This document shows positions 1 to 64,000 of a DNA stretch of 64,000 nucleotides, piece by piece. Source of the DNA: an uncultured Anaerolineaceae bacterium. GTDB taxonomy: Bacteria; Chloroflexota; Anaerolineae; Anaerolineales; E44-bin32. The notes beneath the pieces were generated by a model, which saw only the letters and a list, made by a program, of their open reading frames with translations, searched no databases and was not told the origin of the DNA. Both the position numbers and the translations under genes were made by a program. Numbering within the stretch: position 1 is the first letter of the stretch; each line of letters begins with the position of its first letter. The stretch is from the NCBI GenBank assembly GCA_964575425.1, contig CAZNRD010000008.1, forward strand, positions 3,161 to 67,160. Direction: 5' to 3'.

Positions 1-110
1 TCGGCGTGGAGGCGGGGCTGGTGACAGAGCAGCCGAACGGGGACCTCTTGCCGGAGGTGCAGGCGATTCGTGAGCTGCTGGATCCAATCTTCCTGACCCC
101 AGGGGCGTAG
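1..110 (+). CDS. 3' end of a CDS entering from the left edge (…GVEAGLVTEQPNGDLLPEVQAIRELLDPIFLTPGA*), function unknown
   Basis: Open frame from position 3 to TAG at 108-110, followed by a terminator-like hairpin. Confidence 0.5.
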   Translation, partial: GVEAGLVTEQPNGDLLPEVQAIRELLDPIFLTPGA

Positions 111-170
111 AGCAACGAGCCGGCGCTGACGCCGGCTCAAGATCGCAAGATATCCGCCCAAACGAGATCG

Positions 171-210
171 ACCGGGCGCGTAACCTAATACGCGCCCGGT
201 TGTCTTTCTT
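171..210 (+). terminator. Intrinsic terminator, possibly bidirectional
   Basis: Perfect 12-bp stem ACCGGGCGCGTA / TACGCGCCCGGT with 6-nt loop (171-200), followed by TGTCTTTCTT; lies between convergent genes. Confidence 0.75.
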
Positions 211-322
211 GCGTACGACGCTGCTGGCGGCACGGCGACGACGAGTCCGGATAGAAACGCACTGTTCGGATCACGGATGGCGCAGCGCCAATCAGCGTCG
301 CACTGCCGCGCATCCCTCTCGG

Positions 323-1546
323 TCAATCGCCGAGTCGGCCGGAGCCGCGGTAGCGAGACGTGCGGCCCCCGTCCAGCCTCCGCCTCTGGATGGTGGCATC
401 TGGATGCCGCAGCCAAAGCCAGAGCCCCGTCGCCAGTCCCAGCCCGCCCAGGCCGAGGACGCCGAGGAGCAGAAGGGCGTCTCCAAGCGTCATGCGGGAA
501 ATGTAGGACAGCACCAGCCGTCCAGTGTGCGGCGGGGGCGCGACTTCGGGCGCAGGCAGGCCAGTCATCGTGGCGATGACTGCCTGATCTAGCAGGGCGA
601 GTGCAGTCCCGGTGGCGGCGGCCGCGGTTTCCAGTTCGGGTGGGAACATCCCGGGTGGAGTCGCGGTTGTGCTGGGCGAGGGTGTAGCGGTGGCCGACTC
701 AGCGGCGAGGAGTGCGACAGTCGATGTGGGCGCGATCGTTGCCGTCGGCGCAGATGTGCGTGTGATCATCGGGCTGGGCATGCGGGTATATGTAGGCCCT
801 GCGGTGGCAATCGGGCCGTCGGCGGCCGTATGGGTGGGAGCAACCGTCATCGTCCGCGTGGCAGTCGGGCTGGCGGTCGGCCCGGTTGTGGCGGTAGGCC
901 CACCAGGCGTCGATGTCGCGGTCGCTGTCTGAGTGCGCGTCGGAGTGTTGCTCGCAGTTGGTGTGCGCGTGAGGGTGCTCGTCAGTGGTGGGGGCCCCGT
1001 GTTGGTGGCCGTGGGCGAGTTGGGGAGCGCGCTCACGGTGAAGGAGCCGTTCGACAGACTGAGCGTGACGGGGTTGCCGCCTGGGTCGGTGGCAGCGGCG
1101 TTGCTCAGGCTCAGCGGGATGGTGCCAGGTGCGGCGCCAGCGAGCACGTTGAAGGTGACGAGGGCCACCGAACCATCTGGGATGATCTGATCGTTGAATC
1201 CGAAGATGATGACGCGGATGCTGCTGGAGCCAGGCCGTGAGCAGCTAATCAGCTTTCCTGCTCCCGCTGCCGCCGGGCCTAGGGCGACTGCCACGCCGTT
1301 GCATGATCCCGCAGGCACCTCGACGCGGCTGGCGTCAAAGCCAAGGTCGAAGTTCAGACCGGCGACCCGGGCTCCCGACTCCGACGTTAGGTTCACCGGG
1401 ACCGTTATGCCGGTCGCGCCCGGCAGCGCGGAGCCGCCACCGGCGGACAGGACCGCTTGCGGAGCCTGGGCGGCAGCTCGCGGGTGGGACCCAAGGGGCA
1501 GGATAGCCAGGATCATGGCCAAAAAGATACGTGTGCTCCGTGTCAT
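323..1546 (-). CDS. Membrane-anchored cohesin-domain protein (signal peptide, cohesin, Pro/Thr-rich linker, C-terminal TM helix)
   Basis: ATG at 1546 with GGAGGG RBS; signal peptide MTRSTRIFLAMILAILPLGSHPRAAA; cohesin-like beta-sandwich (ITVPVNLTSES…VAGLNFDLGFD…DGSVALVTFNV…SNGSFTV); long T/P linker; TM LLLLGVLGLGGLGLATGLWLWL followed by basic tail. Confidence 0.75.
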   Translation of the reverse strand: MTRSTRIFLAMILAILPLGSHPRAAAQAPQAVLSAGGGSALPGATGITVPVNLTSESGARVAGLNFDLGFDASRVEVPAGSCNGVAVALGPAAAGAGKLISCSRPGSSSIRVIIFGFNDQIIPDGSVALVTFNVLAGAAPGTIPLSLSNAAATDPGGNPVTLSLSNGSFTVSALPNSPTATNTGPPPLTSTLTRTPTASNTPTRTQTATATSTPGGPTATTGPTASPTATRTMTVAPTHTAADGPIATAGPTYTRMPSPMITRTSAPTATIAPTSTVALLAAESATATPSPSTTATPPGMFPPELETAAAATGTALALLDQAVIATMTGLPAPEVAPPPHTGRLVLSYISRMTLGDALLLLGVLGLGGLGLATGLWLWLRHPDATIQRRRLDGGRTSRYRGSGRLGD

Positions 1547-1598
1547 TAACGAGTCCCTCCGGCTCCGAAGTCTGCTGGATGGCCGCACACGGCCCGCC

Positions 1599-4500
1599 TC
1601 AACTTGCCAGGAAGGTCATGATGATGATCTGTACGTCGAGCACGTTGACCTCCCCGTCGCCGTTGACGTCCGCCCGGGCCGTCAGGTTCGGATCGCTGAG
1701 GCCGCCCAGGAAGACGCTGACGCACAGCTGGACATCCACGATGTTGACAAGACCATCCTGATTCACGTCGGCGGACGAGAACACGCCCGGGGGAGTCTCG
1801 GTGGGCGGGGCTATAGGGGTGAGGCTGCTTGTTGGCGCGGCGGTGGCAGTCCACGTGGTTGGCGTCGGCGACTGGGTCGGCGTGGGGGTCAGAGTGGCAG
1901 CAAGCGTCGGTGTGGTGGGCGGCGATCCGGTGGCCGCGACCGTGGGCGTTGGTGTCGCCGTAACGGTGGGTGACTGCGTGGCTGTCGCTGTTGGCGTGAG
2001 CGACGCTGTCACGGTCGGCGACCCCGTAGGGCCGGCCGTCGAAGTAGCCGTCGCCGTCCAAACAGGCGTGGCAGTCGGGGTCGCCCCGGCGCCGCCCAAG
2101 CGCTGGATCTTGAGCGCCACGTCGGACACCAATGGCGACGGCAGGTTGAGCACAAGCGATCCCCCTGAAGCACTGACCTGTTGGGTCAGGAACACCGCAC
2201 CGCTGGTCTTGTAGGTATCCCACCATTCCACCTGGTAGGCGCCTTCCGGGACGTTGGGGATGGTCACGCTGCCGCTGATCGCCGGGATCGCGGGACCATT
2301 GACCACCCGAGTCCACGTATGCAGCCGATTCTGGATCCACAGGTGCATGCGACCGTTCGAGTCGTCGCGTTGACCCCAGGCCCGAAGGTTCGCGTCGGAG
2401 GTCGTCGCACCGACGTCGCGGTAGGAACCGTTGTTGATGGGGATGCCATCCATGAAGTTGCGATAGGCCAGGTAGTGCGGATACAGCCTTTCCGGGATGG
2501 TCTCGGACGCCCACCAGAACAGCATGGGCACACCGCCGGGGCTCAGCTGCGCCCACAGGTTGTTGTGCAGCCAGATCCCGGCCGTGTCCCTGGGCAAGTC
2601 GTTGTTCCAATCCGAGCCGTCGACGATCCCGGCTTCGCCGGCGATCAACGGCTTCCGAGCACCCACCGGGCTGCCGCCGCCAAACAGCTCCCCCACGGAA
2701 CGGTTGTACCAGGCGGTATCTTCGTCCAGGCGTGTGGCGTCGAACTGTCCGATGACCGGTACAATCTGACCGGACGGGCTGACCAACTCAACGTCATCAA
2801 TCCACGCATTTCCAGCCACACCACCGCTGTTCTCAACTCGCAGCGAGATTTCGTGCGGGCCGTCATCCGTGAGGATGAGGCGGAAGGAGGCAGGGATCAG
2901 GGCCCCGCTCCGATCACGATCGCTGCTGAATTGCTGCCAGTCATACGTCCCGCCCGGTGAGGTGCACAGGAAGTCCTTGCCCTCGGCGTTGCCAGGAACC
3001 ACGCCCTCCCTGCCTCCCCAGTAGGTGCCGCCATCGAGGAGCCAGCGGACTCGCTGCATCCCACCCGAGCTGCCAAACTGGCAGTTGGCTGCGAAGGCTT
3101 CCGCCTTCATCCAGTAGCGAACTATCCACTCCCCGGGACCGCGGATCACCAGGCCGCGCGGCACAATCGCCTCATTCCCGTTGTCGCTGCCGGCAATGCG
3201 GACGGAGCCGTTCCCGGAGCGGATGTAGGCGGCGCGGCTTTCCAGCCGGCCCGCGCTGATGTAGGCGGCCGTCGTCACTGCGCTCGGCCCGGCGTAGAGA
3301 TGGATGTCGGCGTAGTCGATCTCCGGATAGCGCTCGTTCGACCAGAATTCCCGGTTTGGAAAGGAGTGCCAGAAAGAGGTGGTCACCATATGCCGGGAGG
3401 GGTCGTTTGCGCGGAAATACCGCGCCATCGCATTGGCCGCGTCATAGTGGTTCCCGTTGTACGGATCCCCCTCGTTGACGAATTCGAAGGAGTGAATCGC
3501 CGTGCTGTATCCCCACCGGGCGATCAAATATCTCCACCAGGCTTCTGCCAGCCAGCGGACCTTGGTCTCCCGGGCGGCATAGAAGTTGTCATTGCTTGCC
3601 GAAGCAGTCATGCTTCCGTCGGACGCGATGCGGTTACGGATCCACTCATTCTTCTCATCAGCAACCAGCTTGAGGTAGACCCCGCGCCGGGCGGCCGTCT
3701 CAAGGATGGCATCCCAGCGGGCCGAGGCCATGGGATCGAATGCCATGTGGCTGTTTGCACCCGGCTCGCGTAGCAGGTTCACGCGATACGGATCGCTTGT
3801 GCGGTACAGGCGCACTTCATCCACATAGACCGTGCCGGCCGATGCGTTCTGCCGTGCCATATACAGATAGTCAAGCCAATACTGCGTTGGGCCAGTGGTG
3901 TAGGTGCCGGTCACCGTCGTCCATCCGTCGGTCGACTGCACGGGTGCGACGATGAGGGTGCCGTTGTTGGGTTGGTCGCATGCTGTGCCGAGCCAATCGG
4001 CCAGCTTGATGACAAAGCCCCAGGCCCCGGTGGTGACCGGACCCCTCAGGCCGCTGAGCAGGACGCGGGCGGTGACAGTGTAGTTCGTCCCGGGCTCAAC
4101 CGGGATGCCCCCTTGGGACCAGTCGGTGAACAGACATGGATTGGCGTCGTCCAGCCTCCAGGCGACGTCGGCACCTCCGTAGGTGGTCCGCGTGTCGAGG
4201 CTTACCCCGGGCAGGTAGGCATCCGATGGCAGGTGGTGCGAGGACCAGGTCGACCATTGCGACCCGTTGATGCTGGAACCGCTCAACCAGACGCGCATCA
4301 GGTTCATGCGGTTGGATTCGAAACTCGCCATCTTCTGCTCGGCGATCGACGTCGTGTTGAAGCTTTCGTTGAACCCAACACCGACGAATGGAGAGCCGTC
4401 ATCGAATTCGAAGTAGCGCGGATCCGACCGGCTGACCCGCACGAAACCCCGCCGGATGTTGGGATTGGCAGATGTCTCCGCCACGCTGAACCGCAGGGCG

Positions 4501-7500
4501 GGCTCCGCCTGCGATGGGTAGTAGCTGATGCCGGAGGCATCCTGGACCCGCAGACGGTATTCCCATTCACCAGCAAGCCTGGGCGCTAAGCGAACCGCCC
4601 AACGAGGTGCTCTGGATGGTGTGAGGTGGTCCCGATTACCAATGATTTTCAGGTTGTAGGACTGGAAGAAGAACCCGGGTTGCACGAGTGTGGTGCGCCA
4701 GCCATCGGCAGAGAACAAACCGTCCACGGTGACACCGATGCCAGCCGACACTCCCGGTGGAGGCGACGGATCGTAAGGCAGGCTCGGGTTCGAGGCGACT
4801 GTCTGTACATCAAACTGGACCTCGAACTTCTCGAACCGGGCGACCCTTGGCGTAGTCACTTCCAGGCCCGAGATCACCGGGCCCCTGGCGACCGCCGTGG
4901 GCGTCCGAGTCGGTGTCGGGGTGACTGTCGGCGTGACCGTCGGCGTGGCTGAGGGTCCGCCAGTGGGAGTCGGCAGGGGCGTCCCGGTGACGTCAGCCTG
5001 CAGTACGGCTACGAGCTTCTGGATCGAATACAGGTCACCTCTGCCCCAGGGCCGGTCGAGCCATGCCGAAAGCGTCGCCTGCGAATCGCCGACGATGTAT
5101 GCATGGGCCAGGAAGTGCGCCCAAGCCGTGCTCGGCGCGAGGCAGGACGTCTCACCGACCTCGGCATGTACACCCGCCCGGGTGAGATACCACCAGCGCA
5201 GACCATCCCCGTTCTCCAGCGACAGCAGGTGTGCCTGCGCCTGTCCGGAGGTCTGTTCACGCAAGTAGAGACCCACCTCCGGCGTCAGGCCGTAGAAGAC
5301 CGGTGCAGACCAACCGGTCGTCATCCCCCGCGGATCCAGGTAATCGTTGGCGGCCCGGTTGCGGAAGGCGGTGAAATCCCTCCCGGCTTCCATCGCGGCG
5401 ACGGCCGCCTGGATGCCTGCCTGGTAGGCCGCAGTCTCGCCGAAATACTGCGCCAGCCTTGCATACCCAATCGCACCAGCGATGTCAGCATAGTAGAACA
5501 TGCTGCCGCGTCGCGATTCAAAGAGCGACCTGGCGTTCGCCCACTGCGACCGCGCGTACGACCAATCGCCAGTGTTCTTCGACCACAACCACAGTGCGTA
5601 CAGGGCGGAGATGTTGGCTGCCGGCGGCGGCCAGCTGTTCAACTCGGAGCGGAACGGGACCTGGTAGGACTCTCTCGCGATGCCCTGCTTCAACCACGGC
5701 GTCCCACCCCACACCAGATCGGTCAAGGGGGGATACCGCCCCATTTCTGCCGCCACGTAGCTTCGCACCTCCGCCTGCAACGCGGAATCCAGGTACGGGT
5801 AGGCGGCTGCCAGGGTGTAGAGGAGCTCGCCCGGGTCGTGCCAGTACACGTTCCCATCGCCTCGGTAACTCACTTCCGGGACGCCGGGAGGGTTGGTCGT
5901 GTTGTAGGGCCAGATGTGGGACTCTGAGAAGCCGCGCTGCAGGTAGTACGGGATCAGGTGGCCGCCGGATGATGTAATCGCCCGAACCTCTGCCCGAAGT
6001 CTTTGCACCAGGTCCGCCGGAGGATTGGCGGCTGGCTGGGTCAGGTCGAGCGTGACATAGTCCGCGAGGGCGCGTGTCTGCACCGGTTGGGATGAACCCT
6101 GGTACGAAACGGACGGTGTGCCGGGCGTGGATGTCCAGACCCTGGGGGCAGGGCATGACGATCCGGCCCGATGCGCGATGGCCGCCAGTCCGCCCTCGAT
6201 CACCCTCCAGTACACCATGTTGGCAGCGACAACCGCCCCGCCCCGCTGGTGCCCCTCGGTCACGCGGGGCGAAGGGAATGGGTAGGCATTGTCACTCGCG
6301 GTCAGAGGGAAGAATGGATTTGGACCACCGGGGCCACACTCAACCGAGCATTCCGGCCACGTGTTAGACACATTGCCAGCGTGAATCAACTGACCCGTGC
6401 TGACGTTGATGCCTCCCAGGCGCTCCCAGTTGTCCACCCACAGGATGCTGCCCCCCATGGTGAGCATGGCTGGCTCATCCGACGTCATGCGGAACTCGGT
6501 GTTGTAGGCCGGATACCCGGATTGCCGCAGGCCGGTGATGTCCAGGGTGGCGGGATTGAGGCTCCCCAACTCAGCGTCGTATCGGGTTGTCACATGCACC
6601 GCACCGCCGTCTGTCTGGATCCCGTGCCGGGCGCGGTAAGAGACATAGATCGAGCTTCCACGGACAACGGGGGCATTCGGGATATCGTTATTGCCGTACG
6701 TGTACAGGATCGGAACGACGCCGCGCGAGGCCCCGGTGGAAACGTCAAGCGCGAAGAAGGTCGCCTTGGTTGGATCGCTTGTCAGGTAGCTGATGATCCG
6801 CGGACGAACATTGGCCCAGTCGTTATTCCAATCGGCAAGGACCGGGCCGGCCTGATCCATGACAGAGTCGCCTTCGCGCAGGAGAATCTGGAAGAAGTGG
6901 ACCGGCTGCGAGCGGTAGAAGACGGTCGAGCCGGAGACCACAGGATACCGATCCGCCAGGCTCATCCCTTGCAGCGGGACCTGCCAGGCACGCGCGCCAG
7001 TCGACGCATTGACGGCGATGGCCTGAATCGCCTCGTTGCCGAACAGGACGAGCGAACCATCCGCGCTCAGGGAAGGTGACGTGAGGATTGGAGCACCTGA
7101 GTCGTACTGCCAGAGGATGGCGCCGTTTGAGACGTTGAGTGCGGTCAGGATCCCGTTGGTGGAGCCGACGAACGCCCGCTGCCGAGAGGAATCGATCAGA
7201 GGAGCCGTCGCGCTGGGTCCGGTTCGGGTCCTCCAGATGAGCGCTCCCGAAGCGGCCTGCAGAGCGTAGGTGAACCCGTCGTGCGAGCTGAACACGACCG
7301 CGTCACCCGACACGCCGGCGGAATGCCGGATCGGACCCCCTGACACGTAAATCCACAGCGGCGCGCCGGTCGCCGCGTCGCGGGCATACATGGCCCCATT
7401 CATCGAACCGATGAACAGCCGCCCGCCCGAAACGACTGGTTGAGCTCGGGATGCGATCGGAGCCTCGTACCACTTCCAGGCGTAGCAGTACGGAGGGTCA

Positions 7501-7721
7501 ACCTGGACCGATGTGGAGTTGCTGCGTTGGGCGTCGCGACCGAGTTGAGGCCAGTCGCTGTCTGCCGATTGCGATGTATCCGCCGCCGTGCTTGCTGAAG
7601 TCTCAGCGCGGACAGGCAGCGCGCCTCCTGCCCAGCCTGAACTCAGGAGCCCCACAGCCAGCGCGATGGCGATCACCCCCCGCAGCAGACGAGCGCGTGC
7701 CCATGCGCCTACACCAATCAT
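1599..7721 (-). CDS. Giant secreted modular protein: PQQ-type beta-propeller + helical domain + DUF5060-like Ig domain + clan GH-A-like glycoside hydrolase with CBM-like insertions + C-terminal dockerin
   Basis: ATG at 7721 with GGAGGAAGG RBS; signal peptide; [12 protein letters not shown] and repeated LYALDAATG-x-LW-like propeller motifs; RFEKFEVQF…GEWEYRL (DUF5060-like); FEFVNEG (Glu codon 3471-3473) and KPLIAGEAG (Glu codon 2634-2636); twin [12 protein letters not shown] / [12 protein letters not shown] at the C-terminus. Confidence 0.8.
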
Positions 7722-8170
7722 CCTTCCTCCGTTCGGGGCGCAGTGCACTGGCCCATTCCGTCCATAGCCTTCTAGGGTCCGTACCACCTGCAGAGCTAAT
7801 CCTCCGGTACTACCCATTCTTCAGCGCCAGCCGGGGTACATCAATCCCCCAAGGGTCAGGGGAGTACCAATGGGGGGCCCAAGATGTGGCCGTCACTCCC
7901 GTCGGATTACCGCACCAACAATGGGCGCCGGATACTCAATTCCGATCCCGTAGACCCGCATCACACCATCCCCAGATCTAGCCCGAGATCGGGCAATCCG
8001 CTGCGGTCCTCTCTGAGACACGATCCGCCGGAGAGTCCCTCAACCAGGGTGGAGAAATGCACAGCGGCCCAGTTCGCTGCTCACGACGCGCGTGAGCACG
8101 GACCGTTCGCTCCCACATCTTGCACGCATCCCTGGCGGACGTTAGAATTGAGCGCGTTGGCCTCCAGACC

Positions 8171-8719
8171 ATGGAATTCCTCCCCACTTCTCTGCCCGAT
8201 GTCCTGCTCATCCGGTTGAAAGTATTCCGAGACAACCGCGGCTACTTTGTCGAGACCTATCGGGCGGACGCGTTTGCTGCGGCCGGCATCGGGTGCCCGT
8301 TCATCCAGGACAACCACTCTGGCTCCCATCGCACAACCCTCCGCGGGCTGCACTACCAGATACGCCACCCCCAGGGGAAACTGGTGCGAGTTGTTGTCGG
8401 CGAGATCTTCGACGTGGCTGTTGATTTGCGCAGGAGTTCGCCCACATTCGGCCGCTGGGTCGGCACCCACCTGTCCTCCGAGAACCCGCACATGCTCTGG
8501 ATCCCGCCAGGTTTCGCGCATGGCTTCTACACACTCAGCGACTGGGCTGAGGTCTTCTATAAGACAACCGATTCCTATGCGCCGCAGTGGGAGCGAACAC
8601 TGGTATGGAATGATCCGGCAGTGGGGATCGCTTGGCCCCTGATCGACGGCCAGCCGCCCCTCCTTTCGGCCAAGGACGCGGCAGGCAAGCGTCTGCAGGA
8701 AGCCGAGACCTTCAGCTAG
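8171..8719 (+). CDS. rmlC: dTDP-4-dehydrorhamnose 3,5-epimerase
   Basis: FRDNRGYFVETY, TLRGLHYQ, QGKLVRV, LWIPPGFAHGF motifs; first gene of the rml cluster. Confidence 0.95.
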   Translation: MEFLPTSLPDVLLIRLKVFRDNRGYFVETYRADAFAAAGIGCPFIQDNHSGSHRTTLRGLHYQIRHPQGKLVRVVVGEIFDVAVDLRRSSPTFGRWVGTHLSSENPHMLWIPPGFAHGFYTLSDWAEVFYKTTDSYAPQWERTLVWNDPAVGIAWPLIDGQPPLLSAKDAAGKRLQEAETFS

Positions 8720-8760
8720 GATCTCGAGCTAGGTCTCATCGAGATTCGGAGGTCGCATCC

Positions 8761-9846
8761 GTGCACAGCGTACTGATCACCGGCGGCGCCGGATTCATCG
8801 GCTCCAACTTCGTCCGGCGGATTCTCGCGGCCGAGCCACAGGTGAGGGTCATCAACCTGGACAGCCTGACATACGCTGGGAGCCTGGCCAACCTCACGGA
8901 CCTGCCGGGTGCCGAACGGCACACCTTCGTCGAAGGGGACATCTGCAACGGCGAGTTGGTGGCCCAGCTGATGCAGGAGCACTCTATTGACACCTTGGTC
9001 CACTTCGCCGCCGAAACGCACGTCGACCGGTCGATCCACGGACCGATGCCCTTTGTCTTGACCAATATGGTCGGCACAGCCACTCTGTTGGAAGCCGCCC
9101 GACAGGTCTTCCTCGGCGATCCGGAGAGGAGACGGTCCGGTGTACGTTTCCATCATGTCTCCACCGATGAGGTGTACGGCTCGCTGGGACTTCACGATCC
9201 GGCCTTCTCGGAGACGACACCGTATGCCCCCAACTCGCCGTATGCTGCCTCAAAAGCCGGGAGCGACCACCTCGTCCGGGCCTACGCCCACACGTACGGG
9301 CTGCCGGTGACGATCACCAATTGCTCCAACAACTATGGGCCGCGGCAGCATCCTGAGAAGCTGATCCCCTTCATGATTCTAAACGCCCTCGACGGGAAGC
9401 CGCTCCCGCTGTACGGGGACGGCCTGCAGATTCGTGATTGGCTGTACGTGGAAGACCATTGCGCGGCGATCCTCGCCGTTCTGCGCCACGGACGGCCAGG
9501 GGAGACCTACCACATCGGTGGCGATACGAACGTGACAAACCGTCACGTTGTCGAGATGCTGTGCGCCATCCTCGACCAACTGATTCCCACCTCGCCACAT
9601 GTTCCCCACGCCGCACTGATTCGCTATGTCGCCGATCGGCCCGGCCACGATCGCCGCTACGCCATGGACACTCGCAAGATCCGGGGCGAAATCGGCTGGG
9701 CGCCTTCTGTCACGCTGGAGAGCGGGCTGCGCAAGACCGTGGCCTGGTACCTTGCGAACCCAGAGTGGCTGGCCGCCATGCGACAACGACCGACTTTCGA
9801 AGCCTGGTTGCAGGCCAATTACGCGACGCGAGGAACAGCCCGATGA
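8761..9846 (+). CDS. rmlB: dTDP-glucose 4,6-dehydratase
   Basis: GTG start after GGAGG; [45 protein letters not shown]. Confidence 0.96.
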
Positions 9847-10736
9847 GGGGGATCATCCTGGCCGGCGGGCGCGGCAGCCGGCTCCATCCGCTGACGCTGG
9901 GCGTCAGCAAACAGCTCCTGCCGCTGTATGACAAACCGATGGTGTACTACCCGCTCTCGATGCTGATGCTGGCCGGCATTCGCGAGATCCTGGTCATCAG
10001 TACGCCCGAGGATCTGCCGGCGTTCCGACGGCTGCTTGGCGACGGCCGTCAGTGGGGACTGCAATTCGACTACGCCGAGCAGGACAGACCGCGCGGCATT
10101 GCCGACGCGTTCCTCGTCGGCCGCGACTTCATTCGCCGGGAGCCGGTCTGCCTGATCCTGGGAGACAACGTGTTCTTCGGTCACGGACTGCCAGCCCAAC
10201 TCCGGGAGGCGGCAACCTTGACCGAGGGCGCCATCATATACGCCTATCCGGTGCGGGATCCCCAGCGCTACGGCGTGGTCGAGTTTGACGCCCAGGGCCG
10301 GGCAATCAGCATCGAGGAGAAACCGCGGCGGCCGCGCTCGAATTTCGCCATCCCCGGCATCTACTTCTACGACAGCCTGGTTTGCGATATCGCAGCCAAC
10401 CTGAAGCCATCTGCCCGCGGGGAGCTGGAGATCACCGACATCCACCAGCACTACCTGGCGCGCGGCCTGCTCCGGGTCAAGCGGCTCGGGCGCGGGATAG
10501 CCTGGCTCGACGCCGGTACCCATGAGTCGTTGCTGCAGGCAGCGAACTTCGTGCAGGCCGTCGAAGAGCGGCAGGGCTTGATGATCTCCTGCCCTGAGGA
10601 GATCGCCTTCCGCCAGGGCTACATCACCGAGACCGACCTCCGCCAGCTTGCCAATGCCATGTCGGACAATCGGTACCGCGCCTATCTCTTGGCCCTCGTA
10701 GAGGGAGATTCTTGGTCCCCTCCCGCCGAGCCGTGA
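9843..10736 (+). CDS. rmlA: Glucose-1-phosphate thymidylyltransferase
   Basis: ATGA overlap with the rmlB stop; [48 protein letters not shown]. Confidence 0.96.
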
Positions 10737-12253
10737 ACCGGATCCTCCTCTTTGGCAACACCGGGCAGCTCGGGTGGGAATTGGATCGCTGCCTGGCCCC
10801 CCTGGGTGAGGTTACCGCCCTGGATCTGCCCCAGATCGACCTGGCTCGCCCGGCGATGGTCAGGGAGGTCATCCGCGCCCGCCACCCCGACCTGATCATC
10901 AACGCCACCGCATACACCGCCGTCGACAAGGCCGAATCGGAGCCGGACCTGGCCCGCCGCATCAATGCCGAAGCTCCTGGCATCATGGCAGAGGAATCCA
11001 GGCGGATCGGCGCGGCATTCATCCACTACTCGACGGACTACGTGTTCAACGGACAGGCCTGCCGGCCCTATACCGAGGCGGATAGTCTCGATCCACTCAG
11101 TGTCTATGGGGCGACCAAGCTGGAGGGAGAGGAAGTTGTTCGCCAAGTTGCTGGATCCTACCTGATCCTGCGGACGAGCTGGGTCTATAGTCTGCGGCGC
11201 AGGAGCTTCGTCACCCAGGTGATGGAATGGGCACGCACCCGACAGGTTCTCCGGGTGGCCACCGACCAGGTCGGCAGCCCGACGTGGTGCAGGATGCTGG
11301 CGGAGGCAACGGCGCATCTCATCGCTCGCCTTGAAGGTGCACCTGTCGATGCTCTGCGAGAGCATTCCGGCGTGTTTCATTTGGCGGGCAGCGGGGCCGC
11401 CAGCCGTTATGAATGGGCACGCCTGATCCTCAATCTCGACCCACACCGCGAGGAGCACACACTGCGAGAGCTCCAGCCCGCGCTTGCGTCTGAGTTCCCT
11501 TCCTCTGCACGGAGACCCGGCTACTCTGCGCTCAACTGCGACTTGTTCCACTCAACCTTCGGGCTGAGGCTTCCCGATTGGAGGCAGGCGCTCCGGCTGG
11601 CGATGTCTGATGACCAATGGAGAGGCTCTTCACTGCAGCCGGCCGCATGGACTCGGGAATCCAGTGATGACGGACCTGACGAGAACCCCCGTGCTCTGCG
11701 ACCGGCGCTCTTCCTGGATCGCGATGGTGTGATCATCGAGAACCGCGAGGACTACCTGCGCGCCTGGGATCAAGCGGCCATCATCCCCGGCGTGTTGTCA
11801 GCTCTTGCCCGTGCACGGTCCTCACCTTATGCCATCGTCATCATCACCAATCAGTCCGCCATCGGACGCGGCCTGATCGACCGATCCACGGCTGATGAGA
11901 TCAATGCCCGCTTGGTCGCTGCGATACAGGATGCCGGCGGGCGTGTGGATGGTGTGTTCATGTGTCCACATGCTCCCGAGGCCGGCTGCGACTGCCGCAA
12001 GCCGCAGCCGGGGCTTGTGCTGCAGGCAGCACGCGCTTTGTCTGTTGATCTTGCGCGATCGGTGCTTGTCGGAGATGCCCTGAGTGACATTCTGGCTGCA
12101 CGCGCCGCTGGCGTACCTCAGGCAATACTCGTTCGTACAGGCCGGGGGAACGAACAGCTTTCGCTCGCTGGAGACGCAGCCCTCGCCGACATCTGCATCT
12201 ATGACAACCTGCCCCAGGCGCTTGACGCGATCCTTGGCCACGAGTGCCAATGA
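10733..12253 (+). CDS. rmlD: Fusion: dTDP-4-dehydrorhamnose reductase (RmlD) + HAD-family D,D-heptose-1,7-bisphosphate phosphatase (GmhB-like)
   Basis: GTGA overlap; [39 protein letters not shown]; then in the same frame [22 protein letters not shown]-x-CDCRKP, VGDALSD. Confidence 0.88.
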
Positions 12254-12397
12254 ATGACGATGCCCGGCCTATTCTCAGGCCGGGCATCGAAATAGACGCT
12301 TCCTTGCAGTCAGTTGCGCGGGAAGCTAGGTGTCAGGCCGGTCTGTCGAAGGAGCGCCGCGCGAACGCCCCCGTCAACCGGAGGGCCTGTCGGAGAC

Positions 12398-14002
12398 TCA
12401 CCTTTTCTGCGCCGCGTCCAGGGCTGTCGCTGCCGGGTTGGCTCCGCCGGCCCCTCCCAGATACCCCTTGTAGTCTCCAAGCGTATCCAGGTCTGCTCGG
12501 GAAACCCGGTTGAGCACCATGCCCAGCACTGTCGCGCCGGCACGATCCAGCTGAGCCAGCATGGCACGTGCGGCGTTGCGCGACGTATGGCCAGGGCGAA
12601 CAATGACCAGCACCCCGTCAACCTTGGACGCCAGGACGGAGGCATCGGCGAGGCTAAACGGCGGTGCATCAACCACCAGGATTTCGGCCAGCGAGCGCGC
12701 CCCGACAAGGATCTCATCCATGCGCCGGGAGCTGAGCAGCTCGGTTGGGTTCGGCGGCGGCTTGCCGGCAGGAATCGCGAGCAGAAGGCCGTCACTGGCT
12801 ATGGTGACGATTTCGGCGGGTTCCTTGCGACTCAGAAAGATGTCGCTCAGACCAGGCGACATCGGTATGCCCAACAGTTTGTGGACGCCCGGCTGCCGCA
12901 GGTCGGCATCGACCACCGCTACGCTCTTGCCGGCATGCGCCATGGCCGATGCCAGGTGGACGGCAATTGTGGTCTTGCCTTCATCCGGACCGGGACTGGC
13001 CATCAAGATGGCCTGCAAAGGCCTGTCGACCGAAGCAAACTCGAGGTTGGTCCGCAAGACGCGCAGCGCCTCCATCAGGGCCGGCTGACTCGTCGGATCG
13101 GCCAGCATTCCTCCTTGCTTCTCACTGCCGCTGTCCGATGGCTTGATCTCCCCGATCATGCCGATGACCGGCAACCCCAGCAGCCGCAATGCCTCTTCCG
13201 GGGTCTTCAGCGAGGTATCCATGTACTCCAGCAAGTAGGTGGTGCTGCAACCCAGGATGCCGCCCGCCACCCCGGCCAGCAGGGCGAGCAGGATATCACT
13301 GGGCCCAATGGGGCGCTCCGGAAGGCCCGCCGGCTCGATGAGTGTCAGGAAGTTGACCGCTCCGCTCTCGCTGCTGGCCAGCAGCGTGGCATAGTTCGCC
13401 TGCAACGCGGCGAGTTTCGTCTGCAACGCCTCAAGCTCTGCCTGGGCACGGGCGATCTCCACGGCGCCGGTCAGTCCGACCAACCCCTCCTGCTGCGCAG
13501 CAATTCTCGCCTGCACCTCCTCGATGTTGGCTTGCAGGAAATCCAGCTGCTGGTCAATGAAGCGCTGACGGCCTTCTTGGGAGGCGACCGGGCCGGTGGG
13601 GCTAAGCAGGATGACCTGATTGGCTATCTCGTTGGCGACGGCCTGGGCCCGCTGCGGACTGGTGTCGGTGACGATGATCTCAACGAGCTGCGCCTCTGGG
13701 ATCGACCGGGTCTCATATCTTGGCAGCTCCGCCAGCCCCAGGGCCGCCTTGGTTGCGTTGCGCACAGGGTCGCGGCGCGCCAGTGCAGCGTAGGTGTCCG
13801 CGAGGCGTTCGCCGAGCCCGAGTTGTGTGGTGGTCGGATTGGGTTCAAACACTGTCCGACCAATCATCAAGGCGGCACGGGCCTGATAGGTCGGGGGAAG
13901 GTGGTTGAGGATTACTGCGCTGGCCACCAGGCCCACGCCGGCGGTACTTATCACCAACCACCACCACTTGCGAATCGGCGCCAAGTAGGATTGAAGATCC
14001 AT
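12398..14002 (-). CDS. Wzc/CpsD-like polysaccharide co-polymerase with BY-kinase domain
   Basis: N-terminal TM, coiled coil, second TM; EALRVLRTNL, Walker A SPGPDEGKTT, Walker A' VVDADLRQP, Walker B VVDAPP. Confidence 0.9.
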   Translation of the reverse strand: MDLQSYLAPIRKWWWLVISTAGVGLVASAVILNHLPPTYQARAALMIGRTVFEPNPTTTQLGLGERLADTYAALARRDPVRNATKAALGLAELPRYETRSIPEAQLVEIIVTDTSPQRAQAVANEIANQVILLSPTGPVASQEGRQRFIDQQLDFLQANIEEVQARIAAQQEGLVGLTGAVEIARAQAELEALQTKLAALQANYATLLASSESGAVNFLTLIEPAGLPERPIGPSDILLALLAGVAGGILGCSTTYLLEYMDTSLKTPEEALRLLGLPVIGMIGEIKPSDSGSEKQGGMLADPTSQPALMEALRVLRTNLEFASVDRPLQAILMASPGPDEGKTTIAVHLASAMAHAGKSVAVVDADLRQPGVHKLLGIPMSPGLSDIFLSRKEPAEIVTIASDGLLLAIPAGKPPPNPTELLSSRRMDEILVGARSLAEILVVDAPPFSLADASVLASKVDGVLVIVRPGHTSRNAARAMLAQLDRAGATVLGMVLNRVSRADLDTLGDYKGYLGGAGGANPAATALDAAQKR

Positions 14003-14195
14003 GACAGGTCCTATCGGCTGAGAGGCTCCGGCAGCATCCTGCCTTCGTCTCCAGGCACGGCACCCACTGATGATAACAGATCGATCAGCGCTGTGCCACA
14101 GCGACTGGCGGGAGGCCGCAGATGACCGGTCGATTCACTGCAGGAGCTGGCTGTCCAAGGCAGCAGCCGCAGGGCCAATGGTTGTGCTGGTCCAA

Positions 14196-15407
14196 TCAGG
14201 GCAGCTCGCCGTTCGGGCGCGGAGACGTAGCCTCAGCCATCGGGCGCACAAACCCCAGGATATCCGCCCCCGCCATGGAGACGCAGACGGCGACGGCGGC
14301 AAGCATGGCCACGTCGTCCTGCGTCAGCTGGGAACCCTGTCCTTGAACGATCGTCATCACCCCGGCAACGCGACCCCGGACCATCAACGGCACACAGGCT
14401 GCAGATCGCCGGACCTGCTCGTCTTTCTCCCACGCGGTTGGGAGCCAGCGCGGGTCATCAAGCGTGCTGCTGACCAGCGCCGGTTGGCGGTTGTCAATCA
14501 CCCAGCCGGCGAGCCCGCGCCGTACGGTGTCCTCCAGCCCGTGGGCTCGGCGAACGCTGCCTGCATAGGCCAGCGCCGCCTCGACGACACTTCGGTCCTC
14601 ATCCAGGATCAGGAGGCTGCCGCTGGTAGCACCCAGGCCCGAGACCGTCAACCCAAGGATACGCTGCAAGATGACGCCCGGATCATTGCCCGGCGTCAAC
14701 TCGCGGCCCAGCGCCGCCAGAAGCTCCAGCCGATCCCGGGCCTGGCCCGCTCCACTACCCGGAGCCTGGAGGGGGAGGTCGCGCTCAGTTGCCGGTTGAG
14801 GGGTCTCACGACTGAACAGGGCGCCCGGTTCCACCGGTATGCTCCCGCTGGGGTGGACCTCTTCGCGCAACGCCTTGCAGATCATGTGCTCGAGCGAGAG
14901 GTGGATGTCCTCCACGTGCTCTATCGTGCGACTGGGCACGTTGATGTGGATGGCGACCTTCGACCCCAGCTCGCCGCCATCGAATCCAGTCAGTCCGACG
15001 GTGGTTGCACCCAGCGCATTCGCCAGGTCGATGGCGCGCAGCACATTCGCTGAGTTGCCACTGGCTGAGATCCCGATCACAACATCGCCCGGCCTGGCCA
15101 GATTGGCCAGCTGCTCGGCAAACACGCTCTCGTAGCCATCGTCGTTGGCGTAGGCAGAGAACACCGCCATGTTGTCTGTCAGTCCGATCACCCGGAAGTG
15201 AGGACAGTCTGGACGGCGGGCGTTCTTCGCCAGGTCACAGACAAAGTGCGAGGCTGTCGACGCGCTCCCGCCGTTTCCCAGGATAAACACCTGCTGGCGT
15301 CGAAGCCGCGCCTGTTCCAGTAGCTGGATCACCTGCTCAATCTGTTCTACGGGCAGATTGTCCAGGGTCTCGTGAAGCTGGACGACGTACGTAAGAACAC
15401 GGCTCAT
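14196..15407 (-). CDS. gmhA: Sedoheptulose-7-phosphate isomerase (SIS domain) fused to a C-terminal GAF domain
   Basis: GNGGSASTASHF, ANDDGYESVFAEQL, GISASGNSANV, GLTGFDGG, EDIHLSLEHMI; C-terminal GAF-like GLAGWVIDNRQPALV…RSAACVPLMVRGRVAGVM; RBS GAGGAGG. Confidence 0.88.
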   Translation of the reverse strand: MSRVLTYVVQLHETLDNLPVEQIEQVIQLLEQARLRRQQVFILGNGGSASTASHFVCDLAKNARRPDCPHFRVIGLTDNMAVFSAYANDDGYESVFAEQLANLARPGDVVIGISASGNSANVLRAIDLANALGATTVGLTGFDGGELGSKVAIHINVPSRTIEHVEDIHLSLEHMICKALREEVHPSGSIPVEPGALFSRETPQPATERDLPLQAPGSGAGQARDRLELLAALGRELTPGNDPGVILQRILGLTVSGLGATSGSLLILDEDRSVVEAALAYAGSVRRAHGLEDTVRRGLAGWVIDNRQPALVSSTLDDPRWLPTAWEKDEQVRRSAACVPLMVRGRVAGVMTIVQGQGSQLTQDDVAMLAAVAVCVSMAGADILGFVRPMAEATSPRPNGELP

Positions 15408-15447
15408 GGCTACCTCCTCAGACAGTCGAAGGCCCAGTCCCTCTGAT

Positions 15448-16428
15448 CTACGCGCGCCGGTAGTTGAAGATCACCTTGGTGCCGTCGGGCTCCAGACCAA
15501 AGGAGAGTTCCGGAAGGTGTTTCAGGGCGGCACGAAGGTCGTCATGCCTCTCTCTAGGGCATGCCAGGATCATGAAGCCTCCTCCCCCCGCGCCGGTGAG
15601 CTTGCCGCCCAGTGCACCGGCGCGGCGAGCGACCTCATACAGATCGTCCACGTTGCCATTGCTGATCGTGCTTGCCATGCGCTTCTTCAGCTCCCACCCC
15701 TCGTGCAAGAGGCGGCCGATGTCGTCCAGCCTGCCAGCCTGCAGCTCAGCTCGCGCCTGCATGGCCAGCTGTTTTATTTGCCGTAGGATGGGCCGGCGCT
15801 CGCGGATATTGGAGCGCTGCTCGGCCAGAATCGCCTCCGATTGACGGGTGACGCCAGTGAAGAACAGCAGCAGGCTTTCGCTCAACCTGCGCTGGGTCTC
15901 ACCGCTCAGTTCGACGCGCTCGGTAGTCACGCTCCCATCGGTCTTGAATTCCATGAACCGCAGCCCACCGAGAGCCGCAATGTACTGGTCCTGCACGCCG
16001 ATGGGCTTGCCCAACATCTCAATCTCGATCCGACACGCCTCGCGCGCCAGCCGTTCAGCCGGGACGAGCTCACCCCGGTAGGTGTACATCGCGTGCAACG
16101 CACCGACCGTAACGGCGCTGGATGAGCCAAGGCCCGATCCGGCCGCCGGGATGTCGGCCATGGTCGTTATCTCGACCCCCTCCCGGATTCCCGTCAGGCG
16201 CATCGCTTCCCGAATCAACTCGTGCTGCACCTCATCGACCGACTCGACCATCTCGGTGCGCGTGTATCCGATGCGCAGCAGCCGGTCGAAGCGACGCTTA
16301 ATGGTCACGAAGATGTACTTATCGATGGCCGTGGTCAGTACACAGCCGCCCTCTTCGCGGTAGTAAGCGTCGAAGTCCGTTCCCCCGCCAAACAGGCTGA
16401 CCCGCAAAGGGGTCTGGACGATGATCAT
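15448..16428 (-). CDS. hddA: GHMP kinase, D-glycero-alpha-D-manno-heptose-7-phosphate kinase-like
   Basis: [44 protein letters not shown]; adjacent to gmhA. Confidence 0.85.
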
Positions 16429-17357
16429 GTCGGCTGCTCTGCGTTCCGGAAGTATTCAACCGTCCGCAGGATTCCATCTTCGAGACTCACCAACGCCTGC
16501 CAGCCGAGGTGGGAATAGACCTTTCCTGCATGCAGGAAGATGCGACGTGTCTCGCCGGCCTTGGGTGGGCCATAGCTCGGCCGCCGGGTGTAGCCCGTGG
16601 CCTGCGCGAGTACCTCGAAGATCTGGTTGATGGTTGTGCCACGAGCGGAACCCAGGTTGTATATCCCAGCGGCGTTGGGGTTTTCAAGCGCCAACAGGTT
16701 CGCTCGAGCGCAATCTCCGACGAAGACGAAGTCGCGTTCCTGTTCCCCATCCCCGTTGATGACAACCGGCTCGTCGGCAAGCATCTGGCCCGTGAAGATG
16801 GCCACAACTCCGGCTTCGCCATGGGGATCCTGGCGTGGACCATAGACATTCGGGTAGCGGAGCACAACATAGTCAAGCCCATAGAGCTGTCGATACATGT
16901 ACAGGTAGTGCTCGACGGTGTGCTTGCTGACGCCGTAGGGGCAGATCGGGTTGATGGGATGGCTCTCGTCGCAGGGCAGGTACTCCGGCTCCCCGTACAC
17001 GGCCCCTCCGGTTGAGATGTAGATCATGTGCTTGACCGCGTGACGCCGGGCGCACTCCAGCACATTGACCGATCCGAGGACGTTGACATCGGCGTCAAAG
17101 CGGGGGTCGGCTACCGACCAGCGGACGTCCATCTGGGCTGCGTGATGGTTGACCGCGTCAAAGCCCTCCCGGGCAAAGACCTCGTCCAACCCAGGATCGC
17201 GGATGTCGAGGCGATAGAAGGTGGCGGCAGGGTTCAGGTTCGACACCCGGCCGGTAGACAGGTCGTCGATGACGACGACTTGGTGACCTTGCTCGATGTA
17301 GGCATCAACGACGTGCGAGCCGATGAACCCGGCACCGCCGGTTACCAGGATCCTCAC
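16425..17357 (-). CDS. NAD-dependent sugar epimerase/dehydratase (UDP-glucose 4-epimerase-like SDR)
   Basis: GTG after GGAGG; [43 protein letters not shown]. Confidence 0.9.
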
Positions 17358-17428
17358 GGATTTGACCTCCAGATGGAATTCAGAGCGCGCCTCGGCGGAC
17401 AAGCCCCCGAGACCGGGCAGCGACAGGA

Positions 17429-18934
17429 TCAGTAGGCTCCCCGCCTCGTGAGCACAGCCGGTATCGTCCGGATTAGCAACTGAATATCGAACCAGAATGA
17501 GTAGTTGCGAATGTAGTACATGTCCATCCGGACCCGGTCATCGTACGAGACGTCCGAGCGCCCACTGACCTGCCACAGCCCTGTGATGCCAGGCTGGACA
17601 GTCAGCAGATTCAGGTCCCACTGACTGTACTTGCTGATCTCCTCTGGCGTGATCATTCGCGGTCCGACAAGCGACATCTCGCGGCGCAGGACATTGACCA
17701 GCTGCGGCAGTTCGTCCAGGCTGCTCCGGCGCAGGATGCGCCCAACCCTTGTCACCCGCGGGTCGTCCCTAAGCTTGTAATTCACCTGAAGCTCCCGCGC
17801 AAGGTCGGTGCAGCGCTGCAGGACAGCGTCGCTATCAACCCGCATCGTGCGGAACTTGAAGGCGTCAAACTGCCGCCCCCGCGCACCCAGGACGCGTCGG
17901 CGGTAGATGACCGGGCCTGGCGAGTCCAGCCGGATAGCAATGGCGATGATCGCCAGCAGCGGGGCAAGCACAATCAAGCCCGGCACCGTGATGACGTAGT
18001 CCAACACGAACTTCCCAAAGCGCTCAGCGCTCGTCAATCTCATCTTGTTAACACCGACCAGTGGCACTGTGCCTAGCTCACGCACCTGCAAGCCAGTGGT
18101 GATGATCTCAAACAGACCTGACGATAGCCGGAGATTCACGTGCTCTGAGACGCCGAATCGCTTGAAGGTCGATACGATCTCATCTCGAGTCAGAGCAGAC
18201 GTCGCCAGAATCAGCTCTTCCACCCCGTTGCGCTGGATCAGCTCGTCCAGGCCGCCCAATCCGGACAGCACGCGCAACTGCCTCAGCACAGGGGTTCCCT
18301 CGGGCACCCGATCATCCACGAACCCAAGCAGGCGCAGTCCGGAAGTTGTCCAACTCAGGAGCTGTTCCGCCAGCGCCTTCCCTTCCGGGCCAGCGCCGAC
18401 GATGATCGCCGGACTCAGAAACCACCCGACGCGCCGCAGGGCGTAGATCACGCGGCGCAGCCAGAAACGCCCCGAGGAGGTGAACAGGAAGATCAGCCCC
18501 CAACCAAGAACCAGCCAGCCGCGAGACACGAGGACCTGTCCGAAGAAGCCGGCTGACATCATCACCAGAACCCAGATCGTGGAGGCATTGAAGATCAACG
18601 AGTACTCACGCACTCCGCCCAGCAGATTGCCCCGCTGGTAGCCACCCAAGACGCCGACCAACAACATCCAGGCCGGGATGGACAGCAGCGCAAGCAACTG
18701 ATAGCCCTGCATCACTGGAGCAACGTCGATCTCAAAGATCGGCAGCGCCAACTCAAAGCGAAACCAGTAGGCAACACGTAGTGCCGCACTGACGAGCAGG
18801 GCGTCCATCAGGACAAGACCGACGATGAGGCCGCGCCATTGCCAGACAAGAGGCCACGTCAGGCGCGCCAGCCGCGGTTCCATGCGGGGAACCGTCTCCA
18901 CGAGTGCCTCAAACCCGGGAGCGGATGACTTCAT
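17429..18934 (-). CDS. Priming polyprenyl-phosphate glycosyl-1-phosphate transferase (WcaJ/WbaP-like)
   Basis: N-terminal TMs, CoA-binding-like segment, FKFRTM, DPRVTRVGRILRRSSLDELPQLVNVL, PGITGLWQVSGRS. Confidence 0.93.
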   Translation of the reverse strand: MKSSAPGFEALVETVPRMEPRLARLTWPLVWQWRGLIVGLVLMDALLVSAALRVAYWFRFELALPIFEIDVAPVMQGYQLLALLSIPAWMLLVGVLGGYQRGNLLGGVREYSLIFNASTIWVLVMMSAGFFGQVLVSRGWLVLGWGLIFLFTSSGRFWLRRVIYALRRVGWFLSPAIIVGAGPEGKALAEQLLSWTTSGLRLLGFVDDRVPEGTPVLRQLRVLSGLGGLDELIQRNGVEELILATSALTRDEIVSTFKRFGVSEHVNLRLSSGLFEIITTGLQVRELGTVPLVGVNKMRLTSAERFGKFVLDYVITVPGLIVLAPLLAIIAIAIRLDSPGPVIYRRRVLGARGRQFDAFKFRTMRVDSDAVLQRCTDLARELQVNYKLRDDPRVTRVGRILRRSSLDELPQLVNVLRREMSLVGPRMITPEEISKYSQWDLNLLTVQPGITGLWQVSGRSDVSYDDRVRMDMYYIRNYSFWFDIQLLIRTIPAVLTRRGAY

Positions 18935-20135
18935 GGTAACTCTCCTCCAGTTGTGTCACGATGGCCGCCCAGCTGTGATGCGACTCAACATACGCTCGGC
19001 CTGCGGATCCCACCGCGCGACTCTTCGCTTCGTCCGACACAAGATGGACAACCGCGTTGGCCCAAGCCTCCGGGGTATCAGCCACAACCAGGTCGCGGCC
19101 GTCTACCGCCTCCAGCGCCGACATTGCCAGGGGTGACGCCACAACCGGGGTAGCACACGCCATAGCCTCCAGGACCTTGTTCTGGATTCCGGCTCCGTAG
19201 GCAACGGGAGCCACAGCCAACCCGGCTTGCTGGAGGTACGGCCGCAAGTCGGGGACCGTCCCCGTCACGGTGACACCCGGGACGCCACCCAACGCCCGCA
19301 CTTCCGCCGGAGGGTCCTTGCCCACCACCCACAAGCTCACCTCGGGCACGCGGTCTCGGATGAGGGGGAGTACATCGCGGACGAAACCCACGGCCATGAC
19401 GATGTTGGCGTGGTAGCTCATCTTCCCGGTCATCACCAGGGTCGTTGCCTGGCGCTTCCGGGCGTGATCTGGGCGAAAGTGGTCGAGATCCACACCGTTG
19501 GGTAGAACAGTAACCGGCACCGGTCGACCTTCGCTTCCGGCCAACGACCTCAGCGCGTCCGCATCAATGGCCGATGTGGCAAGTGTCCGGGCGAAGGACC
19601 TCACCAGGAGGCGCTCATACCATCGAGTCCGCCCCAACTCAAGTCGAGCAATGACGGCACGGGCCACGCCGGGCGCAAATCGCGCGGCTTGCTCGAAGAG
19701 CAGACTGATGCAGTCGACACTGTCCCAGACGATCGGCGTGGCCCCCTCCATCCTGCAGAGAGCGTCTCGGATGCACAGCGCGTACAGGGATCCCCGAAGG
19801 TGTTCCACGTGCGTGATGTCCGCATCCTGGGCAAGCGCCTTGGCTTGTCGGGCCAGCCCCGGATGCCAACTGTAAGCGGCCTGAAGTGGCAGGCGCGTCG
19901 GAAGGGCCCTCAGGCAGTTCGCCCAGGATCGCCATCGCGGCAGATGACCTGCGACAATCCTGAAGCATTCCTCGCGGAGCTCCTCCAGTTCCCGCCTTTC
20001 CTCCTCCGTAGCCCAGGCCGTCAGCAACGTCACGCGATGGCCGCGCGCCGCGAGTGTCCGAATCAGGTGGTAGGGACGAACGCGGATGCGGCTGGGCACA
20101 TAGGGGACAACGAACAGGATCTTTAGGTTATGCAT
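18909..20135 (-). CDS. Glycosyltransferase family 4
   Basis: PNGVDLDHF, GIQNKVLEAMACATPVV. Confidence 0.9.
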   Translation of the reverse strand: MHNLKILFVVPYVPSRIRVRPYHLIRTLAARGHRVTLLTAWATEEERRELEELREECFRIVAGHLPRWRSWANCLRALPTRLPLQAAYSWHPGLARQAKALAQDADITHVEHLRGSLYALCIRDALCRMEGATPIVWDSVDCISLLFEQAARFAPGVARAVIARLELGRTRWYERLLVRSFARTLATSAIDADALRSLAGSEGRPVPVTVLPNGVDLDHFRPDHARKRQATTLVMTGKMSYHANIVMAVGFVRDVLPLIRDRVPEVSLWVVGKDPPAEVRALGGVPGVTVTGTVPDLRPYLQQAGLAVAPVAYGAGIQNKVLEAMACATPVVASPLAMSALEAVDGRDLVVADTPEAWANAVVHLVSDEAKSRAVGSAGRAYVESHHSWAAIVTQLEESYHEVIRSRV

Positions 20136-20196
20136 CAGAGGACGATGGCAGACTACGGGAAGACCGCGCGACGACAGATGATGCTGAGGAACGACT

Positions 20197-21756
20197 TCAG
20201 TCGACCCGACGTCGGCGCAGGTTTACGACCACGACGACCCCGCCCAAGAACAGGAGGACCGGGATCATGGCCTGGAGAATGATGAGCAGTGACCTGTTCT
20301 CGATGTCAGCCGGCGGGACAGCATCGTCCGGCGACAGGAATGCCCCCAGGAGCGGCCCGGTGGACGATGTCGGCGTTGCCTCCCGCGTTGGAACGACCTC
20401 CGGGGCCAGCATTGACACCTCGGACGTGGGTGTCAACGTCGGGAAGACAACCGGTTGTTGTGCAGGCGCGTCGAGCATCCGGTTCGCGTACCAGATTCGA
20501 TAGGGAAAGGCACCCTCACCGCCCCAGATGTGAGCTTCGTCACGTACGAACCAGACGACGTGCAGCTGGTTTCCCAGGCCTACTGCGGCCCGAGGCCATT
20601 CCGGCACGTCGCCGGTCAAGGTGACCAGGGCCTCAGGAGTCGACCACGCCGCGCCATCCCACGCCATGTGGAGCAGGCTCAACGATGTCTGCAACGCTGA
20701 AGTCCTCCCGACGGCCAGGAGGTGAACGACGCCCGCGCCGTCAGTGACCATGGCGTACCCATCGGTCCTTCCCGCGTAGACCGTCCATCCCCCATAGCCG
20801 CCCGGAATGGCCTGTGGTTGAGCCCATGTCAGGCCGCCGTCGTCGGAGGTCCGGTACAGGATCCGGTCCTCAGGAAGGCTGAGCCATGCAGCCACCAGCT
20901 GGCCCGTCCCGGTCATTCCGAGTGTCACATGCCTCGCCTGGGAATCCGATGGAGCCAGGATCAAGGGCGGGCGCCACGTCCGTCCCCCATCGTCTGAGCC
21001 CACGTAGATCGCAGTCGTGGGAGCCGCCAGCTGTCCCAGGTCTCCGCCTCGGCCGGCTTCCCACACCAGATGCAGGCGTCCCTGGGTATCCACGACCACG
21101 CTGGGCTTGGCCGCGCCAGACGGCCCTGGTGTGATGTCTTCGGGCAGCGACCAGACGAGGCCATTGTCTTCGGAGACCCGGTGGTAGACGTGGAGACACT
21201 CAGGACAACCAGCGGGCTGAGCATACTCCGTGTAGAAGACGTGCAGCCTGCCGGCAGCATCAAGCACCAGGCGAGAGAAGTAGCCGTTGTCTCCCGAGCT
21301 GATCGATCGCGGCGGAAGGAAGTTGGGGGCTGCAACGGCCTGGGTCGAGACCCGGGTGTAGTAGACCATGTTGCTGCGATACGTCATGTGAAGCGCTCCA
21401 GCCGCATCTGTCAGAAGGGCCGGCCGAGTGACATTGCCCTCGGATGGCAGCGCCACGACGTCCAGCGGCAGGGACCAGGCACGGCCATCCGAACTGGAGG
21501 CATACATCACCGTGTCATAGGCCTCTCCGCGGCCCAAATCAACGCCGCTGGACCAGACCACGTGCACCCTTCCGCTCAGGTCCACCGCGATGTCCGGGAA
21601 CCAAGAGGTTGTCGTCTCATCCGACAACGGGATCGGGCTGGACCAGCCCACCGTCTGGGCGAGCGCCGCCGGCGACCCCAGGCCAAGCATGAGGAGAGCA
21701 GCCGCAAGCAGACCCACTGGGAAGGCCATGGGGCGGATGAGATGTGTTCTACCCAC
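20197..21756 (-). CDS. Secreted BNR/Asp-box (sialidase-fold-like) beta-propeller protein with C-terminal membrane anchor
   Basis: GTG at 21756 after AGGAAGGAAGGA; signal peptide; Asp-boxes SSDGRAWS, SEDNGLVWS, SDDGGRTW, SDDGGLTW; TM helix + RRRR tail. Confidence 0.75.
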   Translation of the reverse strand: MGRTHLIRPMAFPVGLLAAALLMLGLGSPAALAQTVGWSSPIPLSDETTTSWFPDIAVDLSGRVHVVWSSGVDLGRGEAYDTVMYASSSDGRAWSLPLDVVALPSEGNVTRPALLTDAAGALHMTYRSNMVYYTRVSTQAVAAPNFLPPRSISSGDNGYFSRLVLDAAGRLHVFYTEYAQPAGCPECLHVYHRVSEDNGLVWSLPEDITPGPSGAAKPSVVVDTQGRLHLVWEAGRGGDLGQLAAPTTAIYVGSDDGGRTWRPPLILAPSDSQARHVTLGMTGTGQLVAAWLSLPEDRILYRTSDDGGLTWAQPQAIPGGYGGWTVYAGRTDGYAMVTDGAGVVHLLAVGRTSALQTSLSLLHMAWDGAAWSTPEALVTLTGDVPEWPRAAVGLGNQLHVVWFVRDEAHIWGGEGAFPYRIWYANRMLDAPAQQPVVFPTLTPTSEVSMLAPEVVPTREATPTSSTGPLLGAFLSPDDAVPPADIENRSLLIILQAMIPVLLFLGGVVVVVNLRRRRVD

Positions 21757-22062
21757 GAGGGTCCTTCCTTCCTGGCTCGGTCGCTTTGACATCGTGCAAT
21801 CCGACCTACACATGGATTCCGGGCAAGAACGCAAGCGCCACAGCGTCTCCGCCTGGAGACGAGATCGTCACCTGTGCCGGCTCCGCAACAGAGCGGTGAG
21901 TATCAGCTCGCGGTTACGACTCTTGCTCCATTCCTGGGCGAACCGGGGATCCGCTTGGGCGGTTTCCCTGGCTGCCAGCCATGGCCGGACCCCAATGGGG
22001 TAGCTCGGACCTTGCCGATGCACATGAAGGATCGCGTTCGCGTGTCCTCCGCGTCCAGTACA

Positions 22063-23751
22063 TCACGGGTGCTCTACCGAGTAGATCTGGACTTCCGGGG
22101 TTTCGTAGGCCAGTGACAGGTACGAGGCATTGGCCGGGTTGAAGCTGCCCAGAGCCCGCTCGGGGCGCCCCATGTAGACAAAGTCCACACCATAACGGGC
22201 AAGCAGGAGCCGCCTTTCGTCATCCGTCGTATCGCCAGCGTAGAAGAGTTCGACCGCCGCCCTCTTGCTAAAGAAGTCCAGAGTCTGTGCCCAGTGAGCG
22301 AGGAATGCATTCGTGCCGGTCCATGCGGGGAGGTACTGGCCGATGGTCAGTGAGCTGAGCACAACATCCTCTGCTTCGGCATTCGTCTCCAGCCACTGGA
22401 AGGCCCGCGCGTCCTGTGTCGATACATAGAATGGGTACTCATAGCGCGAAAGATCGTAGAAGCGCCAGGCCAACAGGTAGACGTTCGTCGGAACAATCAA
22501 GGCCAGGAAGACGGCGGGAACGGCCCGCCGCAGCCGGTCGGCCGATCGTCCGCTCAGTTTCCGCGTCTGGGATGTCCAGGGGATCACGTCTTCACACAGA
22601 CCCTTCGTGGCCATGAGGGCGATCGGCACCTGCCAGCCGTTCAGCAAATGGACCTGGAAATCGACTGGAAGGTAGATGAGCCCGAAGTACGAGAGGAACC
22701 ACCCGATGAGGAACACGTCCCCATGGCTCTGCGAGGCAAGACGCCAAGGCCTGCGACGCACAAGAGCGAAGAGCGCCAACAGGAACGCTGGCCCCAGGAG
22801 GATCACCAGGTCGAATGGCGGGGGTGAGAATACGCCTGCGTTGTCGAATTGCGACAGCACTTCCCTCCATATGGGATTGGAGTGAGTCAACCACATGGAA
22901 TACAACGCTGGCCACACGGAAAGGCCGCCTATGATCAGACCGCTTGAGATCAGGTAGCGAGGCAAGCGCCGGTCGCGGATCGACCGTAGCAGAGCATAGG
23001 CCAGGAGCACCGCGTAGACCGACACAAGATCATATGCATGCTGCCAGCCAAGAAACTGGGCCACCAACCCCGCGACCACCGCATGCCCCAGGCTCGCCTT
23101 CGCCTCGCCGCGCAGCAAGAGATCGAACACCAGCACATATACCGCTGCCGCGACGAAGTGCGGATACCCCAGAATGCCGAGGAAGGTGTTCGCCTCGGCG
23201 ATGTACACTGCCATGGGTCGGAGTAGAACGCCGTTCGTCACGGTGTATTTCAACACGACCAGGATCCAGCCGAAGCCGGAGGTGAGCGTGAGGGTCAGGA
23301 ACGCCACCCGACGTCTGAACCGGTCGGGGAAGTACCAGGCACAGATGCGGTAGGCCGCCCACAGGAATGCGCTCGCCGCGGCCACGCGCAGCAAGTGGTA
23401 CATCGGAGCGAACCCCACGCCCATGACCCGGCCAATTCGGCCGAGCATCCACCACAGGAGGTTGAAGAATGCGGGCCGATTCGGCTCCGGAGTAAGCTTG
23501 TTCGCTGCCAGGTGCGACTGCCCCAGCTCCCGCATCCATGAGAAGTATTGCGCGTGGTCGGGCACATCCAGCATGATTCCCATGAACTGCCGGTCGGGCG
23601 GCGCGCTCAAGTACGCATACGCGTACGGCAGGCTGGTGATAAGCAGGACTGCCAGGGTTACGCCCATGACGAAACGCCATTCGGCCGCAGGGACATGGTT
23701 TGATGTCCCCGCCGCCGCGGCCGGCATGGGCCCGCTGACGCACTGCTTCAC
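22063..23751 (-). CDS. Polytopic membrane protein, GT-C-like (lipid-linked sugar transferase candidate)
   Basis: Many TM helices, acidic first loop (DVPDHAQY), C-terminal soluble domain; GTGA overlap with the upstream gene. Confidence 0.55.
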   Translation of the reverse strand: MKQCVSGPMPAAAAGTSNHVPAAEWRFVMGVTLAVLLITSLPYAYAYLSAPPDRQFMGIMLDVPDHAQYFSWMRELGQSHLAANKLTPEPNRPAFFNLLWWMLGRIGRVMGVGFAPMYHLLRVAAASAFLWAAYRICAWYFPDRFRRRVAFLTLTLTSGFGWILVVLKYTVTNGVLLRPMAVYIAEANTFLGILGYPHFVAAAVYVLVFDLLLRGEAKASLGHAVVAGLVAQFLGWQHAYDLVSVYAVLLAYALLRSIRDRRLPRYLISSGLIIGGLSVWPALYSMWLTHSNPIWREVLSQFDNAGVFSPPPFDLVILLGPAFLLALFALVRRRPWRLASQSHGDVFLIGWFLSYFGLIYLPVDFQVHLLNGWQVPIALMATKGLCEDVIPWTSQTRKLSGRSADRLRRAVPAVFLALIVPTNVYLLAWRFYDLSRYEYPFYVSTQDARAFQWLETNAEAEDVVLSSLTIGQYLPAWTGTNAFLAHWAQTLDFFSKRAAVELFYAGDTTDDERRLLLARYGVDFVYMGRPERALGSFNPANASYLSLAYETPEVQIYSVEHP

Positions 23752-25334
23752 CGCAAACCCCTCACACCACTCCTGCCCTGAGCCTCACCGCATCCTGGCG
23801 ACGGGGCACAGTTGATCGACGCCGAAGCAGAGGGCTCGGACAGAGGACAAAGACGGCCAGGCAGCCTGCCCCATCCGACGGCGGCCAACAAGGCCACCAC
23901 ACCCAAGAGCGGCAAGAGGCTGGAGGCTCCCGAAAGGCCCAGCAGTGTGCCGATGTTGCGGGCTATGTTTCCGTCCGCCCAGTTCGGCAAGGCATACTGC
24001 ACCAGGGGATTGTGCAGCTCGTCCGAAGGAAAAGCCTGTCCGGCGAGCGTCAGGCCCCATGTGGCGACCCAGGACCATGCGCCCGCGCCGACTACCGCCC
24101 AGCGAAACGGCGCCCGAGACCCCCAGGCGCGGAGGGCAAAGGCTAGGCCCAATGCCAGGAACGGAAGGCCAGGAAGGAGGTAGCGAGGCCCGACAGCAAA
24201 ACCTCCCCACCACATCCCAGACGAAGCGTTGAACCACATCATGCTCATGCTAATCGTCGCCGCCACCCACCACTCGGCGCGCCAATGGCACGATCTCCAC
24301 CAGGAAAGGAAACCAGACATGGCAAGAAGCAGAATCGGGGACAGCAGAAACAACCCGCGGAATGCGCTGAAGGTGATCCCCCAGATCGACTCGGCCCGTG
24401 GGAACGTCAGACTCAGGAACCCGCGCTGGTGCTCCTCCACCCACAACGCCGAGTACGAATACCCAAAGCCCCAGGGCTCACCGAAAACTACGGTGTTGTA
24501 TCCCAACCAACCTGCAATGAAGGGAGACCCTCCTAGCAGCACCCATACGATGGCATGCACCTGACGCTGCCCAATCAATTGCCCCACCGTGTAGATGCCT
24601 ATGATGACCGCGACAATACCCGCAGGATACTCCGTCACTACAGCTGCTGCCAGGAGTGCCCCGATCGCCGCCAGGCGGCCCGGCCTCATCCCGACTCTGC
24701 CACCATAGGCCAACACGAACGCACCGAACAGGAACGCCGCTGCCAGCTGATGCCCGTAAAGCGCGCCGGCGTAGGCAAAGGCTGGCGAGAGCAGGCCGTA
24801 CGCCAACACCGTGCCCATGCGGATGAGAGGGTCCGGGGTGACGTTTTCCAGCCAGCGATACATGCCCACGCCAAGCAGTGCGCTGGGCACGCCGGCCAGG
24901 GCAAACGCCAGCGCCACCTGGACGATGGCGAACCGGATCTTGCCGGCCTGGATGCCACTGCCTTCTGACCACAGGGTGCTGCTGAATGCCTGGTTTGACG
25001 CCAGCCGTATCTCAAGCTTCTCGACCAACGGGGTGGCGAGCACAGGCCGAAGGGCGGCATAGATGGGAACGCCCAGGAAGGCGACACCAGGCGCTTTGTC
25101 GCTGTAGTAGTGGCCATCCACATAGGCGTAGTCGACAGTATTGGAGACGTACCGGTCAATCTGGAAGGTGTGATCGTCGACGATGGCGAACACCATGTCG
25201 AGGCGGGAGTTCTGATTCGGATCGGCCCAGCGCGGGAAGATGTACGCGTAACAGGCCAGCAGGATGACAAACAACAACAGGCTGCGCCGGCGTTCGCCGC
25301 TGACCGTATTGTTCCCGTACTCAGCCGACATCAT
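23748..25334 (-). CDS. Polytopic membrane protein, GT-C-like
   Basis: Extracytoplasmic loop DPNQNSRLD…YYSDKAPG after TM1; many TMs; GPRYLLP motif. Confidence 0.55.
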   Translation of the reverse strand: MMSAEYGNNTVSGERRRSLLLFVILLACYAYIFPRWADPNQNSRLDMVFAIVDDHTFQIDRYVSNTVDYAYVDGHYYSDKAPGVAFLGVPIYAALRPVLATPLVEKLEIRLASNQAFSSTLWSEGSGIQAGKIRFAIVQVALAFALAGVPSALLGVGMYRWLENVTPDPLIRMGTVLAYGLLSPAFAYAGALYGHQLAAAFLFGAFVLAYGGRVGMRPGRLAAIGALLAAAVVTEYPAGIVAVIIGIYTVGQLIGQRQVHAIVWVLLGGSPFIAGWLGYNTVVFGEPWGFGYSYSALWVEEHQRGFLSLTFPRAESIWGITFSAFRGLFLLSPILLLAMSGFLSWWRSCHWRAEWWVAATISMSMMWFNASSGMWWGGFAVGPRYLLPGLPFLALGLAFALRAWGSRAPFRWAVVGAGAWSWVATWGLTLAGQAFPSDELHNPLVQYALPNWADGNIARNIGTLLGLSGASSLLPLLGVVALLAAVGWGRLPGRLCPLSEPSASASINCAPSPGCGEAQGRSGVRGLR

Positions 25335-26551
25335 GTACTGTCCTGGAAGACAGCCCGGTAGACATCGTCGAGCTGATCAGCGAGCCGCGAAAGGCTGTAG
25401 CGCTGCTCGACTAGGCGCCGGCCGTTGCACCCGAGCTCCTCCGCCAGCCGCGGTTCGGCAAGGACACGAAGCGTCGCCTGCGCAAATGCCTGAGGCGAAT
25501 CGGCCACCAGCAGGTCCCGGCCGGGCACAACGTCGATGCCTTCACAGCCCACCGCCGTCGAAACCACTGGCAATCGATGCGCCATGGCCGTCAGGATCTT
25601 CACTCGCATCCCTCCCCCGGAAAGCAGCGGAACGACGAACACACCTGCGCCGGCGAAGTAGGGCGATGAATCCTCAACATAGCCGGCCACGTGCACGCCG
25701 CTTCGACTCGTATTCCACGCCAGGACGTCCGATGGAGGATTTGCCCCCACGACGATGAGCTCCACGTCGGGCCGTTCCCTTCGCACAAGAGGAAGCACCG
25801 CATCGACGAACCAGCGAATCCCGTCGACATTGGGCGGCCAGAACATCGTGCCGATGTGCAGAATGTGATTGGCGCTAAGGGCCCGGGGCCGGCACTGGAT
25901 CTCATCCGTATCAACGGCGATGGGGACGACCCTCGGATCCGCTGCTGTCTTTCCCCATCCCGCCGACTGCGCTGCCTGCCGCAGCGCCTGACGATCAACC
26001 TCGGTTACCGTCAGCACGCTGTGGAACTTGCGGCACATCGCGCCTTCATACTGCTTCAGGAGTGCTGCGTCGCGCCGGATGACCCACCGGGCCGCTCGGT
26101 TGGGCGTTGTCGCCGCCAATCGCTCGTAGAGCAGCCACAGTGCGTTGTGCGCATCCAGCAGTCTGCGAGGTCCTCGGACGCGGAGTGCGTACTGAGCCAT
26201 GTTCAATTGATCGGAATGCACCAAGTCGAACGCATGCGACTGCCCGACCTGATCTACCAAGCGCCTCATCCCGGCGCGGTCATCACGCAGGATGACCCAT
26301 GGCCTGCCGCCCAGCAAGCTGCGGCACAGCGCCATAGCATCGTGCACGGATCCACGCACCATCTGAACGGTGTGGACCTCGCGGCAGATCCCGCGCAAAC
26401 GCGCCACCGCCGAAGACTGGTCTCCCCGCACAAAGGACACCAGGGTGATCCGATGCTTCCTCGTCAGGCATTTCAGCACGTTCCATGTCTTCACCTTGGG
26501 GCCGCTGTCCGGCGGATAGGGCAGTACCTGCGTAAGAAACAGGACTTCCAC
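25331..26551 (-). CDS. Glycosyltransferase family 4
   Basis: GTG after GAGGAG; PYPPDSG, GGMRVKILTAMA, PVVSTAVGCEG. Confidence 0.9.
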   Translation of the reverse strand: MEVLFLTQVLPYPPDSGPKVKTWNVLKCLTRKHRITLVSFVRGDQSSAVARLRGICREVHTVQMVRGSVHDAMALCRSLLGGRPWVILRDDRAGMRRLVDQVGQSHAFDLVHSDQLNMAQYALRVRGPRRLLDAHNALWLLYERLAATTPNRAARWVIRRDAALLKQYEGAMCRKFHSVLTVTEVDRQALRQAAQSAGWGKTAADPRVVPIAVDTDEIQCRPRALSANHILHIGTMFWPPNVDGIRWFVDAVLPLVRRERPDVELIVVGANPPSDVLAWNTSRSGVHVAGYVEDSSPYFAGAGVFVVPLLSGGGMRVKILTAMAHRLPVVSTAVGCEGIDVVPGRDLLVADSPQAFAQATLRVLAEPRLAEELGCNGRRLVEQRYSLSRLADQLDDVYRAVFQDST

Positions 26552-26558
26552 AGGCTCC

Positions 26559-27470
26559 TCAAACCCCGCGCAGCCTTCTCTGCAGCTGGCAACATCCGAC
26601 CACGACCCGCCCACGGCGGCCCCGGCTCAGCGCGCGCAGCGCGGCATGGAATGGCTGCTTGGTCAGCGTAGCGATGAGGATCATGGCTTTGAGAATGCGC
26701 GCCTGGACATCGCCGTGGTGCTTTCGGAAGTACCGCACACGGCTACGATAGAGATCCGCTTCTCGCTCCGCCGCCCGTTTGAGGCTGCTGCCTCCGGCGA
26801 GATGGATAACCCGGGCGGCTGGCTGATACCAGATCTGCCAGCCTGCCTCCCTTAGGGCATGACACAGGTCGACTTCCTCGGCATACATGAAGTATCCGAC
26901 ATCCATCCCGCCAACGTCCTGATAGGCCTGACGCCTGACGAGAAGGCAGGCGCCCTCGACATAGTCCACAATCTGGGGACCGCGCTCCGTCTCGGGCCCA
27001 CGGCTCGGATAGTGCCGCCCATACAGCAGCCTCCCCAAGCCGCTCAGGATCAGGAATTCTCGAAGGAGGCTCGGAAACCGGGAGTGGGAAGCCTGGAAAC
27101 TTCCGTCGCCGTTTACAAGTCGGGCGCCGACGACTGCCGCTCGTGGTTGTCTTGCGAGGACCTCAACCATGGCATCCAGCGCTCCCGGCGTCAGGCGAGC
27201 ATCGCTGTTCAGCAGCAGCAACACCTCCGATGAGCTTGCGGCCGCGCCCTGGTTGTTGGCGAAGGCAAAACCATGATTGCGCTCGTTACGCACACATCGA
27301 ACGGCAGGGAAGCGCTCGGCCAGCATGTCCGATGTCCCGTCCGCCGAGGCATTGTCGACGACCACGATCTCCGACAATGAAGTTCCCGCGTTTGACAGCA
27401 CCGACTCGATGCAGTCGGCGGTCAAGTCGCGCGTGTTCCAGGTTACGATCACAACAGTGACGTCATTCAC
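26559..27470 (-). CDS. Glycosyltransferase family 2 (WbbL/rhamnosyltransferase-like)
   Basis: VVIVTWNT, VVVDNASADG, LLLNSD, GACLLVRR, YAEEVDLC. Confidence 0.88.
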   Translation of the reverse strand: MNDVTVVIVTWNTRDLTADCIESVLSNAGTSLSEIVVVDNASADGTSDMLAERFPAVRCVRNERNHGFAFANNQGAAASSSEVLLLLNSDARLTPGALDAMVEVLARQPRAAVVGARLVNGDGSFQASHSRFPSLLREFLILSGLGRLLYGRHYPSRGPETERGPQIVDYVEGACLLVRRQAYQDVGGMDVGYFMYAEEVDLCHALREAGWQIWYQPAARVIHLAGGSSLKRAAEREADLYRSRVRYFRKHHGDVQARILKAMILIATLTKQPFHAALRALSRGRRGRVVVGCCQLQRRLRGV

Positions 27471-29022
27471 GCGGCCGCAACCGTTGATGCCGACCCTTGT
27501 CCTCCGAGAGCGAAGAGGTGGCGCGCGATATTCCGACCGAGGCTTCGCCTCGCCAACGGGCTTGACGCCCCATCCCGGGCGTTTGCTCCACGTCGGGGCC
27601 CTGGCCGTGTCCAACCACCTGCTGGTGCAGGCTGACCATTGCGCCGAGCAAGATCCATGTGAAGGCAGCGTTGTCGAAGCCCGAAATGGTTTGATTGTAG
27701 GCGAAGGGAAGCACCCAATCCCCAAGCATCATTGACACGACAACCCCGCACAAACCTGCAAGGACCCCGTTGGCGAACGCCTGTTCAAATCCAGGGCGAT
27801 CGAGCAGTTGGCGCCTCGTTGCAGCAGCCGTCACCAGGAAGCTTCCGATCAGCCAGAGAAATACCGCAAACCCGATGATCCCTGTCTGTGCCAGAATGTC
27901 GAAGTAATTGTTGTGCGTTGAGCGCGCGTCGCCCGGGAAGTACGACACGTTGTACACCGCATAGCCCGCCGGCCCCATGCCCAGCAGTGGGTGCCGGGCA
28001 ACCAGACTCAGGCTCTGCTCCCAGATATCCAGTCTCTCAAGAGAGCCCCCAGCAACCTTGATCTGGTACAGGTCCGCGAAGTAGAAACGGGCATTGATGA
28101 ACAGGTAGATCCCCAGCACGGCAGCCAGAAAGGCCGAGAGCCTACGGGAATGCATCAACGTCGCCGCTGCGCAGGCGATGGCCAGGGGGACCCAACCGGA
28201 GAACCAGGTCACGTGCACGACAAAGTACAGGTAGACAACGCCCAGAAACAGCGCCCCGAGCATGATTCGCTGGCCTGCTTTCAAGTCATGGTTGAAGAGC
28301 ATCTGCGTGTAGGCCAGTACCCCCACCCAGGTTGGGAATAGACCGCGCGAGCCGTTGCTGATCGCGACTACTGTGGGAAGGTGAAACAGACGAGAGACAA
28401 CGGCGAATGCCCCCAAACCCAAAATGCCCCAGGTGATCGCCACAAGCCACCGGCGGTCTTCAATCTGATTGGCTACAAACAGTGCCAGCAGGGGAAGGAG
28501 CGTGTTGACAGCCAGCGCAGCGATCTGAACGAGGGGGAATGAGCTCCACATGTACACCGTCGGATCGCGCATCAGCAAGCTCCAGGCGTAGGACACGAAG
28601 CCGATGGCGATGAAGGTCAGGAGCGGGGCGTTCACACGAGAGGGCTTCAGGCGCGCACCTCTCGGCATGAACAGCGTCTTGAACAACCAAAGCGCGATAC
28701 AGACGGCACTGATCACCAGGCTCAAGACCAGACGACTCTGGGTTCCGGTCGGCAGCGTGAAGGCGTTCAGCAGACCGGCTGCCAGCAGGATTGCCAGGAT
28801 CCCATACTCCAGTCGGCGCAGCCACAACCACACCGGCAGGCAACTCACGGCCAGCACGCCGCCGATGACCATTTCCGCTCTGAGCATCCCTGTCCGACGC
28901 AGACCAAGGACCACACCGACCGCCACCGAGGCGAGAATGACCAGGAGGACAACTGCTGCCCGTTCCAGGTCACGCTGCGTGCGTTCAGAGAATCTGGATG
29001 CCAAGACCGCTGGCAGGCGCAT
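27463..29022 (-). CDS. O-antigen polymerase/ligase family (Wzy_C) membrane protein
   Basis: Many TMs; RLDIW, LGMGPAGY, STHNNYFDILAQTGIIG. Confidence 0.85.
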   Translation of the reverse strand: MRLPAVLASRFSERTQRDLERAAVVLLVILASVAVGVVLGLRRTGMLRAEMVIGGVLAVSCLPVWLWLRRLEYGILAILLAAGLLNAFTLPTGTQSRLVLSLVISAVCIALWLFKTLFMPRGARLKPSRVNAPLLTFIAIGFVSYAWSLLMRDPTVYMWSSFPLVQIAALAVNTLLPLLALFVANQIEDRRWLVAITWGILGLGAFAVVSRLFHLPTVVAISNGSRGLFPTWVGVLAYTQMLFNHDLKAGQRIMLGALFLGVVYLYFVVHVTWFSGWVPLAIACAAATLMHSRRLSAFLAAVLGIYLFINARFYFADLYQIKVAGGSLERLDIWEQSLSLVARHPLLGMGPAGYAVYNVSYFPGDARSTHNNYFDILAQTGIIGFAVFLWLIGSFLVTAAATRRQLLDRPGFEQAFANGVLAGLCGVVVSMMLGDWVLPFAYNQTISGFDNAAFTWILLGAMVSLHQQVVGHGQGPDVEQTPGMGRQARWRGEASVGISRATSSLSEDKGRHQRLRPRE

Positions 29023-29023
29023 G

Positions 29024-30214
29024 TCACGTCCTGTCGTGCACCACGCTCTCGACCATCGAGCAGAACGCGGCGCCGATCCGCTCCCAGCTGTAGAGCTCAA
29101 CCACTCGCCTCCGGCCTTGATCGCCCAGCCGTCGCCGCAGGTCGGGGTCGCGCAGCACCTGGACGACCGCTGCGGCGAATGCGGCCGCGTCATCGGCCAC
29201 CACAACATCCCGACCACGAACGAGGTCTAACCCTTCAATGCCCTTGGAAGTGGCCACGACAGGGGTTCCCAAGGCGAGGGACTCCAGGATCTTCAGCCGC
29301 GTTCCGCCACCGGAACGAATTGGCGCGACGCTCAGCCAGCTTCCCGCCACAGCCGCGCGGATATCCTCCACCAACCCCACGAAAAAAACGCCAGGCATGT
29401 TGCTCAGCTCATCCAACCGCACGCCGTCCGTACGTCCGGTGACTGTGAATCGCGCCTCGGGAAAACCCGAACGGACTCGGGGCAGGATGTCCCGAACAAA
29501 GTAGGTCACGGCCTCATAGTTGGGCGGATAGGTCACCGATCCGGCGTAGATGATGGACCCGCGCTTGGGGTTGTTTCGCCTGGCCATCGGCCTCACATCC
29601 GCGCCGTTCGGGATAGTGACAGGCGCCGCCTGCTTCGGCGCAATCCTCATTGTAAGCGCCCTCTCTGCTTCGGAGACGACAGTGTATGCGTCGAATTGCG
29701 CCAGGACCCGGCGCGTATAGGCGGCCCGTTTCGCCCACATCAGCTGTCGCCGGATCCGTCGGCGCATATCTGGCGCCGACGTGACCTGTTCCCAGTAGCT
29801 CGCCAACTCGACTTCATCGAGCACACGGGGGACGCCCGTGACTTGCAGGGCGTAAGGCGCCATGTCGATCTGGGAGGACACAACCACATCGGGCGGCCAA
29901 TCTGCGCATAAGTCCCGGACGATGGCCTGCATCTCCCGGCTGAGGCTAGCACGGACCGAACGCGGCTGTGGGCTGAAGAAGCCGAGAAGGCCTGCGACCG
30001 TCTGCAGCTCAGGAGTGGGAAGCGGAGCCGTGTAAACGGCGGCGCACTCCTGATGAACGGCAAGCATGTCACCGTCTCCAGGAGGTTCGGACACGAACGC
30101 AACCAGAGTGACCTCGTGCTGCGAGGCCAATGCCCGCAGAAGATGCAGGATCCGCACTTTGGAGCCGTTATCCGCCGGGACGGGGAACCAACGTGAAAGG
30201 AAAAGGACGCGCAT
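29024..30214 (-). CDS. Glycosyltransferase family 4
   Basis: FPVPADNG, GGGTRLKILESLALGTPVV. Confidence 0.9.
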   Translation of the reverse strand: MRVLFLSRWFPVPADNGSKVRILHLLRALASQHEVTLVAFVSEPPGDGDMLAVHQECAAVYTAPLPTPELQTVAGLLGFFSPQPRSVRASLSREMQAIVRDLCADWPPDVVVSSQIDMAPYALQVTGVPRVLDEVELASYWEQVTSAPDMRRRIRRQLMWAKRAAYTRRVLAQFDAYTVVSEAERALTMRIAPKQAAPVTIPNGADVRPMARRNNPKRGSIIYAGSVTYPPNYEAVTYFVRDILPRVRSGFPEARFTVTGRTDGVRLDELSNMPGVFFVGLVEDIRAAVAGSWLSVAPIRSGGGTRLKILESLALGTPVVATSKGIEGLDLVRGRDVVVADDAAAFAAAVVQVLRDPDLRRRLGDQGRRRVVELYSWERIGAAFCSMVESVVHDRT

Positions 30215-30336
30215 CGCGTTTCCGGTCGGGCCAGGATCAGATCGCCTGTGGTGCCTGCAATGCCAGGTACGAAGTGATCCTGGAGTGAATGCACAAACAC
30301 CAGCGTCCGGCAGCCTGTGCCCAGGGAACACCCGCA

Positions 30337-31236
30337 CTACGCATGATCCGCAAATCCCCATCGTCCCCGCAGCGCATCTGCCAAGCCCTGCCGGATCGCC
30401 CGCGCATGCCTCAATCGACCCTGCCGCGTCTCCCGAACGGCACCCCGGCAGGCTCCGTGGAAGGCGTGCAGAAGTGCAGGCAGCTTGCTTGCACCAGGCG
30501 CATTCTTCCCGAGGAAAAGCATGCGGTTGCGAGTCATGTAGTAGAGGGCTGTCGGTGTCAGGTCCTCTGACCGGATTGTGGCCTTGTGCCGAAGCCGGGC
30601 CGCAGGTTCGAATCGGACGTCAAAACCCGCGCGTCGGATCCGGACACACCAGTCGGTCTCTTCCCAGTACATGAAATAGCGCTCGTCCAGAAATCCCGCC
30701 TTCTCCAATGCTGAGCGGGTGACCAGTAGACCACATCCATTGACGAAGTCGACCGAGCGAGGCCCGTACTGCCCTCGGTCCGGCTCTCCGGCGCCAATGT
30801 TGACGGCATCTGCATGGTGCCAATCAATCCGCCCGCCTGCCGAGCTGATTGTTCTGCCTTCGCCCCACGTATAGATCATAGGCCCCAGGACACCGATGTC
30901 GGGGTGGCGATCCACCGCCGCCATCAAGGCCTTGATGCAGTCTGGCTCAAGCAGTGTGTCGTTGTTGAGAAGCAGAGCCATTTCAGCCCCAGACCGCATG
31001 GCATTCCGCAAGCCGAGGTTGTTTCCCCCAGCATATCCGAGGTTTGACTCGGCTTGTAGGACCTCCACCTTCGGCCGCTGACGCCCCAAGGCGGCACCGG
31101 TACCATCCGGCGACGCGTTGTCGACGATCAACACGTCAAACTCACTATCCACCTGGTGGTCCAGAGACCCAAGACAGCCAAGCGCCAGGTCTAGACCATT
31201 GTAGGTCAGGATGATGACAGCCAGCCGGCTACGCAT
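30337..31236 (-). CDS. Glycosyltransferase family 2
   Basis: IILTYNG, IVDNASPDG, NLGYAGGNN, LLNND, YWEETDWC. Confidence 0.88.
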   Translation of the reverse strand: MRSRLAVIILTYNGLDLALGCLGSLDHQVDSEFDVLIVDNASPDGTGAALGRQRPKVEVLQAESNLGYAGGNNLGLRNAMRSGAEMALLLNNDTLLEPDCIKALMAAVDRHPDIGVLGPMIYTWGEGRTISSAGGRIDWHHADAVNIGAGEPDRGQYGPRSVDFVNGCGLLVTRSALEKAGFLDERYFMYWEETDWCVRIRRAGFDVRFEPAARLRHKATIRSEDLTPTALYYMTRNRMLFLGKNAPGASKLPALLHAFHGACRGAVRETRQGRLRHARAIRQGLADALRGRWGFADHA

Positions 31237-31237
31237 G

Positions 31238-32404
31238 TCAGGCGGGTTTCCGACTGTCGGAGATTGTCGGCCGATAAACCATGCGCGCCTCCGCATAGAC
31301 TTCGAGGACGCCCCGGGCAGTCTTGTCCCAACTGAAAGCCGCCGCCCGGCGGGTGCCTCGCGCTCGCAGCTCGTCGGCCACCGCGGGGTCAGCCAGGACA
31401 CGCTTCAGGTGTTCTGCGAAGGCGGCGGCGTCCTCCGCGTCAGCCATCAGCGCCGCGTCGTCCGCCACCTCCGGGATGGAACCCCGATCGGAGGCGATCA
31501 CCGGGGTTCCGCAGGCCATGGCCTCAAGCACGGGCAAACCAAACCCTTCGATCCACGAAGGGAACACAAACACCTCTGCCAATGAAAACAGCACGTTCAG
31601 CTCTTCCCGAGACGGTCGAAACACAACCGTGGCTGCCCGAAGGCCTACCGCACGGCGAACAGTAGCCGGTAGGGCTTCGCTCCTCGAAAAGAAAACAATT
31701 TGGCATTCCCCTTGCAGGTTCGCCGGAAGCATCCGCCATGCCCGAAGAAGGACGCTGGCGTTCTTGGTCGCGTCCGCCAAGATGATTCGCCGCGTAAGGC
31801 CGAACCGGCGGCGTCCGTCCTGCAACCGGGCAGAATCGGTCACGCGGCGCCACCCGGCATCCAGTCCATGCGCAACAACCCGCAGTACGCTTGGGTTGGC
31901 CAATCGCCGCGTCTCTGTGATCCGCCGGGCTGCATCATGGGAAGGGGTCACAACCCGCACGGCACGGTTCAGTGAATCTCGCGTGGCGCAATGCAGATAC
32001 GTCATCATCAGGACAGTTCGCGGATTCTTCGGATGCCCGCGAACGATCTCACGCAGAGGCAGCAGATTGATTGCGTCATGGATGGTGACAACCTTGGGGA
32101 TGCCGGATGGCCCAAACCCGTAATTGGCCGGGAAATGCGCCACGTCCAGTCGATCGACGCCCATCCAGCGCGGCATAGTCAGGTCGTTGACAATGCTCGA
32201 CAAGGGGCTGCGCCAAGGAAGCAGCCGCAAGGTCGCGGACCTGGACAGCGCGGTAAGCTCGATCGGCCGGCGTCGGTCGGCATACAGCACGAACTCCTTG
32301 TCTGGCGCAGCCTCGAGGAGGGCCGGGACCAACTGGGCAATGTAGTGATGGACACCCCCGACCAGCCCGTGCGAAAGATAACGTACGTCGATGCCGATTC
32401 GCAT
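31238..32404 (-). CDS. Glycosyltransferase family 4 (mannosyltransferase-like)
   Basis: MRIGIDVR, VTIHD, FPSWIEGFGLPVLEAMACGTPVI. Confidence 0.9.
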   Translation of the reverse strand: MRIGIDVRYLSHGLVGGVHHYIAQLVPALLEAAPDKEFVLYADRRRPIELTALSRSATLRLLPWRSPLSSIVNDLTMPRWMGVDRLDVAHFPANYGFGPSGIPKVVTIHDAINLLPLREIVRGHPKNPRTVLMMTYLHCATRDSLNRAVRVVTPSHDAARRITETRRLANPSVLRVVAHGLDAGWRRVTDSARLQDGRRRFGLTRRIILADATKNASVLLRAWRMLPANLQGECQIVFFSRSEALPATVRRAVGLRAATVVFRPSREELNVLFSLAEVFVFPSWIEGFGLPVLEAMACGTPVIASDRGSIPEVADDAALMADAEDAAAFAEHLKRVLADPAVADELRARGTRRAAAFSWDKTARGVLEVYAEARMVYRPTISDSRKPA

Positions 32405-33021
32405 TAGTCTCCGGGATGGCGGGGCACATTCCTTGCGCAGGACTCAATCCGCAGGCGCAACAGCACCGGCATCTGCAGCTGCCTCCAATCCACCGATTCG
32501 CCCGAAGCATCTGGATTCCCCGGCGATGAAGGACTGCAGGTCAGCTGAGCAGGTGAACGCACTTGTCACCTCCTGTCCACCGAGCACCGGGGCAACGCCA
32601 TCCCGCTGGCCGCTGGTCTCAAGGCTCGGATGTGCACTTCTCGCCCACCGTCCAGATCGCACACGCCGTTCCAGACCAAGGTCCTGACCAGCTCATACGT
32701 CTCCGATGACTCAGCAGTCCGGCGACTTGACACACGCAGGCAGATTGACCTCCTGGCCTGGAAGCAGAGCCTGGCGCGTGGAAATCGACGGTGAAGACCA
32801 GGGGCCCACCTGTCGCGTCGGACCGTCTCTGCGATGGTCCCCGGGTCCGCGACCAGAAGCCGCATGCCTTCGAGGACAGGCCCGAACGATGAGTGCCTCC
32901 GAAGTCCCGTTCAGGATTCCGTGCCTCACCAAGAGCGCCTACGGTTGCACGACGGTCATCAAGGCGTCAGCCTGGGCGGGACATTCGCTCCCTGACTGGC
33001 CCAACAGCAATGAACTCGCGT

Positions 33022-34350
33022 CTAGGCGCGAGCAAAGTGAGCATCCCTCTTGAGGCAGATCTCGGAGTAGATTGTCTCAATCTCGGCCACTTCCTCTTCC
33101 TCTGTCCTAACCGCCGCTAGCCCAGAACGTAGCTCCGCAAGAAGACCGGGCTCATCCAGGAGGCGCTGCAGTTGGCGGGCGAGTCCGCGGGCGTCTCCTC
33201 GTTCGAAAAGCATTCCGTTCGTGCCATGCACGACCATCTCGGCCATCCCCCCTAGGTCGGTCGCCAGGACCGGCGTCCGGCAGGCAAAGGCCTCCAAAAT
33301 GACTCTGGGGCAGTTCTCATACCAGACCGAAGGAACAACGAGGACATCCAGCCCGCGCAGGATCGATGCCGCCTCCTGCTCTCCTTTGTAGGTTCCCATG
33401 AACCGGATCCGCGGGTCGCCGCGCACCATCGACCTTAACCTCGCGGCGTAGTCGGGAAAACGAGCCAGATCTCCATAGACCACGACTTGCAGCCGAGGGT
33501 CCGCAATCCTTCGCGCCGATTCGATCAGCACGTGCACACCCTTGTGCCAGGCAATCTGACCAACGTATCCCACGCGGAGGCCAGCCAAATCGGCATCACG
33601 CCGCGGCCCACCCATGTCTGACCCCAGGCTTGTGCCGTGAGGGATCACTTCGAAACGATCGATTCGTATGCCCGCTTCTTGATAGACCCCGCGAAGGAAC
33701 CTAGATGGACTGATCACAGCGTCTGCTGCCTGGAGAGTAGCGGCCAGTTCGCGCGCCCGGGTCTCGATCGCCCTTACCCTGTCCTTGCGCAGTCGCCAGT
33801 ACGCCTGCATCATCGCCGGGAATAGCCGCCTTGGAATGCGGTAGCGCCGTCTCTGCTCCCCAATGCACCTCGCACAGCGGGCCGGGTCGATCGGCGCGCT
33901 CGATAGGTTCCCGTCCGTCCGGATCAAGGTGATGCGCGGGCACAAGTACCAGAAATCGGTCAGCGTCACGACTGTGGGGACGCCAGCCCCATAAGCGGCA
34001 CGCAGCGCGCTTCCGGAAAGCAGATATCCCCCGATCAGGTGAAAGACTTCGGGACGGAATTGGGCGATGTACTCGCGGAGATGAAGGCCGATCCAGGGGT
34101 TGTCGTACTCCCACCGGTCCCTATCTGGCGCAGCCGACAGGTCGAAGGACATCCGTCGGACATGGATCCCCTCATAGACCTCGTCCTGATAGGCAACGCC
34201 ATCGATTGGCCCCCGGTCGATGTGCTCAACGCACACGACGCGGACATCATGTCCCCGCGCGGACAGGCCCTGGGCCAACAGCTGGGTGGATTTCTCGGCC
34301 CCTGCCAGATACCTCGGCGGGTAGTGATGGACAGCGAGCATGATGTGCAT
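33022..34350 (-). CDS. Glycosyltransferase family 4
   Basis: HHYPPRYLAGAE, VTLTDFW, VPSVWYENCPRVILEA, GGMAEMV. Confidence 0.9.
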   Translation of the reverse strand: MHIMLAVHHYPPRYLAGAEKSTQLLAQGLSARGHDVRVVCVEHIDRGPIDGVAYQDEVYEGIHVRRMSFDLSAAPDRDRWEYDNPWIGLHLREYIAQFRPEVFHLIGGYLLSGSALRAAYGAGVPTVVTLTDFWYLCPRITLIRTDGNLSSAPIDPARCARCIGEQRRRYRIPRRLFPAMMQAYWRLRKDRVRAIETRARELAATLQAADAVISPSRFLRGVYQEAGIRIDRFEVIPHGTSLGSDMGGPRRDADLAGLRVGYVGQIAWHKGVHVLIESARRIADPRLQVVVYGDLARFPDYAARLRSMVRGDPRIRFMGTYKGEQEAASILRGLDVLVVPSVWYENCPRVILEAFACRTPVLATDLGGMAEMVVHGTNGMLFERGDARGLARQLQRLLDEPGLLAELRSGLAAVRTEEEEVAEIETIYSEICLKRDAHFARA

Positions 34351-34387
34351 AGGGTCTCCGCCCGACACGCCCTGGCCGATCCCGGTC

Positions 34388-35812
34388 TTAGCCGCTTGGC
34401 CTGACAAGACTCCGGAGCTGGCCCAACTCATTCCGGCTCACGACCCGCAGCAATGCCAGGAACACGGCATAGGCCGCCGCACTACCTGCGATGGCAACCA
34501 CGAGATTCACGTCGATGAGGAGAAGGACGACCACTGCCATCAGCAGGTTGGCAATCACCACGCGTCCGAGGAGCCAGGACATGCCGGTCAGCCCTAATTT
34601 CCGTGAGAGAAGCACAAAGAACGGCACCGCGGCCACCAGATCCGTCACAACCGTCACGATCGCGGCGCCGATAATCCCCAGGACGGGGATCAGCAGGAGA
34701 TTCAGCACGACGTTCGCGGCAGCGCTGGTGGCGTAGATCCTCGCTGCCGCCCGTTCCTCGCCGACCACTGTCGTCATGTTTCCACAGAAGCCAGCGAAGA
34801 GGAGAAGGGGCACATCCCAGACGATGATCTTGAAGACGGCTGCGGCCGGTAGGAACTCCGACGTGTACAAGGCCTCAATGAGAGGTTCGGCGATGAGCAT
34901 GCCGCCCACCGCTACAGGCACTCCGAGCAGTGCAATGATCCTCACCGAATGACGGTACCACACCTCAACCTGCCGGCTGTCCTGCACATAGGTTCTCGCA
35001 AGCGATGGCACCATCGCAACGCTGAACCCGCTCAACGCGAACGTGAGAGACTTCACCAAGCCATAGGCAGCGTTGTACCAACCCACGGCTTGCTCCGAGA
35101 CCAGCTTCGAAAGAACCACCGTGTCGAACCGGAACGTGACCGTCAGCGAGAGGGAGATGAACATGAATGGCAGACCCGACCGAACCAGTGCCGGCCATGA
35201 ACGCGGCGAGACGCGCGGCGGCGAGACAATGTAACCATTCCGCCTGACCACCAGGGCCGCAACCACCAACTGCGGCAGCATGGCCACTATTCCAATCCCA
35301 ACCAGTGCGATAAACCCCCATCCGAGGAGCAGGACGAGGGAGCCGAGGGCGACAAAGCTCACCTGTCCCAACACGGTGAGGGGCGCAACGACATCAAACC
35401 GTTCATGAGCCGTCAGGAGGGTCTCCAGCGGAGCTGTGAATGCCGAGAGAACAAATGTCCAGGTGTAGAGAAACACCCCCATGACGATGCCTGGCGAGTA
35501 GCCGACCCCCGTCGCGGCGAGTGTGATGGTGGCTATCCCAATCGCGGCGAGCACAAGCCGGACGGCAACCAGGTCCCAGAACAGCTGTCCGGCCTTGCTG
35601 CGGTCGCGAGCGATCTCCCTCATCACATACTGGGAGATCCCTAGCTCAGCGAAGATCTGGAACAGGCCGACGAAGGCCAGGACGATCGAATACTGGCCAA
35701 AGCGTTCGTCCCCAAGGCGGCGGACCACGAACACCCCAAACAGGAAGCTGACGGTCTTAAGCGCCAAGCCTCCGATCGTGACAAACGCCGTGTTTCGGGC
35801 GATTGTCCGCAT
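34388..35812 (-). CDS. wzx: Wzx-type oligosaccharide flippase
   Basis: About 12-14 TMs; RRLG-x-RFGQY, DLGIS-like ELGISQYVMRE, DTVVLS, VGWYNAAY, NLLLIPVLGIIGAA. Confidence 0.88.
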   Translation of the reverse strand: MRTIARNTAFVTIGGLALKTVSFLFGVFVVRRLGDERFGQYSIVLAFVGLFQIFAELGISQYVMREIARDRSKAGQLFWDLVAVRLVLAAIGIATITLAATGVGYSPGIVMGVFLYTWTFVLSAFTAPLETLLTAHERFDVVAPLTVLGQVSFVALGSLVLLLGWGFIALVGIGIVAMLPQLVVAALVVRRNGYIVSPPRVSPRSWPALVRSGLPFMFISLSLTVTFRFDTVVLSKLVSEQAVGWYNAAYGLVKSLTFALSGFSVAMVPSLARTYVQDSRQVEVWYRHSVRIIALLGVPVAVGGMLIAEPLIEALYTSEFLPAAAVFKIIVWDVPLLLFAGFCGNMTTVVGEERAAARIYATSAAANVVLNLLLIPVLGIIGAAIVTVVTDLVAAVPFFVLLSRKLGLTGMSWLLGRVVIANLLMAVVVLLLIDVNLVVAIAGSAAAYAVFLALLRVVSRNELGQLRSLVRPSG

Positions 35813-36190
35813 CAGAGAGACCCCTCTTGGTGGTCCGGTCCTGGACGGTTGCTGCACTCAGTCCTCCACGTTATGCCAGCGGCCTCCGGGCCTGGCCTCG
35901 GTGGCATCCACGCTCACGCCCCGGCGCAGGCCTCAGCCCCCATCTTGCGCAATCACTCCTTCATCAAAGATGGATCAAACCCTAATAAGTGCTGCCCCTG
36001 GATGAGAGCCGACCAGACACGAACCCCCGTGCTGGACCCCCCGGAGACCGGGACATGCACGCCTAGACGCGTCTGGAGCCAGCGTGCTACTCGCAACATC
36101 TCCCCTCTGCCTGTAAATCGCCAGCACCGCTCGCCACTTCATGCGTTCTCAACGTCGGCAGCCTGCGGCTCGCGCTCCCATTGAGCGCCC

Positions 36191-36450
36191 TCAGGGTGTC
36201 CGGTTGACCGCCTGGTCCACGAACCGGCGGAGCATCAGTTCGTCGGTCAGAATGGGTTCGACCTTGCCGATCGTCCAATTCCCAGTCCAGCAAGTTATCG
36301 ATCCATGAGGGATCGAAGGAAACCAGGATCGAACAGATTGCGTTCGGCTCTCTGGCCATCAAAGAGGATAAGCCCTCGGCCCACGACCGCTGGTCCGCTC
36401 GCAAGCAGATCCCCCACTCCGCATAGGCTGTTGTCCGCGCCGGCTCTTCG
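36191..36450 (-). pseudogene. Eroded 3' remnant of a second AsnB-like amide ligase gene
   Basis: Fragments in three frames (LRADQRSWAEG / ILFDGQRAERNLFDPGFLRSLMDR* / WTIGKVEPILTDELMLRRFVDQ) align by eye to the C-terminus of the intact 37882-39774 protein (LRGDLHAWAEDLLFSERALSRGLFRPDGVRSLW…VGKLGPLMSLELVMRRFVD). Confidence 0.7.
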
Positions 36451-36536
36451 CTGCACCATGGGTGACGAGGTGAATTCGCCAGCCATGGTCAGCACGATGC
36501 TCTGATCAGCACTCCAGACAGACTACGGTCCGAGAC

Positions 36537-37931
36537 TCAACGGGCCGAACCTGAGCGTGCGACTGCAGCCCGGCTCTGCTGATCCGAGGGGAAACCCTTC
36601 TGCGAAATGGTCTCGTCCGCTGTAAGTGCGCGTACGGTTGCGCCTAGCCGCATGTCCTGCATGCGGGCCAAGGCCGCTGCTCTCACACGCCCGCTCAACT
36701 TCGGAGCGGCGCGGTAGAGGCGCCACGCAAATCTCCACCACAGGCCGCGGGCACCCTGCCTTTGCAGCACTACCCAGGGGCGGGCAGAGCGGCCCCTAGA
36801 AGAGGGGGAGGGTGGCAGCGCCAGCGCCTGATGGCGGCGCCAGGCCAAGATCCTTGCCTCATCTCCCACAGAACGGCCGCTGCGGCCAGCGGCCTGGATC
36901 AACGACCGCACCAAACGCGCGTACGTTCCCTCGATCACAACGCGTCCTTCAGCGAGGGTGAAACCATGGCTGTGCAGGTCGGAGGCGAGGATCCCCCCAC
37001 AGTTGGCAACGAAATCCGGCACAACCATTACGCCGCGGGCGGACAGGCGCACCTCGGCGTCAGGAGTCACCGGTGCATTCGCGATCGGGACGATCCATCG
37101 AGCGCGAACACTCTCTACATTGCCCACATGGATCAGCCATGGCCGTGCCCCTGGGATAAGGACATCCACAGGTTGGCCTGGCAGGTCCGCAGGTTGGAAT
37201 CGAGTCGCGCCGACGACATGTTTCACGAGGCCGTCTCCGCACCGTTCCTTGAGCTCCAGCAGCCGGCCGATCTCCAGGCCGTTCTCAGCTGCAACCCCGC
37301 CTTCCACGGTCGTCAGGGCCGTCAGGCGGGCACCAGCCTGCAGCAGGAGCTGAGCGAGAGAGGCACCGACCTTGCCGAAGCCCTCCAATCCGACTCTCAA
37401 ACCGACAAGATCGACACCACTGGACTGGACCACCTGTCGGATGCACTCGAAGACCGTCAGAGCAGTGGCTGCAGAGCCGTCGATTTGGTCGACCGACAAT
37501 GGCTGGCCAGCCGCCGCCATGATCGTGCGCAGGTCATCCAGCGTGGTCCCGAGATCCAGTCCGGGGAGGAAGACCCGGTCCTTGATCAGGCCTGCAGTGG
37601 CACGGCCAAAGGCCTCCATCACCTGGTCACGGCGCGTGGTCATGGTTTGCACGTCCACGCTCAGACCAGCTTTTGCTCCTCCCATCGGAATGCTGAGCAA
37701 AGCCCATTTGAGCGTCATCGTACGCGCAAGTGCTGCCAGTTCACCCTCAGTGATCCCCGGTACCCACCGCACGCCGCCCGAGGCGGTCCCGTGGACTGTC
37801 CGATCGATGACAACGTGGCCCAGCAAGCCAAGACTGTCATCGGCAATCCGAATGGACCGCAGAGGGCCGGAATCGCCGCCGTCAGCCAAGGACGACACTC
37901 CGGGCGCTCTCCGCAGATGAGGTGTCGACAA
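36537..37931 (-). CDS. Glu/Leu/Phe/Val dehydrogenase family protein with atypical C-terminal extension
   Basis: GGVRW, MTLK, GGAKAG, DLGT, GFGKVG, DVLIPGA, PIANAP, VPDFVANCGG; start uncertain. Confidence 0.82.
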   Translation of the reverse strand: MSTPHLRRAPGVSSLADGGDSGPLRSIRIADDSLGLLGHVVIDRTVHGTASGGVRWVPGITEGELAALARTMTLKWALLSIPMGGAKAGLSVDVQTMTTRRDQVMEAFGRATAGLIKDRVFLPGLDLGTTLDDLRTIMAAAGQPLSVDQIDGSAATALTVFECIRQVVQSSGVDLVGLRVGLEGFGKVGASLAQLLLQAGARLTALTTVEGGVAAENGLEIGRLLELKERCGDGLVKHVVGATRFQPADLPGQPVDVLIPGARPWLIHVGNVESVRARWIVPIANAPVTPDAEVRLSARGVMVVPDFVANCGGILASDLHSHGFTLAEGRVVIEGTYARLVRSLIQAAGRSGRSVGDEARILAWRRHQALALPPSPSSRGRSARPWVVLQRQGARGLWWRFAWRLYRAAPKLSGRVRAAALARMQDMRLGATVRALTADETISQKGFPSDQQSRAAVARSGSAR

Positions 37932-39774
37932 AGCGGCGCATGACGAGCTCGAGGCTCATCAAGGGTCCGAGCTTGCCCACCAAGTTGTGCTCGCGGCCCG
38001 CCTGCAGGCGTCTCCACAGTGACCGGACGCCGTCTGGGCGGAAGAGCCCCCGACTGAGAGCGCGTTCGCTGAAGAGCAAGTCTTCCGCCCAGGCATGCAG
38101 GTCCCCTCGCAGCCAGCTCTCGTAATCCGAGTGCAGCGGAAAGTACTCGGGAAAGACTCTTGCTGCACGCCGATTGATGTACGCCTTGGCGCGCTTGACC
38201 ATTCGGGCGCCAAGCCGAATCGGTGAGTGATTGGTCGCCGGGAGCTCGTCCTTGTCATACGGGATGATTGCCAGGTGGCGCATCGAGTTCCACATGATCG
38301 CCTTGCGCAATCGGCGATCGCGGAGCATCTCTGGAGGAAGGGCGTACACGAAGTCGAAGTACTCGTAGTCATAGAACGGGAACCTCTGCTCGATCCGCCA
38401 ACGCCGGAACACGGTGTAGTAGAGGAAGAGCCGACGGTCGGGATTCTCTAGCGCGAAACTGACCACGCGTTGGGAATGCGGCAGGTGAACATACGGGACT
38501 AGCGCTTCACGGAGCGAAGCCAGGGCATAGCCTCGAAGCGTTCTTCGGATCTCGGGCTGGTAGACACTGTCCTCTTCGGCCTCGGTCAGTGACGGCCAGG
38601 TGGTCTTCTCAACCAGCATGGCAAAGAGGCGGGAGGCAAGCGCGTCATCGTCGCACACAGCAAAGATTGATGGATCGCCCCAGTCGAGCGCCGTGTGCCC
38701 ACCTCCGAATCCGCTCAGGTCAACCTCCATCCATTGCCGCGCAGCCTCGAGGACGCTGATTCCATGGGCATGCACCCAGGTGTGAAAGCCCTCGGTCAGG
38801 GCCGTGTGCAATCCGTGATACGCCAATACCCACCTTCCGTCCACGAATGGCAAGGCATGATGATCGCTACCTGCCCTCCTGGCAACCGCGGCGGCATAGA
38901 CCATGTCTCGGCAGTCTGGAATCCCATAAGTGACCGTTGGCACGCGGCGCCCTGTTTCGGACGCCATTCCCAGAAGGACACGGGAGTCCAACCCGCCACT
39001 CAAAAACACTCCGATGCGCTCCCTGCCGTCCAAACGTCGGCGTACTGCCTGCCTGAGCCTCCGTTCCGCCTCCTCGGCAGCCTCCTCGAATCTCAAGCCG
39101 GCGGGGAGGCGAGGTATCCGTCCAATGCCCCAGTAGCGTGTCAGCGTCAGCCGCGTCTCGCGAAGATCGTAGCCCAGGAGGCTGGCGCTCGGCAGCAATC
39201 GCACATCCTCGAAAAAGGTCCTGTCTCCCAGTAGGTGCTGAAACCTGACGTACTCTGCCACGGCTGCCATGTCCAACTTGCGCACGAATCGAGGGTCGCT
39301 CAGGACGGCGTTCATCTCCGGGCCGAAGGAGAAGGTGCCGTCCCGCAGCGCGTAGTACATCGGGTAGAGACCGAAGCGATCGTTCCCGAGGATCAATCGA
39401 TGCCGGCGGGCGTCCCAGATCGCCACCTGAAAGGCACCATTCATCCACTTGAGGAACTCGTCACCATGCTGTTCGTACAGGGACAGCGCGTAATCCTCTG
39501 GACGCCAGCGATGGCCCTTGGGAGGGCGCCCCTCAAACTGGAAGAGCTCGCCGGCCATGAAGAGCGCAACTGTGCGATCGTCCGACCAAACTGGTTGGGG
39601 TTCACGATTGAATATCCCTATCCCGACGCGCCCGAGGCCCACACCTTCCTGCAATTGAACGAAGGTGTCGCAAGTCATCTCCTGCCCATGCGCCAGAGCG
39701 GCTGACATGCGGCCGAGCAATTCACCCACCTCGCTCGCACGCTCCGGGGAGACAAGCCCGAAGACGCCGCTCAT
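37882..39774 (-). CDS. Asparagine-synthetase-like amidotransferase/amide ligase with degenerate glutaminase domain
   Basis: MSGVFG start (Cys replaced by Ser), DRFGLYPMYY, FLSGGLDSR ATP-binding motif, RFPFYDYE. Confidence 0.88.
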   Translation of the reverse strand: MSGVFGLVSPERASEVGELLGRMSAALAHGQEMTCDTFVQLQEGVGLGRVGIGIFNREPQPVWSDDRTVALFMAGELFQFEGRPPKGHRWRPEDYALSLYEQHGDEFLKWMNGAFQVAIWDARRHRLILGNDRFGLYPMYYALRDGTFSFGPEMNAVLSDPRFVRKLDMAAVAEYVRFQHLLGDRTFFEDVRLLPSASLLGYDLRETRLTLTRYWGIGRIPRLPAGLRFEEAAEEAERRLRQAVRRRLDGRERIGVFLSGGLDSRVLLGMASETGRRVPTVTYGIPDCRDMVYAAAVARRAGSDHHALPFVDGRWVLAYHGLHTALTEGFHTWVHAHGISVLEAARQWMEVDLSGFGGGHTALDWGDPSIFAVCDDDALASRLFAMLVEKTTWPSLTEAEEDSVYQPEIRRTLRGYALASLREALVPYVHLPHSQRVVSFALENPDRRLFLYYTVFRRWRIEQRFPFYDYEYFDFVYALPPEMLRDRRLRKAIMWNSMRHLAIIPYDKDELPATNHSPIRLGARMVKRAKAYINRRAARVFPEYFPLHSDYESWLRGDLHAWAEDLLFSERALSRGLFRPDGVRSLWRRLQAGREHNLVGKLGPLMSLELVMRRFVDTSSAESARSVVLG

Positions 39775-39902
39775 CCTTCGCCTCTTCGTACGACTGTGTG
39801 CGCGCGCAACCTCGGTCGGCCGCGGGCTGCGTCCTTCGCCTGCCTCGCTCCGGCGCGGCAATCGGCTCCTCTCAGCGCCTCAGAGGTCTGGCTGAGCCGA
39901 CT

Positions 39903-41252
39903 CTAGGCATGCCATCCTTGGAGGCGGAGGACTCGCTCGAGCACGGACAACACCTGTCGGGGAAGCCCGGCGGTGTCCATCCCCGAGGCGGCCAGGATCG
40001 CCAAACAGGGGAACGCAGGCAGCGAGTAGCGAGTGCCACCATAGGTGACCAGGCTCACGGCAAGCAAGGTGACCTGCGGCAGGATCAGGATGGCCGCCTG
40101 CCACGCCTGCCCACACAGAAGGAGGCGCCGGATCCCCAGAGCGACGAGCCCCCAGAACAGCACGGTACCAAGCAGGACCGCGATGAACGCGACCGAGGGC
40201 AGGCTCACCACCCCGGAGATGCTGAACGCCAGCGGCCACAAGAAACGACCTGCCTTGGCCGGGAGCAGAACCGCGAAGGCAGTCGGGTTGTCGGAAATCC
40301 ACGAGCGGGCGCGCTGGGAGAACTCGCGCTGGCTGTCCACCTCGCTCATGCCCGGCAATACATACGGCCCAGACCAGACAAAGCCACCGTCCGCCTGGGG
40401 GTTGTTCCCGCCGTACAAGTTGATGCCTGCGCTTGTGGTGAGAGGAACAAAGGCGTGGAAGACCCGCGCGTTCCGGACCACCCACGGAGCCAGCATGCCT
40501 GCCAAGAGTACGAAAGGGAGCAACGCAACGACGATCCGACGGTTGATCCTCTTCTCCCGGGGCCAGTACCTCCAGGCAAAGCACAGGCACATTGCACCGG
40601 CCAGGATCGCTAGGCTGGGCTTGAGGTATAGGCCAATGCCAAGAGCGGCCGCCATGGCTGCTCCCGCTGCCCCTCGCAAGCGCCCGGAGAGCAAGGCGAA
40701 CTCCGCCTCCGTCACACATCCGATAGCCAGCGTCTCGGGGTAGACCGAGATTGAGGTGGCGATCAGGATTGGGTTCACGGCAACGAATGCTGCGGCCACC
40801 ACGGCGATCGTCGGGTTCGCAGTAAGCCGCTTCGTCATGACGTAGACCGAGGCCACGACGATCGCGTCGACCAAGATCTGCACGACCTGGACGGCAAGCG
40901 GATGGGAGCCGACGGCATCCAATGCCGCCAGGACCATCGGGTATCCCGGCATCCGATATGCCGTCGCTGTTCCTCCATCGAAACGGAAGACCCCGGAGGC
41001 CAAGTTCCTCGCCAACTGAACGTAGTCAAGCGCGTCGCCACCTTCGACCAGTCGCAGCAGTTGGGGGATCCGCGCATAGAGGCTCAGCGCGACCAGCCGG
41101 GCAAATGACCCCAGGCTGATCAGCAGGCCGAGGATCAAGAGACTCGCGCGACCTTCCGCCCGAGTTCGAAATGAGCTTTGGGCATCCACCACGTCACCTG
41201 TCACAAAGCCCTTGCCACCCCCGGCGCGGATCGCTTGAAGCATTGCTTCCAC
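39903..41252 (-). CDS. GT-C (ArnT/PMT-like) membrane glycosyltransferase
   Basis: GDALDYVQLARNL…TAYRMPGYP, PETL, many TMs, GTRYSLP; start uncertain. Confidence 0.7.
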   Translation of the reverse strand: MEAMLQAIRAGGGKGFVTGDVVDAQSSFRTRAEGRASLLILGLLISLGSFARLVALSLYARIPQLLRLVEGGDALDYVQLARNLASGVFRFDGGTATAYRMPGYPMVLAALDAVGSHPLAVQVVQILVDAIVVASVYVMTKRLTANPTIAVVAAAFVAVNPILIATSISVYPETLAIGCVTEAEFALLSGRLRGAAGAAMAAALGIGLYLKPSLAILAGAMCLCFAWRYWPREKRINRRIVVALLPFVLLAGMLAPWVVRNARVFHAFVPLTTSAGINLYGGNNPQADGGFVWSGPYVLPGMSEVDSQREFSQRARSWISDNPTAFAVLLPAKAGRFLWPLAFSISGVVSLPSVAFIAVLLGTVLFWGLVALGIRRLLLCGQAWQAAILILPQVTLLAVSLVTYGGTRYSLPAFPCLAILAASGMDTAGLPRQVLSVLERVLRLQGWHA

Positions 41253-41258
41253 CGCCCG

Positions 41259-42815
41259 CTAAGGGACGTACGCGTAGAGGTATCTTGGATATCCATGATC
41301 CCAGCGCTTTGGAAGCGGGCGCAGCGAGGCAAACCGATCGCCGAAGTCTTCGACGAGCTGGTAGTGACCTTGCAGGAAAGCCAACCACGGATACGTGTCT
41401 AGCGGGACATGGGCCAGAATGTACGCAGGCCCGTGCGGTTCGAGAACCGGTGCCAGAAGCCTGCGGGTTGTCGGGTGGTCGCGTGTGTCACGCCCTGGTC
41501 CACGGATCATGTCTTCCAGCGCAACCCAATGGGCGGCGGGAAAGAGGGTGAAGTCCTGGCTGAACTGCCCAATCGTGGGCGCGTAGACCGGGCCGTTCAA
41601 GCCTCGCAGCGTGACAAGAAGGTCCTGGTAGGCCTCACGCGCATCTGCAGGGATCATGTAGCGGGATGGGTTGTAGAGAAGGAGCGAGAAGCTGGCAGCC
41701 AAACCAAGAAGCTGTGCAGATTGCATCCCCCGCCGCGGCAACTCCGTCGTCATCTCCGCCAGGGCCATGGTGCCAGTGACAATGAGCCAGGTCCCCATCG
41801 GAATGTAGACGTTGTTGGAGGAACCAGGGTCGAGGCTGCCAAGAAGACCTGTGAGGAGTGCGAAGAAAAGCTGCCAGTGCCAGATATCCGTGGCCTGTTT
41901 CGTCCGTCGCGCTCGCCAGTACACCATCCCCAGGGCCGCCGCAGAAAGGAACCCGTAATTGCACAGGACAAACGCCGCCGGCCGAAGGAGGGTCCACCGG
42001 GTGAAATCCGTCCACTGGCTGGGATCCTCCCACGTGAAGTAGTGAAACGCTGGGCCGAACACAGACGGTCCGACAACGAGGTAGGTGACTGGACCAAGCA
42101 GAATGGCCAGAAGCCAAGACGGAACGGACGCGCGAAAGCCCTTGCGCCATGTCAGGTAGAGTACGCCGCCGACTGCAAATAAGGCTCCGTGCTGTTTGAA
42201 CCAGAACGAGGCCACAAGCAGAAGAGTGCCCAGCAAGCAGCACAGCCGGGAGCGATCGCGGGTCATCAGACTCGTCCCAAGCAACGCAGAAAAGAGCATC
42301 CACGAGTCGGAATGGGCGCTGTCGAGATACGCATCCATCGCAGCATAGCCTGCGGCGAACAGGCCCGTCGCCACCAGTCCCCACTTACGCGAGCGGGTCC
42401 GGGCGGACACAGCCCAAAAGATCACCAACCCACAACCGATCGTTCCCAGAATCGCCACGATGCGAAGCGTTGGTAGAGTGACGCCCAGGATCCATCCGAA
42501 GGGGCTGGACAGCACGTAGTAGAGGGGATTGTAGGCGAGCGGAACGTAGCCCGGCTCCGGCTCAGGGTAGATAAGCTGGAAGGATGCCGCCCGCTGGAAG
42601 TGCTGCCAGACGACCCCCTCCATCAGATCGAGGTGTAAGGGGAACCAGGTGTGGTTCGCCCACAGGAAGACGAGGCACAGGATGGAGAGGCTCGACCAGG
42701 CGACAAGACCAGAGAACGCAAAAGCGGAATCTTTGCTCCGGCGCCGCGACCAATGGCGGTCAACTTGCAACAGGAGCACCGTGACAGCGACGGGTGCCAA
42801 TCGTGCGAGTATCAT
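41259..42815 (-). CDS. GT-C-like polytopic membrane protein
   Basis: DLMEG loop, YNPLYY, HSDS, WFKQ, many TMs, C-terminal soluble domain. Confidence 0.6.
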   Translation of the reverse strand: MILARLAPVAVTVLLLQVDRHWSRRRSKDSAFAFSGLVAWSSLSILCLVFLWANHTWFPLHLDLMEGVVWQHFQRAASFQLIYPEPEPGYVPLAYNPLYYVLSSPFGWILGVTLPTLRIVAILGTIGCGLVIFWAVSARTRSRKWGLVATGLFAAGYAAMDAYLDSAHSDSWMLFSALLGTSLMTRDRSRLCCLLGTLLLVASFWFKQHGALFAVGGVLYLTWRKGFRASVPSWLLAILLGPVTYLVVGPSVFGPAFHYFTWEDPSQWTDFTRWTLLRPAAFVLCNYGFLSAAALGMVYWRARRTKQATDIWHWQLFFALLTGLLGSLDPGSSNNVYIPMGTWLIVTGTMALAEMTTELPRRGMQSAQLLGLAASFSLLLYNPSRYMIPADAREAYQDLLVTLRGLNGPVYAPTIGQFSQDFTLFPAAHWVALEDMIRGPGRDTRDHPTTRRLLAPVLEPHGPAYILAHVPLDTYPWLAFLQGHYQLVEDFGDRFASLRPLPKRWDHGYPRYLYAYVP

Positions 42816-42818
42816 GGT

Positions 42819-45131
42819 CTATCTTGATGTCCGCGCCAGCAGGCTGCCTGACCCAATTGCCTCGCGCAGGAACGTCGCGACCGCTGCGTGGCCCGACTCG
42901 ACCCAGTGCATGTTGCGGGGTTGGTAGGGACACCCTTCCGCCGCCTGCAGAACCCCGCGCAGGTCTAGGAAAGGCAATCCAAGGTCCTGTGCGATGCCTG
43001 CCATCAAGCGCTGGGGCAGGTCAATGTCATAGAGCGACTCGTCGGAAAGATCGACTGAGCGAGGATAGTAAGCCAGCTCGCCGGGCTCACATACCTGGAC
43101 CGCCGACGGAGCCATGAGGAGAACAACCCGAGCGCCGATCCGCTTGGCAGTCCTCTCGATCCTGGCAAGCTGCAAGGCAACTTCGTGCCTGCCCTCCTCC
43201 TCGAACTCTGGGTGCCCGACTTCAAGCGCCAGGAAGCCACCATAGAAGTATCCTTGTTGCCGCGGCTCGCCCCGAAGGAGTTCTCGCAACGGCTCGTAGA
43301 CGTTCAGGCGAGTCCACCGCCGCAGGTGGGTCAGCGAGAGTATCTGTCGCCAGCCAAATGGATCCGGTTGCTCAAAGCCGATTGACTGCTGGAGCTCTGG
43401 GATGGTCAGGAGTGCGTCCTGGAAGTCGTTCGTCGAGGTCGCGACCAGGATCAGCTGGGGACCAAAGACTGCACCCGGGCCAGCGACAGCCTCGGCGTAT
43501 TGCTGCGGCCCATAGCCTGTGATCGAGAGGTTGAGCACCTCGACTGGCTGGGCAAGTGCCTCGGACAGCTCCTTCTCCAGCAGCCTGGGCCATCCCATTT
43601 CCGTGTCCACGCCCTCCGCGCTGGAAAACGCGTCGCCGACCACCAGGATTCGGAGCGTACCGGGACTCGCGGGATGCGAATAGGCAGGCCCCGGGAAACC
43701 GAGGGCATTGGCGCTGACCCAGTAGTCGTACGAGTCCCAGCGCAGGTGGGTTCGTTGCAGCGGTCTGAGACGCCAGCCGAGGACAGGATCCGGCGCAAGG
43801 GACGCCCTCTCGCCCCACCCAAGGACCTCCTGCGGATCAAATCGCCTGACGCACAACTCCCCCAGAACGAGTGTGCCCCCCGCGAACATGAGAACAAGGG
43901 AAAGGCGCACTGCAAGTCCTGTCCATCCCGTCCTCTGCCTCCAACGAAGAAGGCGCTGGCTGGTCCAACGGACTCCGGCTTCGAGGCCTATGGCCGACGC
44001 CAGGGTTAGCCCGATGGCAATCAGCGTCCCCGCAGCGGCCTCGGGGCCTATGGCCACACCCACAGGAAGCACCAGAAGGATCCATGGATGGTGAACCAGG
44101 TACATGGAGTACGAGTGCTCACCCAGCCACCGTGCTGGCCGAACCCACCATCGTGATTCCCGCACACGGGCCAATGCAGCATAGAAGAGCACAAAGAGAC
44201 CCGCGGCCTGCAGGGCTGGCGCGACCACCATTCCAGCGCCGGTAAGGGAGAGGGCGCTCCCTAGGCCGCAGGCGGCGACGGCCAGAAACACGCTGGACGG
44301 CCGCCTCAATCGCTGATCTGTGGCCCTGGGAGATTCGAACATCCATGCTGCGGCTGCAACGCCGACTAGGAATTCCGGTAATCGCGAAAGGAATACTGAC
44401 CCGCGCAACCACACGTCCATGTACGTCCCCAGGAACAACAGACCCACGCCGCGGGCGGCGAAGCCAATCCCGCTGCCTATCCACAGCAGGCGCGTCGGCC
44501 CCCATCGACGCAGCAGGGCCCACAAGACCGGGTACACCAGGTAGAGCTGCGCAACCAGCCCGAAATACCACCAAGCAGGAGAAAAGTAGTAGAAGAGTCC
44601 TCTCGTGATCCGGACCCCCATAAAGCTCATGTAGAACTCCGGGTCAAGGACCAGTGCCTTCCAGCCGGTCAGGAGGGCAAGAGCCGCGAAGCCAAGGTGG
44701 CTCCCCCACCAGAGCGGATAGATCCTCTCTGCCCGGCGCGCCATGAACAGGCCGATCGCGAACGGAGCATTGCCGTGGCGCTTCAACATCGCCAGCGTCA
44801 ACCCGAAGCCGCTGGTCACCAGGAAGATCTGTACACCGCAGTCGCCCGCCCAGCCCAGGTAGCGCAACAGGTTCACGGGGATATTGCCGATACCAAAGCC
44901 GCTGAGCGGAGCAAGTTGAGAGACGCGCGTTGCCAGAGGCGGCCAATCAAACGTCGGATTCCCGATGAGCGGGTAGCCGAAGGCCTGTTCGGCAGCGTGA
45001 TTGAGGAAGATCCAGGCCAACGCGGCCGCCTTCGTGATGTCAAGCCACGGCAGACGGTCTCCGGGGCTGGTCAGCCCAGCGACGGCGTGTCGACCGCCAT
45101 CTGTCAAAGTGGATCTCGGATGACTGCTCAT
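42819..45131 (-). CDS. Acyltransferase-3 (OafA/OatA-like) membrane domain fused to SGNH-fold domain
   Basis: LDITKA, GVQIFLVTSGF, RRAERIYP, WWYFGL, SYSMYLVH; then GDAFS, GYGPQQY, TNDF, NMHW. Confidence 0.85.
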   Translation of the reverse strand: MSSHPRSTLTDGGRHAVAGLTSPGDRLPWLDITKAAALAWIFLNHAAEQAFGYPLIGNPTFDWPPLATRVSQLAPLSGFGIGNIPVNLLRYLGWAGDCGVQIFLVTSGFGLTLAMLKRHGNAPFAIGLFMARRAERIYPLWWGSHLGFAALALLTGWKALVLDPEFYMSFMGVRITRGLFYYFSPAWWYFGLVAQLYLVYPVLWALLRRWGPTRLLWIGSGIGFAARGVGLLFLGTYMDVWLRGSVFLSRLPEFLVGVAAAAWMFESPRATDQRLRRPSSVFLAVAACGLGSALSLTGAGMVVAPALQAAGLFVLFYAALARVRESRWWVRPARWLGEHSYSMYLVHHPWILLVLPVGVAIGPEAAAGTLIAIGLTLASAIGLEAGVRWTSQRLLRWRQRTGWTGLAVRLSLVLMFAGGTLVLGELCVRRFDPQEVLGWGERASLAPDPVLGWRLRPLQRTHLRWDSYDYWVSANALGFPGPAYSHPASPGTLRILVVGDAFSSAEGVDTEMGWPRLLEKELSEALAQPVEVLNLSITGYGPQQYAEAVAGPGAVFGPQLILVATSTNDFQDALLTIPELQQSIGFEQPDPFGWRQILSLTHLRRWTRLNVYEPLRELLRGEPRQQGYFYGGFLALEVGHPEFEEEGRHEVALQLARIERTAKRIGARVVLLMAPSAVQVCEPGELAYYPRSVDLSDESLYDIDLPQRLMAGIAQDLGLPFLDLRGVLQAAEGCPYQPRNMHWVESGHAAVATFLREAIGSGSLLARTSR

Positions 45132-45260
45132 GTCCGAGGATAGTGGAAAGGAGCGTCGGCCTCGGGATGCTGAGGCGAGCGACTTCAGGTTCTCACCACA
45201 GCCCGGCGGCAATGTTGCCTCATCGATCGCGGAGGCCAGATGCGTCCAGGCAGGTGAGGG

Positions 45261-47552
45261 CTACCAGCTCTCGTCAGATGGGCGGCGCCGCACTCGCCAC
45301 CTGAGGACGCCATAGGCCGCCACCAGGGCGCACCCGATCGCGGCAGTCAACACCCAATGGGCTCGAACCCAATAGTAGAACGGGCGCGCGATGGGCTTGA
45401 CGGCACACGCCATGTCTCGCGCCCCCGCGGCCACGCTCCGCCGCAGATGATTCACCGGGCCAGCCGAAGGTGTCAGGAACTTATTGACCTCGGACACCGA
45501 GAAATTCCGATCCTCCGTAGCCGCAGCAACAACAAGATGGTAGACCGTGTCCGGCTGGAGGTTCTTGAATGTGACATGGTGCGTCAGCCCGTCAGGTCCG
45601 GTGACTGCAGCCAATGGATCAATTCCCAGCAAGTAGGTCAATGTCTCACCTTGACTGCTGACCAGCCAGGCCTCACCCTTGGCAGGCCGGTCCGTCCGCC
45701 AAGTGACAACCGCCGAGTGCGGCTCGGCTTCCACACTCAATGCCTCAATGACGGGAGGAAGAGGGTCCTGAGGAAACCTGAACTCAAGCGGCTCCCGCTC
45801 TACGACGCGCATCCGAGGTTCATCATCCAGGACCAGGGCCTCGGACGGCGTCGCCGGGCGCACGTCCATGTCAGCCAGCACGTTGTACGTGATCTGCTGG
45901 ATGCGGCTGTCTGGTTCAATGATCGCCAATCCCCACGACCACTGAATTGTGCCCGCGGCAAAGACCATCGCGCCGCTCGGAGCAGTGTAATAGGCCGCGC
46001 TTGAGAACCCGGGGCCGATGAAGTATCGCTCCGCCATATCGGATCCCAGCTCCCCGTAGGTTGGTGTCATCGTCACAACGGTGAGCCCCTCAGGGTCCCA
46101 GCCGTTGTTGCCGACCGTGTCCCACTCCCAGCCGATCAACTGGCGGCCGATGTCGACATAGCTTCCACTCGGCAGTTGATCCAAGCCTGTGTTGCGAAAG
46201 ACTCTGTCATGAGTCATCTCGGCGGACACGCGCAGAGGAAAGAATACTGTGGCATTTGCTCCGGTGAACATGATGCCGACGAGCTCATTCTCAGGACGGT
46301 TCGGGCCGTTGGGGTCCCGCCACAGGGAAGTCGGATCCCCAGTCGGGTCGGCGGGCCCGCTTTCTGCAGTCTTGTAGCAGACCATCGCCAGATCGGCCTC
46401 CCCCGTCCACGGATCTGCCTCAAAGCGGATCTTCCAATACCCGGTGTTGCCGGTGAAAAAAGCCAGGTGGATCCCCGCATCCCGCGCCTGTGTCATGGCG
46501 CCCCGCATCTCCGCACTCCAGTACTCGTCGTGGCCCACCGCAAGAAAGACTTTGTGTTCGAGCAGTTCATTCGCGTGACCGGGGAGTCCGGACCAATGCG
46601 TATCGAGACTGGTGGAGTAGCTGACGTCATAGCCCTGTGCTTCGAGCCAGTACACCATGGGATACTCCACCCGGAAGTAGCTCGTGGGGTCTGTGGGCGG
46701 CACGACGTGGGGGCGCGCCAGGGATACCTTGACGGCGCGAGGGGCATCCGCCACCGTCTCACAGTGCCCGCTGTTGAAGCTGTAGAGGGACTTGCCGCCA
46801 TAGTTGTTGTACGCCTGGTAGGTGGAGAGATCGTACTGATACAGAATGTCAGCTCCTCGCTCGTCATCCCGCACGACGAAAGGAATCACGCTCTTCCGAC
46901 CATCATCCCGACGAGTCAGAACGGCCAGGTATACTCCTGAGACCCAGTCGCCAGGCACCGTGAGCGTCCAGGACGTCTGCCAGTTCGCACAACTCCGCAG
47001 GCCAAGCGTCGGATCGTCCAGGCATGGTGGCTGCACACCTCCGCGGACCGACGCGATGCTCATGACCAACCGGCCGCCCTTGCCAGCGTAGTACCCGCTC
47101 CGGTAGATGTCGATGTCGAAGGCAGGAGCGCTCGTTGACACCCGGAACTCCACCGTGTCGCCCAGGGCCACACTCGTAGGGAAGACGTACCCTACAATCG
47201 TGTAGCTGGGTTCTGGCACAAACCAATCATCGCTTCCAGGCTTGCAGTTCTCCTCGACGACGGGATTGGCTGGAGCCCGACAATCAGATGGCTGCGCCAT
47301 ACCCAAGGGCGCATGACTCGATGGGGTGAATGCCAGCGGACTTGCGAACGTAAGCCGGTGACGCTCGATATGCTCCCGCACGGCGGCTTCTATCTTCTCT
47401 GCCACGATGTGCGCTACCGCTGGGACGCCGGCAAGACCAGCCAATCCCACGAGCAACGCAGCGACACGAGGCCATCGCCCGGCACGCCATGCCGGAACCG
47501 TGACTGGTGGCATCGATCCCCTGCGGGAACTCGCGATGTCAATTGTGCCCAT
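45261..47552 (-). CDS. Membrane-anchored protein with DUF6605 / N,N-dimethylformamidase-beta-subunit-like domain and FN3-like domain
   Basis: N-terminal TM/signal; TYQAYNNYGGKSLY, EYPMVYWLEAQGYDVSY, VGHDEYWS, FFTGNTGYW; HSAVVTWRTD…HHVTFKNLQPDTVY; C-terminal TM + RRR. Confidence 0.72.
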   Translation of the reverse strand: MGTIDIASSRRGSMPPVTVPAWRAGRWPRVAALLVGLAGLAGVPAVAHIVAEKIEAAVREHIERHRLTFASPLAFTPSSHAPLGMAQPSDCRAPANPVVEENCKPGSDDWFVPEPSYTIVGYVFPTSVALGDTVEFRVSTSAPAFDIDIYRSGYYAGKGGRLVMSIASVRGGVQPPCLDDPTLGLRSCANWQTSWTLTVPGDWVSGVYLAVLTRRDDGRKSVIPFVVRDDERGADILYQYDLSTYQAYNNYGGKSLYSFNSGHCETVADAPRAVKVSLARPHVVPPTDPTSYFRVEYPMVYWLEAQGYDVSYSTSLDTHWSGLPGHANELLEHKVFLAVGHDEYWSAEMRGAMTQARDAGIHLAFFTGNTGYWKIRFEADPWTGEADLAMVCYKTAESGPADPTGDPTSLWRDPNGPNRPENELVGIMFTGANATVFFPLRVSAEMTHDRVFRNTGLDQLPSGSYVDIGRQLIGWEWDTVGNNGWDPEGLTVVTMTPTYGELGSDMAERYFIGPGFSSAAYYTAPSGAMVFAAGTIQWSWGLAIIEPDSRIQQITYNVLADMDVRPATPSEALVLDDEPRMRVVEREPLEFRFPQDPLPPVIEALSVEAEPHSAVVTWRTDRPAKGEAWLVSSQGETLTYLLGIDPLAAVTGPDGLTHHVTFKNLQPDTVYHLVVAAATEDRNFSVSEVNKFLTPSAGPVNHLRRSVAAGARDMACAVKPIARPFYYWVRAHWVLTAAIGCALVAAYGVLRWRVRRRPSDESW

Positions 47553-47602
47553 GCGTCCCCTTCTCCCCACTCCGGCCCACCGACTCCAAGTGAAGGGCAG
47601 GC

Positions 47603-49138
47603 CTAACGCAACCCGTAGAGCTCGTATCCGCCGATCGCGTATACGAGCTCGTATTCCGTCACCAGCACATCTGGCGGATACAAACCTACCCAACGGGCGA
47701 ACTTGCCCACCAGGACATAAGGCGGCGCCGTCGGCTGGTCGAAGTCGTAGCTCTCCGAGGGCGGAGGCCCGCCTCGCCAGATATGGGCGACTGCTGTGTT
47801 CAGCAAGGACTGCGGTGGGTAGTGAAAGGTGTGGTCCGTCAGGAATCCCATCTCTGGTTCCCAGGTCTCAATCAGAACTGTCCGGGAAATGTGCTCATCC
47901 AGGTACTCTGCCATGGCCGCCGGCGCATTGAACGGTGGCGAGACGATCTCACGAACCGTCTGAGCCAGCGGGATGAGAATCATCATGACCAGCCAGCCCA
48001 AGCCTGCCAGTCGCAGCCCTTGGGCTACCCACAAATCCGGAGCCGCTCCGGGCGCAGACCCGGGGGGCGCCTTCCCGCCGAAACCCCCTGCCCAGTCCTC
48101 GATCAGTTTGGCTACGAAGAGGGCAGCGATGGCCAGTGCAGGAAACGCGTAGCGCAACCAGCCGATGGAAGCAATTGCGTACCACAGGAGGTTGACGAGA
48201 ACAAAGGCCGTCAGGAAAGCCCAAGATAGCCCCAGGATTGTCCTGGCTCGGCTCTGCCAGATTGCGTAGATAACGGAAGGCAGAAGGGCGCCTAGGAAGA
48301 CCTTCCAATCCAGCAGCTCGCGGACCGATCGCTCAAGCAGGGTCGGCGAGAACACCACAGCCGCCCCACTGGCTGTCTGACTGAGTTGGCGCAGGTTCTC
48401 GGCAAGCGACAACGGCGACAGGGCCAGGACCAGAACCCCCTGCCAGCCTGCAAACAGCACAATGCACAGGGAGACCGGCAAGAGAAATACCCGATGTGGG
48501 ACAGCGCGGTAGTAGGTGAGGTTGGCCAACCACCCCACGACCAGGGCTGGAACCAGCACAATCAGAGTCTGCTGCTTGGTAACCGCTGCCAGGCCAAAGA
48601 GGAGACCGACCACAGCGAGCCTGCTTGTCGACGGATGAGTCATTGCCGCAAACCAGAGGCAGGTTCCACAGAGAAGAAAGAACAGCGCGGGTACCTCACC
48701 CAGAACCTGCCTCCCATACTCAATCGCCGGCGCACCGCGCGAGGAGACAAACAGGACCGTCGCGATCCACGCGTACCAGAGACCGCCCAGGCGCCGTGCG
48801 ACAGCATAGAAGGCGACGGCACATCCCATCAGATACAGCGCAACCACAAGCCGAGCCTGCCATAGCCCAATGCCGAGCACGGCGAATGACCCCGCAATTG
48901 GAAGCATGACCGTCGGCCCGACACCTGTCGATGGACCGAAGTAGCGGAAGCCTTCGCTGCTGCGATCGGCGTACACCCCAAACTGCACCAGGGTCTTAGG
49001 GACATGGAGATGCGACCCCTCGTCAAACCAGATAAGGGGATACTGATCCAACCGCCAGAAGGCCAGTATGCCCAGTGCTGCGATCGAGACCAGCAGCACC
49101 AGCGTATAGGGTCGGTTCGGCACAGGCGGCACGCTCAC
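47603..49138 (-). CDS. GT39/ArnT-like GT-C membrane glycosyltransferase
   Basis: GTG start; WFDEG in first loop, GEVP, TKQ, WLRY; C-terminal soluble domain. Confidence 0.8.
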   Translation of the reverse strand: MSVPPVPNRPYTLVLLVSIAALGILAFWRLDQYPLIWFDEGSHLHVPKTLVQFGVYADRSSEGFRYFGPSTGVGPTVMLPIAGSFAVLGIGLWQARLVVALYLMGCAVAFYAVARRLGGLWYAWIATVLFVSSRGAPAIEYGRQVLGEVPALFFLLCGTCLWFAAMTHPSTSRLAVVGLLFGLAAVTKQQTLIVLVPALVVGWLANLTYYRAVPHRVFLLPVSLCIVLFAGWQGVLVLALSPLSLAENLRQLSQTASGAAVVFSPTLLERSVRELLDWKVFLGALLPSVIYAIWQSRARTILGLSWAFLTAFVLVNLLWYAIASIGWLRYAFPALAIAALFVAKLIEDWAGGFGGKAPPGSAPGAAPDLWVAQGLRLAGLGWLVMMILIPLAQTVREIVSPPFNAPAAMAEYLDEHISRTVLIETWEPEMGFLTDHTFHYPPQSLLNTAVAHIWRGGPPPSESYDFDQPTAPPYVLVGKFARWVGLYPPDVLVTEYELVYAIGGYELYGLR

Positions 49139-49289
49139 GGAATCCTCACAAGACGACGAACGTCACCCATGTCGACGTGGATCGTAGTGCCCGTCTTGGC
49201 AACGGCAAAGTGAGGACATGACCCTGTTGCCGCGTTGGCTGCCCAGCGCCGGCCGGCATCGACACGCCGCCCGGCTTGTCCCCGGACCA

Positions 49290-50660
49290 TCATGCTGCGA
49301 CAATCCTTGCGTCCTGACTAGAATCGGAATGCACACGGGCGCTCTGGGCGGCGCCCACCATGGTCGCGAGGATGCGTTCCGCCGTCCGGCCGGCATGGCG
49401 CGTCACCGATTCACCGTTGGTGAGCCCTGGATAGATCTGCGCGGTCGTCGAGAGGAATAGCCCCCTGATCGGCGTCTGAATCTCGGGAATGAGATGAGCC
49501 TCATTGAGGCCATGAAGTGGTTCCACCAGTCGCTCCCGGTGCACGAGGAAGAAGCGAACCGAGGATAGATCGAAACCGGGGAACATCTGCCGGAGGTTCT
49601 CCAGCCACATCCTCCGGATCTCGTCATCCGACGCTCTCTGGAGCGGACTCTCTGGAAGCGTGTACTTCGGGAGGTAAACCAGGTGATACCCGCCAACGTA
49701 TCCGGGGTCGATGTAGCTGGTAGTCTCGATGACACCGGTGAAAGGCACGCGGGGGTCGGTGATGTTCAACGTCCAGTAGCCGCTCAGCGGGCGATCCATC
49801 ACCAGGACCGGGCACACGACCCCCAGATAGCGCAATCGCCCGAGGAACTCGAGGTAATCCGGATCAGCTGCCGGGATCAGACGGCGGAAGATGGGAGCCT
49901 GCATCGTGGCAACGATCTTGTCAAACGGGACCAGCTCGCCCTGTGCCCTCAACCCTACCGTGGACGAGTTTTCAATCACGATCTCCTGGACTGGCGTTCC
50001 CAGGTGAATCCGCCCTCCGGCGGCCTCAATCCGCTCGGCCATTGCCTGCAGCAGCGTCGCATAACCGCCGATCAGGTGTCCGGCTTCTTCGCGCTGGCTC
50101 GCTCCACCCCGCGTCGACTTCATCCGGACCAGGCGTGCCCAGATGTAGGTCGCCGGCGCGCCGTCGAAGCTGCCGTCGAACTTGGCCCGCAGCAGAGGGC
50201 CCCAGATGCTCTCAAACACCCGGCGTCCACTCCAGCGCACAAGCCAATCCTCAACGCTGACGCTCTCCAGTCGTCTCCAGTCCTTGATGAACTGAGCAAC
50301 CAGGACGGTCATCCCCAGCCGAAATCGATCAGCCCAACCGAGCAAGGGGAACCTCAGGAACTCGAGCGTCGAGTTCATCGACACGATTCGGCCGTCATGG
50401 TAGAAGCCCATGCGCGTGCCGCGGAACCTCAGTTGATCGTCAATCCCCAGCTCGTGGCACAGCCTCCGCAGGTGCGAGTCGCTCGAAAGGATGGCATGAT
50501 AGAAGCGGTCGATAGTCGTACCGTCCGGGAGGACCAGCGGTCCCGCCAGCCCACCGAGGGTCCGCGATGCCTCAAAGATCTCAACCGCCACACCCTTACG
50601 GGACAGGAAGTACCCAATGCTGACTCCCATGATCCCGCCGCCCACGATCGCGATGGCCAT
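49290..50660 (-). CDS. FAD-dependent oxidoreductase (protoporphyrinogen oxidase/amine oxidase-like)
   Basis: IVGGGIMG, EASRTLGGLA, DRFYH; C-terminal GLFLSTTAQIYP. Confidence 0.85.
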   Translation of the reverse strand: MAIAIVGGGIMGVSIGYFLSRKGVAVEIFEASRTLGGLAGPLVLPDGTTIDRFYHAILSSDSHLRRLCHELGIDDQLRFRGTRMGFYHDGRIVSMNSTLEFLRFPLLGWADRFRLGMTVLVAQFIKDWRRLESVSVEDWLVRWSGRRVFESIWGPLLRAKFDGSFDGAPATYIWARLVRMKSTRGGASQREEAGHLIGGYATLLQAMAERIEAAGGRIHLGTPVQEIVIENSSTVGLRAQGELVPFDKIVATMQAPIFRRLIPAADPDYLEFLGRLRYLGVVCPVLVMDRPLSGYWTLNITDPRVPFTGVIETTSYIDPGYVGGYHLVYLPKYTLPESPLQRASDDEIRRMWLENLRQMFPGFDLSSVRFFLVHRERLVEPLHGLNEAHLIPEIQTPIRGLFLSTTAQIYPGLTNGESVTRHAGRTAERILATMVGAAQSARVHSDSSQDARIVAA

Positions 50661-50667
50661 TGGTCCC

Positions 50668-51792
50668 CTACAGGCTTTCCCAGGCCATGCCGCGCAATGC
50701 AGAGAGCGACCGATCACGGCGTGCTCCATACGCGATCGTCTTGCGGTCCAGTATCTGTGCAATGCGCAGCGCGGCCGTGCCGTCCCCGTACACCGGCGGT
50801 CTCCACGTCGGTGGCCGGAACGTTGTCCACGCCTCCAGCGCCACCTCCGGCGTCGTTCCCACGAGCTTATTCCAGCCCGCGGAGACGGTTGCCACCCATT
50901 CGGTCTCCTCGCGCAACGTCAGGCACGGGACTCCCAAGAAGTAGGCCTCCCGCTGCACACCACCTGAGTCGGTTGCGATGAGGCGGGCGTTCTCCTCCAA
51001 CACAAGCATGTCAAAGTAGCTCAACGGCTCCAGGGGCCGGATGTGCGCCCCGAGGTCCATCCCCAGGTGGTCCAGCGCCAGGCGCGTCCTCGGGTGGAGC
51101 GGCAGGATGATCGGCTCTCGCACGCGGTTTAGCGTTTCCACGATCCGGCCCAGGCGGATGGCGTCATCGGTGTTGGCCGCCCGGTGAATGGTCACCAGCG
51201 AGTAGGCGCGCGGCCGCACGTCGAGTCGATCCAGCATCCCCGATTGCCTGCGCGCCAGTGGCAGGAAGGTCATCAGCGCATCCAGCATCACATCGCCCAC
51301 CCAATGGACGCTGTCCCTGATCCCTTCCTCCGTCAAGTGTTGCACGGCGGCGCGGCTGGCACAGAAATGCACATCCGCCAACGCGTCAGCCACCAGCCGA
51401 TTGATCTCCTCCGGCATGCGCCGATTGAAGCTCCTCTCCCCGGCTTCGAGGTGGGCCGTCGGGATGTGAGCCTTGGCTGCCGCCAGTGCTCCGGCCAGGG
51501 TCGAGTTCGTGTCGCCGCGCACAATGACCAGATCGGGCGACTCCTTGCGCAGCACCTCTTCAAGGCCCACCAGCATTCCGGCTAGCTGCTGACTGTGCGA
51601 TCCCGATCCCACACCCAGGTTGTAAGCGGGTGGAGGGATCTCCAGTTCGTCGAAGAAGGTCTGCGACATGAGGTAGTCGTAGTGCTGGCCAGTATGCACC
51701 ACGATCTCCTCATGCCTGCCCTGCAGCGCCCTGCTCACGGGCACGCATTGGACGAATTCCGGCCGCGCCCCAACGATGGAGACGATTCTCAC
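50668..51792 (-). CDS. Non-hydrolysing UDP-N-acetylhexosamine 2-epimerase (WecB/WbpI-like)
   Basis: GARPEF, HTGQHYD, GDTNSTLA, HLEAGERS, MPEEINR, TDSGGVQREA. Confidence 0.93.
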   Translation of the reverse strand: MRIVSIVGARPEFVQCVPVSRALQGRHEEIVVHTGQHYDYLMSQTFFDELEIPPPAYNLGVGSGSHSQQLAGMLVGLEEVLRKESPDLVIVRGDTNSTLAGALAAAKAHIPTAHLEAGERSFNRRMPEEINRLVADALADVHFCASRAAVQHLTEEGIRDSVHWVGDVMLDALMTFLPLARRQSGMLDRLDVRPRAYSLVTIHRAANTDDAIRLGRIVETLNRVREPIILPLHPRTRLALDHLGMDLGAHIRPLEPLSYFDMLVLEENARLIATDSGGVQREAYFLGVPCLTLREETEWVATVSAGWNKLVGTTPEVALEAWTTFRPPTWRPPVYGDGTAALRIAQILDRKTIAYGARRDRSLSALRGMAWESL

Positions 51793-51828
51793 TGCATGAT
51801 CCCTCGATCCGAAACGCTCGAGGCGACG

Positions 51829-52197
51829 CTAGCTGCGCGAGATCAGAATCACCCCGACACAGACTACGACGGTGCCGGCCAACCGCAAGAGGGATAGGTC
51901 TTCCTTGAAGAGAAGCCAGGCCGCAACAAGCATCACCACATAGCTCAGGCTGGCAAACGGGTAGGCATAGCTGAGGTCGACGCGCGACAGGGCCACCAAC
52001 CAGAAGACTGTCCCGGTGACGTAGATCGCAAGACCTGCGATCACGTATGGGTTTGTCCCGATGCGCCACAGCAACTCCCCCAGCTTCCCAAGACTCAACG
52101 TCAGCGGGCCCATGCTGCCCATGCCCTTCTTCAACAGAATCTGACCCAGCGCACCACCGAGCACACTGATCAGGATGTAGCCAATCGCGACGTTCAT
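51829..52197 (-). CDS. EamA/SMR-type small membrane transporter (ArnE/ArnF-like flippase candidate)
   Basis: About 120 aa, 4 TMs, GQILLKKG, LSYAYPF, LFKE. Confidence 0.8.
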   Translation of the reverse strand: MNVAIGYILISVLGGALGQILLKKGMGSMGPLTLSLGKLGELLWRIGTNPYVIAGLAIYVTGTVFWLVALSRVDLSYAYPFASLSYVVMLVAAWLLFKEDLSLLRLAGTVVVCVGVILISRS

Positions 52198-52229
52198 ATG
52201 GAATCTCCGTGGACGGTCAGCGTGTGGAG

Positions 52230-53000
52230 TCATAGCGCCCGAGATCTCCTCGCGCCGGCCATTGACTGGACGACGAGGGGCCGCAGCCCAAGCCGGTGAA
52301 GCAGGATGCGGCCCTGGAATCGCAAGTGGGCCGCAGTGGTCCGCGCCAGCTTGGCTTTCGAAACACCCGCCGCCCTTGCGTGCAACACGGTCGGGAATTC
52401 GGCCACCCGGTAGCCAAGAAGCAGGGCCCTGACCAGGATCTCCGTCCCCGCCAGGAAGCCCGACGATTCGAACGGCACGCTGTCAATCAGGGTGCGCCGG
52501 TAGGCACGGAAGAGGGAGGTGTACGTGTAAAGGCGTCGGTCGACCAGCACGCGGTAAATGAACGACGATCCCCGGCTCAACACCAGCCGATAGCCGGGCA
52601 CGTTGTCGACGCCACCGCGGGGGTGGTATGGGGAGGCGGTGACCAGGTCGACGCCCTGTCCCAGGCAGGCCAGAAGCCTGGGAATCTCCGAGAAGGCATA
52701 GGTCCCGTCGCTATCAGTCGTCACAACCGTATCGCCACGCGAGGCAGCAAAGCCAGTCCGCAGGGCGGCTCCCAGCCCGCGGTTGCTTTCGTGTCGTTCA
52801 AACCGGATATCGACCCCGGCCCCAGGCTGCAATGCCTTGCGGAAGGCCTCCGCCGAGCCGTCCGTGCTTCCATCGTCCACCAAGACCAACTCAACCGGGC
52901 CTTCACGGGTGAGCTGCACCGCCACCGGCAGCAGCTCCGATCTCACCTTGCCAACGCTGCCGATCTCGTTGCAGAAGGGCACAACGATCGAAATACACAT
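52230..53000 (-). CDS. GT2 polyprenol-phosphate glycosyltransferase (DPM1/ArnC-like)
   Basis: VVPFCNE, VDDGSTDGS, NRGLGAAL, TDSDGTY. Confidence 0.85.
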   Translation of the reverse strand: MCISIVVPFCNEIGSVGKVRSELLPVAVQLTREGPVELVLVDDGSTDGSAEAFRKALQPGAGVDIRFERHESNRGLGAALRTGFAASRGDTVVTTDSDGTYAFSEIPRLLACLGQGVDLVTASPYHPRGGVDNVPGYRLVLSRGSSFIYRVLVDRRLYTYTSLFRAYRRTLIDSVPFESSGFLAGTEILVRALLLGYRVAEFPTVLHARAAGVSKAKLARTTAAHLRFQGRILLHRLGLRPLVVQSMAGARRSRAL

Positions 53001-53008
53001 CGCACGGC

Positions 53009-54049
53009 CTAGGCGGGCGCAATCGGCATCATCGCCGGACGAAGGTCGCGGGGCTCCCGACCGCCGTGGTGGGCTGCATCCCTGAGCCGCTGCAATACCT
53101 CACGCCGTATCGCAGTTGCCAGGAGCAGGGCCCGCTTGCCCTCGTTGGCCGATACCACCGGCTGCCTGTTGTCCAGGACGCAGTCGACGAAATGCTGCAG
53201 CTCGGAATACAGCGGTTCCTGGGTCGGGACGTGGATGCCTTCCAGGATGCTCTCCTGGCGATACTTGATTCCACGCTGGTTGTGATTCAGGTACTCAGCC
53301 GTTGTCCGACGATGAACCGCTATGCTCTTGTTGAGCAAGTCGGCCTCTACATAAGCCTCCAGGGCAGTCACCTCTATGGAGCGGATCTTCTGCTCGGTGA
53401 CACGCGAGGCGGTCATCGTCACCAACGGCCCGGCGCCAAAGCCAAGGTGGACCACTGCGTGATCGATGTCGCCGTCGTGCGCCGTGAGGCCAAAAGCGCT
53501 GAACGAGTCGGGTTCCTGCCCGGTGAGATCAAGGGCAAGGTCGATGTCGTGGATCATGAGGTCCAGTACAACGTCAACGTCGTGGTTGCTGCCTCCGAAG
53601 GCGCTCAGCCGCCGCATCGCGATCGCCAGCGGAGTCTTGTCCTCAAGGACGTTCTTGAGTTCTGTGTAGGCCGGGTTGAACCGTTCGATGTGCCCAACCT
53701 GCAAGATGACCCCGGCCGAGGCGGATGCCTCTGCCAGCGCGTCCGCTTGCTCGATCGTCTCGGCCAGCGGCTTCTCCACCAACACGGGGATCCCTCGTTG
53801 GACGCACGTCATCGCAAGATCGAAATGGACTGGCGTGGGCGTGGCTAAGCTTACCGCCTCAACCTCTGCCAGGAGGCTATCCACACTGGGGAACGCCACC
53901 ACCTCGTACCGTGCGGCGATTTCCTCCGAGAGGTTCGGGACAAGGTCGTACACGCCAACGAGCTGCGCCCTCCGCAAGGTCGAGAAGACGCGGCAGTGCT
54001 GCTGCCCCATTCGCCCAAGACCGATCACGCCTACGCGCAATTGCTCCAT
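53009..54049 (-). CDS. Gfo/Idh/MocA oxidoreductase (WbpB-like UDP-GlcNAcA 3-dehydrogenase candidate)
   Basis: GVIGLGRMG, VLVEKPLA, VGHIERFNPA, DLMIHDID. Confidence 0.85.
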   Translation of the reverse strand: MEQLRVGVIGLGRMGQQHCRVFSTLRRAQLVGVYDLVPNLSEEIAARYEVVAFPSVDSLLAEVEAVSLATPTPVHFDLAMTCVQRGIPVLVEKPLAETIEQADALAEASASAGVILQVGHIERFNPAYTELKNVLEDKTPLAIAMRRLSAFGGSNHDVDVVLDLMIHDIDLALDLTGQEPDSFSAFGLTAHDGDIDHAVVHLGFGAGPLVTMTASRVTEQKIRSIEVTALEAYVEADLLNKSIAVHRRTTAEYLNHNQRGIKYRQESILEGIHVPTQEPLYSELQHFVDCVLDNRQPVVSANEGKRALLLATAIRREVLQRLRDAAHHGGREPRDLRPAMMPIAPA

Positions 54050-54084
54050 GGCGCTCCTCCTGCTGCCACCAGACAAGGCACCGA

Positions 54085-55191
54085 CTAAGCGGCGCCAACA
54101 TCCGCCTTGCGGATGTTCTCCATCGCCGTCACCACAGCCTCTACCACCCGGTCCAGGTCCTGTTGGTTGAGCGAAGGATGGACAGGCAGTGACATGACTT
54201 CCCGGCTTGCCTTTTCGCTCTCAACCAGATCTGCGCCCGAACCCATCCACTGGTAGGAGGGCTGCTGAGGGATAGGTGCCGGATAGTACACGCCCACGGC
54301 GACCCCCTGTTCGATGATGAGTGGCACCAACCGGCCCCTGTCCTGGACTCGGATGGTGTATTGGTGGAACACATGCTCGGCGCCTCGCCGAACGCGCGGT
54401 GTCACCACCCCGGGGATGTCCCGCAGGCGCTGTGTGAGGTAGGTCGCGTTTGCTTGCCGTTGCGTGTTCCACGTCTTGAGCTTGGGAAGCTGCGCCAAGC
54501 CGATGGCCGCCTGGAGATCGGTCATGCACATGTTGTAGCCGAGCATCTCGTGAACATATCGTCGCTGGCTGCCATGTTCCCGGAGCATTCGGGCGCGCTC
54601 CGCCACAGCCGCCTCGTTCGTGACGATCATGCCGCCTTCTCCGGTCGTCATGTTCTTGGTGGCATAGAAGGAGAAACAGGCCGTGCCGTATTCGCCTACC
54701 CGCCGACCGTTCAGCGTCGCACCATGCGCCTGGCATGCGTCCTGGATCACGACCAGGTGATGCCCTCGGGCGATCTCGCAGATTGCTTCCATGTCGCACA
54801 TTTGCCCATACAGATGAACCGGCACAATAGCCCGCGTGCGCGGGGTGATCCGTGACTCCACGTCGGAGGGGTCGAGGGTGAAGGTGTCTGGCTCTATGTC
54901 GGCAAATACCGGGCGGGCACCCACGAAGCGTGCGCAGTCGGCCGAGGCGATGAAGCTGAACGCTGGCGTGATCACCTCGTCTTCCGGCCCAATACCATGC
55001 GCCAGCAGAGCCACATGCAGCGAGCACGTCCCGGATGTCAGGGCGATGGCATACTCCGCCCCCACGTAGGCTCCAAAACGCTCCTCAAACTCGCGAACCC
55101 TCGGACCGTGGGCAAGCTGCCCCGACTCGAGCACTGCCAGAAGGCCGGCTTTCTCTTCCTCGCCGATTTGTGGACGCGAGATCGGTATCAT
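54085..55191 (-). CDS. DegT/DnrJ/EryC1/StrS aminotransferase (WbpE-like)
   Basis: ATGA overlap; PVHLYGQ, DACQAHGA, SFYATKNMTTGEGG (PLP lysine), HVFHQYTIR. Confidence 0.93.
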   Translation of the reverse strand: MIPISRPQIGEEEKAGLLAVLESGQLAHGPRVREFEERFGAYVGAEYAIALTSGTCSLHVALLAHGIGPEDEVITPAFSFIASADCARFVGARPVFADIEPDTFTLDPSDVESRITPRTRAIVPVHLYGQMCDMEAICEIARGHHLVVIQDACQAHGATLNGRRVGEYGTACFSFYATKNMTTGEGGMIVTNEAAVAERARMLREHGSQRRYVHEMLGYNMCMTDLQAAIGLAQLPKLKTWNTQRQANATYLTQRLRDIPGVVTPRVRRGAEHVFHQYTIRVQDRGRLVPLIIEQGVAVGVYYPAPIPQQPSYQWMGSGADLVESEKASREVMSLPVHPSLNQQDLDRVVEAVVTAMENIRKADVGAA

Positions 55192-55775
55192 GAGTTCCCT
55201 CCTGGCTGGAAGGTCCAGCCATCCTGCGGGCAGCGATAGCCTCCTGCGCCTTCGGGTTCTAGCCGGCGGCCGCAGCGGCACACGTACCCGACGTCACGGG
55301 CCGGTACCCCGACAACGAGCGTATGATCCGCCACGTCACGAACGACGACGGAACCCGCCGCGACCATCGCAAACCGGCCTACAGTCACACCCGGCAGGAT
55401 CAACGCGCCCGCTCCAATCGACGCACCATATCGAATCAGAATCGGCTCCACGGTCCAGTCATTGGCCGACTTGAGCACTCCCTCGGGCGTGATCGCCCGG
55501 GGATAGGTGTCGTTTGTCAGACATGCTTGTGGCCCCAGGAATACACCGCTTTCAACTGTCGCGCCGTGATAGACAAGGGCACTGTTTTGAATCTTGACGT
55601 TGTCGCCAATCGTCACGCCGACGTCGATGTAGACATCCTTGCCGATGATGCACGTGTGTCCGATCCGTGCCCCTTCGCGAACTTGAGCGCGGTGCCAGAT
55701 CGAGGTGCCCGGCCCAACCTCTGCGTCAGGCGAAACGTCGGCAGACGGATGAATGCGCGCAGTCGGATCTATCAT
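55188..55775 (-). CDS. Hexapeptide-repeat N-acetyltransferase (WbpD-like)
   Basis: IHPSADV, GDNVKIQN, FLGPQACLTND-x-YPR, GASIGAGA, VVGVPAR. Confidence 0.9.
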   Translation of the reverse strand: MIDPTARIHPSADVSPDAEVGPGTSIWHRAQVREGARIGHTCIIGKDVYIDVGVTIGDNVKIQNSALVYHGATVESGVFLGPQACLTNDTYPRAITPEGVLKSANDWTVEPILIRYGASIGAGALILPGVTVGRFAMVAAGSVVVRDVADHTLVVGVPARDVGYVCRCGRRLEPEGAGGYRCPQDGWTFQPGGNS

Positions 55776-55896
55776 GAATGCCGCCCTCGGGGTCGATTGG
55801 GTGTGAGACGTCTGCGGGGAGTCTGGGCGATGCGCCTTGCGATCGTTGCTGCACGCCCCCGTCGGCCATCAGCCGGGCCCTGCGGCAGGCTGCAGC

Positions 55897-57665
55897 CTAG
55901 GGTTGCAGCAACGCTGACTTCTGGGCCGCACGGTCCGCCAGGTCAGTGCGGTCTTGTGTGGTCCACCACCAGGCGTACACGCCGAGCTCTTCCGATGCTT
56001 CGTGGATACCCTCAAACAAGGGTCGGGCCTGGTCCAGCGCACCAAGCCAAGTCAGGTTGTAGGCCAGCGCCTTGCGGATGCCCCGGTGGCCCGCGTCGAG
56101 GGCGAATGCCACTCGTAGTGGCTCAAGCGCTCGCCCGTAGTCTCCCGCATCCATGGCCATCAGCCCAAGCCGGTAGTTCGCGCTGACATTGCCTGGGTGC
56201 AGGACCACCGCCCGAGAAAGGAGGTCGGCAGCCAAATCCCGATCGTCGGACGAGCCATCACCGACTTCCGGGGGCGACGGCCAGTGACGCAGGTCCTCTC
56301 GGGCCAGGAGGACGCTACCTATGTTGGCCAGCCCGGCGGACAGCACCTGACGTCGAAACACGGCGAGAAGCAAGACAACCACCGCGCCGATCACCGTCCA
56401 CTTGGGACGGAAAAGCGTCGGCCTCCGCAGTGCGTGCATGATCGCAGCAGGCCGTTCCCACTCTACTGCGCGCACAGCCCCAAAACCCATCGCGGCCACG
56501 CCGAAAGGGAGGAGGAGGAACCCCACCCCTCCAGTGGTGAACAACGGGTCCTCGACCAAGCCCATCACCAGAAGGGCAACGATTGACCCCGCAGCCGCAC
56601 CACGCAGCTGGGCTGCTGGCTCCTCCGCCAGCGAATCTCTCCCCCTTCTCGCCCGAAGACATCCGATGGCACCCGACGCCAGAGCCATGAAGCTCACGAG
56701 CCCTATGGCTCCCATCTCCATCAGCAAGTCCAGGTACAGATTGTGGCTTGTCGTTGTGAACAATGCGGGGATCAGGAGGATGTATCGCGAGTACAGTCCG
56801 GCAAACGATGCTAGCCCTCCGCCCGTGAGCAGGAACTCACCGGCCAGCCTGGTGGCATTGTGGATCAGCTCCAGTCTTTGGCCAACTTGTGGGCTCTGCG
56901 CGATGCCTGGCCAACCGCCGGCCACAAGCCACGCACCGGCCAGCAACAATGCAGCCAGAACCGGTAGACCAAACAGGCACAGCACCCGCAAGCGGCGGCG
57001 CCATCCGGTCTCACACCTGGTGGACGGAACCGCGAGAGCGAACAGCATCCCAGCGCCTGCTCCGAGCCACGCGCTGTGCTCCCCACTTGCCCGAAGCCCG
57101 ACGATAAGAGCGGCCAGCGCGCCAATGGTCAAAGAGAACGCAAGCTGGCGATGAGACCTGACCCCTTGAAGGAGTGCAGGAAGGGCAAAGGGGGCTGTCA
57201 AGGCCATCAGGCCGGCGAAAATATGTCTGTTCTTGCTGCGAATGGCCCGACCTCGGCCCCCCTCGCCTCTGCTACCCAGGTCAGCAGCGCCCCCAGCGAA
57301 GTGAGCATTCCAAGACCAACCATCCCTCCGACGACGAATCCCTGGTTCTCGCGCGGTTGGCGTGCGATGGAATAGTACAGCAGCACGGCCACAAGGATGA
57401 GACCTGCCTTGCCCAGCGCGGCTGTTCGGTCGTATGCCGTCCAGACCCCGAGTGCCCCGGCCGCGAGGAAGCCCGCAATTGCCCAATCAAGACCGGTCTG
57501 GAATCGGCGACGATCCCCCCAGATGACGACGGCTGCCCAGGGGACCACCACCAGGCCCAGCAGTGCCCACTCCACCCCAGGTGGCAGCATCCACGTCAGA
57601 GCTGCCGCGGCGGTGAGGCCGAGCAAGACCAAGTCGAATCTTCGACTCGTGACGAACAGGCGCAT
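55897..57665 (-). pseudogene. O-antigen-ligase (Wzy_C) + TPR membrane protein split by a one-base frameshift
   Basis: ORF 57207-57665 (4 TMs, starts 4 nt after the rSAM stop) continues in another frame as NRHIFAGLMAL…GGGLASF…HNLYLDLLMEMG…TPR; total 1769 nt, one base short of 590 codons; G6 run at 57257-57262. Confidence 0.75.
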
Positions 57666-57669
57666 GCGC

Positions 57670-59280
57670 CTAGTCGCCCGCCTGCCAGCGCAGGTGCTGC
57701 AGACCCACGCTCAGTGCGGTTCTGAACGTTGAGCGGTCAAAGAGGAGCATCTTGAGGTAGGTGAACGCCGGACCAGGCCTGAGGGCCCACTCCCGGAACG
57801 CCCGTTTCTGCCAGTAGAGAAGTCGCTCAGCCGAGAGCCCTGGGTAGTCAAGTACCGTCTCTTTGTCCATATCCACCTGCTCCCAGCGAGTGCCTTGCCG
57901 GAACCAGCCGTTCTTCACCACCTCAAAGAAGAAGGGGGTGCCGGGATGGGGCGCTGCTACATGGAACAGGGCAATGTCGAGCGGAAGCTCCTTGGCGAAC
58001 CGGATCGTCTGGCGGATGGATTCCTCCGTCTCCCCGGGGAGCCCGACGATGAAATAGCCCCAGTTCCGGATTCCGGCCTTCTTCGCCCAGCGGAGGGCAC
58101 GTCCTACTTTCGCGGGATTGGTGCCCTTGCGGGCGCGCTTCAGGATCTGCTCGTCCCCGCTTTCGATCCCCCACGAGATGTACCAGCAGCCGGACCTGCC
58201 CATCAGCTGCAGCATCTCCTCGTCGACATAGTCCACCCGGCTGTTACAGGTCCAGCGGATGTCGATGCCGGAGTCGATGATCCGCTGGCATAGATCGACC
58301 ACCTGATCCCTGTTGACGGTGAACAGGTCGGCGTACATGTGGATGTTGCTGATCCCCAGGCGCTTGAGCTGCCAGAGTTCCTCCATGATGAGCTGCGGGG
58401 ATCGCAGACGTACGCTGTACTGGTAGTTGACGTGCTTGATGCAGAAAATGCAGCCCGCCGGGCAGCCACGGCTGGTGACAATGAAGGTGAACGGTCCCTT
58501 CATCAGAGGCATGCGGTACTTCTGCAGCGGCAGCAGATCGTGCCGCGGGACGGGCAGGCCGTCGAGATCGGCAATGAATGGCCGCGCGGCGTTGACCACG
58601 ACCTCGTCGCCACGTCTCCAGACCAGTCCTTTGATACCTGCCAGATCCACCGTGCCGGCCGCGTCGATCGAAGGCCTGTACTCGGCATCGTGGTCGGCGA
58701 ACAGTCGGCACAGGGACTCGTCGCGCTGGTCGATTCTCCCCTCCAGGTGATCTAGCAGGTCGCGGAGCGTGAGCTCCGGCTCACCCAGCAGGATGTAGTC
58801 CAGGCTGGGATACGGACGCATCGTCTCCCTCGGGATGGGGGTGACATGCGTCCCGAAGGCGATCGTCCGCGCCCCGCAAGCCTTGGCCAGGAAAGTTCCA
58901 TACATGTCGTTTTCAAGGGTCGGTGCCGTCACCTGGGTCAGGTAGTACTTGGGTCGATGAGCATCAAGCAGGCGAGCGAATTCCGGCCATCCCATCCGCT
59001 CAGCGTTCGCATCGATGACCTTGACCGTGTACGTGGGGGTTAGCATCGCCGCCAGCTGGGCCAGAGAGACCTGAGGCCATACCATGTTCTCGCGAGTTCG
59101 CCTTCCGACGCGGTGCTGGCATCGAATCCACAGGTCACCGTCCGGCGTCGGCGGGTTGACGAGCAGGACGTCCACCTTCTCAGCGGACGCCGCCGACCGG
59201 CTAATCCCTTGCCGAACAATCTCATCCGCATCGGCGAAGTCCGCCATGCGCAACCTCGGCACCCGCCGGGAGCCCATGTT
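57670..59280 (-). CDS. Cobalamin-binding radical SAM protein (HpnJ/BchE-like)
   Basis: B12-binding region (LAQLAAML…VIDAN…FGTHVT), SRGCPAGCIFC, GIESG, GYFIVGLPGET, PHPGTPFF. Confidence 0.88.
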   Translation of the reverse strand, partial: NMGSRRVPRLRMADFADADEIVRQGISRSAASAEKVDVLLVNPPTPDGDLWIRCQHRVGRRTRENMVWPQVSLAQLAAMLTPTYTVKVIDANAERMGWPEFARLLDAHRPKYYLTQVTAPTLENDMYGTFLAKACGARTIAFGTHVTPIPRETMRPYPSLDYILLGEPELTLRDLLDHLEGRIDQRDESLCRLFADHDAEYRPSIDAAGTVDLAGIKGLVWRRGDEVVVNAARPFIADLDGLPVPRHDLLPLQKYRMPLMKGPFTFIVTSRGCPAGCIFCIKHVNYQYSVRLRSPQLIMEELWQLKRLGISNIHMYADLFTVNRDQVVDLCQRIIDSGIDIRWTCNSRVDYVDEEMLQLMGRSGCWYISWGIESGDEQILKRARKGTNPAKVGRALRWAKKAGIRNWGYFIVGLPGETEESIRQTIRFAKELPLDIALFHVAAPHPGTPFFFEVVKNGWFRQGTRWEQVDMDKETVLDYPGLSAERLLYWQKRAFREWALRPGPAFTYLKMLLFDRSTFRTALSVGLQHLRWQAGD

Positions 59281-59323
59281 CTCTTCATGTCTGTCCAATT
59301 GCGATGCGCTCACATCGACCTCT

Positions 59324-60520
59324 CTATACCGCGGCCATATCCTTCTTGATCATAACACTTCGCTGACTCAGTTCCTCCAACACCCGCATCAAGACCCAGG
59401 ACAACATGAGCTGAATGCCAACCAGGACAAGCAGAGCACTGCCTAGCAGATACAACCACAGTCTGGCAATGTCCCAACCCGATACCCCCAGGCCCAGGCT
59501 GACACCGGCGACCGTCAACCCAACGGCCAGGACAAGGGCCCCCATCCAGCCGAAGTGGTGATCCAGCGACGGATTGAACAGCGGACGGCCAAACAGGCCT
59601 TGCCGGACCGGAGTCTGGTAGAAGAGGGTCACCAAGTAGTTGAAGGTCGAGCCCAGCGCAAACACACTGATCCCCCCCACTGCCGCCACCAACGCGCCGA
59701 ACAGCGAGGCGACCCCCCAGGGACCGAGCGTTGTCACACCGCTCAGCCGGAGCGCAACCAGGGCCGCACCGACACCTGCCGCAAACAACATGCCGGCCAC
59801 GCCGATCCAACCAAGTATCCGCACCGGGTTGTAGCTCAACGCCGTCCACAGGATGGAATGCAGAAACACCGACCCATCTCGGATAACGCTCAGCTTGGAC
59901 CGGCCAACCCGCTCACTGTACGGGATAGGCGTCTCCGCCATGCGCAGGTTCTCGTGGACCGCCCGGGTGCTCATCACCGGGGTGAGGTTGAGGCCATCCG
60001 GCAAGGGGTAGAGCCGCTCCAGGATGCTCCGTTTGAAGACCCGCATCCCACTGGCGCTGTCGCTGACGCGCTGGGCTCCAACGACAGAAAGCAGCGCGGC
60101 GAAGAACAGGTTCCCAAGGCGTCGTGTCAAAGGCATTTTGGATGCCGCGCCGGCCATGCGCGAGCCGATAGCCAAGTCTGAGCCATTCATCACCAGCCGA
60201 CAGAGCTCGGGAAAGTACTCCGGGGGATATGTGCCATCGGCGTCTAAGAAGCCGATCAGCTCTCCCCGCGCCCAGGAGAACCCCGTCTTGAGCGCTGCCC
60301 CGTAACCTCGGTTGCGAGGGTGGCGAATCAGTGTGACTCCTTCTACGGCTGCCGCCACCTCCGCCGTGCGGTCACATGATCCATCATCGACGATGAGCAG
60401 CTCCAGGCAGTTGATGCCAATCTCGGCCAGGCGATCGCGCGTCGCAAGCACTCGCCGGGCAATGTCGGCAATTCCACGTTCTTCGTTGAACGCCGGGATA
60501 ACAACCGAGAAGTCCGTCAT
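59324..60520 (-). CDS. GT2 polyprenol-phosphate glycosyltransferase with C-terminal TM helices
   Basis: ATG after GGAGGAG; [43 protein letters not shown]; C-terminal TMs. Confidence 0.88.
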
Positions 60521-61362
60521 GACTCCTCCTCCACAGGCATCTGGTAGATCACGCGAGAGCGTGACTTGCCCTCGGTCCCGCCAATGGTCCGGACCGGCTT
60601 GGCCGGGATGCCGGCCACCACGGTGTGCGGGGGAACATCGCGTGTGACTACGGCACCGGCTGCCACGACCGCTCCCCGGCCGATCCGCACACCGTCGGTG
60701 ACAATCACCCCCGATCCAAGCCACACGTCTTCCTCGATCACAATCCCCTGGGCGGTGATGCCCTGCTCGATGAACGGGCGATGCGGATCGTCAAAGACAT
60801 GATCAACCGCCAGGATCTGGCAGAAAGGCGACGTGTACACGCGGTCGCCAATCTCGACACCTCCCTGGCCGCGTATCACCGTGTACTCCCCGACCAAGCT
60901 GTCACATCCAATCCGGATGCCTGCATGGGGAAGGCTTCGGAAGTTGTAGACGTGAAGCACCGATCCATACATCACGACCGTCCCGGCGCCGATCTCGATT
61001 CCCGATGGGCACGCGTGCAAGTAAACGCCCTCATCAAGATATACCCCATGGCCGAGTCGGATTCGGTCGGCGAATCGAAGCCGGACCCCGTGCTCGATGC
61101 CGGCCCAGCCGTCCATGTTCAGGATCAGCCGATACAAAACGGCGCGCAGGCCTAGTCCGATGATACCGGGGACCCATCCGATCAAGGCGAACAGGGTCTG
61201 TTCGAGTACATAGCGGCCAACGCCGGAAGCCTGGCGGTCAAGGTACAGGCGAAGGCGACGGCGCGCGGCGGCCAAAGTGGGAGCGGGCGGCATAGTGGCT
61301 TCCGTAGCGTCTGATGATCTGCGGCGACCTGCCTCGGGAAAGTACGGCCCGCGACCTGGCAT
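60517..61362 (-). CDS. Left-handed beta-helix acyltransferase (hexapeptide repeats)
   Basis: [50 protein letters not shown]; start could be 61380. Confidence 0.88.
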
Positions 61363-61439
61363 GCTCCGCCCTTCCGACAAGACGGGATGACCGATGAAAT
61401 GCTTTGGCGTGGGTCTTCGGGCGGCTCGCGTGCTCGGCG

Positions 61440-61958
61440 TCAGGCCAAGCCGCGTGCCTTCGGGGCAATGTGATCGGCGTTCAGCACAACAGGCATCGGG
61501 CGCCCGCCCAAGACGGAGAGAAGCACACGCACTCGGGCCCGACCCGAAAGCCGTTCGTCAAACATGGCCTCGTACCCAGTGAGCGGGCCTTCCTGAATTA
61601 GGACCGCGTCGCCGCGGACAACGCCTTGCAGCGGATCACGGCGGAGTGCAGCCGCGAGTCGAACGCGTTTCTGCAGCGCAAAGATCACCGCGTCCGGAAC
61701 TCTTGCGGGCTCTCCACCGAATGCCACGAGGCCTCTCACATGCGGTATGAAGCGGAAAGCCGTCGCGCCAACCTTCCCCAGATCGGCATGCACGAACATG
61801 TATCCCGGAAAGTAGGGCCGGACCTTGCGGGCCCGCGGGTTCACAGGCCGCACGACCAGGATTGGGTAGAAGACTTCGTAACCCCTCGCCTTCACCAGGT
61901 GGCAGGCTATGTCTTCTTTGTTCGGCTTGGTGTGCAGTGCGTACCAATCCATCGTCAT
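61440..61958 (-). CDS. NusG-paralog transcription antitermination factor (RfaH/UpxY/LoaP-like)
   Basis: [30 protein letters not shown] (NGN domain); [18 protein letters not shown] (KOW); first gene of the ~50-kb cluster. Confidence 0.9.
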
Positions 61959-62211
61959 CACCCAAGGCCTCCCCATTACGAAGACGGCCATTTTCCGGCC
62001 GGCTGCCGCATAGGCACACCCCTACCCTGCTCCCATGCAGAACACCGGCCCGAGCACGCGTGACCCACACCCTCAAGCCCGGCCCTGATGGCGCGCAATC
62101 ACAACAGTCCAGCAGTCGTCGAGAGCGGCCCGCTTGCAGGACTGCGACCTTGCGTCCAGTTCTCTCGGAAGGCTTCCGGCGCATAGACTGACGCTTTGCG
62201 AACCCGCGCTC

Positions 62212-62230
62212 CATTGGGCTCAGCCCAATG
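62212..62230. promoter_or_regulatory. 19-bp palindrome in the predicted operon leader
   Basis: CATTGGGCT-C-AGCCCAATG. Confidence 0.5.
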
Positions 62231-62327
62231 ACCTTCACAGCTCGCTCCGCGTCGGAGGAAGTGCTGCGCACGGATGACGATGATGACTGCGCAGAAGCGA
62301 TTACGGCCCGCCGGAGCCTAATACGCC

Positions 62328-62333
62328 ATTATA
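62328..62333 (-). promoter_or_regulatory. Candidate sigma70 -10 box (TATAAT) for the glycan operon, without a recognisable -35
   Basis: Perfect TATAAT on the minus strand in GC-rich DNA; hexamer at 17-bp spacing is CAGCCC. Confidence 0.55.
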
Positions 62334-62581
62334 ACCCGGATTACTCTTTTGGGCTGCCTTCAGACCGCCACCTTTCAGTCAGTTGAGGGTGCCCTGACGC
62401 CTTGTCAGCCTGCCGGCTGCGCTCCCTCCGACCCGGCGCGGGCTCCGGCTAGCCTGCAGCCCGCTGGACATATCAGGAACACTCCAGCCCTCGCAGCGCG
62501 ATGTGCGCGCACACCGGCCAGCCCGCTTTGCAGTACTCGGATACCACTTTCGCGTCTTTTCAGGCTGCTTGGAAGACCCGG

Positions 62582-62655
62582 CGGGCTGAATAGCCCTCAC
62601 CCTGCAGGGCTGATCCGGCGGGTTGAATGACCCTCACCCTGCAGGGTTGATCCGG
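62582..62655. repeat. Two tandem 37-bp imperfect direct repeats with an internal palindrome
   Basis: CGGGCTGAATAGCCCTCACCCTGCAGGGCTGATCCGG / CGGGTTGAATGACCCTCACCCTGCAGGGTTGATCCGG (4 mismatches); CCCTGCAGGG palindrome in each. Confidence 0.85.
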
Positions 62656-62671
62656 CGACTTCGGCGGTCTG

Positions 62672-63442
62672 CTAGGGGCTGGACACCAAACCGTGGCGCA
62701 TGGCCCAGACTGCCGCCTGGGTCCGATCGGAGACGCCGAGTTTGGTCAAGACGTTGTGAACGTGGGATTTGACCGTGTTACGACTCAGGCACAGACGCTC
62801 GGCGATTGCCGCGTTGTCCATCCCCTCGGCGACCAGCGTCAGGATCCGGATCTCTTGCGGCGTCAGATCCGGCACGTCCCTTTCCTCGCCATCAACCGTC
62901 GCCCTCGTTGAGTCTACCAGCGCTCGCAGGGCAGACTGAAGGAGATGGTGCTCGACGACGGTCTCGCCCTCAGCGACCGCCTTGACCGCCTGCGGGATCT
63001 TCTCGGGGTCCGCCGACTTCGGCAGGAAACCAGCGGCCCCAAGTATCACGGCTCGTGCGAAGTACTCGGGATTGCTAAATGAAGTGAGCATGAGGACGCT
63101 CGTCTGCGGGCGCGCGGCCTTGATCGATGCCAGCGCCTCGAGGCCATCCATGTCCGGCATCCGGATGTCCAGAAGGAGCACATCTGGTTCCAGGACCAGG
63201 GTTTTCTCCATCGCCTGCCGGCCTGTCATGGCCTCCCCAACAACCTCGATGCCCTCCTTGCCCAGGATCATCTTGAGTCCTTCGATAATGAGCGGGTGGT
63301 CATCGGCGACCAACACCCGGACAGCCCGCCGCGTTGGCGGGCGGCTCGCCTCGGCCTTCTTGGCCTCGCGGGCTCCGGGGCGGCGCCGGCCGGTGGGCGA
63401 TCCCCTGCGCCGGCGGTCAGGTTGGTCATCCTGTAGTCGCAT
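62672..63442 (-). CDS. NarL/LuxR-family response regulator (REC + HTH)
   Basis: VLVADDHPLI, DVLLLDIRMPDMDG, GAAGFLPK, LTPQEIRIL…GMDNAAIAERLCLSRNTVKSHV; start uncertain. Confidence 0.93.
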   Translation of the reverse strand: MRLQDDQPDRRRRGSPTGRRRPGAREAKKAEASRPPTRRAVRVLVADDHPLIIEGLKMILGKEGIEVVGEAMTGRQAMEKTLVLEPDVLLLDIRMPDMDGLEALASIKAARPQTSVLMLTSFSNPEYFARAVILGAAGFLPKSADPEKIPQAVKAVAEGETVVEHHLLQSALRALVDSTRATVDGEERDVPDLTPQEIRILTLVAEGMDNAAIAERLCLSRNTVKSHVHNVLTKLGVSDRTQAAVWAMRHGLVSSP

Positions 63443-63878
63443 CGCCTTACCCAGCAGAACGCGCTCGCTTTTCTGGCAAGCGCACCGGAGGGCCATTGTG
63501 TCTATGGGTGCCACCACACTCTGAAATGGCGCAGGGTTCACCCTGCCAGCGGAGAGTGCACGATGCGTGCCTCTCGTGCTACAAGATCATCCATCCGGCC
63601 TACCCCACAACTGCCCGAATCACCCCTCGGCGGCGACACCCTCCACTCACCAGCACGGAGCACTTGCTCGCGAGGGTACGCCCCATCGCCGGCCGATCGT
63701 CCTGGCGGGGAGACAGACGTGGAAGCCGAAGGCATTACAATAAGACCCCGGCCACCTTCCTCTTGCATCCGACCGCTCACAAGAGGGTTTCCCAGCAGGT
63801 TGGCCATGGCGATCAAAGAAGGACCAGTCCTAACAGCCAGAGTTGACATATAGACATCGATGGATCCAGCCTCTTTAC

Positions 63879-63906
63879 ATTATACCCTGCGCGGGGTTTC
63901 GCTCAA
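63879..63906 (-). promoter_or_regulatory. Candidate sigma70 promoter for the response regulator
   Basis: TTGAGC-16 bp-TATAAT on the minus strand. Confidence 0.55.
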
Positions 63907-63920
63907 ATGGCAATAGCGTC

Positions 63921-64000
63921 CTAGTCGGAAGTGGACCGACATAGTCTCTCGACCTTCTTGAGGATGGTGTCGTCCGTCGCTGCTGTCGGCCGGCTCAGCC
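63921..64000 (-). mobile_element. Possible 3' remnant of an IS630-family transposase entering from the right edge
   Basis: Frame reads …TAATDDTILKKVERLCRSTSD*, resembling recalled IS630 C-termini (WTxTADxILxKVxRLC); ends in CTAG; only 80 bp visible. Confidence 0.3.

Follow-up and report, generated by a model that had tools for sequence, protein, structure and literature searches.

A membrane-anchored single-cohesin protein beside a dockerin-bearing enzyme: a probable surface-display pair at a Chloroflexota glycan locus

Two neighbouring genes of the 64-kb window (the whole stretch of DNA that was analysed) probably encode a surface-display pair, in which a cohesin protein anchored by a transmembrane (TM) helix would hold a dockerin-bearing enzyme for the remodelling of the cell's own glycan; the anchor is probably shared. 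The coupling of cohesins to dockerins has been well characterised for cellulosomes. Non-cellulosomal modules of both kinds have been listed since 2009, but to our knowledge a partner or role has been identified for hardly any of them. No description of a cohesin-dockerin system in Chloroflexota was found in the literature. Both genes lie on the minus strand in the same direction, with the enzyme gene upstream, and their features are as follows:

1599-7817, minus strand: giant secreted ORF, 2072 aa, no internal stop
4989..7721, minus strand: N-terminal half of the enzyme with signal peptide, PQQ_2/BamB-like beta-propeller and a conserved domain (aa ~560-943); Pfam PQQ_2 84 bits, PDB propeller matches
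4848..4988, minus strand: Thr/Pro linker 1, aa 944-990, a fusion junction whose flanking parts are separate genes in loci L009 and L013
2094..4847, minus strand: GH5-like catalytic module, aa 991-1908, from PDB sequence match, AF2 and Foldseek
1788..2093, minus strand: Thr/Pro linker 2 between enzyme and dockerin, aa 1909-2010 (T 35%, P 21%, A 18%; AF2 disorder)
1602..1772, minus strand: dockerin module, aa 2016-2072, two F-hand Ca-binding repeats at the extreme C-terminus
1547..1598, minus strand: intergenic spacer, 52 nt, with a Shine-Dalgarno GGAGG at 1556-1560
323..1546, minus strand: cohesin anchor gene, 407 aa from ATG 1546, stop codon 323-325
1466..1546, minus strand: signal peptide of the anchor, aa 1-27, MTRSTRIFLAMILAILPLGSHPRAAAQA, ending ...AAAQA; cleavage site inferred from sequence
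1034..1459, minus strand: cohesin domain, aa 30-171, type I-like beta-sandwich (AF2 pLDDT 95-98)
647..1024, minus strand: Thr/Pro/Ala-rich stalk, aa 175-300 (126 aa; T 31%, P 17%, A 17%; AF2 disorder)
566..640, minus strand: Ala/Thr-rich conserved helix, aa 303-327, LETAAAATGTALALLDQAVIATMTG (AF2 helix, pLDDT 60-73)
407..487, minus strand: C-terminal TM helix, aa 354-380 (AF2 helix, pLDDT up to 90)
326..406, minus strand: basic Arg-rich cytoplasmic tail, aa 381-407, RHPDATIQRRRLDGGRTSRYRGSGRLGD, read from sequence
169..202, plus strand: GC-rich hairpin of 14 bp followed by a T-run, from the terminator scan, between the cohesin gene and the convergent upstream gene

The initial annotation had placed the next co-directional gene after a gap of 53 bp; the adjacency stands and the distance is corrected to 52 nt after the TGA stop, the equivalent gap being 10-122 nt in relatives. 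The terminator scan found no terminator-like site between the enzyme and anchor genes, so that they are probably co-transcribed, and the hairpin at 169..202 is likely the end of both convergent transcripts. The anchor start at ATG 1546 is backed by the Shine-Dalgarno sequence and by the N-termini of homologues. The true start of the enzyme is probably M33 (coordinate 7721): in L009 its N-terminal half has a stand-alone counterpart, a 1246-aa gene of 74% identity, and the start of that gene falls on M33 in the alignment.

The layout first proposed for the anchor, a signal peptide followed by one cohesin-like domain, a Thr/Pro stalk and a C-terminal TM helix, agrees with Pfam, AF2 and composition. 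Pfam Cohesin (PF00963) matches aa 47-171 with 31.2 bits against a cut-off of 24.1, and both the AF2 model and Foldseek give the nine-stranded flattened beta-sandwich (jelly-roll) that characterises cohesins. The top 50 Foldseek PDB matches to this model are cohesins without exception (50/50), the best being 6kgf, 2vn5, 1g1k and 5nrm (target-normalised TM 0.79-0.85, E about 1e-11), which confirms the cohesin fold; the profile of the anchor family also matches the solved type I cohesins 1g1k and 2vn5 (E 1e-9). In the signal peptide region AF2 places a helix at aa 3-19, and the AAAQ motif just ahead of the cohesin is conserved in the family alignment. The stalk keeps its length and composition across the family and not its sequence, and it is followed by near-invariant columns around the Ala/Thr-rich helix (T312, A315, A322, V323, T326 and T328-A331 in 32 sequences). 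The hydrophobic stretch of the anchor covers about aa 352-380, with a Kyte-Doolittle maximum of 1.9 over aa 359-377; the TM helix is present in full-length family members (the P0030 sequence ends before the TM region) and most homologues have an RRR-type tail. Under the positive-inside rule, this basic tail indicates an N-out, C-in topology, and we infer type I membrane topology for the anchor. Inspection of the anchor showed neither an LPXTG nor a PEP-CTERM motif, and no CBM was found on it by Pfam search; it combines one cohesin with a C-terminal TM helix, and so falls among the non-SLH anchoring scaffoldins, which are characterised by at least one cohesin with a C-terminal TM helix or other envelope anchor (PMC11557425).

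The duplicated Ca-binding dockerin motif noticed at the end of the giant protein was likewise recovered. Pfam Dockerin_1 (PF00404) matches aa 2016-2068 (window 1614-1772) with 42.1 bits against a gathering cut-off of 22.9 (E 1e-10), the module extends to the last codon at 1602, and both F-hand loops are intact, with D/N at positions 1, 3, 5, 9 and 12. Both domain matches therefore stand above curated HMM thresholds and are not chance motif hits, which settles the HMM check proposed in the initial annotation. The Ca-ligand positions are invariant or D/N-only across 13 related dockerins, and the profile built from these 13 sequences matches the solved type I dockerins 4fl4_A, 2y3n_B and 1ohz_B (E 4e-6 to 2e-4) and also 2ccl_B. 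AF2 pLDDT is <50 over the dockerin, where the alignment is thin and Ca is not modelled by the method. At the canonical recognition positions 10/11 this dockerin has hydrophobic residues (IV/VL) where C. thermocellum has Ser-Thr, and its specificity is therefore not readable from known complexes. Elsewhere in the 64-kb window, a search with the family cohesin HMM and the dockerin-loop pattern over six-frame ORFs of at least 60 aa gave no other cohesin or genuine dockerin than this one of each; more of either may exist in the remainder of the genome.

According to sequence matches and structural models, the cargo is a PQQ-like propeller protein fused to a predicted GH5-like retaining glycanase. 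The GH5-like module is ordered as a DUF5060 Ig-like domain, a (beta/alpha)8 barrel into which two beta-sandwich domains are inserted, and a last beta-sandwich at the C-terminus; AF2 models it with pLDDT >90 and pTM 0.83. Its sequence matches PDB 9gmj/9gpc (E 1.5e-23), the NE and GE motifs being in register, and the best Foldseek match is ManDH5, a GH5 beta-mannanase (TM 0.79-0.81, E 4e-31, 15% identity). The candidate catalytic residues are E1449 and E1728, where FVNE(1449)GD corresponds to FWNE(303)VD of ManDH5 and AGE(1728)AG to VGEFG; the barrel, the acid/base Glu in an N-E motif and the nucleophile Glu that characterise clan GH-A and GH5-like enzymes are all found in the module. ManDH5 (Dictyoglomus thermophilum, PDB 9gmj, 9gpa and 9gpc) shares the DUF5060 domain, the (beta/alpha)8 barrel, the acid/base Glu (E303 for E1449) and the GE nucleophile motif, whereas the window module adds two large inserted beta-sandwiches, an N-terminal fusion of ~950 aa and the dockerin, the structural identity being 15%. 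More than 335 homologues of the module were found, one of which (P0071) gives a weak Pfam Cellulase match. Residues 301-974 of the enzyme have no PDB sequence match. CBM4_9-like insertions are also present according to Pfam.

The anchor belongs to a family of 31 further homologues of the same architecture (305-403 aa, each with a single cohesin), conserved at 35-55% identity with the full architecture kept. Their named sources are Chloroflexota or Anaerolineae MAGs, in line with the Chloroflexota placement made earlier from the sequence. The synteny survey suggested with the initial annotation could be carried out on nine loci whose flanks are readable (the window, L001-L007 and L010), and in 9/9 of them 1-3 dockerin-ending ORFs lie within 10-500 nt of the cohesin gene. 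These loci use one tight, C-terminal dockerin subtype, D[LV]N.DG.V[DN]VLDVQLCVNVFLG..., with 67% mean column identity, and each cargo bears a single dockerin at its extreme C-terminus after a flexible linker. The enzymes carrying this subtype are mutually unrelated: the cargo next to the anchors varies from an S8 protease, an M23/LamG protein and a pectate-lyase-like beta-helix to the PQQ/GH5-like enzyme of the window, and the same subtype is also found on GH28, among many enzyme types. On this evidence the anchor resembles a docking site that is shared. The earlier view of a one-enzyme module with a dedicated anchor is not supported by this comparison, since relatives carry several dockerin genes per cohesin in some cases and cargo differs between genomes; the anchor is probably not private to the window enzyme and is one of a Chloroflexota-wide family of anchors with a single cohesin and varying cargo.

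At the orthologous slot of the enzyme, dockerin and cohesin are present or absent together. In L010 the same enzyme carries a dockerin, and a cohesin anchor of full architecture follows ~57 nt downstream, whereas in L009, L012 and L013 the enzyme has no dockerin and the cohesin gene is absent too. The L010 enzyme gene contains an in-frame stop and a frameshift, which could be an assembly error or decay. A wider look at homologues of the GH module showed that the Thr/Pro linker may be followed by three SLH repeats (P0071, P0074), by a TM helix with a basic tail (P0085) or by a dockerin (the window, P0161); at least 79/120 homologues end in a short tail of 40 aa or less, and another 33 are not classifiable by the motif used. 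The SLH call in P0071 is given by Pfam SLH (26.6 bits) and PDB 3pyw (E 4e-6). This alternation of dockerin, SLH and TM on one enzyme family amounts to a natural domain-swap experiment and supports a role of the dockerin in surface retention.

The glycan locus of the window contains rmlCBAD, a priming transferase, many GTs, two Wzy-like genes, a flippase and a BY-kinase-like gene. The position of the cassette beside a biosynthetic glycan locus, already pointed out in the initial annotation, is real and conserved: in 5/5 loci from divergent genomes (56-72% identity), the pair of PQQ and GH5-like parts is found within or next to the same glycan-biosynthesis locus. The enzyme most likely cuts or remodels the cell's own rhamnose-containing surface glycan, a substrate read from the gene neighbourhood. 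PslG, BcsZ and PelA are glycoside hydrolases encoded inside exopolysaccharide loci and are thought to trim or release the polymer; they offer a functional analogy, a secreted glycanase conserved in the biosynthetic locus of the polymer, although the GH families differ, and we know of none that is held by a cohesin-dockerin pair.

On these grounds the following sequence of events is proposed. The signal peptide of the anchor would be removed and the protein held by its C-terminal TM helix and basic tail, while the stalk of ~125 residues would keep the type I-like cohesin at a distance from the membrane. The C-terminal dockerin of the secreted enzyme would then bind the cohesin, presumably in a Ca-dependent manner, and the bound enzyme would be kept on the cell surface instead of diffusing away. 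There, the displayed PQQ/GH5-like enzyme may trim the cell's own envelope glycan or exopolysaccharide. A broader generalisation, which is put forward tentatively, is that in Chloroflexota the stalked single cohesin of the membrane is a general docking hub tied to envelope-glycan loci, keeping proteases (S8, M23) as well as enzymes that cut glycans (GH5-like, beta-helix lyase-like) at a set height above the membrane for the building, trimming or turnover of the cell's own sheath or exopolysaccharide. If so, cohesin-dockerin coupling would serve envelope maintenance and not foraging, and would be evolutionarily interchangeable with SLH or direct TM anchoring.

The same binding would also be expected if the enzyme were a nutrient-scavenging glycanase (a mannanase for environmental polysaccharide, for example), its place at a glycan locus incidental and the pair a minimal cellulosome-like foraging device. 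The plant-type GH5 beta-mannanase as nearest solved structure, the CBM4_9-like insertions and the occurrence of the dockerin subtype on pectate-lyase-like beta-helices, GH28 and proteases, all typical degradative exoenzymes, fit such a use, yet the association with a biosynthetic locus recurs in all five loci of divergent genomes and the window showed none of the transporter or catabolic genes that a utilisation locus typically has, which makes foraging rather unlikely.

Some cohesin-like domains have other roles, and Anaerolineae are often filamentous. In place of an enzyme anchor, the cohesin protein could be an adhesin or take part in cell-cell contact or sheath assembly, the neighbouring dockerins binding glycan, S-layer or the cohesin of another cell; an adhesin role has been proposed for non-cellulosomal dockerins (PMC10066038), and many proteins with 6-23 tandem dockerins exist. 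This is improbable in view of the tight adjacency in all nine readable loci with one specific subtype, of the lone dockerin that ends each cargo after its linker, and of the SLH and TM tails at the same position in homologues, which point to retention on the producer cell. That the pairing is a decaying or horizontally acquired remnant, no longer functional, appears very improbable: the damaged cargo gene of L010 and the lack of the system in L009, the closest relative of the enzyme, agree with it, whereas neither window ORF is interrupted (one of them runs for 2072 aa with no stop), the Ca ligands are maintained across the 13 dockerins, the cohesin family keeps its full architecture at 35-55% identity, and the Shine-Dalgarno sequence and gene spacing are preserved. 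Surface display by the anchor is the preferred reading.

In the strict sense, a cellulosome is defined by a scaffoldin with two or more cohesins (PMC13487519, PMC11557425). The pair does not fit this definition, with one cohesin on the anchor and in the 64-kb window and a single-cohesin layout in 31/31 homologues; nor is there the combination of plant-wall GH and scaffoldin CBM, as the anchor has no CBM, the cargo lies in a biosynthetic locus and other cargos are proteases or LamG proteins. From the label "cellulosome-like" of the initial annotation, the coupling mechanism can be kept; a multi-cohesin scaffoldin and a CBM, neither of which is present, cannot. OlpA and OlpC of Clostridium (Acetivibrio) thermocellum, whose structures 3ul4 and 4dh2 are among the Foldseek matches of the window cohesin, are alike in carrying one type I cohesin on an envelope-anchored protein for single-enzyme display, with no multi-cohesin scaffoldin; their cohesin takes up the type I dockerins of enzymes directly. 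They are SLH-anchored to a Firmicutes wall and serve a plant-wall cellulosome, in contrast to the TM helix, long Thr/Pro stalk, Chloroflexota host and glycan-locus cargo of the window anchor.

Among Firmicutes, NonSLH-anchoring scaffoldins that combine a single cohesin with a TM helix at the C-terminus have been listed for Lachnoclostridium sp. MSJ-17, H. luporum and C. cibarium (PMC11557425). They form the same predicted class as the window anchor, both being bioinformatic only, and some come from non-cellulolytic organisms; they differ in phylum and several have type II cohesins. The survey reported no conserved cargo adjacency and called the binding partners unclear for two species (PMC11557425), whereas a partner is assigned to the window anchor by synteny in 9/9 loci. 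The minimal cellulosome-like system of Cellulosilyticum lentocellum, with the single cohesin of ClcC and a dockerin-GH5 protein (PMC13487519), stands between cellulosomal and non-cellulosomal systems and resembles the window pair in its single cohesin and dockerin-fused GH5-type enzyme; ClcC has a CBM and its partner is a functional cellulase, unlike the window anchor with its membrane helix, lack of a CBM and enzyme in a biosynthetic locus. Parent proteins of non-cellulosomal cohesins and dockerins are predominantly non-catalytic (PMC13487519), in contrast to window-type cargos, which are predicted enzymes in a conserved gene cassette.

A single-cohesin anchoring scaffoldin is thus known, and what is new is the Chloroflexota host, the partner identified by conserved adjacency, the varied enzymatic cargo and one cargo from an envelope-glycan locus. 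That related bacteria keep the pairing and swap the tagged enzymes points to a general surface-pinning route outside cellulose degradation, and provides a testable model for surface-enzyme organisation in poorly cultured, often sheathed bacteria. The compact and probably orthogonal cohesin-dockerin pair may also be of use for protein-display engineering. Non-cellulosomal cohesin and dockerin modules were reportedly treated by Peer et al. in 2009 (FEMS Microbiol Lett 291:1). The Archaeoglobus fulgidus cohesin 2xdh, likewise from outside cellulolytic organisms, is number 11 among the Foldseek matches of the window cohesin (TM 0.83).

Two adjoining genes, one encoding a single-cohesin membrane protein (the anchor) and the other a giant enzyme that ends in a dockerin, form a cassette in the window. 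The window has the following features:

323-1546, minus strand: cohesin anchor gene, 407 aa, with signal peptide, cohesin, stalk, helix, transmembrane (TM) segment and Arg-rich tail
566-640, minus strand: Ala/Thr-rich helix LETAAAATGTALALLDQAVIAT, anchor aa 303-327, between the stalk and the TM segment
1599-7817, minus strand: giant ORF, 2072 aa, with PQQ_2 propeller, DUF5060, CBM_4_9 and Dockerin_1 Pfam matches; it holds the propeller and GH pair, which lies at 6147-13861, 8235-12934 and 10001-14713 in the relatives' loci L009, L013 and L012 respectively
4989-6137, minus strand: conserved domain of ~380 aa, giant aa ~560-943, between the propeller and the first linker
12398-63541, mostly minus strand: glycan-assembly locus, ~50 kb, nearly unidirectional
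47603-49138, minus strand: PMT_2 (protein O-mannosyltransferase-like) gene inside the glycan locus; its counterpart in L012 is at 19587-20927

The anchor matches Pfam Cohesin at aa 47-171 (31.2 bits against a cut-off of 24.1), and its cohesin region (aa 30-171) was modelled by AF2 from a 32-sequence family alignment with a pLDDT of 95-98. Only cohesins were found among the top 50 Foldseek PDB matches to the anchor model, the best being type I cohesins of C. acetobutylicum, C. cellulolyticum and A. cellulolyticus (target-normalised TM 0.79-0.85, E ~1e-11), with the non-cellulosomal A. fulgidus cohesin 2xdh also included; additionally, a sequence profile of the cohesin domain matches 1g1k and 2vn5 (E 1e-9). 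The stalk comprises 126 aa (Thr 31%, Pro 17%, Ala 17%) and is disordered in the model, whereas the hydrophobic segment at aa 354-380 is helical and is followed by the Arg-rich tail. No LPXTG (sortase) or PEP-CTERM-type signal was seen in the anchor by inspection. In the giant, Dockerin_1 covers aa 2016-2068 (window 1614-1772; 42.1 bits against a gathering cut-off of 22.9) and consists of two F-hand loops, both with canonical D/N ligands, the protein ending 23 residues past the start of the second loop. The dockerin region has a pLDDT below 50 in AF2, and a profile of 13 cassette-locus dockerins finds the solved type I dockerins 4fl4_A, 2y3n_B, 1ohz_B and 2ccl_B (E 4e-6 to 2e-4). The initial annotation, which had located and described both genes correctly to within one base, was also right in placing a dockerin on the giant and a cohesin on the anchor, both domains passing the Pfam cut-offs and the cohesin fold being recovered by AF2 and Foldseek.

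The giant's TGA stop is separated from the anchor ATG (1546) by 52 nt, with a GGAGG nine bases ahead of the ATG; a terminator scan found no terminator-like site between the two genes, and a strong hairpin with a T-run is located at 169-202, beyond the anchor gene. The true start of the giant is probably M33 at 7721, 32 codons inside the annotated start, because the start of the L009 orthologue aligns there. Its PQQ_2/BamB-like beta-propeller reaches 84 bits in Pfam, while the DUF5060 and CBM_4_9 matches are weak. The domain at aa ~560-943 shares 61-74% identity with its L009 and L010 counterparts and gave no match in Pfam or in a PDB sequence search.

The anchor has 31 homologues (305-403 aa), every one with PF00963, and the full-length members share a layout of signal peptide, cohesin, Thr/Pro stalk, a helix of the form LETAAAATGTALAxLDxAVxATATALA, TM helix and basic tail. 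Those from named organisms are Chloroflexota or Anaerolineae, in agreement with the Chloroflexota origin initially proposed. A scan of the genome collection with the cohesin-domain alignment returned 2 loci only, and the anchor is present in two GTDB species genomes, that of Ca. Aquidulcis sp. (Chloroflexota, Ca. Limnocylindria) and that of an uncultured Anaerolineaceae bacterium; a scan of the genome collection with a 6-sequence anchor alignment found no locus, and Ala-rich helix patterns produced 475 false candidates. The neighbourhoods of the retrieved anchors were scanned in six frames with the cohesin HMM and a dockerin-loop pattern. Flanks could be read at nine loci (the window, L001-L007, L010), and each of the nine has one to three dockerin-ending ORFs at 10-500 nt from the cohesin gene; these ORFs either precede the cohesin gene on its own strand or follow it and point towards it. 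A survey of synteny in relatives, as the initial annotation had proposed, thus finds the dockerin adjoining the cohesin in nine of nine readable loci. L008 was kept outside this count, its cohesin standing at the contig start with the upstream side absent, and L011 was left out of the counts for its different architecture. The cohesin ORF of L010 (11755-12987, plus strand) had been overlooked by the gene caller, which called a spurious minus-strand gene across it. L011 is the one locus found by a metagenome scan for the anchor; there (Ga0114922_10017890, 5451-6398) a cohesin 46% identical to the family is followed by cadherin-like repeats, the neighbours are secretion or pilus-like genes, the contig's coding sequence looks AT-rich, and no dockerin was found near the cohesin. 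A literature search on cohesin/dockerin in Chloroflexi, Chloroflexota or Anaerolineae found no description of this cassette.

The dockerins of the cassettes form one tight subtype (mean column identity 67%) with the pattern D[LV]N.DG.V[DN]VLDVQLCVNVFLG... (17 protein letters not shown), and their halves are nearly symmetric (VLDVQ..VN.FL in both), which would be compatible with a dual binding mode as in clostridial type I dockerins. The proteins that carry them are varied: L002, L004 and L006 have an S8 peptidase (apparently split in L003), and L001 and L004 an M23/Laminin_G_3 protein, to which a Laminin_G_3-only protein in L006 is related; L005 has a Pel9A-like beta-helix, and the giant enzyme is the cargo both in the window and in L010. 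A census of 18 hand-picked proteins with a single C-terminal dockerin match (51-64% identity) additionally contained beta-helix/pectate-lyase-like, Laminin_G_3, GSDH, S8, PQQ propeller, GH28, M23 and chondroitinase-B-like domains. The variety of cargo at the loci and in the census therefore makes the anchor look like a docking site for varied exoenzymes rather than the private partner of one enzyme; with 1-3 dockerin ORFs per locus, the initial description of a dedicated, one-enzyme anchor was wrong or at least unproven. An exhaustive phmmer search with the window dockerin returned 3130 proteins (E up to 1e-3) in which multi-dockerin proteins dominate, and a word-index search with the 64-aa dockerin gave only gene fragments of 40-74 aa. 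The best phmmer matches (P0191-P0211 and others) carry 6-23 tandem dockerin repeats and show nothing else conspicuous, P0211 being 2796 aa long with 23 repeats; they are reminiscent of the nine-dockerin giant ORF of Omnitrophota (PMC10066038).

The enzymatic part of the giant (aa 975-1940) matches PDB 9gmj/9gpc, entered as a 'DUF5060 domain-containing protein' (E 1.5e-23), with the acid/base N-E motif aligned (E1449 with E303 of 9gmj/9gpc) as well as the G-E nucleophile motif (E1728). The AF2 model of this GH5-like module (pLDDT >90, pTM 0.83) is closest in Foldseek to the same entries, ManDH5, the GH5 beta-mannanase of Dictyoglomus thermophilum (TM 0.79-0.81, E 4e-31), followed by other GH5 and GH140 barrels; the module differs by two inserted beta-sandwich domains, and its substrate cannot be read from ManDH5 because the structural identity is only 15%. 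No paper was found on the function of ManDH5 or DUF5060. The module has more than 335 homologues, mostly stand-alone proteins of ~1000 aa, with 46-72% identity among the 120 listed; the few organism names are each Chloroflexota. Propeller protein and GH module are separate adjoining genes in L009 and L013 and are fused in the window, in P0128 (L012) and in L010, the junction in the giant being a Thr/Pro linker of 47 aa (aa 944-990). The P0128 fusion is independent of that in the window, and the propeller and DUF5060 matches of P0116 are apparently fused as well, also independently as it appears. Compared with the window, the L010 enzyme gene has an in-frame stop at 8793-8795 and a frameshift at about 9050, reflecting either decay of the gene or a mistake in the assembly.

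The ends of the GH-module homologues indicate what the dockerin may be for. Tails are of 40 aa or less in at least 79 of the 120, and another 33 escaped classification by the motif applied. P0071 (72% identical, L009) and P0074 end in a Thr/Pro linker and three SLH repeats, those of P0071 scoring 26.6 bits against the Pfam SLH cut-off of 20.8 and matching the B. anthracis Sap SLH 3pyw (E 4e-6); the separate propeller protein of L009 has a sub-threshold SLH-like end (16.4 bits). P0085 ends in a Thr/Pro linker, TM helix and basic tail, and in P0161 (L010) and the window the Thr/Pro linker leads to the dockerin. Of the four tail types, three are known or evident means of attachment to the cell envelope, and the dockerin occupies the identical position. 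Moreover, the window and L010, the two loci with a dockerin on the enzyme, both have a cohesin anchor directly after it, whereas L009, L012 and L013 have neither. Since the dockerin shares the tail position of envelope anchors and co-occurs with a downstream cohesin, the pair probably serves surface retention; tail swap and joint presence or absence are the strongest evidence for this role, of an indirect kind.

As the initial annotation had held, the cassette has a glycan-locus context: the propeller/GH pair lies in or beside a common gene set in five of five contexts, and is for this reason a conserved component of the locus. The set includes rmlCBAD, a Bac_transf priming enzyme, a GHMP kinase, SIS-GAF and BY-kinase-like proteins, a HAD phosphatase, a B12/radical-SAM enzyme, DMFA2_C, PMT_2, GT1/GT2/GT4 enzymes and Wzy; together they make up an envelope or exopolysaccharide locus of the Wzx/Wzy type, which occupies the rest of the window. 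The window copy encodes BY-kinase-like and SIS-GAF proteins, GHMP kinase, Bac_transf, at least nine GTs, a BNR/sialidase-like protein, a flippase, two Wzy-like proteins (one fused to TPR), AsnB-like and Acyl_transf_3-GDSL proteins, DMFA2_C with a purple-acid-phosphatase N domain, PMT_2, UDP-GlcNAc 2-epimerase, DegT and the B12/radical-SAM enzyme, and this set is found again in L010, L012 and L013. It is conceivable, a little short of probable, that the enzyme acts on the cell's own glycan, a role favoured because the enzyme pair is a conserved part of the glycan locus. Hydrolases such as PslG and BcsZ are encoded in EPS loci, and the cargo is likened to them in this respect. At the upstream end of the glycan operon are a NusG paralogue and a LuxR-type response regulator (61440-61991 and 62672-63541, both minus strand). 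In L002 (3936-6827) both regulators, an LMW phosphatase and an epimerase stand directly upstream of an S8-dockerin/cohesin cassette, and in L006 (22-1652), whose contig begins at the regulator, a LuxR-type regulator and an epimerase precede the cassette. This arrangement suggests antitermination of the glycan locus by the NusG paralogue and a recurrent link between cassette and regulon.

In its working the pair is closest to OlpA and OlpC, the single-cohesin anchoring scaffoldins of C. thermocellum. Peer et al. are said to have described in 2009 a broad 'non-cellulosomal cohesin/dockerin' category, and the pair belongs to it. It departs from the summary of this category in PMC13487519 in that the dockerin-bearing parent proteins here are enzymes. 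The definition of a cellulosome requires at least two cohesins on the scaffoldin (PMC13487519), and the pair is not a cellulosome by this accepted definition, since the anchor has one cohesin only and no CBM. Likewise close are the 'nonSLH-anchoring scaffoldins' of a few Firmicutes, listed in a genome survey of 2024, which carry a C-terminal TM helix; for two of these Firmicutes the survey describes the partners as unclear (PMC11557425). Coupling of this kind is well known in itself; the novelty, which is open to testing, lies in the conserved cassette, the identification of its partners, the link to an envelope-glycan locus and the natural swap of dockerin, SLH and TM tails.

Under the proposed mechanism, both proteins would probably be made from one transcript and exported through the Sec pathway. 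The anchor would be kept in the membrane by its C-terminal helix, N-out and C-in according to the positive-inside rule, and its stalk of ~125 residues, by its length tens of nanometres if extended, could reach through a wall or sheath. The dockerin of the secreted enzyme is predicted to bind the cohesin, with a presumed Ca dependence, which would tether the propeller and GH5-like enzyme to the surface by a second flexible linker of ~100 residues. In other bacteria O-glycosylation of such Thr/Pro linkers is frequent, and it may be speculated that the PMT_2 product glycosylates those of anchor and cargo.

Within the anchor family, the Ala/Thr-rich helix (aa 303-327) is the most conserved part besides the cohesin, with near-invariant columns at T312, A315, A322, V323, T326 and T328-A331; oligomerisation and wall contact are possible roles. 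Additionally, six anchors (P0001, the window copy; P0002, its best homologue; and P0004, P0006, P0011 and P0021) carry a two-Cys insertion (G.C.G ... SCS) at columns ~108-140 of family alignment A1 (window anchor aa 82-104), while the remaining anchors have neither the insertion nor the second Cys and show SWS in its place. The insertion looks like a co-varying loop of the cohesin, probably closed by a disulfide bond.

Follow-up and report, generated by a model that had tools for sequence, protein, structure and literature searches.

A GmhA-like SIS domain fused to a GAF domain in a protein family of Anaerolineae polysaccharide loci

A two-domain protein at a polysaccharide locus

The window analysed here, a 64-kb stretch of DNA from an uncultured Anaerolineaceae bacterium, is filled with polysaccharide assembly genes. 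Within it lies a single open reading frame (Table 1) that begins with ATG and encodes a protein of 403 amino acids, followed by a stop codon. Pfam matches place a SIS_2 domain at residues 11-141 (E = 2.8e-15) and a GAF_2 domain at residues 242-373 (E = 1.8e-16), both above their gathering scores, and Pfam finds no third domain in the protein. The AlphaFold2 model of the whole protein contains two confident domains (mean pLDDT 85) with a disordered linker between them. An earlier note on this DNA, made from the sequence alone, had described a GmhA-like SIS domain joined to a full GAF domain, without a kinase or further output domain, and both the Pfam matches and the folds bear this out; in particular the C-terminal half, on whose being a GAF fold that description depended, is a GAF domain by sequence and by structure.

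Table 1. Features of the SIS-GAF locus, with positions in the window
Feature	Position	Strand	Basis
Whole SIS-linker-GAF gene	14196..15407	-	ORF list; Pfam SIS_2 + GAF_2; 100% self-match to cluster P0001
GmhA-like SIS domain, residues 1-184	14856..15407	-	PDB GmhA matches, Foldseek, invariant residues
Linker, residues 185-217, disordered, non-conserved	14757..14855	-	pLDDT <50; unalignable in family alignment
GAF domain, residues 218-384, helix alpha1 to alpha6, 'enzyme-attached' sub-clade	14256..14756	-	Pfam, model, Foldseek, signature
C-terminal tail, residues 385-403, and stop codon	14196..14255	-	Non-conserved; low pLDDT at 394-403
HddA/WcbL-type GHMP heptokinase, upstream partner	15448..16428	-	Pfam GHMP_kinases_N/C; PDB heptokinase matches
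GalE-type UDP-hexose 4-epimerase (SDR)	16425..17402	-	Pfam Epimerase; PDB 4zrm UDP-glucose 4-epimerase, E 2.6e-95
Polyprenyl-phosphate glycosyl-phosphotransferase (initiating PGT)	17429..18934	-	Pfam Bac_transf + CoA_binding_3
Wzc-like chain-length / BY-kinase-type P-loop protein, downstream, without GAF	12398..14002	-	Pfam, NCBIfam
GmhB-like HAD-IIIA heptose-bisphosphate phosphatase domain	11702..12232	+	Residues 331-507 of RmlD-GmhB fusion ORF 10712-12253

The SIS+GAF architecture recurs in at least 120 homologous protein clusters, namely all of the 120 best, and therefore the fusion is not an assembly artefact; a continuous reading frame in these clusters and in 31 genome loci equally rules out a frameshift. 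Among the related loci only one (L035) has the SIS and GAF domains split into two reading frames. The structural linker comprises some 33 residues with pLDDT below 50, and the gap between HMM boundaries ranges from 28 to 62 residues across the 31 fusions, so that the earlier estimate of about 45 residues is a reasonable one. Such a long, variable and disordered linker fits poorly with rigid allosteric coupling. The sequencing runs that match the sequence are DNA from a subsurface metagenome only, with no RNA evidence among them, and a scan for promoters and terminators around the operon gave matches at chance level. In agreement with the earlier statement that no characterised example was known, our literature search found no paper on the SIS+GAF architecture, nor any description of heptose synthesis in Anaerolineae, incidental co-mentions aside.

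Phyletic distribution and operon context

The 80 best related genome loci all come from Chloroflexota, mostly Anaerolineae, and include one from a cultured organism, Longilinea arvoryzae KOME-1 (locus L014). The fusion is present in 31 of them, while in the other 49 the same operon slot is occupied by an orthologue that lacks the GAF and has exactly the same active-site signature, this stand-alone form being about 200 residues long. On the SIS tree the fused and stand-alone proteins are intermixed, with 11 Fitch state changes. The occurrence of GAF-less orthologues in so many slots, together with this intermixing, indicates that the GAF domain is an optional add-on. SIS-GAF is thus no one-off but a widespread, uncharacterised Anaerolineae family.

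The operon has a conserved order of PGT, GalE-like SDR, heptokinase and SIS-GAF, with the GmhB-like phosphatase convergent. The PGT scores 383 bits against TIGR03025, above the NCBIfam cut-off. The top four PDB matches of the kinase are all heptokinases (3k85, 4usm, 4usk and 4n3o; E = 1.8e-43 to 4e-35), with the next class of structure at 2e-19, but it reaches only 163 bits against the NCBIfam HddA model, below the equivalog cut-off of 600. The GmhB domain falls marginally below the cut-off of NF006506 / PRK08942 (173 bits vs 178) and exceeds that of TIGR01656 (148.7 bits). Of the 80 best loci, 67 have a heptokinase no more than 3 kb from the SIS gene (28/31 fused, 39/49 stand-alone); the PGT is conserved in 60 (26/31 and 34/49), and a GmhB-like gene stands beside the SIS gene in 49 (15/31 and 34/49). 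The heptose-pathway context is therefore supported, with a heptokinase-type GHMP kinase adjacent and a GmhB-like phosphatase nearby. A GAF always encoded beside Wzc was considered as a further rule of these loci and is ruled out, Wzc being found within 3 kb in only 5 of the 31 fused loci.

A close comparison for this gene set is the GDP-D-glycero-alpha-D-manno-heptose pathway (GmhA-HddA-GmhB-HddC; B. pseudomallei WcbL, 4usk; C. jejuni, 4n3o), which likewise brings a SIS protein, GHMP heptokinase and HAD-IIIA phosphatase together in a polysaccharide locus. One difference is HddC, the guanylyltransferase that is the fourth enzyme of that pathway: neither the window nor 78 of the 80 best related loci contain it. 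Another is that the three enzymes found here score under the NCBIfam equivalog cut-offs. The window has a single nucleotidyltransferase, a bona fide RmlA (457 bits vs a cut-off of 360), and a nucleotidyltransferase occurs within about 10 kb in 2 of the 80 best related loci. The 64-kb window contains no second nucleotidyltransferase, SIS or GAF gene. The GDP-heptose pathway is known from capsule and S-layer glycan clusters.

A GmhA fold with a remodelled metal site

The SIS half matches PDB entries of GmhA with phmmer e-values between 1e-28 and 1e-20 (1.2e-28 for 1x92), and a Foldseek search of the PDB assigns it the GmhA type of SIS fold (1x92, 1tk9, 5i01 and 2x3y) with probability 1.00 and target-normalised TM-scores (TMt) of 0.79-0.87. 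With the enzymes of E. coli, P. aeruginosa (1x92) and B. pseudomallei (2x3y) it shares the SIS_2 fold at TMt 0.82-0.87 and 28-33% identity, the GNGGS and S-x-S-G-x-S motifs, two metal histidines (H54 and H174 here) and an association in the genome with genes for a heptokinase and a phosphatase of the GmhB type. GmhA, a homotetramer that isomerises sedoheptulose 7-phosphate to heptose 7-phosphate, is, however, a stand-alone protein of about 190-220 residues whereas the protein here carries a C-terminal GAF domain, and the present family, unlike GmhA, comes from Chloroflexota only, as far as the loci retrieved show. The GmhA-fold replication factor DiaA is also matched (1e-23), but a DiaA-like role is ruled out by the conserved operon context of sugar enzymes.

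The claim that the GmhA motifs are intact holds for the phosphate-binding motifs, G44-N-G-G-S48 and S114-A-S116-G-N-S119, both invariant in the family, but not for the catalytic positions. The putative metal and catalytic residues H54, D58, E166 and H174, along with T51, are invariant in 38 of 38 and 80 of 80 members, as are D89 and the phosphate loop in all 80 sequences. When aligned to H64, E68, Q175 and H183 of B. pseudomallei GmhA, the metal tetrad is seen to be His-Asp-Glu-His here vs His-Glu-Gln-His in GmhA. Three positions that define catalysis in GmhA have thus changed, each to a family-invariant residue: E68 to D58, Q175 to E166 and D61, which couples the paired active sites of GmhA, to T51. 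Scores fall below every NCBIfam GmhA equivalog cut-off tested (TIGR00441, NF010546, NF001628 and NF010547; 111.7 vs 209.45, 116.1 vs 276, 97.8 vs 265 and 96.8 vs 320 bits). The His-Glu-Gln-His tetrad has been stated to be completely conserved across GmhA orthologues, and the Q175E mutant of the B. pseudomallei enzyme is inactive (PMC5705639), so that neither isomerase activity nor substrate is assured for the family. Judged by its sequence, the SIS half is not a canonical GmhA. In the AlphaFold2 model the final SIS helix (residues 162-182), directly before the linker, carries the catalytic residues E166, D167, H169 and H174.

A GAF sub-clade with several carriers

The C-terminal half exceeds the Pfam cut-offs for GAF_2 (61 bits vs 28.6), GAF (52.3 vs 22.4) and GAF_3 (44.6 vs 27). 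A model of this half alone (AlphaFold2, pLDDT 89, pTM 0.83) has the element order alpha1-alpha2-beta1-beta2-beta3-alpha3-alpha4-beta4-alpha5-beta5-beta6-alpha6, in keeping with the GAF fold of an antiparallel sheet between helices that also begins and ends with a helix, and its top 50 Foldseek matches are all GAF domains, with TMt up to 0.76. The ligands of these fold neighbours are as diverse as 2-oxoglutarate, haem, bilins, cGMP and cAMP and would seem to give no pointer to the ligand here. By sequence the closest solved GAF is the cAMP-binding domain of Lcd1 (5w10, E = 8.8e-8), while the nearest relatives not attached to enzymes are the N-terminal GAFs of histidine kinases (cluster P0124). 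Free methionine-sulfoxide reductases, GAF_2-family enzymes with catalytic cysteines, were considered and rejected because the GAF here has no conserved cysteines.

Signature analysis identified S262, Y281, T315, W321, W326, R334 and T352 as hallmarks of a GAF sub-clade. A wider set of polar and aromatic residues is kept on every carrier, consisting of S262 and S264 (beta1), Y281 (beta2), W302 and N/H306 (alpha4), T315, D318, R320 and W321 (in a loop), W326 (alpha5), R334 and S335 (beta5) and T352 (beta6). Their positions in the secondary structure suggest that they fall on those parts from which canonical GAFs build their ligand pocket. W326 is specific to the enzyme-attached domains, being absent from the 11 nearest sensor-type GAFs, which have the same core; the idea that the sub-clade is identical to the histidine-kinase GAFs is moderated to that extent. 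Alignment to Lcd1 by eye maps the NKFDE positions of cyclic-nucleotide GAFs to N306, R307, W321, W326 and E327, the Asp of the Lcd1 'VDE' segment being what we take to be the Asp of the motif. On this by-eye mapping the enzyme-attached clade invariably has Trp at the Asp position, where 5 of the 11 nearest sensor-type GAFs have Asp, and the Lys position is Arg.

The same sub-clade is found, C-terminally, on Wzc-like P-loop proteins (six Wzc-GAF proteins), GT2 glycosyltransferases, GalE-like epimerases, heptokinase-SIS proteins and DUF2304 proteins; further to Wzc-GAF, the architectures comprise receiver-GT2-GAF, GT2-GAF, DUF2304-GAF, SDR-GAF and kinase-SIS-GAF. Two operons (L017 and L025) encode two GAF-bearing proteins each, an SDR-GAF and a kinase-SIS-GAF. 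In two others (L082 and L083) it is Wzc that bears the GAF in the orthologous operon, and the kinase and Wzc genes have no SIS gene between them; in L082 there is none anywhere within 10 kb on either side. Yet another locus (L085) has a Wzc-GAF in a cluster without heptose genes. A second GAF of the same type is absent within 10 kb in 27 of the 31 fused loci.

A proposed shared module on polysaccharide-synthesis proteins

Since the GAF domain is attached to several proteins of the same type of cluster, we read it as a module for signal input or association that these polysaccharide-synthesis proteins have in common, and the SIS half as a GmhA-like isomerase, a reading that we would put at roughly even odds. 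Residues 1-184 would then be a ketose/aldose phosphate isomerase of a Chloroflexota-specific subfamily with a His-Asp-Glu-His metal site and, together with the HddA/WcbL-type heptokinase and the GmhB-like phosphatase, would most likely produce D-glycero-D-manno-heptose 1-phosphate for a surface polysaccharide. Residues 218-384 are a canonical GAF domain, held by a flexible tether some 35 residues long; it would be unnecessary for catalysis and belongs to a sub-clade that has been attached repeatedly, always C-terminally, to differing polysaccharide-cluster proteins. It would place a number of steps in polysaccharide production under a common intracellular cue, probably by a ligand-dependent self-association of GAF domains that would alter the oligomeric state, accessibility or location of the tethered enzyme. 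Its kinship with the N-terminal GAFs of histidine kinases and the polar and aromatic residues kept on every carrier are in keeping with signal input. Against this, the repeated loss of the domain could mean that its contribution is small.

Comparable arrangements are known from other enzymes. The KdsD/GutQ arabinose-5-phosphate isomerases of the Kdo pathway consist of a SIS domain followed by a C-terminal CBS pair; they are likewise SIS isomerases of surface-glycan synthesis with a C-terminal accessory domain that binds small molecules, but of another SIS subtype and pathway, and with CBS domains rather than a GAF. The PDE2/5/6/10 phosphodiesterases, the CyaB adenylyl cyclases, the GAF-GGDEF protein Lcd1 (5w10), a GAF-HD-GYP protein (4mcw) and PtsP (3trc) all carry GAF domains directly on an enzyme with no transcriptional output, as here, and the GAFs of such regulated enzymes are among the top Foldseek matches. 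In these, the GAF precedes the catalytic domain, to which a helical connector joins it, whereas the present GAF is C-terminal, optional, follows a variable disordered linker and is common to unrelated carriers of one pathway. Its coupling would have to differ from that of the known GAF-regulated enzymes because of this C-terminal position and the length, variability and disorder of the linker.

A more specific proposal, which we make tentatively, is that the sub-clade marked by W326, T315 and R334 serves Anaerolineae as a receptor, distributed over several proteins, for one and the same intracellular signal, synchronising several steps of exopolysaccharide synthesis post-translationally. The receptor would sit on the isomerase, the heptokinase, the UDP-hexose epimerase, the Wzc-type chain-length/export protein and glycosyltransferases. 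If true, this would resemble, in its logic of one signal acting on many enzymes, the control of polysaccharide synthesis by c-di-GMP and PilZ in Proteobacteria, although the receptor would here be a GAF.

The GAF domain might instead serve purely for assembly, binding no small molecule and recruiting the precursor enzymes into a metabolon through GAF-GAF dimers or docking to a membrane protein, for instance Wzc or the PGT. We consider this rather doubtful, but it has several points in its favour: the domain is always C-terminal on a long, flexible, non-conserved linker; its carriers, membrane proteins (Wzc, DUF2304) and soluble enzymes alike, unite only in polysaccharide-cluster membership; and W326, limited to the enzyme-attached GAFs, would be consistent with a dedicated interface. 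The AlphaFold2 models also contain the N-terminal helix alpha1, which the Lcd1 GAF requires in order to dimerise (PMC11800159). Two GAF-bearing proteins per operon, as in L017 and L025, would suit pairing within a cluster, but such hetero-pairing is not general since most fused loci, as noted above, have no second GAF nearby. Moreover, the invariant residues are mostly polar and seem to lie on pocket-forming elements without an obvious surface patch, and the closest relatives outside the clade are input domains of sensor kinases.

A different doubt concerns the SIS half, which might not be a sedoheptulose-7-phosphate isomerase at all, acting instead on another ketose phosphate or binding sugar phosphates without catalysis; in the second case the whole would be a two-sensor regulator (SIS and GAF) that has no enzymatic output. 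The inactivity of Q175E in B. pseudomallei GmhA (PMC5705639), the replacement of the active-site-coupling D61 by Thr, scores far under the GmhA cut-offs, a module without HddC and the retention of the kinase without an adjacent SIS gene in L082 and L083 all point in this direction. We nevertheless think it unlikely. The invariance of the substituted residues, the phosphate loop and D89 in all 80 sequences is the pattern of a working rather than a decayed active site, and E-to-D and Q-to-E together look like a coupled change by which the site retains four metal ligands. The tight linkage of the SIS gene to genes for a GHMP kinase of the heptokinase type and a phosphatase of the GmhB type also speaks for a GmhA-like isomerase, and the stand-alone form would have no partner domain for signalling.

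The interpretation in the earlier note, that the GAF domain is a dedicated allosteric gate by which a cyclic nucleotide or sugar phosphate would switch the first committed step in making heptose, now seems decidedly improbable. It could draw on the similarity to the cAMP-binding Lcd1 GAF, on the heptose-pathway gene context and on the catalytic residues of the last SIS helix, which abuts the linker and in principle is open to C-terminal influence. It is weakened by the presence of the same sub-clade on Wzc-like, GT2, GalE-type, DUF2304 and kinase-SIS proteins, and in clusters without heptose genes, as a result of which the domain resembles a regulatory addition serving the whole cluster more than a heptose-specific switch. 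The frequency of GAF-less orthologues and the non-canonical SIS metal site weaken it further, and the disordered linker speaks against rigid allosteric transmission. Nor do the W326 and Arg that the by-eye mapping puts at the Asp and Lys positions of the NKFDE motif clearly favour a cyclic nucleotide, and the structural neighbours bind cAMP and cGMP but 2-oxoglutarate, haem and bilins alike.

Implications

Anaerolineae are abundant filamentous bacteria of sediments, the subsurface and wastewater sludge, whose surface polysaccharides probably shape aggregation, and to our knowledge the regulation of their glycan synthesis is essentially unknown. As a cultured carrier exists, in Longilinea arvoryzae KOME-1, experiments are feasible. 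A GmhA-like subfamily with a natural Gln-to-Glu change at the metal site, of a kind that inactivates the proteobacterial enzyme, bears on the mechanism of GmhA and on how far GmhA-targeted inhibitors generalise. The GAF sub-clade, for its part, occurs on at least six kinds of polysaccharide-synthesis proteins. Were it a docking domain, it would mark a metabolon leading from precursor to assembly; should all its members bind one ligand, they would represent a new layer of post-translational glycan control and a new class of GAF ligand.

Domain architecture

The SIS–GAF gene (see table) is one ORF with an ATG start in the ORF list of the window. Pfam assigns residues 11-141 of its product to SIS_2 (E = 2.8e-15) and residues 242-377 to GAF_2, GAF and GAF_3 (E = 1.8e-16 to 2.3e-11); every match exceeds its gathering score, and no other domain was found in the 403 residues. 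Sequence searches match the N-terminal 189 residues to solved phosphoheptose isomerases (E = 1.2e-28 to 4.9e-20) and the C-terminal 214 residues to 5w10, the cAMP-binding GAF of Leptospira Lcd1 (E = 8.8e-8). A full-length AlphaFold2 model, built with a family alignment of 38 sequences, has a mean pLDDT of 85 and shows two confident domains with disorder at residues 185-217; modelled separately, the GAF half reaches pLDDT 89 and pTM 0.83. Foldseek searches of the PDB give target-normalised TM-scores (TMt) of 0.79-0.87 between the N-terminal half and GmhA structures, and the top 50 matches of the C-terminal half are exclusively GAF domains (TMt ≤0.76); fold matches of the latter include NifA, PDE5A, a Nostoc response regulator, PtsP, DosS/T and Lcd1. 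All these lines of evidence bear out the earlier note's proposal that a GmhA-type SIS domain is joined through a linker to a complete GAF domain, with no further output domain after it.

Coordinates of features in the window and in related genome loci (L numbers)
Sequence	Position (strand)	Feature
Window	323-1588 (-)	Cohesin-domain protein
Window	1599-7817 (-)	2072 aa; PQQ/BamB-like β-propeller, C-terminal type I dockerin
Window	~8.6 to 61 kb	Glycan island
Window	~9840-10736	RmlA
Window	10712-12253 (+)	RmlD (residues 10-299) and GmhB-like HAD-IIIA phosphatase (331-507), one ORF
Window	14196-15407 (-)	SIS–GAF, 403 aa
Window	22063-23751 (-)	ORF without Pfam match
Window	23748-25334 (-)	ORF without Pfam match
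Window	39903-41252 (-)	ORF without Pfam match
Window	41259-42815 (-)	ORF without Pfam match
Window	45261-47693 (-)	810 aa; DMFA2_C, purple-acid-phosphatase N-terminal domain
Window	57670-59313 (-)	547 aa; radical SAM protein
L015	2-2161	Heptokinase–SIS–GAF
L017	1922-3823	Heptokinase–SIS–GAF
L017	107-1708	SDR–GAF
L025	8837-11185	Heptokinase–SIS–GAF
L025	7192-8793	SDR–GAF
L082	10001-12250	Wzc-like P-loop–GAF
L083	1395-3647	Wzc-like P-loop–GAF
L085	3079-5109	Wzz–P-loop–GAF

The SIS half

The same note described the GmhA motifs as intact, which holds only in part: the equivalents of E68, Q175 and D61 are substituted. Residues were mapped to Burkholderia pseudomallei GmhA, and the three alignments listed against solved GmhA structures agree on the mapping: in the query family D61 becomes T51, H64 is kept as H54, E68 becomes D58, Q175 becomes E166 and H183 is kept as H174. 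In GmhA the catalytic zinc is held by H64, E68, Q175 and H183, D61 couples paired active sites, and Q175E is an inactive, substrate-trapping mutant (Vivoli et al., PMC5705639). A different substrate, or no activity, is a possibility for the SIS half. All five residues of the query family are nevertheless invariant in the 38-sequence alignment and in 80/80 fused and stand-alone SIS sequences, as are S48, K61, D89, S114, S116, S119, D167 and H169. From this invariance of the substituted residues, and from the retention of four potential ligands (His, Asp, Glu, His), we infer that the metal site has been remodelled and probably works rather than being dead. By the criteria tested, the SIS half is GmhA-like and not a canonical GmhA: two of the zinc-ligand residues differ, and the protein scores well under the cut-offs of the GmhA equivalog models in NCBIfam (116 bits where 276 is required, for one).

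A family in a conserved operon

Among 5.8 billion proteins searched, 1033 match at E <1e-5, and the best 120 of these all combine SIS and GAF (49-75% identical, 349-425 aa). They carry automated names only: 'D-sedoheptulose 7-phosphate isomerase' at JGI and, for one protein, 'GAF domain-containing protein' at NCBI. The query sequence itself comes from a subsurface metagenome, and the runs that contain it are all of DNA. When genomes were scanned, one for each species, >571 relatives were found. The best 80 all belong to Chloroflexota, for the most part to Anaerolineae (Anaerolineales, Bellilinea, Ardenticatenaceae, Promineifilaceae), with Longilinea arvoryzae KOME-1 as a cultured member. SIS–GAF proteins are thus a family, not an isolated curiosity.

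HMMs built from each half place the fusion in 31 of these 80 loci and a stand-alone SIS of the same subfamily (~190-210 aa, 57-69% identical to the query SIS half) in the other 49, although fusions are probably over-represented because the 80 were ranked by match length. Both forms occupy the same slot in the same module, which runs PGT, often a GalE-like SDR, GHMP kinase and SIS (fused to GAF or alone), with a GmhB-like HAD phosphatase convergent downstream. Within 3 kb of the SIS gene, the kinase is found in 28/31 fused and 39/49 stand-alone loci, PGT in 26/31 and 34/49, and the phosphatase in 15/31 and 34/49. In the window 26 nt lie between the PGT and SDR genes, SDR and kinase overlap by 4 nt, and 40 nt lie between kinase and SIS–GAF, consistent with a single operon; consensus promoter and terminator scans around it gave no informative signal.

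Putative heptose genes and the glycan island

The four best solved relatives of the neighbouring GHMP kinase are heptokinases (3k85, WcbL 4usk/4usm, 4n3o; E = 1.8e-43 to 4e-35); in the same PDB search fucokinase follows as the next class, at E = 2e-19. The GmhB-like HAD domain reaches 173 bits with the heptose-1,7-bisphosphate phosphatase model, whose cut-off is 178. It shares its ORF with the dTDP-4-dehydrorhamnose reductase RmlD (300 bits, above cut-off), a fusion seen in none of the 49 GmhB-like genes of related loci; at L001, the nearest relative, RmlD has an adjoining ORF of its own.

Isomerase, heptokinase and phosphatase catalyse the first three steps of the GDP-D-glycero-α-D-manno-heptose route, of which HddC, the heptose-1-phosphate nucleotidyltransferase, is the fourth enzyme. 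HddC was not found in the window, where the sole nucleotidyltransferase is a true RmlA. Counted over the related loci searched, any nucleotidyltransferase lies within ~10 kb in 2/80 and 78/80 are without HddC. The SDR, which matches 4zrm (E = 2.6e-95), is a UDP-hexose 4-epimerase of the GalE type and belongs to a different precursor branch from heptose.

These genes lie in a single glycan island, which contains RmlB, RmlA, a DegT aminotransferase, a UDP-GlcNAc 2-epimerase, several transferases of the GT4 and GT2 families, two Wzy-like proteins, acyltransferases, a flippase and a radical SAM protein. Pfam gives no match for four island ORFs of 449-562 aa, of which one weakly matches the NCBIfam LA_3751/LA_3752 putative glycosyltransferase family. 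The DMFA2_C domain of the 810-aa island protein is N,N-dimethylformamidase-like, and a radical SAM gene also occurs in the related cluster L081. Outside the island, the adjoining cohesin and dockerin proteins may form a cohesin–dockerin pair in a subsurface Chloroflexota genome.

A GAF domain on many carriers

In a neighbour-joining tree of the SIS domain, rough and without support values, fused and stand-alone forms are intermixed, with 11 Fitch parsimony state changes. At L035 SIS and GAF are split into two adjacent ORFs; three other loci have heptokinase–SIS–GAF triple fusions. In two of these, L017 and L025, a GalE-like SDR in the triple-fusion operon likewise ends in a GAF of this sub-clade, placing two GAF-bearing enzymes side by side.

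The GAF half alone was searched exhaustively against 1.84 billion representative proteins. Matches were of two kinds: single-GAF proteins (39-67% identity) and giant multi-GAF sensor proteins (~25-30%). Pfam scans of the single-GAF matches put the GAF at the C-terminus of every identified carrier. Carriers comprise Wzc-like P-loop proteins (P0167, P0171, P0173, P0224, P0255, P0161), receiver plus GT2 proteins (P0206, P0210), a GT2 fragment (P0222), small DUF2304 membrane proteins (P0235, P0195), a longer SIS protein (P0226) and N-terminal regions of ~145-240 aa without Pfam match, P0135 and P0203 among the listed cases. On the DUF2304 proteins and on these N-terminal regions the GAF is of the W326 type. 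In P0180 the order is reversed: the GAF comes first and a CofD-like fragment after it.

L082 and L083 hold an orthologous operon (at L082, PGT 54%, SDR 68% and kinase 63% identical to the window) in which the GAF sits on a Wzc-like P-loop protein encoded directly after the heptokinase, with no SIS gene in between; none was found within 10 kb at L082. At L085 and L086 a Wzz–P-loop–GAF gene is flanked by a small PGT on one side and a flippase/Wzy on the other; no heptose genes were found in this cluster. Genomic context confirms that the GAF carriers are linked to polysaccharide clusters.

We aligned the best GAF from each of 149 retrieved matches, 56 from single-GAF and 93 from sensor-type or multi-GAF proteins. 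The groups differ sharply at seven positions: S262 (91% of single-GAF against 12% of sensor/multi-GAF proteins), Y281 (85% against 20%), T315 (100% against 24%), W321 (100% against 59%), R334 (96% against 50%), T352 (94% against 31%) and W326, present in 94% of the former and outside the three commonest states in the latter (gap 23%, Asp 22%, Gly 9%). G298, W302, D318, R320, S335, P340 and G349 are common to both groups as generic GAF-fold residues. None of the 11 closest sensor-type GAFs has W326, Asp being commonest there; the one of these scanned for domains, P0124, is a GAF-GAF-PAS-HisKA-HATPase protein from an unrelated genomic context. Every carrier shows this signature, and the enzyme-attached GAFs are a sub-clade of their own. 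By the secondary structure of the models, the signature residues map to strands β1, β2, β5 and β6, helices α4 and α5 and the β4-α5 loop, elements that make up the ligand pocket of canonical GAFs, and would be pocket residues here.

Proposed function

The SIS domain would isomerise sedoheptulose-7-P, its product entering a heptose-1-P branch that supplies the cluster's polysaccharide. The GAF would, on the favoured reading, be a signal-input or association module common to several polysaccharide proteins; binding of a cue would alter its self-association and hence the tethered protein's oligomeric state, accessibility or location. The AlphaFold2 model places the catalytic residues E166, D167, H169 and H174 on the final helix of the SIS domain (162-182), which directly precedes the linker, so some influence of the GAF on them is conceivable; the SIS–GAF linker, at 28-62 residues, disordered and non-conserved, speaks against a rigid allosteric coupling and in favour of effects through proximity or oligomerisation. 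The chief alternative is that the GAF serves for docking or tethering and binds no ligand. Such a linker would fit this too; the predicted pocket position of the signature residues favours a bound cue. Least supported is the earlier note's heptose-specific cyclic-nucleotide gate, which has the Lcd1 match on its side and carriers in clusters lacking heptose genes against it.

The protein resembles GAF-regulated enzymes (PDEs, CyaB, Lcd1, PtsP) in function and KdsD, an SIS plus CBS isomerase, in layout, but differs from them in GAF polarity and linker type and in that its GAF is optional and shared across a pathway. The literature searched gave no description of the SIS plus GAF architecture or of heptose synthesis in Anaerolineae. 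The roaming GAF sub-clade is a more interesting finding than the single SIS–GAF fusion.

Follow-up and report, generated by a model that had tools for sequence, protein, structure and literature searches.

Gene organization at the locus

We analysed a window of 64,000 nucleotides from an uncultured Anaerolineaceae bacterium, in which the gene of an AsnB-like ATP-dependent ligase overlaps the downstream gene of an ELFV-family amino-acid dehydrogenase (Table 1). The overlap amounts to 17 nt with the GTG start of the dehydrogenase, which has GGAGAG upstream, and to 50 nt if translation begins at the TTG instead. The ligase starts at an ATG with GAAGAGGCGAAGG in front, and the protein opens with MSGVFG. 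Its frame stays open 5' of this ATG as far as TTG 39861, and this stretch encodes no cysteine. The remnant of a second AsnB-like gene was found by searching 120 ligase-family members against positions 35800-36700 with tblastn, which gave 374 hits (e.g. ILFDGQRAERNLFDPGFLRSLMDR*LAGL / WTIGKVEPILTDELMLRRFVD), and an intact ASN-ELFV-ASN arrangement is present in locus L050. Genes resembling wbpB, wbpE and wbpI lie 11-15 kb upstream of the pair in the same orientation.

Table 1 The ligase-dehydrogenase pair and neighbouring genes in the window
Feature	Position	Strand	Remarks
AsnB-like ATP-dependent ligase	37882..39774	-	630 aa
ELFV-family amino-acid dehydrogenase	36537..37898	-	453 aa from GTG 37898; 464 aa from TTG 37931
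Second AsnB-like gene, C-terminus remnant	36212..36369	-	in-frame stop and frameshift; between dehydrogenase and flippase
Wzx-type flippase (Polysacc_synt)	34388..35857	-	next intact gene downstream of dehydrogenase
UDP-GlcNAc 2-epimerase family gene (WbpI-like)	50668..51792	-	glycan context
WbpB-like Gfo/Idh oxidoreductase	53009-54076	-	glycan context
WbpE-like DegT aminotransferase	54085-55281	-	glycan context

The AsnB-like ligase is predicted not to hydrolyse glutamine

The ligase matches the Pfam families GATase_7 (1.4e-15) and Asn_synthase (4.5e-25), and consists of an N-terminal Ntn-type domain and a long, diverged C-terminal half. Its AF2 model (pLDDT 89.7) has its best Foldseek matches in TsnB9 (7ylz), AsnB (1ct9), beta-lactam synthetase (BLS) and CarA. 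To AsnB it could be aligned by HMMER over residues 1-313 and 460-498 only; the substrate region of the synthetase (about residues 320-460) is unalignable, and the aspartate-site residues of AsnB could not be mapped onto the ligase.

We inspected the active-site columns in an alignment of 120 relatives (per-column totals 115-120). Position 2, that of the Ntn nucleophile, is Ser in 111 of 115 relatives, Gly in two, and Asn and Thr in one each, and is never Cys. The column of the oxyanion Asn74 holds Ala in the window protein and A (59), S (42), T (6) or C (5) in the family, with no N. Cys1 and Asn74, the two residues that the chemistry of glutamine hydrolysis requires, are thus both missing from the ligase, and judging from this no hydrolysis is expected. 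Because the loss is common to the whole ligase family, we regard it as an evolved state and not as a lesion. Other parts of the N-terminal domain are retained, as R49 is present in 115 of 118 relatives and G75 and E76 in all 118. The LSGGLDS PP-loop for ATP is intact and essentially invariant across the relatives. At the HRGPD site of AsnB the window protein reads AHGQE (family consensus SHR(E/D)W), and the column of AsnB Asp98, which together with Arg49 and Glu76 binds the alpha-group of glutamine, is D in 98 of the 120 relatives, with P-E-D at that place in the window ligase. A sequence-only reading of this DNA had called the ligase glutaminase-dead, with Ser for the nucleophile, HRGPD and NGEIYN absent and the SGGLDS motif intact; at the level of residues, this description holds.

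Compared with E. coli AsnB and the hydroxyamidotransferase TsnB9, the ligase shares the fold (Foldseek 1e-18 and 3.7e-23, respectively), the SGGxDS PP-loop and the equivalents of R49, G75 and E76, but lacks the Cys nucleophile and the oxyanion Asn, and the aspartate-binding region is unalignable. Against the asparagine synthetase B model (TIGR01536) it scores 147.3 bits, below the cut-off of 267.1.

The dehydrogenase departs from glutamate dehydrogenases

Both ELFV domains of the dehydrogenase were recognized by Pfam (3.9e-32 and 7.3e-16), each above its gathering score (PF02812, 58.5 bits vs. 25.3; PF00208, 112.3 bits vs. 23.4). Carboxylate-binding Lys64 (MTxK) and the catalytic Asp115 are present in all 88 relatives and catalytic Lys76 (GGxK) in 86 of them, and the GFGKVG NAD(P) loop is intact. 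The overlapping gene therefore does encode an ELFV dehydrogenase with its catalytic lysines, as first read. The same reading had the GKP...GR..ATG segment missing, which was mistaken: AGQPLSVDQIDGSAATALTV is the column-for-column counterpart of TGKPLSIGGSLGRGTATAQGA in the Thermococcus glutamate dehydrogenase (GDH), and the segment, which follows an 8-residue deletion, is diverged, with its Arg lost, and not absent.

The position of K89, the gamma-carboxylate Lys of C. symbiosum GDH, is occupied by Ser in the window protein and by Ser (71) or Ala (12), never by Lys, among the 88 relatives. Moreover, the cut-offs of all GDH equivalogs (NF040817, NF041398 and PRK09414) were missed, with scores of 133.7 vs. 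750 and 124.2 vs. 620. By its sequence, the enzyme is not a glutamate dehydrogenase proper.

An AF2 model (pLDDT 91.5) has hexameric GDHs as its best Foldseek matches, at 25-28% identity. With these enzymes (Thermococcus profundus 1euz/8xcp) and with the Leu, Phe and Trp dehydrogenases, the window protein has in common the ELFV fold, the catalytic and carboxylate-binding Lys, the Asp and GFGKVG. It differs from the hexameric GDHs, apart from Ser at the K89 position, in the deletion before the GxPL segment and in an extra C-terminal tail of about 70 residues. This tail, conserved in the dehydrogenase family (about residues 370-433), forms two helices in the model (370-397 and 404-433). A further difference is the gene context, as the gene of this type of dehydrogenase invariably has a ligase gene next to it, in a glycan cluster. 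Ordinary GDH-like genes are present elsewhere in related genomes. Two apparent reading frames upstream of the second ELFV-like gene of the genome look like reverse-frame artefacts and were dismissed.

The gene pair is conserved, with a one-sided dependence

An AsnB-like gene is directly adjacent in 22 of the 24 other loci that encode a close relative of the dehydrogenase, and the remaining two are cut by contig ends on the relevant side. Of the 48 genome loci, nine show this adjacency, as do 13 of the 15 metagenome loci with a dehydrogenase identity of at least 44%; these counts rest on 48 and 80 loci, and a locus may be represented in both the genome and the metagenome set. The two genes always share a strand, with the dehydrogenase first in 15 cases and the ligase first in eight. 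One apparent natural fusion, P0182 (573 aa, ELFV and GATase), is a frameshifted dehydrogenase tail running into MSGVFG, an artefact of assembly or gene calling; it was counted as adjacency only, and no true ligase-dehydrogenase fusion was found.

In the ligase phylogeny, nine of ten dehydrogenase-adjacent ligases fall into one 15-row clade (support 100/99), and no match to the dehydrogenase family at E <= 1e-60 turned up in 400 genomes sampled from the phylum. The pairing is far beyond chance. A housekeeping enzyme of the GDH or LeuDH type, unlinked to the ligase beside it, would fit the ordinary ELFV architecture seen by Pfam, but co-occurrence effectively refutes this explanation: the two genes overlap, adjacency is seen wherever contigs reach far enough, the family is missing from the sampled phylum genomes, and related genomes have their ordinary GDH-like genes elsewhere. 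Since roughly two dozen metagenomic contigs, unrelated to one another, contain the pair, it is probably one uncharacterised module.

The dependence between the two genes is one-sided. The close dehydrogenase occurs with the ligase at every informative locus, whereas five genomes harbour a member of the same ligase clade but lack a dehydrogenase of this kind, and close ligase orthologues occur with and without it (L004 vs. L005). The "coupling" first proposed thus holds for the dehydrogenase, every informative locus of which has the ligase, but not for the ligase.

Distant dehydrogenase relatives adjoin other ligases

More distant relatives of the dehydrogenase (30-42% identity), which have the same basic helical tail, directly adjoin PaaK/F390-type adenylating ligases in 12 loci and ATP-grasp ligases in four, within glycan clusters. 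Both ligase classes couple carboxylates to amines. A UDP-sugar 6-dehydrogenase is encoded just downstream in five of these loci. The PaaK-like neighbour is recognized by NCBIfam and has no Pfam match; a putative FemAB-like neighbour (L093 ORF 4) likewise had no Pfam match.

Glycan context and comparison with known ligases

The flanks of 48 related loci contain homologues of GT4 glycosyltransferases in 35 cases, a flippase in 30 and Wzy in 17, with Wzz/kinase, ASN, GT4, flippase as a recurring order. The ligase gene would belong to the core of glycan clusters of the Wzx/Wzy type in Anaerolineae-like Chloroflexota. In the window, the WbpB-like and WbpE-like genes suggest that the glycan contains a 2,3-diamino uronic acid. 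UDP-sugar 6-dehydrogenase genes were not found within the window; three lie elsewhere in the genome.

The closest characterised relatives of the ligase are WbpS (P. aeruginosa), WbqG (E. coli O121) and PGN_1234 (P. gingivalis), which turn the carboxylate of a uronic acid into an amide (PMC7468200). They are likewise two-domain proteins of the AsnB type, encoded in glycan clusters beside wzx and genes of the Wbp pathway. In P. gingivalis, wbpS adjoins wbpE and wzx and its product makes a uronamide, and the same is described for WbqG (PMC7468200). With a flippase gene adjoining the pair and WbpB/E/I-like genes in the cluster, the context suits the amidation of a glycan carboxylate that the sequence-only reading had suggested. 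The best NCBIfam match of the ligase is eps_aminotran_1 (TIGR03108, 2.1e-43), the WbpS type, but its score of 149 bits lies below the cut-off of 816.9, and the match covers residues 1-359 only. Further differences from the WbpS type are Ser for Cys1, Ala for Asn74, the longer and diverged C-terminal half and the dedicated dehydrogenase partner.

A similar logic is found in Campylobacter jejuni HS:2, where the glucuronate amidoligase Cj1438C is encoded alongside the amine-donor enzymes Cj1436/Cj1437, with Cj1435 in the set (PMC11800397). We liken the systems by their described roles: both have an ATP-dependent ligase and co-encoded enzymes that make, or in the window would make, the amine. In C. 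jejuni the donors are serinol-P and ethanolamine-P rather than an alpha-amino acid, and the enzymes that supply them are a PLP transaminase and a decarboxylase, whereas the window pair has an ELFV dehydrogenase. A full-text literature search for ELFV dehydrogenases or Cys-less AsnB proteins in polysaccharide clusters returned nothing relevant.

Alternatively, the ligase might be a Cys-less AsnB-type cyclase or ligase of the lasso-cyclase or beta-lactam-synthetase kind, acting on a peptide or small molecule and present in a glycan region by chance. Such pathways typically involve Cys-less homologues of AsnB, NCBIfam gave weak matches with lasso cyclase (2.3e-31) and with macrolactam cyclase, and BLS and CarA are among the Foldseek matches. 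We consider this highly improbable: at 109.1 bits, the lasso cyclase score (NF033535) is far below the cut-off of 525, no recurrent precursor peptide, protease, transporter, RiPP or carbapenem genes were found nearby, and GT4, flippase and Wzy genes recur in most of the 48 loci. Furthermore, the pocket residues of the N-terminal domain are conserved here, which is not known of BLS and CarA.

Proposed function of the pair

The pair is probably an uncharacterised module that adds amide decorations to a glycan. Tentatively, and drawing on residue states, structural models and analogy, we favour a glutamine-independent, WbpS-like ligase that forms an amide on a glycan carboxylate, with a dehydrogenase that makes its nitrogen donor, for which an amino acid is likelier than NH3. 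The ligase, having apparently abandoned glutamine as its nitrogen source, would activate a carboxylate by adenylation at the PP-loop site. Its acceptor would most likely be a sugar carboxylate, as for WbpS and WbqG, and in the window probably that of a Wbp-type diamino-uronic acid. The dehydrogenase, as a dedicated accessory of the ligase, may reductively aminate a 2-oxo acid other than 2-oxoglutarate with NAD(P)H. Its product would be an L-amino acid that serves as the amine nucleophile, and joining it to the activated carboxylate would give an amino-acid amide decoration. Members of the ligase clade without the dehydrogenase would presumably take their nitrogen from free ammonium or from a common amino acid.

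An amino-acid donor is favoured over NH3 because the distant dehydrogenase relatives adjoin PaaK/F390-type and ATP-grasp ligases, both classes that join carboxylates to amines. Several points speak against this model. The donor would have to be unusual or in short supply, since a proteinogenic amino acid would not call for a dehydrogenase of its own; the window has no UDP-sugar 6-dehydrogenase gene; the substrate-binding part of the synthetase domain is unalignable to AsnB; the existence of ligase orthologues with and without the dehydrogenase would be explained no worse by a common donor, for instance NH3; and the strong selection on the amino-acid-binding residues R49 and E76 of the N-terminal domain is left unexplained.

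We therefore weighed a supply of ammonia, in which a dehydrogenase working oxidatively beside the ligase, or docked on it, frees NH3 in place of the lost glutaminase, and a primary uronamide is formed as by WbpS. The primary amides made by WbpS, WbqG and PGN_1234 agree with this, as do the N-terminal domain that stays conserved although its glutaminase chemistry is lost and the five genomes with the ligase alone, expected if free NH4+ suffices; the conserved helical tail of the modelled dehydrogenase could moreover dock on a partner. Even so, this reading appears unlikely. Loss of the Glu-binding lysine would be odd if the most abundant amino acid were to be deaminated, the equilibria of ELFV dehydrogenases favour amination, PaaK-like and ATP-grasp ligases are not known to need NH3, and the only apparent fusion of the two proteins is the frameshift artefact P0182. 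A more specific version, in which the tail-docked dehydrogenase feeds NH3 into the surviving tunnel of the Cys-less synthetase as a redox-driven "amidotransferase" for glycan amidation, strikes us as distinctly unlikely; the evidence leans to amino-acid supply rather than to such feeding.

A role in recycling Glu and 2-oxoglutarate for WbpB/E, also considered in the sequence-only reading, was rejected: the K89 position holds Ser or Ala and never Lys, and neither DegT nor Gfo/Idh homologues were found in the flanks of the 22 other paired loci.

It is also conceivable, though very unlikely in our view, that the ligase activates the omega-carboxylate of Asp, Glu or a 2-oxo-dicarboxylate for coupling with an amino sugar, while the dehydrogenase interconverts the pendant alpha-amino and alpha-keto end. 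Side-chain activation is the chemistry of AsnB, the cluster may make amino sugars through its WbpE-like gene, and the dehydrogenase has the alpha-carboxylate lysine without the gamma-carboxylate one, a K89-to-Ser change that would make room for a substituted side chain. However, this is pure inference: the synthetase domain is unalignable, so that no residues speak for Asp or Glu binding, and no known pair of glycan enzymes operates in this way.

Implications for glycan tailoring in Chloroflexota

The uronic acids of O-antigens, capsules and archaeal N-glycans commonly carry amides or amino acids as decorations. To our knowledge, few enzymes have been shown to install them, namely those of the WbpS type, which form primary amides, and the Campylobacter amidoligase, which attaches amino alcohols. 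AglU (MMP1084) of M. maripaludis reportedly attaches threonine; our literature search for its protein family found none stated.

The ligase-dehydrogenase pair offers a conserved candidate for the amide-decoration step in the poorly known envelopes of Anaerolineae-type Chloroflexota, recognisable from sequence and tractable by experiment. Beyond this pair, a wider rule is suggested, by which ELFV dehydrogenases have been recruited beside three unrelated classes of carboxylate-amine ligases in glycan clusters. If true, annotation pipelines would have a reason to drop the names "asparagine synthase (glutamine-hydrolysing)" and "glutamate dehydrogenase" for these genes, and the rule would represent a new enzyme logic for glycan tailoring, in which a dedicated reductive amination feeds an amide ligase.

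Loss of the glutaminase residues in the ligase family

The ligase gene opens with an ATG preceded by GAAGAGGCGAAGG, and its product begins with MSGVFG. Upstream, the frame stays open to a TTG at 39861 and is Cys-free. Pfam assigns the domains GATase_7 and Asn_synthase, and the top NCBIfam matches are the WbpS-type model TIGR03108 (149 bits, cut-off 816.9) and TIGR01536 (147, cut-off 267). More than 900 relatives are in the database; full-length identity is 41-55% for the best 120, nearly all of which start with MSG[VI]FG. When 120 relatives are aligned, Ser occupies position 2 in 111 of them, Gly in 2, and Asn and Thr in 1 each, with Cys in none; the column of AsnB Asn74 is occupied by Ala, Ser, Thr or Cys, with Asn absent throughout. 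The family does keep R49 (115 of 118), G75 and E76 (118 of 118) and LSGGLDS. The observation of the sequence-only reading, Ser in place of Cys next to an intact ATP motif, is thus real and family-wide. As both residues needed for glutamine hydrolysis are absent throughout, their loss is an old and fixed trait of the family, and the remaining pocket of the N-terminal domain appears to be under selection. That position 2 is occasionally Gly or Asn speaks against an essential nucleophilic role of the Ser.

An AlphaFold model built with 48 input sequences was confident (pLDDT 89.7, pTM 0.90) and matched TsnB9, AsnB, beta-lactam synthetase and CarA in structure. The central part of the synthetase domain (residues ~320-460) permits no sequence alignment to AsnB, and therefore the acyl substrate is not readable from the ligase sequence.

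A diverged ELFV dehydrogenase

GTG 37898, preceded by GGAGAG and also used as the start in the database, is the most likely start of the dehydrogenase; from there, the gene overlaps the ligase stop codon by 17 nt. Both ELFV Pfam domains are present, and the protein scores below every glutamate dehydrogenase (GDH) equivalog cut-off. Some 90 relatives at 44-58% identity are of the same length and likewise extended at the C-terminus. Among 88 of these, the alpha-carboxylate Lys and the catalytic Asp are invariant and the catalytic Lys is found in 86, with the column of the GDH gamma-carboxylate Lys (K89) occupied by Ser in 71, Ala in 12 and Lys in none. The GKP…GR..ATG segment, previously claimed to be missing, is present in a diverged form, AGQPLSVDQIDGSAATALTV aligning with TGKPLSIGGSLGRGTATAQGA. 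In a confident model (pLDDT 91.5), the core resembles hexameric GDHs at 25-28% identity and the tail folds into a pair of long helices (370-397 and 404-433). The residue pattern suggests an active-looking amino-acid dehydrogenase with a substrate other than glutamate.

Conservation of the pair

A dehydrogenase homolog with tail (43-52% identity) directly adjoins the ligase in 9 of 48 loci fetched from species-representative genomes on the basis of the ligase. Of 55 ligases placed in a maximum-likelihood tree, 10 are dehydrogenase-adjacent, and 9 of these, including that of the window, fall into one clade of 15 rows (support 100/99). A metagenome scan based on the dehydrogenase gave 80 loci, 15 of them with at least 44% identity, all on short contigs; 13 of these carry an AsnB-like gene directly adjacent, and in the other 2 the dehydrogenase lies at the contig end. 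The dehydrogenase precedes the ligase in 15 cases and follows it in 8, co-directional and close in all. Comparative genomics strongly supports a functional link between the two genes. One locus, L004 (924-3483), has the dehydrogenase duplicated in tandem (51% and 47% identity to that of the window), followed by an AsnB-like gene.

The dependence is one-sided. Five genomes that encode a ligase of the same clade, with no dehydrogenase adjacent to it, contain, genome-wide, only ordinary GDH-like genes (29-36% identity), and 400 genomes sampled from the phylum gave no match at E <= 1e-60; the dehydrogenase is therefore a rare accessory, and the ligase a widespread core gene. No dehydrogenase without the ligase was seen in the loci examined.

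Between dehydrogenase and flippase lies the degraded C-terminal end of another AsnB-like gene, carrying an in-frame stop and a frameshift. The ligase-dehydrogenase-ligase arrangement is still intact in locus L050 and is probably the ancestral order. An apparent dehydrogenase-GATase fusion in a public metagenome gene call (P0182) proved to be a frameshifted read-through of adjacent genes of the two kinds.

Glycan gene clusters around the pair

One large polysaccharide cluster occupies ~14-63 kb of the window, nearly all on the minus strand. The host assembly (3.43 Mb, 181 contigs, completeness 94%) has Anaerolineae/Caldilineaceae MAGs as nearest relatives by protein similarity, and encodes three UDP-sugar 6-dehydrogenases, none inside the window.

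Features of the ligase/dehydrogenase locus and its polysaccharide cluster
Feature	Coordinates	Strand	Remark
Initiating sugar transferase	17429-18934		end of series flippase, GT4, GT2, Wzy
Wzx flippase	34388-35857	-	then GT4, GT2, Wzy genes
Second AsnB-like gene, remnant	36212-36369	-	
Dehydrogenase ORF	36537-37931	-	
AsnB-like ligase	37882-39774	-	
Long ORF	39903-41252	-	directly upstream of pair; no Pfam or NCBIfam match
Long ORF	41259-42815	-	directly upstream of pair; no Pfam or NCBIfam match
UDP-GlcNAc 2-epimerase	50668-51792	-	with a GT2
Gfo/Idh oxidoreductase	53009-54076	-	
DegT aminotransferase	54085-55281	-	
B12-radical-SAM, membrane GT2, hexapeptide acyltransferase block	57670-61380	-	recurs upstream of AsnB-like gene in ~10 related loci
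FAD amine oxidase; PMT_2 protein; dimethylformamidase-like protein; acyltransferase-3/SGNH protein			in cluster

The B12-radical-SAM block belongs to a conserved backbone of Anaerolineae glycan clusters. Homologs of the second long ORF and of the dimethylformamidase-like gene adjoin the pair in L051, the closest metagenomic locus. Recurring neighbors of the ligase are a Wzz/tyrosine-kinase-like protein, GT4, flippase, GT2 and Wzy. In seven dehydrogenase-free loci (L005, L009, L018, L023, L041, L044, L046), a GNAT Acetyltransf_6 protein directly adjoins the AsnB-like gene, recalling the WbpS plus VimA pairing of the Wbp/Vim pathway; its mutual exclusivity with the dehydrogenase is statistically not significant at these numbers. 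The suggestion that the dehydrogenase recycles Glu/2-OG for WbpB/E was dropped, because the flanks of the other paired loci contain no DegT or Gfo/Idh homolog and K89 is missing.

Dehydrogenase relatives at 30-42% identity have a similar basic helical tail and likewise reside in glycan clusters. In 12 loci, their direct neighbor is an adenylating ligase of the PaaK/F390-synthetase type (NCBIfam DVU_1553 family, 5.6e-42); they lie beside an ATP-grasp enzyme in 4 loci and beside a SAM methyltransferase in 13, and 5 loci have a UDP-sugar 6-dehydrogenase and GT4 immediately downstream. The metagenomic loci L093, L102, L104, L113 and L117 (at ~4.6-9 kb within each) share a coherent glycan cluster with the gene order adenylating ligase, ELFV-like dehydrogenase, (ATP-grasp), UDP-sugar 6-dehydrogenase and GT4, in L102 additionally with an Orn/DAP-type PLP decarboxylase and a 4Fe-4S protein; this looks like another amino-acid-related glycan-tailoring module. 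A further ELFV-like gene with tail (36% identity) is present in the host genome itself, on contig C5 (G000:C5:109413-110504; L135:8255-9712, minus strand). It belongs to a separate glycan cluster, sits beside a SAM methyltransferase, flippase, initiating sugar transferase and Wzy, and shares 57% identity with the ELFV-like gene of L065, a metagenome locus.

A candidate reaction for the pair

The nearest characterized enzymes to the ligase are the amidotransferases WbpS, WbqG and PGN_1234, which convert uronic acids to uronamides and whose genes adjoin wbpE and wzx (PMC7468200). The ligase shares their fold, ATP loop and genomic setting, but falls below the family score cut-off and lacks glutaminase chemistry. 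By analogy, it would work like WbpS with a nitrogen source other than glutamine, and the obvious role of the dedicated dehydrogenase would be to supply the donor. This donor could be an amino acid, i.e., a substituted amine, a tentative reading that we nevertheless favor over NH3 because the dehydrogenase pocket has moved away from glutamate and because dehydrogenase relatives are paired with carboxylate-amine ligases of three unrelated folds. The pair also mirrors the logic of Campylobacter HS:2, where donor-making enzymes are encoded beside the amidoligase (PMC11800397). An argument against the amino-acid reading is that very close ligase orthologs occur both with and without the dehydrogenase, which is easier explained by a common metabolite such as ammonia as donor; we consider an ammonia donor unlikely overall, and the remaining readings carry less weight than either. 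With an amino acid as the putative donor or otherwise, the pair, mis-annotated in public data as a glutamine-hydrolysing asparagine synthase and a glutamate dehydrogenase, would represent a variant of a glycan-tailoring step with a candidate reaction.
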